In this document: positions 1 to 38,710 of the stretch, piece by piece
Layout: each line of letters opens with the position of its first letter
Position numbering within the stretch: position 1 is the first letter of the stretch
Virus record (IMG/VR): IMGVR_UViG_3300020042_009382
Coordinates: 1 to 38,710 of that record
DNA length: 38,710 nt
DNA from: a virus
Taxonomy: Duplodnaviria; Caudoviricetes
Reading direction: 5' to 3' (one strand)
Made by a program: the position numbers and the translations under genes
The notes under the pieces: model-generated
Databases searched by the model: none
What the model was told of the DNA's origin: nothing
What the model saw: only the letters and a program-made list of their open reading frames with translations

Positions 1-3000
1 CACCATAATTTTGCAATGTAGAATCATTTGCAATTTCCACTAATTTTGGAATAAAATCAACAGATCCATTGCCATCAAAAAATTGATAGAATTCCGTTAA
101 TGGTTTGATATTTGTTACTGAGAATTCTGTATTTCTGGAGCGCATCCAAAGTTCATTTCCACTATCAACTAAAATATCATTTGATGTTACCTCCTTAATG
201 GTATCAACATAAATTCCAAATCCACCATTAAGTGATACTTCTATAGTTCCACCATTTATATTTTTATCTGGAAGTCTAATAGTTCTAATCCAACTATCAC
301 TAGCGGGAGATAATTTAATGCTTCCAGTGTAGACTACTACATGAAATGGGTTAACATTTTCTACTCTGGTTGCAAGAGGTTGTTCAATCCAACCTATTGA
401 ATCATACTTTAGAGTTACAACTTCACCGGTTTTTTGTACATTTGGATCAAATAATTTAAAATTGATTGAAAGATCTAACTCTTCGTCAATTACACTTTCT
501 GCTGGGGCAAGTTGACTTTTGAGTGTATTTTTACTAATAATTGGCAGTAATTCTTGTTCTTCAGGATCAATTTGTATAGAAGAATAGTCTGAATTAATTA
601 ATGAAGAATTTTTGAAATCATCAACAAAAAATCCACTCTTAAATCGATTTCTCCCATCAGCATCTTGAATTTGTAAAGTCTGAGTATTTACTTCAAGTAG
701 TGTTAGTGAAGTAATTCTCTCTAAATTCTCAACCCTATCCTCAATTAATCCAATGTCCCTCATTGTATATCTTTTATTATCTACCAGAGATATCTCTACA
801 TCTGCTGGGTTATAAAGATATGGTGGTAATGTAATAGTTGCAATTTCCATTACATCATCATTATTTGTTGGAGATTTGGGTATGATTGCAGATACCCCTT
901 TCTGCACAATTAATACTCCAAACTTATCAAGATATAATTTATCAATTCTTCCTAGATAATAGTCATATCCAACTAAAGAACTTTCATTTGGTGCTAGGAG
1001 CAATCTTGGAACTGTATCAAAATTCCTTGAAGAAAAGTAAAATGGTGAAGATGCCGTACTAGTAAAAACCGACACTCTGGGTCTAAAATCTAAAGTATCC
1101 GAAGCTCTTACTCTTCTAGGACCAATATATGGAACATCTTCCGAAAATCTTTCCTTATCATAACTCAATACTGTAAATACATCACCATTATCAGTTGATG
1201 GTACTGTATAGCAATCGAATACTATTAGCAATCTTTTAGATGGCACTGAAGAATTGTTATTTCTAACAATTTTGGAATAATCATAATATTGATCCCTTTG
1301 CCCTTTGTCTAAATTATAAGAATTTGTAATATTTTTATAATTTCCTGCAGTAATGGATTGAATATCTGTTGTTATATTAGATTCTTCGAATGATACAGAT
1401 TCTCCTTCCAAAAATCTATCAGTATTTAAATAAACAATTCCTAAAATATTTGCAGATACTGATGTAACAACCCTTGCAATTGCCTTGGATGTGTTACCAA
1501 TTATATTTTCACCAATTATTGCATTTGCAGAAACATTCGCAGTTGAGGTAAATTCGATTTGATCTAAAGTTGGATTTAATTTATCCAAAGATTCATAAAC
1601 TGCCAGAACTTTTACAACATCTGGATAATTTAGGGATATTTCTTCATCCTGAACTCTCAACCCATAATATTGGTTATATGTCAATCCATCATTAATTGAT
1701 GAACTAATACCACTTCCAGACTGAGAGTACTTTGATAGGTTTACACTAATAGTCTGACTTCTAGTATATTGTTTTAATTTGCTTTGGATACCATTTTTGA
1801 TCAAAGTGGCATTAACTACAGCATTACTTCCATTAGTTAGTCCACTAAACGTAACTTGATTTGTTGCTGAATTGAGTGAAAATGAGTCGGAAGTTACAGT
1901 CCCAATTCCACCACCGGTATAATATACTGAATATCTTTCTTCATCAAATGCTGCAAAAAATGCACTAGTAATTCCAGTAAAATCTGAGGTATTGAGTATT
2001 AATTTTCCACTAGATATTGTTTTACCAGTTAATTGTTCAGAAACAGTTAATAAAGAATCTGAAAGATTTACTGAAGAAATATTTGTATCTGGTAATTCTG
2101 CGTACAAGTAACCAGAATCTTGATTTCTTATGATTGCAGAAGCTATTGTGATTGGATAAGTTCCATTGGTAACTGATCCAGTATAAACACCAGAAACATT
2201 TGAGGCAACGTCAGCAATAGTTAATGATAATCCATCAGCAGCGACTGCAGTTACTCTATTATATGTTTTATCACCAGTTGTTGTTTGATATCCGAGAATT
2301 GTATCAGTTTTTATTCCAGTAAATACTTTACCAGGACTCTTTACAGTTGTTCCACCACTAATAGTTGCTTGAACTACGCTATTGGGAAGAAAAAATGACT
2401 CCAAAAGACAATCTGCAGTGAATGTTGGATATCCACTTATTCCCGATTGTTTAACTGATTTAATTTCTTGAGTTCCAAAAGAATTTACCGTAGTAATTGT
2501 TCTTGAAAAATCAATACCATTGATAATTAATTGTTCCCCAACAGAAAATGTACCTGAAGTTTGACTTAAAGTAATAGTAGAAGACCCGCCACCGGCAGAA
2601 ACAGCGTATCCACTAGCGCCACTACTCTTACCTTTAACAAAAGAAGTTGCTGGAAGTTCACTGCTCGATAATGAGGAATTTAAAACTAATGAAGTATAAG
2701 TCTGAATATCATACAAATATAAATCCCAATTAGTAGATGCTCCAGCATATGCAGCATCTGTTAAATTGAAAGTATATACTCTTGCATCTCCTATTTTGGT
2801 TCCCAATCCACCAAATCTTGAATATAATTCAATTGCATATCTTTGTGCTGGAGAACCAGATACATTATTGACTCTTAAACTATTTCCCATTTCAAAGGGA
2901 ATATTTACATTTAATACGGATTGAGTATCTCTTGGTTTTTCTACATCTAAAATTGTTGTTGAAATGTTTTCTATATCATATCCTCTAACATATGCCTTTC

Positions 3001-4066
3001 CAGGAGATACCTTTACAGACATCAAATCGTCGGAAGGTATATTTCCTTCGTATGTCTTCTCATTATTAAAAAACAATCCACTATTGCCCAATCTATCATT
3101 TAATGAGTTGTGTATTGATGGGTTAAATGGATCTACGGCATAATTACCAGATTCATCATAAGTTCTTTCTGCCAGATAATCACGGATTAAATTATAAGAT
3201 GTTTTTGTATCAATTTTTTTAATTTTTCCGTTTTGAACTCTCAATAGTTCGACAAAATCTGTGTCGTTAGTATCTGATAATAATTTTTTAGTTAAAGTTA
3301 AATTAATTTTAAATCTATCTGCACCAGGAGCAGCATAATTTGTAAACCCTTTGGCATTGTCAGATAATGATCTATCATCCTTCGCATTAATTATCAATTC
3401 ATCAATTTTTAGACCAACTCTATATGATGGTGTATTTGTATAGTTGTCTAAAATTAAAGTTTGCTTAGAAACATTTACAAAATAACCTCTAATAAAGTAT
3501 ACACCATCTCCAATAAATGCCGCAGAACCTATAGATGTTGCATTTAATGAAATTAGTGATGCAAATGGAGTTCCTGCATTAATTGTGGTGTTACCATAGA
3601 TTATATTTTCTTCAGCAATTAATGATTCTCCGTCTACAAATGGATTAAATTTGAAATTGTTATCAGAATCTAAGTATTTTACATATAATGTTAATTCTTG
3701 TACATTAATATCATCGGGAAAAGAAATATATTGAATAGTTGCCGTTGTTCCTGATGTTTGACCAACTATTTTTTTACCAATAAAATTATTGATATAAATT
3801 GAAATATCAATTCCAAAAGTAGTTGGATTTACTTTTACTGAATTAAACTGTCCATCATAGGCAATATTTCCAGGTATTACTACAGACCCTTCTTTAAACA
3901 GATGACTTCCAAAAGATTCTACTTGATTCTGTAAAATTGATTGTAAAGTTGTTAGTTCTCTTGCTTGAACTGGCCTACCAGGATTAAATAGAACCTTATA
4001 AAAATTCTTCTCAGAATCAAAATCATCATAGTATGGACTAATGTTTAAATCTGTTTTTTGTGCCAT
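1..4066 (-). CDS. VrlC/DUF4815-like virion structural protein, runs off the left window edge
   Basis: Manual translation from ATG at 4066: MAQKTDLNISPYYDDFDSEKNFYKVLFNPGRPVQARELTTLQSILQNQ, the N-terminal signature of cyanophage VrlC-like proteins; follows gp8. Absent from the ORF track because it is truncated. Confidence 0.85.
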   Translation of the reverse strand, partial: MAQKTDLNISPYYDDFDSEKNFYKVLFNPGRPVQARELTTLQSILQNQVESFGSHLFKEGSVVIPGNIAYDGQFNSVKVNPTTFGIDISIYINNFIGKKIVGQTSGTTATIQYISFPDDINVQELTLYVKYLDSDNNFKFNPFVDGESLIAEENIIYGNTTINAGTPFASLISLNATSIGSAAFIGDGVYFIRGYFVNVSKQTLILDNYTNTPSYRVGLKIDELIINAKDDRSLSDNAKGFTNYAAPGADRFKINLTLTKKLLSDTNDTDFVELLRVQNGKIKKIDTKTSYNLIRDYLAERTYDESGNYAVDPFNPSIHNSLNDRLGNSGLFFNNEKTYEGNIPSDDLMSVKVSPGKAYVRGYDIENISTTILDVEKPRDTQSVLNVNIPFEMGNSLRVNNVSGSPAQRYAIELYSRFGGLGTKIGDARVYTFNLTDAAYAGASTNWDLYLYDIQTYTSLVLNSSLSSSELPATSFVKGKSSGASGYAVSAGGGSSTITLSQTSGTFSVGEQLIINGIDFSRTITTVNSFGTQEIKSVKQSGISGYPTFTADCLLESFFLPNSVVQATISGGTTVKSPGKVFTGIKTDTILGYQTTTGDKTYNRVTAVAADGLSLTIADVASNVSGVYTGSVTNGTYPITIASAIIRNQDSGYLYAELPDTNISSVNLSDSLLTVSEQLTGKTISSGKLILNTSDFTGITSAFFAAFDEERYSVYYTGGGIGTVTSDSFSLNSATNQVTFSGLTNGSNAVVNATLIKNGIQSKLKQYTRSQTISVNLSKYSQSGSGISSSINDGLTYNQYYGLRVQDEEISLNYPDVVKVLAVYESLDKLNPTLDQIEFTSTANVSANAIIGENIIGNTSKAIARVVTSVSANILGIVYLNTDRFLEGESVSFEESNITTDIQSITAGNYKNITNSYNLDKGQRDQYYDYSKIVRNNNSSVPSKRLLIVFDCYTVPSTDNGDVFTVLSYDKERFSEDVPYIGPRRVRASDTLDFRPRVSVFTSTASSPFYFSSRNFDTVPRLLLAPNESSLVGYDYYLGRIDKLYLDKFGVLIVQKGVSAIIPKSPTNNDDVMEIATITLPPYLYNPADVEISLVDNKRYTMRDIGLIEDRVENLERITSLTLLEVNTQTLQIQDADGRNRFKSGFFVDDFKNSSLINSDYSSIQIDPEEQELLPIISKNTLKSQLAPAESVIDEELDLSINFKLFDPNVQKTGEVVTLKYDSIGWIEQPLATRVENVNPFHVVVYTGSIKLSPASDSWIRTIRLPDKNINGGTIEVSLNGGFGIYVDTIKEVTSNDILVDSGNELWMRSRNTEFSVTNIKPLTEFYQFFDGNGSVDFIPKLVEIANDSTLQNYG

Positions 4067-4071
4067 TTTTC

Positions 4072-5616
4072 TTAGAATTCCAGAATAATTTTAACGTCTT
4101 CTTTTTGTCGGATGTCCCTTTCTACCAAGGGTCGGTTATCTATATAAATTATATCTCCCGTCTTTTTATTTATCTCTGGATTTGCAAGACCCCCTGTAAA
4201 AGTTACTCCCAAGTCTATAACTTTACTTCCAACTGTAACTTTATTGTCATTAAAGGACGTTTCAATCGATCCAGTAAATGGCGCAATAGTACTTGCAGAT
4301 GATTGAAAATCATATACTTTAGAATCTTCGGTAACCGTATTATAATCAACTTCATTTTCAGTATTACCAAAATATAAAGATCTATCTCTAAAATATTTCA
4401 ATACCTTTGTCTCACTATCATATGATGCTACATATCCCTTTGCAATTTTTCCATCTGTTCTTGTTTGTGTCATTTCTCCTCCGATAGTTGGAGTTCCACT
4501 AAATGCCGTAGTAAGTTTTATTGCATAAAGTGATGAATATTGATTTTCTGTAAAGATTATATCAGAAGTAAATGTAGTTGGATTTTTTATAATTCCAACT
4601 TGAGAAAAATAAGTATCTGTTGGAAAATCTTTAGTTGAATCGTCAAATCTAGCATAGACTAATACTTTATCAGTACCTAATTCCGAATAGATATCATACC
4701 CATGTCCTTTAGATGGTGGGATAATTGGTATTAGTTTTGCTGGATTGGGAAGACTTCCTACTGGTTGAAAACTCCCCAAATCAACCACTCCCCAAGTATA
4801 TCCACTTCCACCAGAAGTAACTGTTGTAGAAGTTATTGTCCCATTATTATCGACAGTAACAGACACTCTACCACCACTACCATCACCAAGAATATCAACA
4901 ATTTTTGTATCCGAGTTGTATCCAGATCCACCATCTGAAATATATACTTTTTTAATCTGATTAAGATTTATACTAGAATTTCCTGCTTCTCTAACAGAAA
5001 CAATTTGAGAATCTGTTGATGTTGCCCAATTGTTGGGCACTACAACATACTCAGTCGAATCAAATTTTATAATATCACTTGGAGAAACTGAAAAGAGGTA
5101 TTTCCAAATATATCCATCTCCACTTACTCCTGCCGCAGATGGTTCCAAATCTGTAAAAGTGGGTTCATCTTGTGATTTATTTCCTTTCAGGTTGGTTGAA
5201 GAAGAACCATTATCTATACAAATATAAACTTTATAATCACTATTAATTATATAATAATTTGAATCATATAATCTACTTGAGTTTGAATTTGGTGTTGGAG
5301 TTGATATACTATAATCATGTCTATACATCTCATAAGAAGTATTGGAAGTCCAAGTAACTTTTCTTATAAGTCTTCTTATATTACTGCTTGTAATTTTTTT
5401 ACCAAATAGTGTAGTATCCCTATAATGTCCAGAATATTGAAGATTATCAGTTGGACTTGGTGTATTAGAATCCCAACCGGTAGATCTTCCAAATCCAACT
5501 GTTGTGGGATTGTCCAGACTCAAAAATACATAGTATGAATTGTTATCAGACACTACAGAATCTACGAAATTGCTAGCATTCACTATTCTAAATTGGTCTG
5601 TTACGACTGCTGCCAT
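4072..5616 (-). CDS. gp8: Baseplate wedge subunit, T4 gp8-like
   Basis: 514 aa; YKVYICIDNG, DGYIWKYLF and C-terminal GDIIYIDNRP...QKEDVKIILEF motifs; gp25-gp6-gp7-gp8 order. Confidence 0.9.
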   Translation of the reverse strand: MAAVVTDQFRIVNASNFVDSVVSDNNSYYVFLSLDNPTTVGFGRSTGWDSNTPSPTDNLQYSGHYRDTTLFGKKITSSNIRRLIRKVTWTSNTSYEMYRHDYSISTPTPNSNSSRLYDSNYYIINSDYKVYICIDNGSSSTNLKGNKSQDEPTFTDLEPSAAGVSGDGYIWKYLFSVSPSDIIKFDSTEYVVVPNNWATSTDSQIVSVREAGNSSINLNQIKKVYISDGGSGYNSDTKIVDILGDGSGGRVSVTVDNNGTITSTTVTSGGSGYTWGVVDLGSFQPVGSLPNPAKLIPIIPPSKGHGYDIYSELGTDKVLVYARFDDSTKDFPTDTYFSQVGIIKNPTTFTSDIIFTENQYSSLYAIKLTTAFSGTPTIGGEMTQTRTDGKIAKGYVASYDSETKVLKYFRDRSLYFGNTENEVDYNTVTEDSKVYDFQSSASTIAPFTGSIETSFNDNKVTVGSKVIDLGVTFTGGLANPEINKKTGDIIYIDNRPLVERDIRQKEDVKIILEF

Positions 5617-5633
5617 ATTACTAGTTTTTTAGA

Positions 5634-5641
5634 TATTTATA
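5634..5641 (-). promoter_or_regulatory. T4-type late promoter TATAAATA
   Basis: Exact TATAAATA on the minus strand, 17 nt upstream of the gp8 ATG. Confidence 0.8.
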
Positions 5642-8600
5642 AGAGTTTGGAGAGTGCTCCAGTATTCCTTATACCAGTACCTCTTCTTTGAATTGTTGGG
5701 AACGTTGATAGACCAACATCCACAGTATTACCAGAAACTCCTATTGAAATTGGAGAACTTGATCTAGTAAATCCTGACAACCTACCCCAAGAAAATTTAC
5801 CTACTGGATTTGATACACTACCGGTAGATGCAAGTCCAACTACAGATGTGTTTGATTTAATGTTGCAGGTAATAATTCCAGTAGTACCACTTGAAGAAAA
5901 TTGATGAATATAATAAATGTTATCTAAAAATGTGGAACCAATTCCAACCACAGATGAATCAGAACTGTCAATAGAAGTTACTCCTCTTCCAACACGGGTA
6001 TCAAAGATATAAATTGGATATCCGGTTTGCAATCCAACATAAGATGATGCATTTAAGTGGAATCTCAATGCCAGTGGATTTCCACCACTACCTGCTGAAG
6101 TTGTAATTCCGGTAATAATTCCAGAGAATCCATTAATCAAAGAAATATTTGAAATTAATTCAACTGCTCCACTTGATGTAGTTGAAATTCCATTTACAAT
6201 AAGTGCATCAAAATTTGTATCTACATCATAATTAAAGAATTCTGCATTATCGACAAATATTTCAGTATTTGTATTTGAGAAATTTTTAATAACTTTTGCG
6301 GTTGGATATACCAATGATTCAATAGAATCTCTAGTTTTATAAACATTTTCACCATTAATTTTCCGATCAACCTTTTGCTTAATCCAACTTAATGGTTTAT
6401 TGTTTTCAGTATCTACTCCTTGTTCAGAATACAAATTAGTTTCAAATTTATCCGAGAATGATAAATCAAATATAATTCTCTTATCTTGAGACATTGTACC
6501 AGAAATACTATTATTTTTAAGTACTTGTACAGTATCACCTCTTTTTAAAGTTTCATTAATATCAGTAATCAATGTACTATCATCACCTGCTGTTCCTCTG
6601 TAAAAGAAAATTGCAACATTATCTTCTGCTTTTGGTGCAGTTGTGAATACAAAGGATGTTCCACCATCAAATTCATATGCTACTCCAGGATCTTGAATCA
6701 CACCATTAATAACAATTAGTAATGCATTTGCGAGATTTACTTGAGAACCCTCTTGAACTTCAAAACTTAATAGTTCACTATTATAATATAATGGGAATCT
6801 TGTTCTAATTCCATCTTGATAATTTGCAATTGAATCGATATAATTAAATTCTCCAAATTGCCAAGCAGCAAAGGAATCTGTAAATGTATTAATGACAGTT
6901 AATTTAAATTCTGATAGTGGAGATCCTAATCTTGAATCAGTAACTAATCCAACTGGTTTAAACACATCTCCACGTTGGAAATTATATCCCTGTCTGGAGA
7001 TATTAAATCTAGTTACTTCGTAATATGTTGAACCTATTCCAGTAGTAGAACTTGCTCCAACTTCAACATTTAGAAGTAGTCCTATTCCAGTAGATGTTGT
7101 CGTACCAATGCCCAATCTGGATATACCAGTTACCCCAAGATTCTCATAAGAAGGTTCTGAAACAAATATCTTGGGATTTGTATATCCACTACCACCACCG
7201 ATAATATTGAATGATAAGGTTCCTCCTGCACCAACAGATGCTGTTATAGTTGCTGCTGCTCCAGCATGTCCACTTTGATATACACTTATACCTATTGAAA
7301 CAATTCCATTATAGCCAGATCCAAGATTGTCTGTAGTTCCTATTCCAACAGATTTAATTGAACCTCCAGCACCCACTACAGCAGTCACTGCTGCTCCAAC
7401 AAGGGGTGCATACCCCAATCCAGTAGATGATCCTAAAGAAATAATTATTCCACCCCTAGGAATTTGATTTTGATTAACATCAGATTGTGAAGTGATTACA
7501 TCTAAAGTATTTGCTGATGTAATCCCAGAAAATACTACACTACTTATTCCTGATATAGAATTTTCAATAATCCTAAAATTATTTGTTGGATTATTATCGG
7601 TTGTTGGCGTTTGAAAAACACTGTTTATGAATAAAATACCATTTCCACCAGTAGATCCCAATCCAACAGTATTTGCACCACCAACAGTTAATGTGAAAGT
7701 TCTTCCAATTCCCGTAAATTGATTTGAAATATCGTCATATATCTGATTAGTTGTATAATTATTTCTCAAAAATACTCTACCAGTAAAATCTGATGTTTCG
7801 AATATTAGATTGCTAGAAGTTCTTTCTATTTGTGGATTTCCTCTTGGGGATTCAGTGAAGAAAATACTGTTACCAACAATATTATAAGAACCTTTATAAA
7901 TTCTCGCTGTTCCAGAATCCGTATGAGATGATGCCGATGACCCCACAAATCCTCTAGTTACTTCAACCAAAGATATCGTTCCATTATTTGTAATTGGTCC
8001 AATATTAGTTGTTCCCAATCCAACATTAATAACACCCATATATTCATCATCAATTTTGAGAATATTTTTTGGGGAAATTGTAGATATGCCGCTCAAAGCA
8101 AATATTGAAGATCCAACACCAATTTGCCCACCATTTCCGGATAAAGTATACGATATTGGAGTAAATAATAATGGATACTGAACTAAATTATCAATAGTAA
8201 TAATTGCTTTTTCGTTTTTCTTGAACATTTCAAGTTGATGTGCATTCCCTTGTCCATTGGAAGTAAATGTAACTCCTATACCCAATGTTGCATAATCTTG
8301 TCTTGTTGATAATTTAAATGCATTGTTTGACAGTTTAATAACATATACATCAGATGGTAATAATGTAGTTACAACTCCAACAGAGTTTAGTGTTGAACCA
8401 ATTCCAACGGATACTGATCCTATTCCAATAAATGTTGATTTTGGAGTATATACAAGTTTTTCTAAATTACTAAAGAAATGATTTGGTATTGTGAATACTC
8501 CAGTTGTTTTATTCAATATTGAAGTCTCGGATGGATCAAATGTTTTTGCAAAAATTGGATATCCATCAGAAGTTAAATTAAATTCAGTTCTATTAATTCT

Positions 8601-11600
8601 ATTTCCATTAATTGCATTATAAAAATCAACCTCAACAGATTCTGAAGATGCTCCATATAAAAGATCTGGGGGAATATTTACATCATCCAAAATTGTATAT
8701 AAGCACTGATTAAATGATAAAACATCAATTTTTGATGTTATTGATGAATTTGGATAAAATTTTAATATAAAATTATTTCCAGAATATTCTGCTCCAAAAG
8801 TTCCAATTCCATTAGTGCTTCCAATTGAAAGGAATGGTGATTGTTGAATATAAGCATTTGCAGTATCCTGCACCATCATAATTTGATGTAAAGCACTTGT
8901 AGATCCAACACTAATTTTAATCAGAGATTTAACGGCATTAAAATCATTTTTGTTTAATGATATAACTTCTGTTGATGCTGCAGAAACTGTTGATGAATAA
9001 TTTGATTGGTATATCGCGGTCCTTTCATATTCATTTAATTGACCTGATAGTTTAAAACGATATGTCCCAACACCAACTGCTGTTGTACCAAATCCAACAA
9101 TTTTTGATCTAATAGTAACATCATTAGAGGAATCATTTGTATAATTTAAGGATAATATTCCAGAGGAAATATTTGCACCAAATGACCCTATAAAGTTTCC
9201 AGAATAGTTATAAATCTGATATTCGGAATCGAAATAATATTGTGAAATATAAGTATCGGTTCCATCATGTGTTAGATATGACTCAACAAAATTCATATCA
9301 TTTGCACCAGCTTCAATTACTTGCGTATTCACATATAGTGAAGTAAATTTGTTAGAGTTTACAGATATAATCGAAGTTGTTATTCCTGAGGTTACAATTC
9401 TATTAGAACCCGTTAAGTCAATAAATCCAATAGAAGTTGTTCCAATGCCGGGTGAAGATGAATTGAATCCAGATTTAAGTAATTTTAAATCATAATCTAC
9501 ATTATATGAGTCAGTGGGTGTGAACTGTAAATAAGTTTTATTAAATTCATTTGTAACTATTGAGAATGATCCAAGTTCTTCTCCAGAAATGTGTGTAAGA
9601 CCTGCTCCAACATTAACTATAGTTCCTTTTTCTAATATGAAATTATCACTGCCATCATTCAGTAAAACCAATTCTGTCAGTTGGATTTTGGAATTGTCTG
9701 CACTGGAAACTCTGAATAATAAATTATTATAAGATGTTGTAAGATCTAATTCAAAAATATTTAAAAAATCACTTGGTTCTCCATTTAAATTGGAGAACTG
9801 CCTACTTATATCATCTACTTTTAAAACTACATTAGTTTTACACTCAGTATAATCTGTTAATTTTTTATTTTTTAATTTTAAAAATTTGGAAGATGATCCA
9901 ATAATATCAATATCCTTTACTAAATCAAAATCATAAATCGTATCTACTCTATTTTCTTCAATTATATCATAAATTATAGTTGTTGCATTTGAACTACTCG
10001 AAATTCCAGAATTTGTAGTTGATGTAATTCCAGTATCTGCAAAATTCTTCAATCCACTGGTGTGAAGTAAGCTATTAACTTGAGTTCTTAGATTTTGATA
10101 TGTAATGGGGCTCTTTACTGTATACGATAGATTTTGATAGTAATCATTATCTGCAATTACTTGGTCATCTTCATCCAATTTTCCAATATTATTTGTCCAC
10201 CCAAGATCCTTTCTAACAGAATAATCAACATCAAATTTTCCAGAATTAACTTTAATTGAATCTATAGTTGCTATATTACCAGATTCCTTGCCAGTTATTA
10301 CCTCTTCAATAGATAAATCATAAGATCCATATACTTTAATGGATGTTTTATCATAATCCGTAATAATTAAATCTCTTTCAATATTATTAGAAACGATTGC
10401 CTCACCAATAATAAATGATGATACTTTTTGTACAACTTCAAATGATGGATAATCAGTGCTCTTTATAATATTTCCAATAGAATCTTGAATTGTTTTTGCT
10501 ATTCCAGTATTTGTCGTTAATCCAATATTACTAAGATTGATCACAACCTCATCAAGAATTCCCACAGAGTAACCACTAACAGTAAAAAACTGATATCCAT
10601 AGTCTTCAGAATTGAATCCGGATCCATCAGTACCAATTTTTTGAATACCTTCTACAAATACTTTATCACCAATATTGAATGGATTAGTTGAAAATCCAAG
10701 TACTGGTGTTGTTATAAAACAAGTAAAGATTCCCGTAGAAGATGACTCTACTTTTTGAATACTAATTCCATTGGTATTATTGGAAGTAAATAATTGTACG
10801 GTTGTTTCTGGAACACCTCTAGGTTCTTGTACGATATTTACTGCAGAAATAGAACTGCCAGTTATTACTGTCTCCAATATTCCACTATCAATTTTTTCTC
10901 CAGTTATAGAGTCAACAATTACAATTGATGGGGGATTAGTATATCCTCTTCCACCATCAGTAACTGCAATTGTATCAATTGTATTTGAATTTTTGATCGT
11001 AACTGTTGGTGATATGTATGCAATAGGTTGTAAAGTCTTATCTGAAGAATACTCAAATCCGTCATCAATTATTCTCACCTCTCTCACATTTCCTATATTT
11101 TGTGATTTTGCAACAACATAAGCATCTTGACCATCAATAGAATCAGATCCAGTAAATACTGGTAATTTTTTATATCCTATTCCACCAGAAACAATATTAA
11201 TTTTATCAATGGGACCTTTCGCAGATATGGAATTTGTAGTATACGACAAAGCATCACATTCATTTTGAGAATATGTTAGTTTTTCGGGAACTTTGACTAA
11301 AGAAATATTAAAAGTTGTAGACCCAATACCAGAAATACTATAGTTTGAGTTATATACACTGTCTACGAATAATATTTCAGAATAATTACTTACTGTTATA
11401 TCCGAGGTACTAATATATCCAGTTTTTTCCAAATTATAATATAATTTGGAAGGTAAGTTACTATCATACTTAATAGTAAGTGAAGCATTAGTTGAAATTC
11501 CAACGGTTCCTATACCCAATAAATTAAATTCAGAAGTAGATGCAGTAGAAACAAATTCATTATTAAAGTTTTGATCATAATATATTTTAAATTCATATTC

Positions 11601-14600
11601 AGAAAGTGAGTTATCTGATAAATTAAAAACCAAATTATTATTTTTAATCGATTCAATTTGTGGATTTATCAATGTAATACTATGATTGCTGCCCCCGGTA
11701 GATGCAATACTTACTGTAGTTGGGGGAATAGTACTGACATCAATGTAAGTTTCACAAAGTTTGATATTATTATCATCAATTTTATAAACATAATATGATC
11801 CCGTAGATAGTCCAGATGCAATTAAATTTGCAGAATATAAAATTTTATCTCCAGTTTTTAAATTATGAGAGTTAATTGCAATTGTACTAGATGTTGTATT
11901 GATGCCAGTGGAATTGAATCCAATAGGATTGATTAAAATATTTCCGGTAGTTGCATCTCTCTTAACATAAACTGAAGTTGAAGTTCCAATACCAACTGAT
12001 AGATTTGGTTGTACATTGAGTTTAATGATATCTCCAGTAGTCAATTCGTGATATGTGGAAATTGAAACTGCAGATTTAATTTTCTTAATTTTTCCGGTTA
12101 ATTGTGAATATGAACTTTCAAAGGAATATTGATCTGCATCACTACCATTATTGCGGAAGAATACTTCGGAAGAATTGAGAGTAGTTTTAATTCCAATAGT
12201 ATTCTTATTCTTGTTAGTTACGTATACATTTTGTGGTAAATCAAATTGACTTCCAGTTGGTGAAGTTGAAATTGCAATCGGATCACCATTGCTTGCAAAT
12301 GCAACTCTTTGATTATTTGTAAATGGGTGATTTTCAATATAAATTCCCTGTGTTGGAATATTTTTTGTAATAGTAGAATCACCGAATTGTGAAATTATAG
12401 TATTTGTAATTCCTGCCGTAGTTCCGACACCAACAGATTCTTTTGGATTAAAGAATACTCTGTCATTGACCTTTGACTCAAAATAATCAATGTTTTGAGA
12501 AATTGTAAATGAATCTGGAATAAAATTTATTTGTGTAGTTGCAGTGTGAGATACTCCTGTAGATCCCCTCTTTACTTTAAGTATATTAAGATTTCTGAAC
12601 ACTTCCAGTATTTGTAATGTTTCTGCTCCTATTGTAATACTACTTCCAACAGATACAGACGTTGGAAGTTGTGTAACATATACTTCTGTCGTTAATCCTA
12701 CGGTTGATGTGGTGGGAATATTCTTAAAAACATTAGAATAATAAGAAGATACTCCTATTTGGTAAGAATTATTTAATTTACTTAAATTAGTTGAGAAACC
12801 TGAAATTACAACATAATCATTATCAGATAAATTGTGGTAAGGTAAAATTGAAACCTTTACTTCCCCTTCATTTTCCCAAGTGAAAATTGCACCCTCATAA
12901 GTTTGTACAGAAGTATTTAATTCTACAATATTCTTTCCTTCTATAGATGAAACTCTTGCAATTAATCCACCACCTTTAGTATTTGTATTATCAAATTTCA
13001 ATACATCATTTACTTTATAATTTGAACCAGAATTTATAATATCAAAATCATTTATGTTTCCAATCGTTACTGATTCAACAATGGATCTTTGTCGATTAAT
13101 TTGATCGGTTTCAATTATAAAATCATTTCCTGCATAATTGTCTGATACTTTATATGGTAAAGTATTTCTAAGTAAATTAGTCCCATTAAAATCATATGAT
13201 TGATCAAGTGTAGAATTTTCCTCTAAAGTATTGGATCTATAATAATTACCAATAAAATATGGAAATTGTGGTTCGAAAGTTGAAACTTCAAGTGGTGCAA
13301 AATATGCATATGTTCCATTTGGAAATTCTGGAGTTTTTCCAAATCTTCCATTATATTCATCCAAATCCCCGGAATTGGTATATACATAATCTTCAACAAA
13401 GAATCCGGCAGAAATTCCTGCAGGTCTGTCTATAATATTGGAGGTATTTAATGTATAACCAGAAGTTAATAGTTTTGGGGCAGAATTTCTATCTTCTGAA
13501 TTTGAATATCCATATGAACCATATATTGGATTTCCATCATACGCCCATCCAATTATGTTGGAAACACTAGTACCAGTATCACTAAATGATTGTCTTAATG
13601 TATTAAAATATCCGCAAACTGAATATTGTAATTTATTTTCAGTTTCTATTAAGAGTTCGTTTCCAAATCTAAAATTATTATTAACTGTCAAAGGTCTAAT
13701 ACTTGATTTAAATAATGCATTAGAACCCGATGCTTTAACTTGAATTGTGGTGGATGTACTTGAATATCCAATTCCAGCGTTTATAATTTTAACATCAGTT
13801 ATTTTTTCGTTTGTAATAACGGGTCTTAATTCTGCTCCAGATCCTTGTCCTGTCGAATCAGTTACAATTAAATCGGGATTTGAATAGTACTCTAACCCAC
13901 CATACTGAATATTTACGGCATTGATGATGCCATTGGTAATAATTGGTTTTAGTTGCGCTTCTTTACCATTTTTTATGGATATTGAAGGACTTCTTTCAAA
14001 GTTTAGAATGGTTGTTCCATAACCAGTTCCAGTTTCATATAAGTATGCGTCTACAAGACTGCCTCTAACTTTGGGAGTTGCTATAAGTGTTTGATACCCC
14101 TGAGTTGTTGTACCAAAACCAACTGAAGTATATTGTATAGAAACTGAAATATTTGGATAATTAAAGTACTGATAACCAGATCCTGTAGAAGAAAATTTAG
14201 TATAATTTTGTCTATTATAATTTGATGGGTTTGTGCCACCAATGCCAGCATCACATACCCTAAAAGAATCGTTATCATTTTTTAGAATATAATATTGTGA
14301 TAGTGTTGAAATTCCTATTGTGGATGTTTCATAACTGTAAGTCACTAACTCCCCATTATTAAAACCATGATTTTCAAAATTGATAGTATGATTGGATGTA
14401 GATATTCCAGTTGGTTTGACAATTAATTTTCTATTAGTATAACCACTACCACCATTAATAATTTTAATTTCTGATATTGTATTTTTATATGAAGTAGTTC
14501 TAAATTTATGAATTCCTGTATTATTGTAAGTACTAAATCCTACAGTATTAATTCCAGATGAATAATCTGAAATTGATTGGTACAATTTAATTGTTGTGTT

Positions 14601-17219
14601 ATTATCAATTTTTATATAATAAGTTCCGTTATTAATCAAGGTTGAGCTTGCAAATCCGACACCAATTGCAGCATTTCCATTGGAATTGTAAATTACAGAT
14701 TCACCATTGACTAAATTGTGGTCAGTTAAAAATGTAAGTTGTCGTGTAGTTGTACTAATGCCGCCAGAATTTGTAGTTGCTCTGCCATCAAAAAATATTT
14801 CTCTTACTCTTTTTGTAAGAATTGGCTGAAGAACAGCACCAGAACCATTTCCACCACTTACTCCAATTGATACAATTGAATTAATATCATAATCTTGTGA
14901 ATCTATATAAACTTCTTTGATACTACCACTAATTACTGGATGTACTAAAGCAGTTATTCCGATTCCAGATGAAACTGTTAGTAATGGTGGATTAATAACG
15001 TCATAGTTGGTCCCACCATTTAATACATCAATAGATTCCAATGGACCATAATAAATTTTATCATTTGATTTATAATTAGCAATCTCTACACCATTGACCA
15101 ACATTCCAGTTGGACCTGGAATTGTAACTTGTCCAGTCCCATTTTCAGTATTTACATTTAATGGAAATTTTTTAAATACCTTTTGAGCACCAATTTGCTC
15201 AGATCTTTGAGAATAGATTGTAAATGTGTGCTTACCACTTGAAGGTCCAAATGTTAAATAATTGGATCCACCAATAAATGATCTGGAAGAGAATAATTTA
15301 ATTTTTTTCTTATCCTCCGATTGAATTTTAATATAGTAACTGCCAGTTTCTAATCCAACTAAAGGACTCAGTGCTGGTTGGTAATAAATTCTATCACCAT
15401 CAATAAAATTAACTGGATTGTCAAATGCTATAGTGGAATAAGTGCCATCACCAACAGCGTCTGTTAGTATTCCAACTGTACCATTATTAATTGATGATGT
15501 ATTAATATTTTTTGTTATTTCATAAGAGGGTAGTGAATTTGACGCAGAATACGCATAATCTTGATCGGTATATAAATTCAATATATCCGATAAAATAGCA
15601 TTATTTCCAAATTCAATTGGAACTACTGAACTACTTGCAGTATTAATTTTTCTTCTTAAATCATATTTCATTCCAGAATCTGGAGTAAATGATAGATTAT
15701 TTAAAATAACTTTATTTTTTCCAACAATATTTGAAATGTATGCAATATTTGTAGTAGAAGATGCGACATTATTTGTATCTCTTTCAACAATTTCAACTCT
15801 ATCTCCAATTTTTAAACTTGATTTATCAATTGGGCTTGTTAAAATGAAATTGTTGATATCTTCTATTTGATATCTTGAACTAGTATTGTATATCCAAGAA
15901 TTTGCAAAAATTTGTTTATAGGTTTTATTCTGTTCCGGATTTTGAATTAAATCTCCAAGATTTTTAACAGAAATAATATCACCTTCATTAACACTTAGAT
16001 TATCGGACACTTGTACAAATTGAGACAATGCTCCAGCAAGTCTTAATTCAACTTTCTTAGTGAGATCTCCATCTTCATAACCATAATAAATTTCATCAGA
16101 TCTTACATCATTTGTAGAAGAAATTGTGGATGTAATACCAATACATCCAAAAAATTGATTTATACTCTTACTTGTGTAAGTAATGGTATTAATGCCCGAT
16201 ATGATTGTTCCAATTCCTGCAAATCCAATTGTAGAATCAACAGAAATTACAGAAGATCCAATAGAAACATTTTCAAGGCATTTTGTATTCGGTGTAATTG
16301 TAAAATTACCTTCAACTGCAGAAATATCACTATATCCAACAAAGAGTGAAATTTTAAAATATTGCTTATTATTCCTAGTAAATGGTTCTACCTCAGAGAT
16401 GGATGCACTTGTAATATCATCAGTTGATTTTTTGATAGTTTGTCCAACCAGTTTGGAAGGATCTCCAGAGATTCTTTCTGTTATTACAACTTCTCTTCTA
16501 ATAAATTCTGCAGATGATGGTTTGATTAAAAATTCTTCTAAATTTACAACTCTTGGAGTTACTCCATAAAGAACATTAAATAAAATTCTAAATGATTCAT
16601 CTGTTCCTTTTGCCTGATAGAACGATCTTGCTTCCTTTATAAAATTACCAACGTTTAAATTAGAAACAAAGTCAAGATCCTCCAATCCAGGTGTTAGGGT
16701 ATATTTTAATTTTTTGTAAAATTCTTTTAAAAATAATGAACTGAGATTCTGTACAGAAGAATTTGTAGAATGAATTTTTGCAGTTGATTCTGAAAATACT
16801 AATTCTTGCTGATTTAAATTTGCATGATAACTTGTAATACCACTAAATCCACGAATACAACCAGTAAATGTATTTGTAGTTAATCCAGTATATGTAACAA
16901 TTTCATCATCAATTTTTAATAGACCATAATTTTGTGGAAATCCCTTAGTAGTACTGACTGTGATTGTAGTGTTTGTAGATGAAATTTCAGTAGTAGTATA
17001 TGTACTATCTACTACTACTTCGGGAGTTAAGTTATCAAGTTTTAAATATTGATCTAAATTTTCTGCAATATCAATTGGACCACCTTGATATTCCTGAGAA
17101 ATATAATATTGCTTTAAAAATTCTGCTGCATTGGGGCTTTCATCCAAAATAAAATTTGGAAGTTGGCTCTCAATAACTTGCTGAACCTTAACTCTAGACT
17201 CAAATCCAGTCTGTATCAT
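5637..17219 (-). CDS. gp7: Giant baseplate wedge initiator, gp7-like (3860 aa)
   Basis: N-terminal FLKQYY and FYQAKGTDESFRILFNVLYG motifs; IIGWAYDGNPIYG segment; many GGSGY, NHxF and GIGTT repeats; lies between gp6 and gp8. Confidence 0.8.
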   Translation of the reverse strand: MIQTGFESRVKVQQVIESQLPNFILDESPNAAEFLKQYYISQEYQGGPIDIAENLDQYLKLDNLTPEVVVDSTYTTTEISSTNTTITVSTTKGFPQNYGLLKIDDEIVTYTGLTTNTFTGCIRGFSGITSYHANLNQQELVFSESTAKIHSTNSSVQNLSSLFLKEFYKKLKYTLTPGLEDLDFVSNLNVGNFIKEARSFYQAKGTDESFRILFNVLYGVTPRVVNLEEFLIKPSSAEFIRREVVITERISGDPSKLVGQTIKKSTDDITSASISEVEPFTRNNKQYFKISLFVGYSDISAVEGNFTITPNTKCLENVSIGSSVISVDSTIGFAGIGTIISGINTITYTSKSINQFFGCIGITSTISSTNDVRSDEIYYGYEDGDLTKKVELRLAGALSQFVQVSDNLSVNEGDIISVKNLGDLIQNPEQNKTYKQIFANSWIYNTSSRYQIEDINNFILTSPIDKSSLKIGDRVEIVERDTNNVASSTTNIAYISNIVGKNKVILNNLSFTPDSGMKYDLRRKINTASSSVVPIEFGNNAILSDILNLYTDQDYAYSASNSLPSYEITKNINTSSINNGTVGILTDAVGDGTYSTIAFDNPVNFIDGDRIYYQPALSPLVGLETGSYYIKIQSEDKKKIKLFSSRSFIGGSNYLTFGPSSGKHTFTIYSQRSEQIGAQKVFKKFPLNVNTENGTGQVTIPGPTGMLVNGVEIANYKSNDKIYYGPLESIDVLNGGTNYDVINPPLLTVSSGIGITALVHPVISGSIKEVYIDSQDYDINSIVSIGVSGGNGSGAVLQPILTKRVREIFFDGRATTNSGGISTTTRQLTFLTDHNLVNGESVIYNSNGNAAIGVGFASSTLINNGTYYIKIDNNTTIKLYQSISDYSSGINTVGFSTYNNTGIHKFRTTSYKNTISEIKIINGGSGYTNRKLIVKPTGISTSNHTINFENHGFNNGELVTYSYETSTIGISTLSQYYILKNDNDSFRVCDAGIGGTNPSNYNRQNYTKFSSTGSGYQYFNYPNISVSIQYTSVGFGTTTQGYQTLIATPKVRGSLVDAYLYETGTGYGTTILNFERSPSISIKNGKEAQLKPIITNGIINAVNIQYGGLEYYSNPDLIVTDSTGQGSGAELRPVITNEKITDVKIINAGIGYSSTSTTIQVKASGSNALFKSSIRPLTVNNNFRFGNELLIETENKLQYSVCGYFNTLRQSFSDTGTSVSNIIGWAYDGNPIYGSYGYSNSEDRNSAPKLLTSGYTLNTSNIIDRPAGISAGFFVEDYVYTNSGDLDEYNGRFGKTPEFPNGTYAYFAPLEVSTFEPQFPYFIGNYYRSNTLEENSTLDQSYDFNGTNLLRNTLPYKVSDNYAGNDFIIETDQINRQRSIVESVTIGNINDFDIINSGSNYKVNDVLKFDNTNTKGGGLIARVSSIEGKNIVELNTSVQTYEGAIFTWENEGEVKVSILPYHNLSDNDYVVISGFSTNLSKLNNSYQIGVSSYYSNVFKNIPTTSTVGLTTEVYVTQLPTSVSVGSSITIGAETLQILEVFRNLNILKVKRGSTGVSHTATTQINFIPDSFTISQNIDYFESKVNDRVFFNPKESVGVGTTAGITNTIISQFGDSTITKNIPTQGIYIENHPFTNNQRVAFASNGDPIAISTSPTGSQFDLPQNVYVTNKNKNTIGIKTTLNSSEVFFRNNGSDADQYSFESSYSQLTGKIKKIKSAVSISTYHELTTGDIIKLNVQPNLSVGIGTSTSVYVKRDATTGNILINPIGFNSTGINTTSSTIAINSHNLKTGDKILYSANLIASGLSTGSYYVYKIDDNNIKLCETYIDVSTIPPTTVSIASTGGSNHSITLINPQIESIKNNNLVFNLSDNSLSEYEFKIYYDQNFNNEFVSTASTSEFNLLGIGTVGISTNASLTIKYDSNLPSKLYYNLEKTGYISTSDITVSNYSEILFVDSVYNSNYSISGIGSTTFNISLVKVPEKLTYSQNECDALSYTTNSISAKGPIDKINIVSGGIGYKKLPVFTGSDSIDGQDAYVVAKSQNIGNVREVRIIDDGFEYSSDKTLQPIAYISPTVTIKNSNTIDTIAVTDGGRGYTNPPSIVIVDSITGEKIDSGILETVITGSSISAVNIVQEPRGVPETTVQLFTSNNTNGISIQKVESSSTGIFTCFITTPVLGFSTNPFNIGDKVFVEGIQKIGTDGSGFNSEDYGYQFFTVSGYSVGILDEVVINLSNIGLTTNTGIAKTIQDSIGNIIKSTDYPSFEVVQKVSSFIIGEAIVSNNIERDLIITDYDKTSIKVYGSYDLSIEEVITGKESGNIATIDSIKVNSGKFDVDYSVRKDLGWTNNIGKLDEDDQVIADNDYYQNLSYTVKSPITYQNLRTQVNSLLHTSGLKNFADTGITSTTNSGISSSSNATTIIYDIIEENRVDTIYDFDLVKDIDIIGSSSKFLKLKNKKLTDYTECKTNVVLKVDDISRQFSNLNGEPSDFLNIFELDLTTSYNNLLFRVSSADNSKIQLTELVLLNDGSDNFILEKGTIVNVGAGLTHISGEELGSFSIVTNEFNKTYLQFTPTDSYNVDYDLKLLKSGFNSSSPGIGTTSIGFIDLTGSNRIVTSGITTSIISVNSNKFTSLYVNTQVIEAGANDMNFVESYLTHDGTDTYISQYYFDSEYQIYNYSGNFIGSFGANISSGILSLNYTNDSSNDVTIRSKIVGFGTTAVGVGTYRFKLSGQLNEYERTAIYQSNYSSTVSAASTEVISLNKNDFNAVKSLIKISVGSTSALHQIMMVQDTANAYIQQSPFLSIGSTNGIGTFGAEYSGNNFILKFYPNSSITSKIDVLSFNQCLYTILDDVNIPPDLLYGASSESVEVDFYNAINGNRINRTEFNLTSDGYPIFAKTFDPSETSILNKTTGVFTIPNHFFSNLEKLVYTPKSTFIGIGSVSVGIGSTLNSVGVVTTLLPSDVYVIKLSNNAFKLSTRQDYATLGIGVTFTSNGQGNAHQLEMFKKNEKAIITIDNLVQYPLLFTPISYTLSGNGGQIGVGSSIFALSGISTISPKNILKIDDEYMGVINVGLGTTNIGPITNNGTISLVEVTRGFVGSSASSHTDSGTARIYKGSYNIVGNSIFFTESPRGNPQIERTSSNLIFETSDFTGRVFLRNNYTTNQIYDDISNQFTGIGRTFTLTVGGANTVGLGSTGGNGILFINSVFQTPTTDNNPTNNFRIIENSISGISSVVFSGITSANTLDVITSQSDVNQNQIPRGGIIISLGSSTGLGYAPLVGAAVTAVVGAGGSIKSVGIGTTDNLGSGYNGIVSIGISVYQSGHAGAAATITASVGAGGTLSFNIIGGGSGYTNPKIFVSEPSYENLGVTGISRLGIGTTTSTGIGLLLNVEVGASSTTGIGSTYYEVTRFNISRQGYNFQRGDVFKPVGLVTDSRLGSPLSEFKLTVINTFTDSFAAWQFGEFNYIDSIANYQDGIRTRFPLYYNSELLSFEVQEGSQVNLANALLIVINGVIQDPGVAYEFDGGTSFVFTTAPKAEDNVAIFFYRGTAGDDSTLITDINETLKRGDTVQVLKNNSISGTMSQDKRIIFDLSFSDKFETNLYSEQGVDTENNKPLSWIKQKVDRKINGENVYKTRDSIESLVYPTAKVIKNFSNTNTEIFVDNAEFFNYDVDTNFDALIVNGISTTSSGAVELISNISLINGFSGIITGITTSAGSGGNPLALRFHLNASSYVGLQTGYPIYIFDTRVGRGVTSIDSSDSSVVGIGSTFLDNIYYIHQFSSSGTTGIITCNIKSNTSVVGLASTGSVSNPVGKFSWGRLSGFTRSSSPISIGVSGNTVDVGLSTFPTIQRRGTGIRNTGALSKLL

Positions 17220-17220
17220 A

Positions 17221-19116
17221 TTAATTTCTTGTTAAATTCCCGTTTGAATAACTTGATCTATAGTACTCATCTTTAGAAAATACCGTTCCCGATATTTCAT
17301 CACCAGACGCAATTACGTCTCTTACCATATTTATTGTGCTTTTTGAAATGTTAAAATTTAAGTACAAATCTTTCAATCCAATAACATCATTTGATTCTGG
17401 ATATGCTTGTATTTCTATAATATCATTGCTCAATGAAGTTGAGGTAATATTCAATGTTCCCAACTTAATCTCACCTGTTAAATAATCAACTATTCCTGCA
17501 GATTTTACAATGGTTCTTATGGTGCCATCACTGATAGGTTTTACTATGGACACGACTCCAGTTTTTCCATCCGAATTTGGAGTATCTGTTAGATATACTG
17601 TATCTGGATCACTGGAGATTTTAAATCCAGTAGATTTGATATTATATCCAGATAAACTTATATGAAATCTATTACCAAAACATAATTCATATTGTGCAAA
17701 TTGATTTACAAGTGCTTTCAAATCTCTTCTGATTCTTACCTTAGTAATATTTGAAGTTATAGCAGTATCTGTATTATCAATAACTTGAGCAATTTTACTA
17801 TACTTAAATCTCCCTCCAAATGTATTAAGATCTATAGAATTTGAATAATTTGTAAGTGAATTAGTTACTTTTGTTTTTAAGGACTCAACTGCTGAAACTT
17901 GAGAGTAATTATAATATATTGAAGTATCAATTTCTACATATAATACTTTAAGGTCAATTATTTTTTGATTAATTCCAGAAATACTATATTGTTTTAATTG
18001 TGATAAAATTCTAGATTTTAGAAAATCTGAAACATAAGTTCCATTTTTTGGTTTAATGCTGATAGTTACTGTTCCAAACTCTGGGGGATCCAATTCTTCT
18101 CCACCAATAATAGCAACAGATTCGGTTTCTGGATAAATCTTTTTGATAATTGCTTCATAATCACGTGCAGTTACTGCTCTATACTGCGCAGAATAAATTC
18201 TTGGGGCAAAATATTTAATCGAATCAACAGTCTCAATGTCGGAACCATTCTGAGATGATTGGTTTGTTGTAATTGAGACTACATTATTAGATGTAATTGG
18301 AGAACCACCAGCATTTTTAATGCTTCCGGAAAAAGAAAATGAAGATGCACCATTACCTTCCTTACCATCGGTAACAATATAAGTTACTGTGACTACCGCA
18401 TTATTTTCTAATTTCTTACCAATTAATCCATCGCCAAAGAGTAATTCATATTTTTCATCTTGTACTTCTTGTATGAGGTAAATTTGTGATGTAGAATCTA
18501 CATTAAGAATGTTATCGACTAAAGAATACTCTACTCCAAGACCACTATCATTTACCCCCTTCACATAAACTGAAATTGTGGATGTATCGATATATGAATT
18601 ACTCAGTATAAATCTTTGATCTAATGATCCATCGACTGTAAATTGCTTCGTTAAAAATGTTCCTTGATACACATCAATTTCATTGAAAGATGCGACACCA
18701 CCAACAATATTTGTTGAGATATTATCTGGAATTGAAAAAATATATGATGAGTTATCAACGGTCCCTACGCACACTAGACCTGCCTGTAGAGTTGCTGTAG
18801 GTGTATTCGCACCTATAGACATATTAAATGATACTTGCGCCTTTGCTGCCGTTCTGGAACGAGGTACGTATCCAATATTTCTTGCTAATGAAACAACATT
18901 CTCACGAAGAGTTGCAGAATCCAAGAAGGATTCATTCACAATCATATTCGAGTTAAATGAAGTAATATACGTATTATATGCTAACGTATCAATTAATACT
19001 GAAAAATTAGATCCCTCAAAATCAAAATCCGTGAATGTGGAGTTAGCACGGAGATAATCCTTGATAGAAGTTTTTATCTGATCAAAATCTAGATTTGTAA
19101 ATTTAGTAAAAGGCAT
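17221..19116 (-). CDS. gp6: Baseplate wedge subunit gp6
   Basis: LDFDQIK, FTDFDFEGS, ESFLDSATLRENVVSLARNIGYVPRS, YELLFGDG and QYRAVTARDY motifs. Confidence 0.93.
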   Translation of the reverse strand: MPFTKFTNLDFDQIKTSIKDYLRANSTFTDFDFEGSNFSVLIDTLAYNTYITSFNSNMIVNESFLDSATLRENVVSLARNIGYVPRSRTAAKAQVSFNMSIGANTPTATLQAGLVCVGTVDNSSYIFSIPDNISTNIVGGVASFNEIDVYQGTFLTKQFTVDGSLDQRFILSNSYIDTSTISVYVKGVNDSGLGVEYSLVDNILNVDSTSQIYLIQEVQDEKYELLFGDGLIGKKLENNAVVTVTYIVTDGKEGNGASSFSFSGSIKNAGGSPITSNNVVSITTNQSSQNGSDIETVDSIKYFAPRIYSAQYRAVTARDYEAIIKKIYPETESVAIIGGEELDPPEFGTVTISIKPKNGTYVSDFLKSRILSQLKQYSISGINQKIIDLKVLYVEIDTSIYYNYSQVSAVESLKTKVTNSLTNYSNSIDLNTFGGRFKYSKIAQVIDNTDTAITSNITKVRIRRDLKALVNQFAQYELCFGNRFHISLSGYNIKSTGFKISSDPDTVYLTDTPNSDGKTGVVSIVKPISDGTIRTIVKSAGIVDYLTGEIKLGTLNITSTSLSNDIIEIQAYPESNDVIGLKDLYLNFNISKSTINMVRDVIASGDEISGTVFSKDEYYRSSYSNGNLTRN

Positions 19117-19117
19117 T

Positions 19118-19519
19118 TTATCTTGTTGCCTCTAATAGGAAAGAATATTCTTGAGTTGGAAACTCTTGTCCAATGATATCAAAAATCACCGTTACATTGA
19201 ATGTGTTTTGATCTGGAATAGGATCTACTTCAACTCTAACATTATTAACTCTTGGTTCAAAGTTATTAATTGAGATTTCAATTTGATTTTGAATGACTGA
19301 TGCAGTACCAAAATCAATAAATTCGAATAAACTTCTTCCAATATCAGATCCTAATAGTGAATTAAAGAATCTTTCAGTTGGAATAGTTTCTACAATATTT
19401 CTTACAGATCTGCGAATTGCATTTTCATTTTTTAATATTGGTAGATCCTTCGTCACAGGATGTGGTTCAAAGGATAAACTGATATCTTTAAATGATCGGG
19501 ATATCCTTTGAATTGCCAT
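19118..19519 (-). CDS. gp25: Baseplate wedge subunit gp25 (GPW/gp25 family)
   Basis: AIRRSVRNIV..ERFFNSLLGS..LFE..FEPRV motifs; upstream of gp6. Confidence 0.92.
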   Translation of the reverse strand: MAIQRISRSFKDISLSFEPHPVTKDLPILKNENAIRRSVRNIVETIPTERFFNSLLGSDIGRSLFEFIDFGTASVIQNQIEISINNFEPRVNNVRVEVDPIPDQNTFNVTVIFDIIGQEFPTQEYSFLLEATR

Positions 19520-19536
19520 CGAACAGAGTTTTTATT

Positions 19537-19544
19537 TATTTATA
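19537..19544 (-). promoter_or_regulatory. T4-type late promoter TATAAATA
   Basis: Exact match 17 nt upstream of the gp25 ATG. Confidence 0.8.
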
Positions 19545-19545
19545 C

Positions 19546-19722
19546 CTACTTCCATAAAGAACCATATGTTGGTTCAGTACCATATTCCCAATCATCATAG
19601 TCTTCATCATTACGAATTTTTTCATGTAATTCAGTTTGTTTTTTAAGATTATGCTTTGGTGCATAATCGTACATTACCTCTTGAATTATTCTTTTTTGAG
19701 AATCTCCTGATTCGAATAACAT
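19546..19722 (-). CDS. Small hypothetical protein (58 aa)
   Basis: Manual ORF MLFESGDSQKRIIQEVMYDY...DDWEYGTEPTYGSLWK with AGGAG just upstream. Confidence 0.7.
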   Translation of the reverse strand: MLFESGDSQKRIIQEVMYDYAPKHNLKKQTELHEKIRNDEDYDDWEYGTEPTYGSLWK

Positions 19723-19788
19723 TTTAGCTCCTGTTTTAATGAATAAAACAGAACTTTTATAAAGGAGGTTGCTATCTCCTATTCCTAT

Positions 19789-20130
19789 TTAACGATTTAC
19801 TTCACGAAGAGAATAATTATCAGAATTCAAATATTTTAACAACTCTATTGCGATTAATTTCGGATTTCCTTCACCACATGTATAAACATCTATTGCTAGA
19901 CATCCCTCCTCAGGCCACGTGTGACACGATACGTGACTCTCAGAGAGTGCGATGACTATAGTACATCCCTGAGGTATGAAACAGTGCTGGAAGACGTTTA
20001 GAGTAGTCATCCCGGCACGTTTAATACCACTAAGCATTATTTCTTCAAGGGCAATTGCATCATTAATAAGGTCATGATTAACATCATACACCTCTAACAG
20101 AAGATGTCTACCCATTGAAAAACGTTCCAA
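19789..20130 (-). CDS. speD: S-adenosylmethionine decarboxylase proenzyme
   Basis: MGRHLLLE, LSESHVSCHTWPE (E-S self-cleavage site) and IDVYTCG motifs. Confidence 0.92.
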   Translation of the reverse strand: MERFSMGRHLLLEVYDVNHDLINDAIALEEIMLSGIKRAGMTTLNVFQHCFIPQGCTIVIALSESHVSCHTWPEEGCLAIDVYTCGEGNPKLIAIELLKYLNSDNYSLREVNR

Positions 20131-20164
20131 GTCACTACTGTAAGTAAAAAAATATTTATCCCAT

Positions 20165-20192
20165 AAAAAAAGCGGGTCATATTGCCCGCTTT
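20165..20192 (-). terminator. Intrinsic terminator
   Basis: Minus strand AAAGCGGG-caatatga-CCCGCTTT continuing as a T7 run, right after the stop at 20195. Confidence 0.8.
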
Positions 20193-20194
20193 GA

Positions 20195-20338
20195 TTATTT
20201 ACCTTGTCCTCGATATTTTTTACGAGCTAAGTTACGAGAAGTTGCGGCATACTTAGTATTTGCCCCATCACCCTGACGAGTGGTTTTGGGGTTTGATTCA
20301 ATAATAACTTTACCATTCAATGAGGCACGTTTAGACAT
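20195..20338 (-). CDS. Small basic hypothetical protein (47 aa)
   Basis: Manual ORF MSKRASLNGKVIIESNPKTTRQGDGANTKYAATSRNLARKKYRGQGK; TAATG overlap with the upstream ORF. Confidence 0.75.
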   Translation of the reverse strand: MSKRASLNGKVIIESNPKTTRQGDGANTKYAATSRNLARKKYRGQGK

Positions 20339-20499
20339 TAGTTTTCTCCAATAATTTCAGTTTCAATTTCATTTGGATTTGGAGAACCTGTCCGATAAAA
20401 ATCAATTGCCAGATCCTCCATTGTATTGAAGTATTCTTCCTCTGTAAGATCTATGTAAATTTTACGCCCCTTACAAAGGATATTATACTTATTGGACAT
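20338..20499 (-). CDS. Small hypothetical protein (53 aa)
   Basis: Manual ORF MSNKYNILCKGRKIYIDLTEEEYFNTMEDLA...; TGATG overlap with the upstream ORF. Confidence 0.75.
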   Translation of the reverse strand: MSNKYNILCKGRKIYIDLTEEEYFNTMEDLAIDFYRTGSPNPNEIETEIIGEN

Positions 20500-21257
20500 C
20501 AGATCACTCTTGTCTTTTCGTGACCAACACGAATACGAGGATCACACCAAATTTCAAAACCTGCTGCGATTGCATCTAAACAGAATGATACATCTTCTCC
20601 ACACATATCCTGAACATCACCAGAATCAAAGACTTGCATCTTAGGGGCAAACCAAGGATACTTGATTCCATCATTCTCAAATACACCGTGCTTAATTAAT
20701 ACCCAACCAAAACCTGTATAATCAACGGTAAATGGTTTACGGCGTTTTGAAATACTTTCAACAGTTTCATGATTCATCACTCCACCATTATTACGGAAAT
20801 CATCTTCTTCTAACCAGTGTGCTACAGAAGTCGTGTGTCCATCTTCAGTAGCATACCAACCAGCGGCAATGTCCTTCTCCATTAGAACTAATTGCCAGAA
20901 TTTCTCAGTATTAAAGACAATATCAGAATCAATCCAAAGTTGCCAATCATAATTTAGTTTCCCATCCCAAGGAAGTTGATCTGGTCCGCGCAGTACATTC
21001 GCACCTAAACACTTACATCGGGCAAAGTTTACCATCGATGAATAGTCTTGTGAAATTTGAATACTTGCTCCTGACTGTACTAGATCAAAACAAAGTTGTA
21101 CAAAACTCTTTAGGTAGGTATATGAAACTCCTCTACCAGGAAGGCAAAATACAATGGACTTACCTTTTACTATTTCCTTTGCTTTATTGTAGTCCCATTC
21201 TGGTTCATTATTTGATGTCGCTGGGACATTTGCTTTTACTGTGAATCCTTTAGCCAT
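20499..21257 (-). CDS. Conserved cyanophage protein, GT-A fold glycosyltransferase-like
   Basis: WIDSD (DxD), TGFGWVLIK, GEDVSFC and VGH motifs resemble GT2-like enzymes. Confidence 0.7.
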   Translation of the reverse strand: MAKGFTVKANVPATSNNEPEWDYNKAKEIVKGKSIVFCLPGRGVSYTYLKSFVQLCFDLVQSGASIQISQDYSSMVNFARCKCLGANVLRGPDQLPWDGKLNYDWQLWIDSDIVFNTEKFWQLVLMEKDIAAGWYATEDGHTTSVAHWLEEDDFRNNGGVMNHETVESISKRRKPFTVDYTGFGWVLIKHGVFENDGIKYPWFAPKMQVFDSGDVQDMCGEDVSFCLDAIAAGFEIWCDPRIRVGHEKTRVI

Positions 21258-21279
21258 AATTTTAAATGATTACTTACAT

Positions 21280-21308
21280 ATCATACATCATTATCTATGT
21301 CCTGTCAA
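21280..21308 (-). promoter_or_regulatory. Sigma70-like promoter
   Basis: TTGACA-17 bp-TATGAT upstream of the ATG at 21257. Confidence 0.75.
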
Positions 21309-21481
21309 TCTTCCTCTTTTTCACTTAATACTAGATCTGTACCTTCTAGTGAAAAGTTTATCTCACTATCCTCATACCAAGAAAGATCATTCACAATCCA
21401 TTCGGGTATTACAATATAATGCTCCCCAGTAATTGGATCGACTTGTAGTGCCTCAAAATTTTTGCCGGAATTTTTTTTCAT
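21305..21481 (-). CDS. Small AbrB/MazE-like protein (58 aa)
   Basis: Manual ORF MKKNSGKNFEALQVDPITGEHYIVIPEWIVNDLSWYEDSEINFSLEGTDLVLSEKEED; pattern resembles a swapped-hairpin domain. Confidence 0.6.
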   Translation of the reverse strand: MKKNSGKNFEALQVDPITGEHYIVIPEWIVNDLSWYEDSEINFSLEGTDLVLSEKEED

Positions 21482-21546
21482 TTCTAAGTATTATAATTTA
21501 CCTTTTTCAGAATTATATAGTCTCGGGAATTTTTTGAGTCGATCAA

Positions 21547-21554
21547 TATTTATA
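21547..21554 (-). promoter_or_regulatory. T4-type late promoter TATAAATA
   Basis: Exact match at the head of the late module. Confidence 0.7.
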
Positions 21555-21662
21555 GGTCGATTTGGGTCAGTTGTAGGTTAGGGTAGTTAGGGGGTTTTAT
21601 ATACGCGCCGGGCGACGACGGCGGCACCCCCCCACCGGGGCACTGCTGATCCACGAACGCAC

Positions 21663-21700
21663 AAAAGGACTGCCCCCCACCCCGAAGGGCGCGAGGGCAG
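21663..21700 (-). terminator. GC-rich hairpin with C(UUCG)G tetraloop; probable terminator of the cassette array
   Basis: CTGCCCTCGCGCCC-TTCG-GGGTGGGGGGCAG then TCCTTTT, just after the stop at 21708. Confidence 0.65.
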
Positions 21701-21707
21701 GGGGGGT

Positions 21708-21959
21708 TCAGGCAGGAAAGGAGAGGCGCTTTGCTTCAGGGTTGCACCAGTAACGGTGACCGGGACCGACCCACCCCTGAAAATCGGTGGCGAGGTCTGC
21801 TAACGAAACAGCAGAGAGACCGTCGAAATCACTGCCAAGGGACTGCCCCTTACCGTTTGATTTCCATTCGGTTCCGGTCCAGGTGGGTAGGTTCTCAACC
21901 TGGGTTCCGACCCATACGGTCTGACGGGTCACGAGGTCGGTTGCCTGATTGTAGAGCAT
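21708..21959 (-). CDS. Hypothetical cassette gene (83 aa)
   Basis: ATG directly follows the leader of repeat copy 1. Confidence 0.75.
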   Translation of the reverse strand: MLYNQATDLVTRQTVWVGTQVENLPTWTGTEWKSNGKGQSLGSDFDGLSAVSLADLATDFQGWVGPGHRYWCNPEAKRLSFPA

Positions 21960-22032
21960 GGGGTCCGGGTCGTTTGGTTCTTACGTATCCTACAGCATCG
22001 GAGGGGGCATCCCTCCCCTCCCTTGTGCCGGT

Positions 22033-22194
22033 TCAGCGACCGTCCCGATACTCCCCGATGATTCGCCCATCCTGCCGAACCTGTGCATACCCATATTCCT
22101 CAGAGAGGGAGAGGCACAGATCCCAGGCGCGGTCCTGATCGGTGGTTTCGTTTTCCCAGGGGGCAGAGGGGCAGATCACGGAAAGTTGGGTCAT
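22033..22194 (-). CDS. Hypothetical cassette gene (53 aa, MTQLSVICPSAPWE...)
   Basis: Start moved to the ATG after the repeat leader; the 22281 start in the track runs through the promoter. Confidence 0.75.
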   Translation of the reverse strand: MTQLSVICPSAPWENETTDQDRAWDLCLSLSEEYGYAQVRQDGRIIGEYRDGR

Positions 22195-22268
22195 GGTCGG
22201 TTTCGTTTGGTTCTTAAGTATCCTACAGCATCGGAGGGGGCATCCCTGCCCCCTAGTGTGCCAGTGCC

Positions 22269-22454
22269 TCAGGCGGCACACAGCAGAGCAGATTCTAGAT
22301 TCACCTCTCTGGTGTCTAGCAAAGCATAATCATGATTTGCTTCTAGCTCCACCAGGTAAGCAGTAGCAGTGGAGAAACAATCAAACAGGCGCAGAGTAGA
22401 GAACACCTCGCCCTCGTAATCAATTCCAGCGATGACAGCGTAGACTTTAGACAT
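22269..22454 (-). CDS. Hypothetical cassette gene (61 aa)
   Basis: Exactly fills the space between two repeat copies. Confidence 0.78.
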   Translation of the reverse strand: MSKVYAVIAGIDYEGEVFSTLRLFDCFSTATAYLVELEANHDYALLDTREVNLESALLCAA

Positions 22455-22527
22455 TTGGTTTCCCTTTGTTTGGTTCTTACGTATCCTACAGGCAACCCCA
22501 CCCCCCAGAGGGGGCAGGGTGGACAGT

Positions 22528-22773
22528 TCAGAGATCGGCGATCAGTTCGGCAATCGCTTCGGCATCGATCTTAAGGTCGTTCCAGCGGCACCCGTCTGGG
22601 GTCTCAGTCGATCCACACTCCCACAGCAGCGCCAGAAGGTCAGCATAGGAGCGGCACTGGCGGGCAGCATGGTAGAGTCCCTCATCATTCTGAATCCAGA
22701 GGGCAACGTTCCAGGTTTCCCAGTTTGCCCACCCGTTGTAGGTTTCGGTCTGAGCAGCGGTGGCGGTAGGCAT
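22528..22773 (-). CDS. Hypothetical cassette gene (81 aa, YNGWANWETWNVALWI motif)
   Basis: Between two identical 51-bp repeats; motif familiar from phage hypotheticals. Confidence 0.82.
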   Translation of the reverse strand: MPTATAAQTETYNGWANWETWNVALWIQNDEGLYHAARQCRSYADLLALLWECGSTETPDGCRWNDLKIDAEAIAELIADL

Positions 22774-22848
22774 CGGGTCGGTTTCGTTTGGTTCTTACGT
22801 ATCCTACAGGCAACCCCACCCCCCAGAGGGGGCAGGTGTGCCAGTTGC

Positions 22849-22965
22849 TCAACTGTCCTGGGTTTCCTCCTGGGGGGCATCCGATGCGATAGACTCCAGG
22901 ATCTGCAGGAGTTCCTCACCATTAGAGGCACGATTCAGCAGAGCAGATGCAATTTCGAAAGTCAT
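22849..22965 (-). CDS. Small acidic peptide (38 aa)
   Basis: Manual ORF MTFEIASALLNRASNGEELLQILESIASDAPQEETQDS; stop lies in the dyad spacer. Confidence 0.68.
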   Translation of the reverse strand: MTFEIASALLNRASNGEELLQILESIASDAPQEETQDS

Positions 22966-22996
22966 GATAAAATGTAAATCAGTGTGGTTTGAGTTA

Positions 22997-23018
22997 GGGT
23001 GTCTTTAGAGCGCATCCC
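22997..23018 (-). promoter_or_regulatory. Putative leader RNA hairpin, loop CGCUCUAAAGA (copy 1)
   Basis: GGGATG-CGCTCTAAAGA-CACCC; similar loop with a different stem at 24435-24457. Confidence 0.5.
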
Positions 23019-23031
23019 ATTCTCTATACTC

Positions 23032-23160
23032 TCAGACGATGTTAGCGGGTGATCCACAACTCCGATAGAATGAAACCATATTCTGTGCCTCTGCAATTGT
23101 CTTGAATTGTTGAGTCTTCCAGATCTGCTGATAAGGTGAGAAGAATTGAATGGTGATCAT
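23032..23160 (-). CDS. Small hypothetical protein (42 aa)
   Basis: Manual ORF MITIQFFSPYQQIWKTQQFKTIAEAQNMVSFYRSCGSPANIV. Confidence 0.68.
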   Translation of the reverse strand: MITIQFFSPYQQIWKTQQFKTIAEAQNMVSFYRSCGSPANIV

Positions 23161-23198
23161 CGTTGTTAATCAGTGGGAAAGGAGTTTGAGTGAATCAG

Positions 23199-23219
23199 AG
23201 GGGGAGAATTGCTCCCCCT
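23199..23219. other. Intergenic 8-bp stem hairpin without U tract
   Basis: AGGGGGAG-aattg-CTCCCCCT just after the stop at 23226. Confidence 0.55.
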
Positions 23220-23225
23220 TAGAGT

Positions 23226-23552
23226 TTAGGCAAGGCGCATTCCAGAGAAGAAAGGAATGCTGATGAATTCAGTTCCAAACTTAGAACGAAGGAACCAATT
23301 GAACTGCTTTTGGAAGACACCCTCACCACCAAGTCCGTGCTCCTGAAGAATAGCATTCAGGCGGGACTTGGTGGTATTGGATTGATACCCACCATCATAC
23401 AACCTGATGAAAGTATCACCCACCTCAGCAATCTTATTGCCGTGCAGATAAACGAAACTCACACCCCCAATGTTAACGACTTCCGTATTGTCACACTTCC
23501 AATCAACACTTTTGGTGATGGCAGCGTTCATTTGGCGTTCGATTTTGCGCAT
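23226..23552 (-). CDS. Cyanophage hypothetical protein (108 aa, MRKIERQMNAAI...)
   Basis: VYLHGNKIA and TTKSRLNAIL motifs; follows the repeat leader. Confidence 0.82.
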   Translation of the reverse strand: MRKIERQMNAAITKSVDWKCDNTEVVNIGGVSFVYLHGNKIAEVGDTFIRLYDGGYQSNTTKSRLNAILQEHGLGGEGVFQKQFNWFLRSKFGTEFISIPFFSGMRLA

Positions 23553-23624
23553 TGGGTTGGTTTCGTTTGGTTCTTACTTATCCTACAGGGTCACCGACCC
23601 CCCAGAGGGGGCAGGTGTGCCAGT

Positions 23625-24395
23625 TCAGTAACTGACCACCTCGGCATTGACGGAGGACAGAAGTTGTGCTACCTTATCCTGTTGCAGTTTGAATACAACT
23701 TGCGAATTGTTGTTTGCCTTACTGTTGCCCAGGAATGCACCGATTCCGTTGTTGTTAGTCACGCGAATTCGCAGACCACAATCATACTCTTTGACGCCAT
23801 CAGTAAAGAGTAAACGACGGGAGGATTTTGCACAACCTTTCAGGAAAGGAGTGTAACCCTCTTGAATGTAACGTACTGCAGGATGTTGGTCTGCATCATA
23901 AGTGTAGAGAACATTTGCTAGAGTATCGTTCACGGCAACCTTCATTTCGCTGTTCGCATCAATCATTTGAGTTTGAATGAAGGACACCAACTGTTCAGCA
24001 CTGAAGGAGTCAAGAACTCCACTGCAGAGATTGTTAAATTGTTGGCGAACTTGCTTCACAAAGGAGATAGCGGAACGCTGAGAAGCAGGCAGTTGGCGAT
24101 GTTCTTTGACTTGCTCAATGAAGGAAACAAAAGTATCACCAGCAACGTCAGATACCTTGCTTGTGTTGATCCAGTCAAACGAACCATTCTTAACACCTTT
24201 CTTGCGCTTGATAGTCCATTTGCGGTTACGTTTGGGGTCAAATAAATCTGCCTTGTTCTTCGTCCCTCCCATGAGATATGTAGAGAATGAAGCAAGATCA
24301 AATGCAATCAAAAGATTCCTAGTATCTTCTTCGTTCTTGATGCCTTCATAATGAACGCGCCCAGTTGTATCAAAACCGGAAGTTCCTTTTGCCAT
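23625..24395 (-). CDS. Hypothetical protein, possibly a PD-(D/E)xK nuclease (256 aa)
   Basis: Clear ORF; E..KAD-x9-TIK spacing resembles restriction-like nucleases (inference). Confidence 0.5.
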   Translation of the reverse strand: MAKGTSGFDTTGRVHYEGIKNEEDTRNLLIAFDLASFSTYLMGGTKNKADLFDPKRNRKWTIKRKKGVKNGSFDWINTSKVSDVAGDTFVSFIEQVKEHRQLPASQRSAISFVKQVRQQFNNLCSGVLDSFSAEQLVSFIQTQMIDANSEMKVAVNDTLANVLYTYDADQHPAVRYIQEGYTPFLKGCAKSSRRLLFTDGVKEYDCGLRIRVTNNNGIGAFLGNSKANNNSQVVFKLQQDKVAQLLSSVNAEVVSY

Positions 24396-24434
24396 GATGT
24401 TTAAAGTGGGGTTCCACGATTAGAGTTTACAGGT

Positions 24435-24457
24435 GATCCGTCTTTAAGGCGCGGGTC
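24435..24457 (-). promoter_or_regulatory. Putative leader RNA hairpin, loop CGCCUUAAAGA (copy 2)
   Basis: GACCCG-CGCCTTAAAGA-CGGATC between the -10 box at 24478 and the ATG at 24395. Confidence 0.5.
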
Positions 24458-24523
24458 GTTCCTTGGTTGATGAATTAATTATAGGGCATCAGGGGTCCCC
24501 AGGGTCAGATGGTGGACAGTCCC

Positions 24524-24733
24524 TCAATTGGCACGTTTGGCAGCAGTGAGGATCAGATCCAGCAGCAGGAGGGCAACGACTGCCTTCCAGAACCCGAGGG
24601 CAGTGATTCCGAACCAACCCAGGACCAGGACCAGCAACCATGCCTTAAGGGCAAGCTCAGCAACTCCCACCAGCAGGAGACCGAAGGCAGTGCCTGCGAT
24701 GGTTGCGATCTTAAGTGCTTTGGTTTTGGTCAT
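24524..24733 (-). CDS. Small membrane protein (69 aa)
   Basis: Long hydrophobic segments; bounded by repeat copies. Confidence 0.75.
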   Translation of the reverse strand: MTKTKALKIATIAGTAFGLLLVGVAELALKAWLLVLVLGWFGITALGFWKAVVALLLLDLILTAAKRAN

Positions 24734-24809
24734 CGGGGTTGCTCCCTTTGCTTGTTGAATGTATTGTAGACCCTATGGGGTGCCCTGCTAGGGGGTAGTG
24801 GACAGTTAG

Positions 24810-25703
24810 TTAACTGGCACACTGAAACCTCCCGTGGTTGAAGTTAGCATAAGCGAAGACCTCACGATTAACCAACTTAAACATACCAAACTCATTGGTC
24901 ATTACATAACCCTCAGAGTCGATTCTGTTGTAATTGATGTATGCCTGAGGTCCATCATTGCGGCAGAGGTATAGTGCGTCTTCCTTAATCGACTTAACCA
25001 ACTTCCAGAAACTAATCAGAATAGGATTCTCAAAGTCCTCAGGATTGACTTCCTTACCTTCACGAATACAGGCATTGAGTTGCTTTGTAATTTGTGCCGC
25101 AACTTTGGGGGTCACAAATTCTACACCAAGAGCCATCACCTTAGCAAACTTAGAAACCTCTTTAAGGTCTGCAAAGTATTCGGCACCGGCAAAGATTGAT
25201 GCCGTAGGTTGTACAAATTTGACGGTCTCAGTATCATTCCAGATCGAACGATCAGGCAGTGCTACAGCATCACGAAGATCGCTCTCAGCATAATAGCAGG
25301 TGTGCGGTGCAATGATTATATTTTGTTCTACTACTTCTGGGAACTGATAGGTGATAGTGTTGGGGGTGTATTCAGTAGATCCACCAAACCCAATAAAGTC
25401 CCCTTGATAAACGGTGTTTGTAAAAGGTAGGCAATCAAAACAAGCGTGAAGAATGTTTGCAACTTCGCCAGAATGGTTCGCATCAATTTCCTCATGTGAT
25501 TCGTTGATTTTGATTTTAACTTTGTTAAAGACACTTTTGGTGCCCACGAAGAAGTTTCCGGTTGCAGGATTGCGACCCCAGACAATAGCAGGAGCACCAT
25601 CAATCTTAACACTGAGATGACCGGGATTGAAGAACCAATCTAACACGGAAAGGTCACCGGTCAGGATCGAATCTTCGGGGTGCTGAAGGTGGGTGTTTTT
25701 CAT
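24810..25703 (-). CDS. Phage protein with ligase-like nucleotidyltransferase motifs (297 aa)
   Basis: SVKIDGAP (KxDG), VYQGDF, SEGYV and FKLV appear in the order of ligase motifs I, III, IV, V. Confidence 0.6.
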   Translation of the reverse strand: MKNTHLQHPEDSILTGDLSVLDWFFNPGHLSVKIDGAPAIVWGRNPATGNFFVGTKSVFNKVKIKINESHEEIDANHSGEVANILHACFDCLPFTNTVYQGDFIGFGGSTEYTPNTITYQFPEVVEQNIIIAPHTCYYAESDLRDAVALPDRSIWNDTETVKFVQPTASIFAGAEYFADLKEVSKFAKVMALGVEFVTPKVAAQITKQLNACIREGKEVNPEDFENPILISFWKLVKSIKEDALYLCRNDGPQAYINYNRIDSEGYVMTNEFGMFKLVNREVFAYANFNHGRFQCAS

Positions 25704-25756
25704 TCCATTATTCTACAGGGTCAGGGTGGGGGATCGGGTCCCCCTTGTGCCAGTTC

Positions 25757-25969
25757 TCAGACTGTCACATACATTACTTTATCAGGTGCCCGGTAGATAG
25801 AATCACCATAGAAGACTTCCAACCTCACAGTGTTACCATAGAAGTCAGAAGGTAAACCATAACGAAGGAAGTTGCGAGTTGTCGAATAATCAGAAGACAA
25901 TCCCCGATCAGTCATTCCGACTTCATTATACTCACCCTTGGCATTCTGCTTGGTGTAGATGATCTTCAT
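25757..25969 (-). CDS. Hypothetical cassette gene (70 aa)
   Basis: Bounded by repeat copies. Confidence 0.75.
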   Translation of the reverse strand: MKIIYTKQNAKGEYNEVGMTDRGLSSDYSTTRNFLRYGLPSDFYGNTVRLEVFYGDSIYRAPDKVMYVTV

Positions 25970-26041
25970 CGGATCGGTTTCGTTTGGTTCTTACTTATCC
26001 TACAGGGTCAAGGGACGGTCTCAGGGGGTCACTGTGCCACT

Positions 26042-26221
26042 TCAGATACTGGCACAGTTGTTGTATTCGGTCATCACATCTGAGACCTTTTCTAAGACGG
26101 TTTTGTAGATACCCACATCCATCCATTCGGGGCACTCATCGTGAAACATTACCAAATCATAAAGTATAGAGAACTCTTCAAATGTGAAGGCGTCCATCAT
26201 ACTGTAGCGGTTGGTTTCCAT
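26042..26221 (-). CDS. Hypothetical cassette gene (59 aa)
   Basis: Manual ORF METNRYSMMDAFTFEEFSILYDLV...EYNNCASI; stop in the dyad spacer. Confidence 0.65.
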   Translation of the reverse strand: METNRYSMMDAFTFEEFSILYDLVMFHDECPEWMDVGIYKTVLEKVSDVMTEYNNCASI

Positions 26222-26313
26222 TTACTTTGTTTGGTTGACTTGTCAATTATGGCACCTCTAGGGGTGCTTTGGGTCAGATAGTGGACAGTTCTTCAACTGT
26301 CACACCCCATCAC

Positions 26314-26442
26314 TCATTTGTTCAGAGGTGATTTGTAGAACGAACGAAATACTGAAACCACGATGATTGCGGTGCTGATAATACCAATCAACCCAAGGTA
26401 GGTTACAGTGTCGCCAGTGAAAGTGTAAAAGTCAGGTGTCAT
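26314..26442 (-). CDS. Small single-pass membrane protein (42 aa)
   Basis: Manual ORF MTPDFYTFTGDTVTYLGLIGIISTAIIVVSVFRSFYKSPLNK. Confidence 0.68.
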   Translation of the reverse strand: MTPDFYTFTGDTVTYLGLIGIISTAIIVVSVFRSFYKSPLNK

Positions 26443-26443
26443 T

Positions 26444-26569
26444 TTAGTAATCAATGTTAGAGTTCAGGTACTCATTCACATCGAACTTCTCATCATTAAG
26501 TTCGGGAATATCCAGATCAAAGATCTCACCTTGACTATCAGCAATCTCAGACCAGAGTTCATCAAACAT
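26444..26569 (-). CDS. Very acidic peptide (41 aa)
   Basis: Manual ORF MFDELWSEIADSQGEIFDLDIPELNDEKFDVNEYLNSNIDY. Confidence 0.7.
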   Translation of the reverse strand: MFDELWSEIADSQGEIFDLDIPELNDEKFDVNEYLNSNIDY

Positions 26570-26671
26570 TGGGGATCTCTCAGGAACAAATGTAATATAG
26601 AACGGATTGGGCAGGATTTCAAGGGGTCTTGTGCCAGTTCAGCAACCGGCAACCACCCCCTGCACTAAGTG

Positions 26672-27097
26672 TTAGAAACTGCTGGAGAATACGTAACCAT
26701 CTACGAAATCATAATCATAACGAAGATTCTGTTCCCAGGTTGCCTGCCAATCAACAACTACGTAGGCAGGAATATCATACCCATAAACCTCAGTGATAAC
26801 TTCTTCGGTAAATGTTGCCTCGTCATGGTATACACCACGGAATGCATCTTCTACGTTCTCAACATAATGCACCGCACCGTGATATTCAATGAAGGCATCA
26901 ACTACATCATAACCAATACTCTCGCCAACACGAACATACTCATCATAATAGGCAACGAAGTCTGCCTCATTGTGCTCATCAATGAACTTAAGAGCATCAT
27001 CTAAATCATACTGACCTTCGATACAGTTCTCTTCGATGAATTCAACAGTCTCAATTGCGAAGACTTCTTTGTAGTTTACTTGCAGAGTCACGGGCAT
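26672..27097 (-). CDS. ardA: ArdA-like antirestriction protein (DNA mimic)
   Basis: 33 D/E against 5 K/R; C-terminal EDAFRGVY..EATFTEE..IPAYVVVDWQATW..L..DY.FVDGYVF fits the ArdA C-terminal pattern. Confidence 0.7.
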   Translation of the reverse strand: MPVTLQVNYKEVFAIETVEFIEENCIEGQYDLDDALKFIDEHNEADFVAYYDEYVRVGESIGYDVVDAFIEYHGAVHYVENVEDAFRGVYHDEATFTEEVITEVYGYDIPAYVVVDWQATWEQNLRYDYDFVDGYVFSSSF

Positions 27098-27175
27098 TGG
27101 AGGAATCTCAGGAACAAATGTAATGTAGAACGGATCCGGTCAGAAGTCAATGGGCAGTGGACAGTTCTCAGACCG

Positions 27176-27379
27176 TCACACCTCACTAATTAACTTTAAC
27201 CGACGAATGATATCATATATTTCCATTTGATCCATATCGATCTCGTTCATATCAACAGGAGCAAATTCTTCAAGATTCACTGTACCATTGGTGTAGATCG
27301 GGGCATAATACAATTCGTCTCCATCTTCCTGAGACAAAGTATAAACGCAACCGTGATCAGTAGCAGTTAGAAAAATCAT
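27176..27379 (-). CDS. Acidic hypothetical protein (67 aa, MIFLTATDHG...)
   Basis: Start moved to the ATG after the family B leader. Confidence 0.72.
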   Translation of the reverse strand: MIFLTATDHGCVYTLSQEDGDELYYAPIYTNGTVNLEEFAPVDMNEIDMDQMEIYDIIRRLKLISEV

Positions 27380-27481
27380 TGGGTTTCTCAGGTACAAATG
27401 CAATGTAGGACGAATTCGGTAATATTGCAAGGGGGTCTGTGCCGGTTCTCCAACTGTCCTCATTCTCAATAAGACCTATAC

Positions 27482-27516
27482 TATTGAGAATCAATAAGAT
27501 ATCTAATTGAGAATAA
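27482..27516. repeat. Left arm of a 35-bp inverted repeat
   Basis: TATTGAGAATCAATA-N9-ATTGAGAATAA; reverse complement at 28145-28179. Confidence 0.85.
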
Positions 27517-27542
27517 GGACCAATCTTCGAACTGGCACAAGA

Positions 27543-27692
27543 CTAGAAAGGATCGTACTCTTTGATGCTACAATGAACTTCTTCATCCCCTTGAAGTTCT
27601 AGTAATTCTTTCCAGTCCATATCTACCACATCTAGATCATCATAACATATGATGTCTAATGTAACAGTAAGCAGGCGTTTCTGTGCTAACAT
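27543..27692 (-). CDS. Small acidic protein (49 aa)
   Basis: Manual ORF MLAQKRLLTVTLDIICYDDLDVVDMDWKELLELQGDEEVHCSIKEYDPF; TG-A-TATAAT upstream at 27719-27727. Confidence 0.7.
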   Translation of the reverse strand: MLAQKRLLTVTLDIICYDDLDVVDMDWKELLELQGDEEVHCSIKEYDPF

Positions 27693-27724
27693 AATGTCTA
27701 GATGTGTATGTGTACTAGATTATA

Positions 27725-27865
27725 TCATGCATAATGCTTATATGCTAGTGCTTCGAGATCATGTGCATCTCGTGCATATTCCTCGTCGAGTTCATGTGTA
27801 TACTCGTCGAGATCGCATGATGCATCGTTGCCTGATGTATAGTCGAGATCATAGTCGTCGTACAT
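27725..27865 (-). CDS. Very acidic peptide (46 aa)
   Basis: Manual ORF MYDDYDLDYTSGNDASCDLDEYTHELDEEYARDAHDLEALAYKHYA, downstream of two promoters. Confidence 0.68.
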   Translation of the reverse strand: MYDDYDLDYTSGNDASCDLDEYTHELDEEYARDAHDLEALAYKHYA

Positions 27866-28003
27866 AGCTCGTCGAGATCCTGTGTGAGTACTAGATGATT
27901 ATAGCACATGTCTCGACGAGATGCAAGTATGATGTGCAGGTCTCGACGAGAATGTTGTATGTATATATGTGCCTCGACTAGAATTATAGCACATCTAGTC
28001 GAG
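27782..28003. repeat. Cluster of CTCG(A/T)CGAG-type palindromes (8 copies including variants)
   Basis: Starts at 27782, 27803, 27839 (variant), 27868, 27912, 27942, 27973 (variant), 27995 (variant). Confidence 0.8.
27898..27926 (-). promoter_or_regulatory. Sigma70-like promoter with extended -10
   Basis: TTGCAT-17 bp-TATAAT with TG; spacer contains CTCGTCGAG. Confidence 0.75.
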
Positions 28004-28011
28004 ATTCGCAA
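27983..28011 (-). promoter_or_regulatory. Sigma70-like promoter with extended -10
   Basis: TTGCGA-17 bp-TATAAT with TG; spacer contains CTCGACTAG. Confidence 0.7.
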
Positions 28012-28061
28012 CCCTTATGCTAAGTTTTGTGTGGGATCTTGGAGATTTCTGCGGGGGGGGG

Positions 28062-28090
28062 TTGACTTTATAACGTGCGCGTGTTATAAT
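28062..28090 (+). promoter_or_regulatory. Near-consensus plus-strand sigma70 promoter with no downstream ORF
   Basis: TTGACT-17 bp-TATAAT with TGn extension. Confidence 0.75.
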
Positions 28091-28144
28091 CCGCTCGCTT
28101 AGGTCACAAGTCTCAGAGGTCTTTATGATGCCTTTATGATGCCT

Positions 28145-28179
28145 TTATTCTCAATAACATACACTATTGATTCTCAATA
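28145..28179. repeat. Right arm of the 35-bp inverted repeat
   Basis: TTATTCTCAAT-N9-TATTGATTCTCAATA. Confidence 0.85.
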
Positions 28180-28258
28180 AGAGAACACTATTAGACCCAT
28201 AATAAAAGCTAATTTATATTTATTAATACATTTTTTAATGTTTTTTTACTATAATTCA

Positions 28259-28408
28259 TCATAAAACAGGAATAATCTCACTTTCTTTACACCCTTGACG
28301 TTTAATACACTCCTCATAGAATGATGCATCCTCAATAGTATAAAACGTTACTATTTGTCTTGAATAATTCTTCTTCTTTGGTTTGAGGTAAGTTACTTGG
28401 TACTTCAT
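28259..28408 (-). CDS. Small hypothetical protein (49 aa)
   Basis: Manual ORF MKYQVTYLKPKKKNYSRQIVTFYTIEDASFYEECIKRQGCKESEIIPVL; overlaps the 3' end of 28332-28592. Confidence 0.65.
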   Translation of the reverse strand: MKYQVTYLKPKKKNYSRQIVTFYTIEDASFYEECIKRQGCKESEIIPVL

Positions 28409-28592
28409 GTATTTCAATTCGTATTGGTTGATTATCATTCCAGTGTCGTATCACACCGGCAATGATGAAAGTATTAGTGATTAAGTAAGTTATAAAGATA
28501 ACAGTACGAATGACTGCAATCTTATCAGACTCCCTATCACACTCGGATGCTTTCTCACCTAGTGCCTTTGACCACAATTCCCATATTTTCAT
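28332..28592 (-). CDS. Small membrane protein (WSKALGEKA...IAGVIRHW)
   Basis: ORF track; one hydrophobic helix. Confidence 0.75.
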   Translation of the reverse strand: MKIWELWSKALGEKASECDRESDKIAVIRTVIFITYLITNTFIIAGVIRHWNDNQPIRIEIHEVPSNLPQTKEEELFKTNSNVLYY

Positions 28593-28774
28593 TTATCCGA
28601 TTGTTTAAGTAATTCTACATCCTTCCATTGTGATGCATAAACAAGTAAACAAACATTTCTGGATCTTTGCTCAAATCTTGATACACAGATAGTAATATAC
28701 TGATCACATATAAAATCAACAAAACCAACCTGTTCCTTGTACCTAACATCTAAACCTTGATAAAAAGCAATCAT
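28589..28774 (-). CDS. Hypothetical protein (61 aa)
   Basis: ATGA overlaps with both neighbours. Confidence 0.75.
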   Translation of the reverse strand: MIAFYQGLDVRYKEQVGFVDFICDQYITICVSRFEQRSRNVCLLVYASQWKDVELLKQSDK

Positions 28775-29049
28775 AGGAATGCAGACTCTAATGGTGTACG
28801 ATTTGGTATCATTGCAGAATAAGGAGTTGTACTGTTTATATCTACCTGCTTACCAATGGACTTCGCATTGATTGGTGCATAATAGACTCTATTCTTTGGT
28901 TTGTAGAATCCCCATACAGTTGAGGTACGGGCACCAAGGTTGTAATCAAATTTGCGATGGCAACAGAGCATAATGCGAATAGTAGTGGGATTGAACTGTT
29001 CATACTCATAAGAATAACCTTTTGGAGAATGGTGAGGAAAATCAATCAT
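28771..29049 (-). CDS. Hypothetical protein (92 aa)
   Basis: ORF track; coupled to neighbours. Confidence 0.78.
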   Translation of the reverse strand: MIDFPHHSPKGYSYEYEQFNPTTIRIMLCCHRKFDYNLGARTSTVWGFYKPKNRVYYAPINAKSIGKQVDINSTTPYSAMIPNRTPLESAFL

Positions 29050-29203
29050 CTAATGCGACTCTTAACCGATCAGGACTAATACCTTCACTAATATAACGTT
29101 GAAGATGTTGAGCACATACATCTCTTGTTAATTGAACTTCTTTCTCATCAATCAGTTCCCATCCTGTTGTATTAAACTCTTCAATACGATAAAGTACTTC
29201 CAT
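29042..29203 (-). CDS. Hypothetical protein (53 aa)
   Basis: Manual ORF MEVLYRIEEFNTTGWELID...GISPDRLRVALDD fills the gap. Confidence 0.72.
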   Translation of the reverse strand: MEVLYRIEEFNTTGWELIDEKEVQLTRDVCAQHLQRYISEGISPDRLRVALDD

Positions 29204-29208
29204 TTGAA

Positions 29209-29439
29209 TTAAGTTGTAAAGGAATCAATAATACCAGACACATATTCATCTTGTAATGTGAACTTCTGTGCATTTACCACACTTGGCATAATCATATTCA
29301 CATATCGTTCATCATACTGTTTCTCTTGTGATAGAATATTAAATGCCTCGGTATCAGACTCTGCAATCAGATTGATTACTCCACCATACTCAGAAGCTGG
29401 AAAAGGAACCCAGTAGTCTACAATATAAAGTACTTTCAT
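29209..29439 (-). CDS. Hypothetical protein (76 aa, YIVDYWVPFPASEYGG)
   Basis: ORF track; AGGAG and a promoter upstream. Confidence 0.8.
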   Translation of the reverse strand: MKVLYIVDYWVPFPASEYGGVINLIAESDTEAFNILSQEKQYDERYVNMIMPSVVNAQKFTLQDEYVSGIIDSFTT

Positions 29440-29451
29440 TTGTTTGATTAA

Positions 29452-29622
29452 TTACTCCTTCATTTTAATTGATTTGGTTTCATTTGTCAACTGACGATTC
29501 AGTTCATATAAGATCGGAGACAGTTGTGATGTGAAAAACTTCTCATACTCATTTCCTTGCATTAGTTTAATAATGTTCTCAGTCTGTTGTAGTGTGAAAA
29601 GAAGTTTACTTGTCGAATTCAT
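29452..29622 (-). CDS. Hypothetical protein (56 aa)
   Basis: Manual ORF MNSTSKLLFTLQQTENIIKLMQGNEYEKFF... Confidence 0.68.
   Translation of the reverse strand: MNSTSKLLFTLQQTENIIKLMQGNEYEKFFTSQLSPILYELNRQLTNETKSIKMKE
29462..29490 (-). promoter_or_regulatory. Sigma70-like promoter
   Basis: TTGACA-17 bp-TAAAAT. Confidence 0.7.
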
Positions 29623-29623
29623 A

Positions 29624-29965
29624 TCAATCCCAGGAGACTTCTTTCAGATACAATCCAGGCATCACAAGAGTACCCTTAGATGCATCTATCTTGTACTCCC
29701 AGGGGTATTCCATCTTATTGAATGAATCCCATGTGGTGAATCCTTTCTCCTTGCTGTAGGTCATTTTAACCGTCAATGAGAACTTATTAGAATAGATGTT
29801 CCGTGATTTGAGTGCTCCACCTTTCTCACGTACTTCAATCACAGTACAAACATCTTCGGTAAGAGTGTTTTGTGATTCCAGTGTACAGGCAGTCTGATAC
29901 TTGAATGATTGCCCTGCAAGTACAGGAGCAGGAAGAAGAAGTAGCAGGAACAGAAGTTTATTCAT
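29624..29965 (-). CDS. Putative exported protein
   Basis: MNKLLFLLLLLPAPVLA resembles a signal peptide. Confidence 0.72.
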   Translation of the reverse strand: MNKLLFLLLLLPAPVLAGQSFKYQTACTLESQNTLTEDVCTVIEVREKGGALKSRNIYSNKFSLTVKMTYSKEKGFTTWDSFNKMEYPWEYKIDASKGTLVMPGLYLKEVSWD

Positions 29966-29973
29966 TTGTTTAG

Positions 29974-30177
29974 TCACATGAATTCTGCCAAATAGTAGTC
30001 AACTGTAATTTCTAAGCGACTCGCTTCTTTCTCAATCTCTTGCTCTTGAATCCGTCGTGCTTCGGCACGATGATTCCCATAAACCATACGACCTTCGTGA
30101 TAAAGTTCTTCGACTTCAAAATGTTTCATAAAATCATCAAATGCCTCAATGAATTGTTGTAGATCCTTGTTGTTCAT
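29974..30177 (-). CDS. Hypothetical protein (MNNKDLQQF...EITVDYYLAEFM)
   Basis: Start moved to the ATG overlapping the upstream stop. Confidence 0.75.
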   Translation of the reverse strand: MNNKDLQQFIEAFDDFMKHFEVEELYHEGRMVYGNHRAEARRIQEQEIEKEASRLEITVDYYLAEFM

Positions 30178-30389
30178 TAGTGTGTTCCGATAACTTTTGG
30201 TAGTCCCATAAGAATTAAAAAAGTTAAAAGTGCAACCACATCCCAACACTTGTTCCGAATCATATAAGGAAGTGCTAAGGCATTTCCAATCATATACAGT
30301 GTTGCACCCATTACCGTATCATGATAAAGAGTGATGTAGAATGCAAAAACAATTGTAATACTAGAAAGAATTCGTGCCTTTGAGTCCAT
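30177..30389 (-). CDS. Small multi-pass membrane protein
   Basis: MDSKARILSS...; about three hydrophobic segments. Confidence 0.72.
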   Translation of the reverse strand: MDSKARILSSITIVFAFYITLYHDTVMGATLYMIGNALALPYMIRNKCWDVVALLTFLILMGLPKVIGTH

Positions 30390-30399
30390 GATGAATAAT

Positions 30400-30648
30400 T
30401 TAACAGGCACCAGAAATTGGATTACCAATCTGAGGAATTACATTAAAGTCAATCACCTCATAACCACATTCAACACGCTCATTCACCTCATCAAACATAT
30501 CATTCTTGCGAAGAAATTTCTTTGATGTGGTTTCAGTACCGGTGAAGGATATAATCCTCAAAAACCAATCACTTAACAGAGTTCCATCAACAAACTTAAC
30601 AGGATAATAATCAACAATACTATTGCTGGTGGTGGACTGGAGTTTCAT
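30400..30648 (-). CDS. Hypothetical protein (82 aa)
   Basis: Follows a promoter/dyad copy. Confidence 0.75.
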   Translation of the reverse strand: MKLQSTTSNSIVDYYPVKFVDGTLLSDWFLRIISFTGTETTSKKFLRKNDMFDEVNERVECGYEVIDFNVIPQIGNPISGAC

Positions 30649-30729
30649 CGGGTTCTCTTGATTGTCTTCTTATTATAGGGCATTCAGCAGTCGATTGGGG
30701 AAGCACTGTGCCACCTTGTGAACTGGTAC
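30649..30729 (-). promoter_or_regulatory. Outlying promoter/dyad element copy
   Basis: TATAAT at 30672-30677; GTGCCACCT-tgtg-AACTGGTAC at 30708-30729. Confidence 0.7.
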
Positions 30730-31152
30730 GGGATTGGTTTCATTCATATACTGTTGATATAAGATCACTTCTTGTTCCCGTGCTTCTATTTCATGCGGTT
30801 GATCCCAATATTCAATATCCTCCACATTAACCGAATTATAATACCTCTTATCACGTTTCGCACGAAGAGATCCAGTCACCCACTGTTGCAGATGTACCAG
30901 TTCGTGTAATAATGTCTGAATATACAACTCTTGATTCATATAGGTATCAAGTTCAATTAGAAACCTACGAGGACGATAGGATTTGCCAATATAATCACAA
31001 TATCCATATACACCTTCACGTTTCAGTCCACGATGAAGAATCTCAACATAAAGCTGATGTCTGGGTAGAAACTGATTCAGAAACCAAATGGTAACATCCG
31101 TACATATTCTTTTGTGATAACCATATCCAGTAGTTTCAATGAAAGATTGCAT
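30673..31152 (-). CDS. HExxH zinc metallopeptidase-like protein
   Basis: TLLHELVHLQQW plus downstream PHEIEA. Confidence 0.72.
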   Translation of the reverse strand: MQSFIETTGYGYHKRICTDVTIWFLNQFLPRHQLYVEILHRGLKREGVYGYCDYIGKSYRPRRFLIELDTYMNQELYIQTLLHELVHLQQWVTGSLRAKRDKRYYNSVNVEDIEYWDQPHEIEAREQEVILYQQYMNETNPVPVHKVAQCFPNRLLNAL

Positions 31153-31207
31153 GACCAATGTAAAAACCAAATGAATGAAGAAAGAAAAATTAGACGGTCA
31201 AAGTTAT

Positions 31208-31555
31208 TCAATTGCATCCGAACAGTGCTCCTCCAATTGCGGCACCAACAGGAACAGACCAGGCATAACCATCACCACGACTCATACTAGCGGCAACTCC
31301 ACCACCAAGCAATGCACCAAGAATAGTCGAACTCGGACGACATCCACCACTGCTATGGTATTGATTACCCGAATTACAGGGAACATTGTAGGATTGAACA
31401 ATTACTCCACCGGGAACATAATTCCCATATCGATCATATCCACCAGGTTGATATACTTCCCGATTTTGTGTACAGACAGCATAGTTGTTCACTTGTTGTG
31501 CCTGTACCGGAACAGAGAGAAATGTAAGTGGAAGAAGGAGAAGTAGTTGTTTCAT
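31208..31555 (-). CDS. Exported glycine-zipper protein
   Basis: Signal peptide-like N-terminus; GALLGGGVAA and GAAIGGALFG. Confidence 0.75.
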   Translation of the reverse strand: MKQLLLLLPLTFLSVPVQAQQVNNYAVCTQNREVYQPGGYDRYGNYVPGGVIVQSYNVPCNSGNQYHSSGGCRPSSTILGALLGGGVAASMSRGDGYAWSVPVGAAIGGALFGCN

Positions 31556-31701
31556 TTTGGTGGAGGAAGTTTTGGAGCAGACATCTCTATAGTTTGTTTC
31601 TGTAACCCAAGCATAAGACCATCAAGGGATTGTGCGATTGGACCAAATCCAACCGTTGCGGCAATGATACCAAAGATAGTTCCGGCAATAAAATTAATCA
31701 T
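31552..31701 (-). CDS. Small membrane protein (49 aa)
   Basis: Manual ORF MINFIAGTIFGIIAATVGFGPIAQSLDG...; ATGA overlaps on both sides. Confidence 0.7.
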   Translation of the reverse strand: MINFIAGTIFGIIAATVGFGPIAQSLDGLMLGLQKQTIEMSAPKLPPPK

Positions 31702-32054
31702 TTTGCATACAAATAAGCACCTGCCCAATCTGCATTCTCAAGCAACCATTCGCGCTGCTCAATGATACGAAGATCATAACGAACACCTTTAGCAGGTGCT
31801 TTCCAACCAGCAGACTTGTAGACTTCACCAGTCTTCTTATCCACAAAAGCATGAACTGAACGATTGTTGCGAACAGAAGAATCAATCATAATGACTTTGT
31901 GATACTTATGACCCGATTCGATGATGTAGTTGTATCCTTCGGGACCGGCATCTTTGAGAGCATCACAGAGCATCAGGGTCCACTTCCTAACATTCAACTG
32001 AATAGTGTTGCGGGCGTCCTGTTGGGCAGCGTAGTCGGCAAAGGAAGCAGTCAT
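31698..32054 (-). CDS. Phage hypothetical protein (SVHAFVDKKTGEVYKSAGWKAPAKGVRY)
   Basis: ORF track; follows a promoter/dyad copy. Confidence 0.82.
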   Translation of the reverse strand: MTASFADYAAQQDARNTIQLNVRKWTLMLCDALKDAGPEGYNYIIESGHKYHKVIMIDSSVRNNRSVHAFVDKKTGEVYKSAGWKAPAKGVRYDLRIIEQREWLLENADWAGAYLYAK

Positions 32055-32134
32055 GGGGGTTGTTTGCTTATGAGACTATTGTAGGGCATCCAGGAGGGGT
32101 TTCCGTGCCTCCTGTACCAGTTCATCAACTGTCT
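32055..32134 (-). promoter_or_regulatory. Outlying promoter/dyad element copy
   Basis: TACAAT at 32078-32083; GTACCAGTT-catc-AACTGTCT at 32114-32134. Confidence 0.7.
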
Positions 32135-33053
32135 GTTGTGCGATGCGAATTGCATCGGGATTGGTGTCGAGGGTGGTACAGTTCCTACCCAAACCAAAAG
32201 CAGAAATAGCAGTGGTCCCAGATCCGCAAAAGGGGTCCAGTACCCACCCATTCACGGGACAAGACGACTTTATGATACGTTCTAACAGTTTTAGGGGTTT
32301 TTGTGTGGGATATTTACGCTTATTAGACTCACTTCGGGAGATAAAGTATACATCATCCCATAGATTCTGCACCGGAACACCCTTGGACTCATGAGAATAG
32401 ATTTTTTTGTAGATGTTATTGCTGCCGTAGTGCAGTAGACCCTGAGCGTCCATGGATTCCAATTTTTCCTTTGTTATACGAAACCCATACTGAGGATTGT
32501 ATCCCTTGTACTCAAATCTTGCGGAAGGACGACTCTTCTCACCAGTTACTTTAGCCAGGGCATAATAACCAACTTCATCCTTATTCTTGAAACTATTCTC
32601 GGCATAAACTGGATCCAATGAGGTATATTCGACCTCAAAGTATGGTTTACCTTTTTGAAGAACAATAATACTATCTACAATATTACCCCACCCATTCTTT
32701 AGATTGTTCTTTGGTCCACTACGTTTCCATGAGATGTTTGTATAGAATGCATCACGAACTTTAGCATTAACTTTAGACAGTACTAAGGCATTGCCAATAA
32801 AGTTATTGTGAGCATACAACCAACCATTATTATTCAGTTTTGCAAATGAATTGTTAATTATTTCGGCATACCAATCAATATAATCATCAAATGAACTCCA
32901 GTTATCACTGAATCCTTTTTCTTGACCATCTTCTTCTTGCATGGTAAAGTCCCTCTGCAAACCAAAGGGAGGGTCCATATAAACTAAATCAAATGTTTGG
33001 TTGATTGTACTCAGTTCTTCAACAGGTTTGTTTAGAATGTTAATTTCAGGCAT
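32076..33053 (-). CDS. Beta-class N6-adenine/N4-cytosine DNA methyltransferase
   Basis: N-terminal DLVYMDPPF; C-terminal YPTQKP and VLDPFCGSGTT. Confidence 0.92.
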   Translation of the reverse strand: MPEINILNKPVEELSTINQTFDLVYMDPPFGLQRDFTMQEEDGQEKGFSDNWSSFDDYIDWYAEIINNSFAKLNNNGWLYAHNNFIGNALVLSKVNAKVRDAFYTNISWKRSGPKNNLKNGWGNIVDSIIVLQKGKPYFEVEYTSLDPVYAENSFKNKDEVGYYALAKVTGEKSRPSARFEYKGYNPQYGFRITKEKLESMDAQGLLHYGSNNIYKKIYSHESKGVPVQNLWDDVYFISRSESNKRKYPTQKPLKLLERIIKSSCPVNGWVLDPFCGSGTTAISAFGLGRNCTTLDTNPDAIRIAQQTVDELVQEARKPLLDALQ

Positions 33054-33055
33054 TA

Positions 33056-34111
33056 TCAAAGTAAAGGACGGGATACAAAATCAGTTTCATCATATTCACC
33101 ATCAATCTGACCGATGGCAACTATTTCAATTTTAGCAAAAAAATCTTCTTTAGCCAATGGTTCGATTGAAACTCGGTACATTTTTGAAATAGAACTTAAG
33201 TGTTTTTTGTGAGTCTCCCAAATTTTATCACAATAGGATCGATGATTTTTTAAGATTAGTTCTGCATCATCTTTCTTAGAATATGTAATGAAAACTGGGG
33301 TTTTATCGTCATACATTTGAGTAACCATTTGGTTGTATCCCTTCGGACCATCTGCTTTTGGATTGTCTGTGCAAACAATATAACCATATCGATTTCTAGA
33401 AAGATTACCCGAATCATATTCTCCTTGAGATTTTTTCGTGATAATTTCTCTTGATTCATCAGTAGAGAGATTTCGTATTTTTTTACCAGAAAACTTAGAA
33501 GGATTTAAAATGGTCTTTGATACTAATGTAATTTTACCTGCCGAAAAAACTTCATTTGCTTTGATTGATTGCAACCACATTCGAATATGTGGGTCATCTA
33601 CTGGCGTTCCAGGTTCATAAATGTAACCAAGATCCTTTATTTTCTTTATTCCAGCAAGAACCAAATCATTCATTTTGGTTGATTTGGTTGGATTATGGGA
33701 ATTGTTAATTTGAATCCCCAGTTCTGTCGCTGCTGACCATTTGTGAGCATCACCATAAGATCCCGTATACTCATAAACATCAAAATACCACTGTCGTTGA
33801 TTTCTATTTTTAAGACTCGTAATAAAATGATGATGATCAATTACTTCATACTTTCCATCACTATTCAATGTAACGGAAGGAAGTTCGGAATCTTCGTCAT
33901 AACCAGCCTCATTAATATTAACACTGATGTCGTCAACGTGTTGATAATCTATTTTTTCAACTCGTGGGTCATTATCACTCAAGATAACGTTATCAAGATC
34001 GGCAAGTATAGTATCAACAAAACGATAATATTTGGTACTGTGACGTTCTTTCTGTAATGCGTATTTGCTTACTTTAGGTAATTGATTTGATAGAATAGGA
34101 TATTTTGCCAT
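33056..34111 (-). CDS. Hypothetical protein with a degenerate ParB-like N-terminal motif (351 aa)
   Basis: LPSV...GKYEVIDHHHF resembles ParB Y.IIDGxHR but lacks the G and R. Confidence 0.5.
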   Translation of the reverse strand: MAKYPILSNQLPKVSKYALQKERHSTKYYRFVDTILADLDNVILSDNDPRVEKIDYQHVDDISVNINEAGYDEDSELPSVTLNSDGKYEVIDHHHFITSLKNRNQRQWYFDVYEYTGSYGDAHKWSAATELGIQINNSHNPTKSTKMNDLVLAGIKKIKDLGYIYEPGTPVDDPHIRMWLQSIKANEVFSAGKITLVSKTILNPSKFSGKKIRNLSTDESREIITKKSQGEYDSGNLSRNRYGYIVCTDNPKADGPKGYNQMVTQMYDDKTPVFITYSKKDDAELILKNHRSYCDKIWETHKKHLSSISKMYRVSIEPLAKEDFFAKIEIVAIGQIDGEYDETDFVSRPLL

Positions 34112-34137
34112 TTTGTGTCAAAATTGAATACTTCATC

Positions 34138-34167
34138 ATTATATAGCAAGTTGCCATCTTTTGTCAA
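34138..34167 (-). promoter_or_regulatory. Sigma70-like promoter
   Basis: TTGACA-18 bp-TATAAT upstream of 34111. Confidence 0.72.
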
Positions 34168-34168
34168 C

Positions 34169-34195
34169 AAAAAAGAGGGTTTATACCCCCTCTTG
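34169..34195 (-). terminator. Intrinsic terminator after cp12
   Basis: AAGAGGG-ggtataaa-CCCTCTT continuing as a T6 run. Confidence 0.75.
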
Positions 34196-34217
34196 TTATG
34201 GAATTGTAACAATTAAA

Positions 34218-34430
34218 TTAATCTTCGTACACTCTACACTCAAATGCACTAGGATTTAACTCACAATACAATTCTAATGGTGATGGATCATGTGAATCTT
34301 CGGGATGATTTGCTTTATATGTTTCCAGTGCTTCCAATTCTTCTTCTATGTGTCGTCTTGATTGTGATGATATTGTTGGGTCATTCAAAATATCAACATC
34401 TTTCTGAATGTGTTGGTCAATATTATTCAT
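34218..34430 (-). CDS. cp12: CP12 Calvin cycle inhibitor, phage type (70 aa)
   Basis: C-terminal PLELYCELNPSAFECRVYED; start at MNNIDQHI. Confidence 0.9.
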   Translation of the reverse strand: MNNIDQHIQKDVDILNDPTISSQSRRHIEEELEALETYKANHPEDSHDPSPLELYCELNPSAFECRVYED

Positions 34431-35070
34431 TGGAGTTAAAAAGAAATGTGTAAATGTAATCAGTTGCAAATTGTTCCGAATAATATGCTTTCAGAATCCC
34501 GTGTGCCGGATCATTTGCAGACATATGGGCATCATAATCTTTATGAAACTGTTTGTCAATGGGTCCTTCGGCAGTTTCATCAAGACATAATTTGTATCTA
34601 TCTATGTATTTTTTAGTGATCTCCATATACTCATCATAAAAATCATAGTCTTTCTTATTGGTCCAGAACTTTTTCGAGAAATACTTTGTAAGATCATAAA
34701 ACTTAGAGTTTTCAGTATCTCTATCTGGAAATTCTGAAAGATAGTTTAAAACATAATTTTGTTCGTATTCCGAATCACCACGAACAGGATGAAAATCAGT
34801 TGCTCCAAAGTATTTTTTAGTACCAATTCGAATATACTCAGTACCGAAGATTGGTGTTTCATAGCAATATTCGGGATATACTACTAAAGTTTCCGCAGTA
34901 AACTTATCTTTGATATCAAGTTCACAGATACGAATTCTGCGACATTTATCGGCAGTCCAGGCATAACTACGAATAATTGCAGTTTCAGTTTCAATAATTG
35001 AATCTAACCAATTAGGTAAGGGAATAGGATTTAGTGCATCAAAACACTCATTTACAATATTACTTAACAT
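34423..35070 (-). CDS. Ferredoxin-dependent bilin reductase (PebA/PebS family)
   Basis: VVYP..PIFGTE, DFHP, FYDLTKYFS, YDAHM..NDPAHGIL..FLF motifs. Confidence 0.8.
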   Translation of the reverse strand: MLSNIVNECFDALNPIPLPNWLDSIIETETAIIRSYAWTADKCRRIRICELDIKDKFTAETLVVYPEYCYETPIFGTEYIRIGTKKYFGATDFHPVRGDSEYEQNYVLNYLSEFPDRDTENSKFYDLTKYFSKKFWTNKKDYDFYDEYMEITKKYIDRYKLCLDETAEGPIDKQFHKDYDAHMSANDPAHGILKAYYSEQFATDYIYTFLFNSNE

Positions 35071-35095
35071 TTTATTATTTTATAGATGCCAATGT

Positions 35096-35272
35096 TTACT
35101 TATAGAAAAAATCACCTTTTCCTTGCAGAGATCGAACAAGCAATTCGGTGAATTTTTCCATCTTTTGATATGATACAGTATGTGGGTTGTAGTTAATTGC
35201 CTCTCTTAGGGCATTTAATTCCTCCCATTCTTCTGTTGTAAGGTCTTCTATGCTTGTTCTGGAGAGAGTCAT
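35096..35272 (-). CDS. Hypothetical protein (58 aa)
   Basis: Manual ORF MTLSRTSIEDLTTEEWEELNALREAINYNP...KMEKFTELLVRSLQGKGD. Confidence 0.72.
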   Translation of the reverse strand: MTLSRTSIEDLTTEEWEELNALREAINYNPHTVSYQKMEKFTELLVRSLQGKGDFFYK

Positions 35273-35339
35273 GATTTCAATGCGATTGTGTTGATTCTAA
35301 CACTTATCTTCATTAATATGTAGAAACTTAACAATCTCT

Positions 35340-35678
35340 TCAGGATTTCTCAAAGTTTTTTGACTCTCTTTCTTGATACTCTGTGTAGAGTGAGTTGTGA
35401 ACAGTCATAAGTTCAGTAATCCAAAAGGCAGCAGGATAAATGCCCAATTCCTTCATCAATCCCCTATGAGAAACACCATCCTTTTCACATTTACACATAA
35501 TGTAGCAGATTGCCTGAACCATATCATACTTATCCTCTTCAGAAAGCATATGATACTTTCCTACTGCTTTCTGAATTGATTCTCTGGATGCTTCTTGTAG
35601 ATGCTTACAGGCATCAGAATCCCACCATTCTTCTAGTGCTGTACCAAACTCATTAGGTTTGTTTGTTTCTTCAATCAT
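35340..35678 (-). CDS. Hypothetical protein
   Basis: Start MIEETNK follows GGAGG. Confidence 0.75.
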   Translation of the reverse strand: MIEETNKPNEFGTALEEWWDSDACKHLQEASRESIQKAVGKYHMLSEEDKYDMVQAICYIMCKCEKDGVSHRGLMKELGIYPAAFWITELMTVHNSLYTEYQERESKNFEKS

Positions 35679-35898
35679 TGTTAAAAAACCTCCCATTTTT
35701 ACCACTACTTCCTGGGTTGCGTGATTCCAGTTTATCCAATAAAGAATCAGTACTAATTACAGATTCAATGCGACTAATCAAATCAGCAATCACACTACAA
35801 ACCATAGGTCTTTCTGTTCTTGCTGCATAAGATAGTGCATTCCTCAGACTTGCTTCTGCTTCTTTTAGACTTTCTTCTACTTGTGTTCCGAGTGCCAT
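35671..35898 (-). CDS. Hypothetical protein (75 aa)
   Basis: ORF track; GAGG upstream. Confidence 0.78.
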   Translation of the reverse strand: MALGTQVEESLKEAEASLRNALSYAARTERPMVCSVIADLISRIESVISTDSLLDKLESRNPGSSGKNGRFFNND

Positions 35899-36071
35899 TG
35901 ATTTACCTCAATTAAATTTTTATACTTAATACAATCTGGTGTTCTTCGTTGACAGTGTTCAATATCAACAACTCTTGGTTCCGAAGTTACTGTGGGAGGT
36001 TCTTCATAAAATAATACAATTGGACCACATTGTAGAAATGCACAAACCATCGTATTCAATAAGTTTAACAT
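35877..36071 (-). CDS. Hypothetical protein (64 aa)
   Basis: ORF track; fills the gap. Confidence 0.6.
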   Translation of the reverse strand: MLNLLNTMVCAFLQCGPIVLFYEEPPTVTSEPRVVDIEHCQRRTPDCIKYKNLIEVNQWHSEHK

Positions 36072-36703
36072 TTCTTGATAACCGTTTTCAGGTCATTTGC
36101 ATGAACTGATTCATCCCCAACTTCATCAACTATTTTAATCAGTTTAAATGATCCATCACCTTGATCAATCCATTCAACTTCGTCTCCTTCTTTTAGATTT
36201 GCTGCTTCTAACAAATCATCTGGGAAAGTAATATAATATGTTCCACTTGGATCATCTTCTTCAACAGGAAGAATCCACTTCACAACTTTATCCTTTGGTT
36301 TTTTCCAGGAACCATCTTCTTTGAAGTATCCCTTAGAGATAAGTTCTTCTTCTTCGGCAACACTACACATCGCATTCAATTCTTCTTCTGTATATTGAAG
36401 TGCTTCCATATCACTATGTCCCCAAGGTGGCATAGAAGGTTCTTTCCAAAAATCATTCCAAGATTGCTTACATTCTGAGGAAGTATCATCTTTATCACAA
36501 GTCAGATGCTCTTTACCATTACCATTCAACAGAGCAAGAAGTTCATAAGCATCTGATGCCTGTTTCTTGTATGTGTAATAGTTATCCTCAACAACACCTT
36601 TAATCACATCATAGATTTCTTGTGGTGTTGCTTCTGCGGCACCCATAGCATCGTACAGAAAGTTCTTAAGTTGCCCGAGAGAGTATTTTTTGTAATCAGT
36701 CAC
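36065..36703 (-). CDS. Protein with C-terminal AbrB/MazE-like domain (212 aa)
   Basis: YYITFPDDLLEAANLKEGDEVEWIDQGDGSFKL. Confidence 0.7.
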   Translation of the reverse strand: MTDYKKYSLGQLKNFLYDAMGAAEATPQEIYDVIKGVVEDNYYTYKKQASDAYELLALLNGNGKEHLTCDKDDTSSECKQSWNDFWKEPSMPPWGHSDMEALQYTEEELNAMCSVAEEEELISKGYFKEDGSWKKPKDKVVKWILPVEEDDPSGTYYITFPDDLLEAANLKEGDEVEWIDQGDGSFKLIKIVDEVGDESVHANDLKTVIKKC

Positions 36704-36881
36704 GATTTTGAAGTTCCTCTTTGATTGCTTGTTCCATCATAACCTGAATCTCTTTGGATGTCAACCCATTCAAAAATTTCCAGTTTGGGTCTTCTTTGTC
36801 CCATTCCATTTGAAAACTCCCATCAGGTTGCTCTACAATCTTAAGGGAATCAATCTCTTGGTTTTGGTTTGTTACACTCAT
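36696..36881 (-). CDS. Hypothetical protein (61 aa)
   Basis: ORF track. Confidence 0.72.
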   Translation of the reverse strand: MSVTNQNQEIDSLKIVEQPDGSFQMEWDKEDPNWKFLNGLTSKEIQVMMEQAIKEELQNRD

Positions 36882-36996
36882 TGCAATAATATGAAAAGTT
36901 TGATTTGAAGTATGTTACTACCTGATAATGATCTTTGTCTAATGGTTTCTCTTCACCACATTTAGAACAAACTCTAATTTGGGATGTAATCTCCAC
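36850..36996 (-). CDS. Small CxxC...CxxC zinc-ribbon protein (start uncertain, GTG)
   Basis: CSKCGEEKPL...YYCNEC at the 3' end of the 36850-37167 frame. Confidence 0.55.
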   Translation of the reverse strand: MEITSQIRVCSKCGEEKPLDKDHYQVVTYFKSNFSYYCNECNKPKPRD

Positions 36997-37171
36997 CCCA
37001 TTCAGATTTCTCTTGTTTACGAAGTTTCTTAAGTTCTTTATAAAGTTCCTTGATTTCTTGATATGCTTGTTCTGGAGTAATTTTATCCGTGATTTCAAGT
37101 CCTGCAATGAGGGCACATTTATCACCAAACCTTGCGAGTGCTCGTTCGTAAGCCGAAAGATTTTCATACAT
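36974..37171 (-). CDS. Hypothetical protein (65 aa)
   Basis: ORF track; TAATG coupling. Confidence 0.78.
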   Translation of the reverse strand: MYENLSAYERALARFGDKCALIAGLEITDKITPEQAYQEIKELYKELKKLRKQEKSEWGGDYIPN

Positions 37172-37449
37172 TATTTGTCGAGTCCATAGTCTTGTAAATT
37201 ATAAGTCACTGGATGAATATTGTCAATCTGTGATTGAAGACGATTTTCTATTTCATAGAGGCAGTTAGTTGTTTCTACATTCTCTCCTTCCAGTGCTGTG
37301 ATGCGTTCTTCCAGTCTTACAACTTCTTTTGCAAGTGAAGCACAAAGTCCAGCAAGACTATGCTTGTCTCCATTAGTATCAGTAACTAAAAGTTCATAAG
37401 TTTCCGGTTTTTCATAATCTTTAACAAATCTGTTAAACCAATTAAACAT
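37171..37449 (-). CDS. Hypothetical coiled-coil protein
   Basis: ORF track frame; start chosen at MFNWF. Confidence 0.72.
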   Translation of the reverse strand: MFNWFNRFVKDYEKPETYELLVTDTNGDKHSLAGLCASLAKEVVRLEERITALEGENVETTNCLYEIENRLQSQIDNIHPVTYNLQDYGLDK

Positions 37450-37630
37450 TTTCATATTTGTATCCAATAGTGTAGTCCTTCTTTTTGAGATTGTATCGTG
37501 CGATATGCTTCTTCATATGATCCTCAGATTCAAAGTAGCACTTGCGTGTATCCTTATTATCCTTACCATCTTTGTGCGTCAATTTCCAAGGAAACTGGTC
37601 AAAAGGAAACTCTTCTATTTCTTTAGTCAT
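37442..37630 (-). CDS. Hypothetical protein (62 aa)
   Basis: ORF track. Confidence 0.75.
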   Translation of the reverse strand: MTKEIEEFPFDQFPWKLTHKDGKDNKDTRKCYFESEDHMKKHIARYNLKKKDYTIGYKYENV

Positions 37631-37920
37631 TTGGATTCTCCATTAATTTTTGATTCACAAGCACAATAACCCATCTCAAATGATGTGCGTAACCATTTTA
37701 CCATAAGTTGGTTGTTTTTGGACTCTTTTGCATAATCAAAGTCATCCCAGAACCTTTCATAACGAAAAGAGTATCCTTCCAGTTTTTCAAACCATTCATC
37801 AAATTGTTTTTTGATTTCAATACGACGATTATTTCGTTCTTCTAGGTATTCAAGTTTATCTGGTGCAGGTGCTTCACCTAACCACTCTTCCAATCCATCA
37901 ACATCAATTGTGTCACTCAT
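37627..37920 (-). CDS. Hypothetical protein
   Basis: ORF track frame; start at MSDT. Confidence 0.75.
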   Translation of the reverse strand: MSDTIDVDGLEEWLGEAPAPDKLEYLEERNNRRIEIKKQFDEWFEKLEGYSFRYERFWDDFDYAKESKNNQLMVKWLRTSFEMGYCACESKINGESK

Positions 37921-38275
37921 CTTCTTCCTCACCCCATTTGTTTTTGAGATTTTCCATTACTTCATCCATAGGTATAACCTCTTCTTTGCCGGTCTCAATA
38001 TCATCAACCATCTGTAAGAGACTTTCTAAAAATAATTTGGGATAAATCTCATCCTCTAAACTATCCCAAAAGTATAAGATACACAAATCTAATGGGTCAT
38101 CATCTTTAAGTAGTGCGTATTCTGCATAGTTATTTCCCATCAAATCTCCCCAGTTCTGAAAGGAATACCAACAGTTCATCCATCCTTGTTGAATACAAGA
38201 AAAGAGAATATACTCAAACCAAGAAAGTTTAGTTTTCTTTGTGTTTGTTCCTAATAGTGCTCTTGAAAAAGTCAT
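37913..38275 (-). CDS. Hypothetical protein (120 aa)
   Basis: ORF track. Confidence 0.78.
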   Translation of the reverse strand: MTFSRALLGTNTKKTKLSWFEYILFSCIQQGWMNCWYSFQNWGDLMGNNYAEYALLKDDDPLDLCILYFWDSLEDEIYPKLFLESLLQMVDDIETGKEEVIPMDEVMENLKNKWGEEEDE

Positions 38276-38430
38276 AATTGCTCCACATAAACATCACTCA
38301 CAGAAACACTACCTTTACACAAATAAAAGGAACGCAATTGTTTCGCACTCATATCACTATTCACAAGCACTTGAATACTCACAGTAGCACCATCTACAAG
38401 ACTTGAAAGAACCACAGCATATTTATTCAT
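38272..38430 (-). CDS. Hypothetical protein (52 aa)
   Basis: Manual ORF MNKYAVVLSSLVDGATVSIQVLV...; ATGA overlaps on both sides. Confidence 0.68.
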   Translation of the reverse strand: MNKYAVVLSSLVDGATVSIQVLVNSDMSAKQLRSFYLCKGSVSVSDVYVEQL

Positions 38431-38708
38431 CCGTAACACATACTCTCCAAGTATCCTATAATTTTACTCATAGATTGTTTATCCGTCAACCTTTCCGCAG
38501 GACAGAACCCCAAGTGGTTGTTATGAGTATTTAACCACCATCGCATTTGTTCGTCACCTCTCTCCTGGTCATCAGGCAATCCAAGCATGTCATAAAGAAC
38601 CACATACATTCTCAACAGTTGTGTTGGGTCAATATCACCCAGAGGCATATGAAGAATATTTGCAGCTTTGGTTGCTGCATTTTTTAGGAGTTCTTCTGCG
38701 TCAGTCAT
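38427..38708 (-). CDS. MbcA/ParS/Xre antitoxin C-terminal domain-like protein
   Basis: MRWWLNTHNNHLGFCPAERL...KIIGYL fits the WL..PN..LG..P..L pattern of DUF2384. Confidence 0.6.
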   Translation of the reverse strand: MTDAEELLKNAATKAANILHMPLGDIDPTQLLRMYVVLYDMLGLPDDQERGDEQMRWWLNTHNNHLGFCPAERLTDKQSMSKIIGYLESMCYG

Positions 38709-38710
38709 TT

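What the first reader, a model, noticed from the sequence alone, without database searches (positions are those of the whole stretch)
21960..27459. Array of one-promoter gene cassettes sharing a dyad + hairpin + -10 element
Seen: 13 copies in 5.5 kb, plus outliers at 30649-30729 and 32055-32134, each directly upstream of a small unrelated gene or short gene group. The dyad GTG(C/GA)CAGTT-N4-AACTG(G/T)C(C)AC has its proximal arm ending 38-41 nt from the -10 box in all 15 copies, while the sequence between varies. Known, from memory: promoter early stem-loop cassettes shuffle genes in RB49-like T4 phages, and a distinctive early-gene element was reported in cyanophage Syn9, so the motif may be partly described. 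Inference: a dimeric factor binds the dyad, and the element doubles as the exchange point of an integron-like, recombinase-free cassette system for host-takeover and anti-defence genes. No candidate binding protein or recombinase is evident in this window.
Basis: partly seen in the sequence, partly recalled or inferred. Interest (0 to 1): 0.85.

Follow-up and report, generated by a model that had tools for sequence, protein, structure and literature searches.

The report
Cyanophage early promoters, host PlmA-type site
A freshwater virus of cyanobacteria puts the same 24-base two-armed DNA box in front of the promoters of its small, likely early genes, and close relatives have swapped genes at these promoters; the box is likely a docking site for the host's own regulator PlmA, because soil Acidobacteria that carry a PlmA-like protein keep the same box beside its gene.

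Summary
The repeat is real: 13 copies in 21960-27461 plus 2 outliers, a 24-bp dyad ending 28-31 nt before a -10 box (0.08 per shuffled window). A hairpin is present in only about half. The window is a T4-like cyanophage fragment. The dyad occurs in all 8 cultured T4-like cyanophages tested, including Syn9, so it is probably the published early-gene element (paper not readable here). Relatives gain, lose and reorder genes at the element (13 of 14 block ends), but crossovers scatter over its whole length and no recombinase was found: PeSL-like homology exchange, not an integron. The likely binder is host PlmA: 24 of 57 host Yfr2 promoters, whose MED4 version PlmA binds and activates, carry the dyad at the same position. 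Earlier scan notes on other genomes already proposed PlmA and gave me that lead. New here: Acidobacteria encode a full-length PlmA homologue, said in print to be cyanobacteria-only; it co-occurs with the identical dyad (7 of 9 versus 2 of 91 genomes) at the same spacing, often beside its own gene. Binding and start sites are untested.

The parts
21960..22047 (-). element 13 (last in transcription order): dyad 22024-22047, hairpin spacer 31 nt, -10 TAGGAT, leader
22198..22280 (-). element 12: dyad 22257-22280 (holds stop codon of ORF 22269-22454), hairpin spacer, -10
22455..22542 (-). element 11: dyad 22519-22542 (holds stop of ORF 22528-22773), hairpin spacer, -10
22528..22773 (-). cargo gene, DUF7249 / phrog_871, 81 aa
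22774..22860 (-). element 10: dyad 22837-22860, hairpin spacer, -10
23226..23552 (-). cargo gene, Kyanoviridae Gp96 family (Syn9 gp90 homologue, which also follows a dyad)
23553..23639 (-). element 9: dyad 23616-23639 (holds stop of ORF 23625-24395), -10
24396..24535 (-). element 8: dyad 24512-24535 (holds stop of ORF 24524-24733), -10 TATAAT, long leader with a second repeated motif
24524..24733 (-). 69-aa cargo gene; the 286-bp unit 24512-24797 is absent in relatives, joined within 9 shared bases of the proximal arm
24734..24821 (-). element 7: dyad 24798-24821 (holds stop of ORF 24810-25703), -10 TACAAT
24810..25703 (-). cargo gene, DUF6267 / phrog_455, 297 aa (anchor for related loci)
25704..25769 (-). 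element 6: dyad 25746-25769 (holds stop of ORF 25757-25969), hairpin spacer, -10 TAGAAT
25970..26056 (-). element 5: dyad 26033-26056 (holds stop of ORF 26042-26221), no hairpin, -10
26222..26304 (-). element 4: dyad 26281-26304, -10-like CATAAT
26570..26653 (-). element 3: dyad 26630-26653, -35-like TTGAAA 17 nt from -10, no hairpin
26672..27097 (-). cargo gene, anti-restriction protein family phrog_36653 (E 3e-26), 141 aa
27098..27180 (-). element 2: dyad 27157-27180, -35-like TTGACT, no hairpin
27380..27461 (-). element 1 (first in transcription order): dyad 27438-27461, -35-like TTGCAA, no hairpin
27516..27539 (+). extra dyad facing the opposite way, with TACAAT 29 nt further on the plus strand
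30649..30730 (-). outlier element: dyad 30707-30730, -10 TATAAT, before ORF 30400-30648
32055..32136 (-). outlier element: dyad 32113-32136, -10 TACAAT, before DUF7717 gene 31698-32054
21305..21481 (-). AbrB/MazE-like small gene (phrog_661) directly after the last cassette; rival candidate binder, not part of the repeat

Best explanation
Each repeat is a predicted promoter whose 24-bp dyad likely binds a dimer of the host GntR-family regulator PlmA, which would activate host RNA polymerase at these mostly -35-less promoters to drive the phage's likely early genes, and related phages have gained, lost and reordered genes at these repeats, most likely by ordinary short-homology recombination. 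Shown: the repeat, its fixed 28-31 nt spacing, its presence in T4-like cyanophages and in host Yfr2 promoters at the same position, its linkage to PlmA homologues in Acidobacteria, and crossovers spread along the element. From the literature: PlmA (PMM1637) binds and activates the MED4 yfr2 promoter. Inferred: that the copies are transcription starts, that the genes are early, that PlmA binds this arrangement of the half-sites on phage DNA, that it activates, and that the phage's general recombination machinery does the swapping. Because every unit carries its own promoter and the upstream gene often ends inside the dyad, an exchange anywhere in the element leaves both neighbours intact, which would explain why survivors show junctions there.
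For: Phage range: 5-23 matches per strand in 8 of 8 cultured T4-like cyanophages and 2 of 2 long contigs; 0 in T4, RB49, pelagiphage HTVC008M and T7-like P-SSP7, 1 in Ma-LMM01, 2 in DLP6 (control 6). 185 of 204 distinct viral sites have TANNNT at 28-31 nt; control windows 15-63. Host: a matrix from phage copies scores 10 bits or more at -70..-64 in 11 of 26 picocyanobacterial and 13 of 31 other cyanobacterial Yfr2 (Rfam Cyano-1) promoters, 0 in 11 control windows. Lambrecht 2018 (PMC6191309; parts 1-4 of 5 and Table S1 rows): PMM1637 pulled down by, shifts and activates the yfr2 promoter; its oligo #68 holds the same two half-sites, the downstream one 55 nt from the oligo end, i.e. about -65..-56, where the phage distal arm is predicted to lie. 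Acidobacteria: 73 of 123 exact chromosomal matches by record title, 50 of 73 with TANNNT at 28-31 nt, controls 1-9; 15 of the 123 loci hold a GntR gene homologous to PlmA over the effector domain too (HHalign 97.2%, E 3e-11, 205 columns) with the same H-x-N-T recognition helix; 6 of 12 loci fetched by protein carry the dyad, 0 of 18 other GntR loci; 7 of 9 genomes with the gene have the dyad against 2 of 91 without. Geometry: PlmA is close to YtrA (PMC4494728, passages), whose sites are typically 24 bp, one being GGTG-N16-CACC (PMC6746942, passages); this dyad is TGTG-N16-CACA; best solved-structure sequence hits are YtrA-type. No PlmA-like gene in 11 cyanophage records. Exchange: 13 of 14 unique block ends in five near-identical relatives lie in elements, 21% of the span; the 286-bp deletion with 9 shared bases is in 4 of 4 DNA runs beside the intact form; gene order differs in about 47 of 69 loci.
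Against: No binding or start-site data; RNA runs were contigs only. The site PlmA was shown to bind (MED4 CGRE1) has the half-sites tail-to-tail, not in the phage's arrangement. The exact consensus dyad plus -10 is nearly absent from picocyanobacterial chromosomes: 1 of 60 genomes besides a probable phage contig in G001; host copies score lower than phage copies (threshold 10 bits against a phage median of 24), and 33 of 57 Yfr2 promoters lack it. Acidobacterial genomes with gene and dyad may be related, so the Fisher p of 8e-8 overstates independence; 6 of 12 PlmA-like loci have no dyad. Elements make up 86% of the array's non-coding DNA, so junction enrichment cannot separate 'element-driven' from 'intergenic and selected'. 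An AbrB/MazE-like phage gene keeps its place after the array in three phages. The Syn9 transcriptome paper could not be read.
Confidence: 0.65

Rival explanations
1. A phage protein binds the dyad: the AbrB/MazE-like product of 21305-21481 as a repressor that shuts early promoters off, or a virion-delivered activator.
For: phrog_661 lies directly after the last dyad cassette in the window, Syn9 (53843) and P-SSM2 (69258) and is not found in HTVC008M, which has no dyads; its paralogue at 36065-36703 matches MazE_antitoxin. Phage sites are closer to consensus than host sites.
Against: DLP6 has the gene but no excess of dyads. It cannot explain the same dyad and spacing in bacterial chromosomes beside PlmA-like genes. 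It could still act in addition to PlmA.
Confidence: 0.14
2. PlmA binds the dyad but is not needed to start transcription: it represses or tunes the promoters according to host light and nitrogen state, or the many sites titrate PlmA away from host genes.
For: Most GntR/YtrA regulators are repressors (PMC6746942, passages); PlmA is about 200 dimers per cell and essential in S. elongatus (PMC5083789, passages), so replicating genomes with 15 or more sites could titrate it; 3 of 15 copies have a usable -35.
Against: The site lies upstream of the -35 position at a fixed distance, as activator sites do; 12 of 15 copies lack a -35 (3-6 mismatches); PMM1637 raised yfr2 and yfr4 reporter output (PMC6191309).
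Confidence: 0.13
3. The dyad is a dedicated site-specific recombination site of an integron-like cassette system.
For: 83 of 122 upstream ORF types stop within the first 14 bases of the dyad; 8 of 13 window copies hold the upstream stop codon; one deletion joins within only 9 shared bases.
Against: Crossovers scatter: family-weighted 3.3 distal arm, 2.2 centre, 2.4 proximal arm, 1.6 spacer, 5.9 -10/leader of 16 families; from the other side 5.4 spacer and 1.9 leader of 8. No tyrosine or serine recombinase family in 5 records. The consensus itself contains TGA and a T-to-A-rich centre, so stops arise there easily. Chromosomal copies are single promoter sites.
Confidence: 0.04
4. The element is a classic PeSL (terminator hairpin plus sigma70 promoter) and the dyad is an incidental conserved part.
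For: G-run/C-run hairpins in 7 of 15 copies just after a stop codon, like the GGGG...CCCC stems of RB49 PeSLs (PMC2839356, passages).
Against: The hairpin is optional, has no U-tract, and lies between the dyad and the -10 rather than upstream of a -35; the dyad and its spacing are the invariant parts.
Confidence: 0.04

Closest known systems
Early-gene 'novel regulatory element' of T4-like cyanophage Syn9 (Doron et al. 2016, ISME J 10:1437; recalled, not held in the library)
   Same: The same dyad at 28-31 nt from a -10 box stands at 7 places in Syn9 35-75 kb, before small genes gp55-gp90, and in 7 other cultured T4-like cyanophages.
   Different: I could not compare the published motif letter by letter. 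Density here is higher (13 in 5.5 kb). As recalled, the paper names no binding factor and no role in gene exchange.
CGRE1 site of PlmA/PMM1637 in yfr2 promoters (Lambrecht et al. 2018, PMC6191309)
   Same: Same 10-bp half-site; one half-site at the same distance from the start; many other cyanobacterial Yfr2 promoters carry the full phage-type dyad.
   Different: CGRE1 as tested has the half-sites tail-to-tail with 0-1 base between; the phage has them head-to-head across a 4-6 base centre. The paper calls CGRE1 restricted to marine picocyanobacteria and PlmA exclusive to cyanobacteria; the dyad and a PlmA homologue are found more widely here.
PeSL cassettes of RB49/phi1, PST/T4, nt-1/KVP40 (Arbiol 2010 PMC2839356, passages; Comeau 2014 PMC4122927, parts 1-2 of 3)
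   Same: Repeated early-promoter units between small genes in a variable region; exchanges at scattered points within the unit; no dedicated recombinase.
   Different: PeSLs have a terminator stem-loop upstream of a -35/-10 promoter; here the invariant part is a protein-type dyad, the -35 is usually missing and the hairpin is optional. Puxty 2015 (PMC4503421, passages) judged PeSL shuffling unlikely in S-PM2; S-PM2 does carry this dyad.
YtrA-subfamily GntR operators (PMC4494728, PMC6746942; passages)
   Same: 24-bp palindrome with distant half-sites; GTG-N16-CAC geometry.
   Different: YtrA proteins are short repressors of transporter operons; PlmA has a large extra domain (predicted periplasmic-binding-protein-like fold) and the site is in an activator position.
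Integron attC cassettes (recalled)
   Same: One-gene units, stop codons inside the repeat.
   Different: No integrase, no fixed crossover point, and each unit has its own promoter.

Membership tests
Syn9-type early promoter element | Same motif present in Syn9 before small genes | tested here: met
   7 copies in DQ149023.2 35-75 kb
Syn9-type early promoter element | Identity with the motif as published | not testable with these tools
   paper not held; no citing passage described it
Syn9-type early promoter element | Start site below the -10 box and early timing | not testable with these tools
   only contigs of RNA runs
PlmA (CGRE1) site | Half-site sequence | tested here: met
PlmA (CGRE1) site | Tail-to-tail 21-22 nt arrangement as in MED4 yfr2 | tested here: not met
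   phage copies are head-to-head; so not filed as CGRE1 itself
PlmA (CGRE1) site | Position relative to the promoter matches PlmA-linked host promoters | tested here: met
   24 of 57 Yfr2 promoters; 50 of 73 acidobacterial sites
PlmA (CGRE1) site | Bound by PlmA | not testable with these tools
   needs EMSA or pull-down
PeSL | Repeated promoter units between small genes of a variable region | tested here: met
PeSL | Indels and swaps map within the units | tested here: met
PeSL | Terminator stem-loop upstream of a -35/-10 promoter | tested here: not met
   hairpin in 7 of 15, lying over the -35 position; -35 in 3 of 15
PeSL | Excised mini-circles | not testable with these tools
   contigs only; no circle junction shown
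Integron | Integrase gene | tested here: not met
   none among 51 window ORFs or in 5 related records, two of them fragments
Integron | Single fixed crossover point | tested here: not met
PlmA subfamily (acidobacterial proteins) | Homology over the C-terminal effector domain, not only the GntR winged helix | tested here: met
   HHalign 97.2%, E 3e-11; single-pair BLASTP weak, 20%, E 0.002
PlmA subfamily (acidobacterial proteins) | One clade with cyanobacterial PlmA | tested here: inconclusive
   short, unevenly cut alignment, unresolved tree

The most novel reading that the evidence does not exclude
T4-like cyanophages, which have no known early or middle activator of their own, start infection by borrowing the essential host regulator PlmA: their early promoters are near-consensus PlmA operators, so the host's light and nitrogen state (through the PII-PipX-PlmA network) would gate the first step of infection, and any gene that recombines into the array is switched on at once. 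The true PlmA operator is the 24-bp TGTG-N16-CACA dyad, an activator-promoter architecture shared with an unrecognised PlmA branch in Acidobacteria.
Probability: 0.5. Interest if true: 0.8.

Novelty: new variant of a known kind. Interest (0 to 1): 0.6.

Why it matters
How T4-like cyanophages switch on their first genes is an open question (recalled from Doron 2016), and the DNA site and regulon of PlmA, an essential cyanobacterial regulator, are barely known. One gel shift with PlmA and this 24-mer tests both. If right, a host stress regulator controls the entry step of an abundant group of aquatic viruses, the dyad becomes a sequence tag for finding early anti-defence genes, and PlmA is not unique to cyanobacteria. 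The gene-shuffling side is a known principle (PeSLs) extended to cyanophages.

Tried and rejected
Doron 2016 could not be read; passages of five citing papers did not describe the motif. Literature searches: PlmA with cyanophage gave 2 unrelated listings, PlmA+GntR+Acidobacteri 0, PlmA binding-site/regulon since 2019 no direct hit among 15 listed of 160, the half-site letters 9 listings, none on this element by title; the ECF41 -35 element TGTCACA from that list (abstract listing only; motif recalled) was set aside because a -10 of sigma70 type follows at 28-31 nt. Rfam found no RNA family in the window. PADLOC matched 0 of 18 cargo proteins, NCBIfam 0 of the 8 cargo proteins given. Pfam on 88 of 111 ORFs flanking bacterial dyads gave mixed functions and one GntR. 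The average identity profile was dominated by the anchor gene and was replaced by per-family change points. The winged-helix tree was uninformative. The single-sequence PlmA model was poor (pLDDT 45); the alignment model (87) shows fold only, not DNA spacing. RNA contigs from 4 freshwater metatranscriptomes cover the array but cannot show starts, strand or level. G001:C1 and G004:C10, in Synechococcus and Nonlabens assemblies, carry dyad arrays and are treated as probable phage contigs, not host evidence. The gene-order count (47 of 69) uses tblastn of 16 small ORFs, one with approximate coordinates, and may include paralogues. Supplementary figure S1 of PMC6191309 (promoter alignment) was not read and bears on the CGRE1 comparison.
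Full report
Setting. The window is a 38.7-kb fragment of a T4-like cyanophage: baseplate genes at the left, best named matches S-SKS1 and S-SRM01 at about 68%, and near-identical sequence in freshwater metagenomes. The array lies in a GC-richer stretch of small minus-strand genes.

Observation. Thirteen dyads lie between 22024 and 27461 and two more at 30707 and 32113, each followed on the minus strand by a -10-like hexamer and a small gene. Shuffled windows give 0.08 such composites on average and a fixed core pattern gives 10 matches against 1.39 expected. Over 322 distinct copies from the window, 80 IMG/VR loci and S-SRM01 the consensus is TGTG(A/C)CA(G/C)T-N6-A(C/G)TG(G/T)CACA with spacing 29-30 in 282 of 322. 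The hairpin is optional: 7 of 15 copies, and the three copies without any fold at the start of the array have a -35-like hexamer instead.

Distribution in phages. The dyad is found 5-23 times per strand in all 8 cultured T4-like cyanophages tried and in 2 long contigs, and not above control in T4, RB49, HTVC008M, DLP6, P-SSP7 or Ma-LMM01. Syn9 has 7 copies in 35-75 kb before small genes. Among exact matches in a partial scan of viral contigs, 185 of 204 distinct sites have TANNNT at 28-31 nt. I take this to be the early-gene element of Doron et al. 2016, but that rests on recall and on its presence in Syn9; the paper was not available.

Gene exchange. Relatives with 98-99% identity in the 297-aa anchor differ in cargo. 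In five such loci, 13 of 14 unique ends of high-identity blocks fall in elements, which are 21% of the span but 86% of its non-coding DNA. The 69-aa gene unit is missing in L001, L002, L007 and L014; the join lies in 9 shared bases of the proximal arm in the first three and in the distal arm in L014, and 4 of 4 DNA runs show the same 286-base skip next to the intact form. Order differs from the window in about 47 of 69 loci. Crossovers are not at one point: change points fall in both arms, the centre, the spacer and the -10/leader, and the dyad takes 5 of 13 in-element ends, near its share. No tyrosine or serine recombinase family was found in 5 records. This is how PeSLs behave (PMC2839356, PMC4122927), not an integron. 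Stop codons cluster in the dyad (83 of 122 upstream types), but the consensus itself supplies them.

The binder. A scan of bacterial genomes for the exact dyad returned 123 loci (partial scan), 73 acidobacterial and 14 cyanobacterial by title. Earlier scan notes then pointed to PlmA and Yfr2, which I tested. Lambrecht 2018 shows PMM1637 (PlmA) pulled down by, shifting and activating the MED4 yfr2 promoter. Its promoter oligo has the same half-sites, tail-to-tail, with the downstream half at about -65 to -56, where the phage distal arm is predicted to lie. Across 57 distinct Yfr2 promoters, 24 carry the full phage-type dyad at -70 to -64, none in control windows. Against this, the exact consensus with a -10 is in only 1 of 60 picocyanobacterial genomes apart from a probable phage contig, so host copies are weaker than phage copies.

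Independent support from Acidobacteria. Fifty of 73 acidobacterial dyads have TANNNT at 28-31 nt. Fifteen of the 123 loci contain a roughly 300-aa GntR gene (only 80 loci had 1.5-kb flanks). These proteins align with PlmA end to end, share its recognition helix and match its effector domain by profile comparison (97.2%, E 3e-11); the family is large (2389 database hits to the C-terminal part). Fetched by protein rather than motif, 6 of 12 loci have the dyad, against 0 of 18 other GntR loci. In what appears to be the same draw of 100 genomes, leaving out the seed, 7 of 9 with the gene have the dyad and 2 of 91 without it do; kinship is uncorrected. Labella 2016 calls PlmA exclusive to cyanobacteria; my searches found no paper and no scan note on an acidobacterial branch. 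PlmA is close to YtrA, whose operators are 24-bp palindromes with distant half-sites, one being GGTG-N16-CACC, the geometry seen here. No cyanophage record tested encodes a PlmA-like protein (0 of 11).

Mechanism. Most likely a host PlmA dimer binds at about -66 to -43 and recruits sigma70 polymerase to promoters that mostly lack a -35, giving immediate expression of small host-takeover genes (one is an anti-restriction family member). The repeated promoter supplies short homology, and exchanges within it keep the upstream stop codon and the downstream promoter, so they survive. Binding, activation, start sites and timing are inferred. Rivals are a phage AbrB/MazE-like binder encoded just after the array, PlmA as modulator or decoy, and, least likely, a site-specific recombination site.

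Verdict. Real; a known cyanophage promoter type acting as PeSL-like junctions, with a testable host factor. The scan noted the element and the PlmA lead before on other genomes; the acidobacterial evidence is new. Interest 0.6; new variant of a known kind.

Noticed in passing
window 23003-23020 and 24440-24460 (minus strand); 26 contexts in L001-L082: A second mobile motif of about 25 nt ending in GCGCYYTAAAGAC, always on the transcript strand, in leaders, gene gaps and once inside the dyad-to--10 spacer; also a block end between relatives. No Rfam match.
   Followed up: partly
window 21305-21481 and 36065-36703: Two AbrB/MazE-like (phrog_661) genes; the first sits right after the last cassette, as in Syn9 and P-SSM2.
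   Followed up: partly
window 27500-28250: Mostly non-coding stretch with repeated TCTCGACGAGA-type palindromes and a dyad facing away from the array; possibly a replication origin (a similar note is e1-6356148).
   Followed up: no
L293, L292, P0001, L323-L334: Full-length PlmA homologues in Acidobacteriota (10 of 101 genomes) with the dyad beside the gene and before outer-membrane barrel, DUF2817 and small unknown genes: an undescribed regulon.
   Followed up: yes
L287 model m326e19aaba5f: PlmA's C-terminal domain is predicted to resemble ribose-binding (periplasmic binding protein type I) folds, hinting at a small-molecule effector (weak TM 0.3-0.4).
   Followed up: partly
G001:C1 (L092) and G004:C10 (L094); also L142-L143, L204-L205: Dyad arrays on contigs inside bacterial assemblies (Synechococcus, Nonlabens, Flavobacteriales, Polynucleobacter); probably cyanophage contigs, one with a DUF7717 gene like the window's.
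   Followed up: partly
G066-G105 sample: Yfr2 and PlmA track each other across the phylum sample: 13 of the 14 genomes with PlmA have a Yfr2 match, and none of the 27 without PlmA does.
   Followed up: partly
S-PM2 NC_006820 11348-11370: A dyad ends where Puxty 2015 places a 'potential stem loop' (11369-11391), if the numbering is the same record; that paper judged PeSL-type shuffling unlikely there.
   Followed up: no
window 5637-17219: A 3860-aa ORF between baseplate wedge genes, probably the long gp7-like structural protein.
   Followed up: no
window 32076-34111: DNA methyltransferase followed by a 351-aa protein with a weak ParB-like match, next to the outlier element.
   Followed up: no
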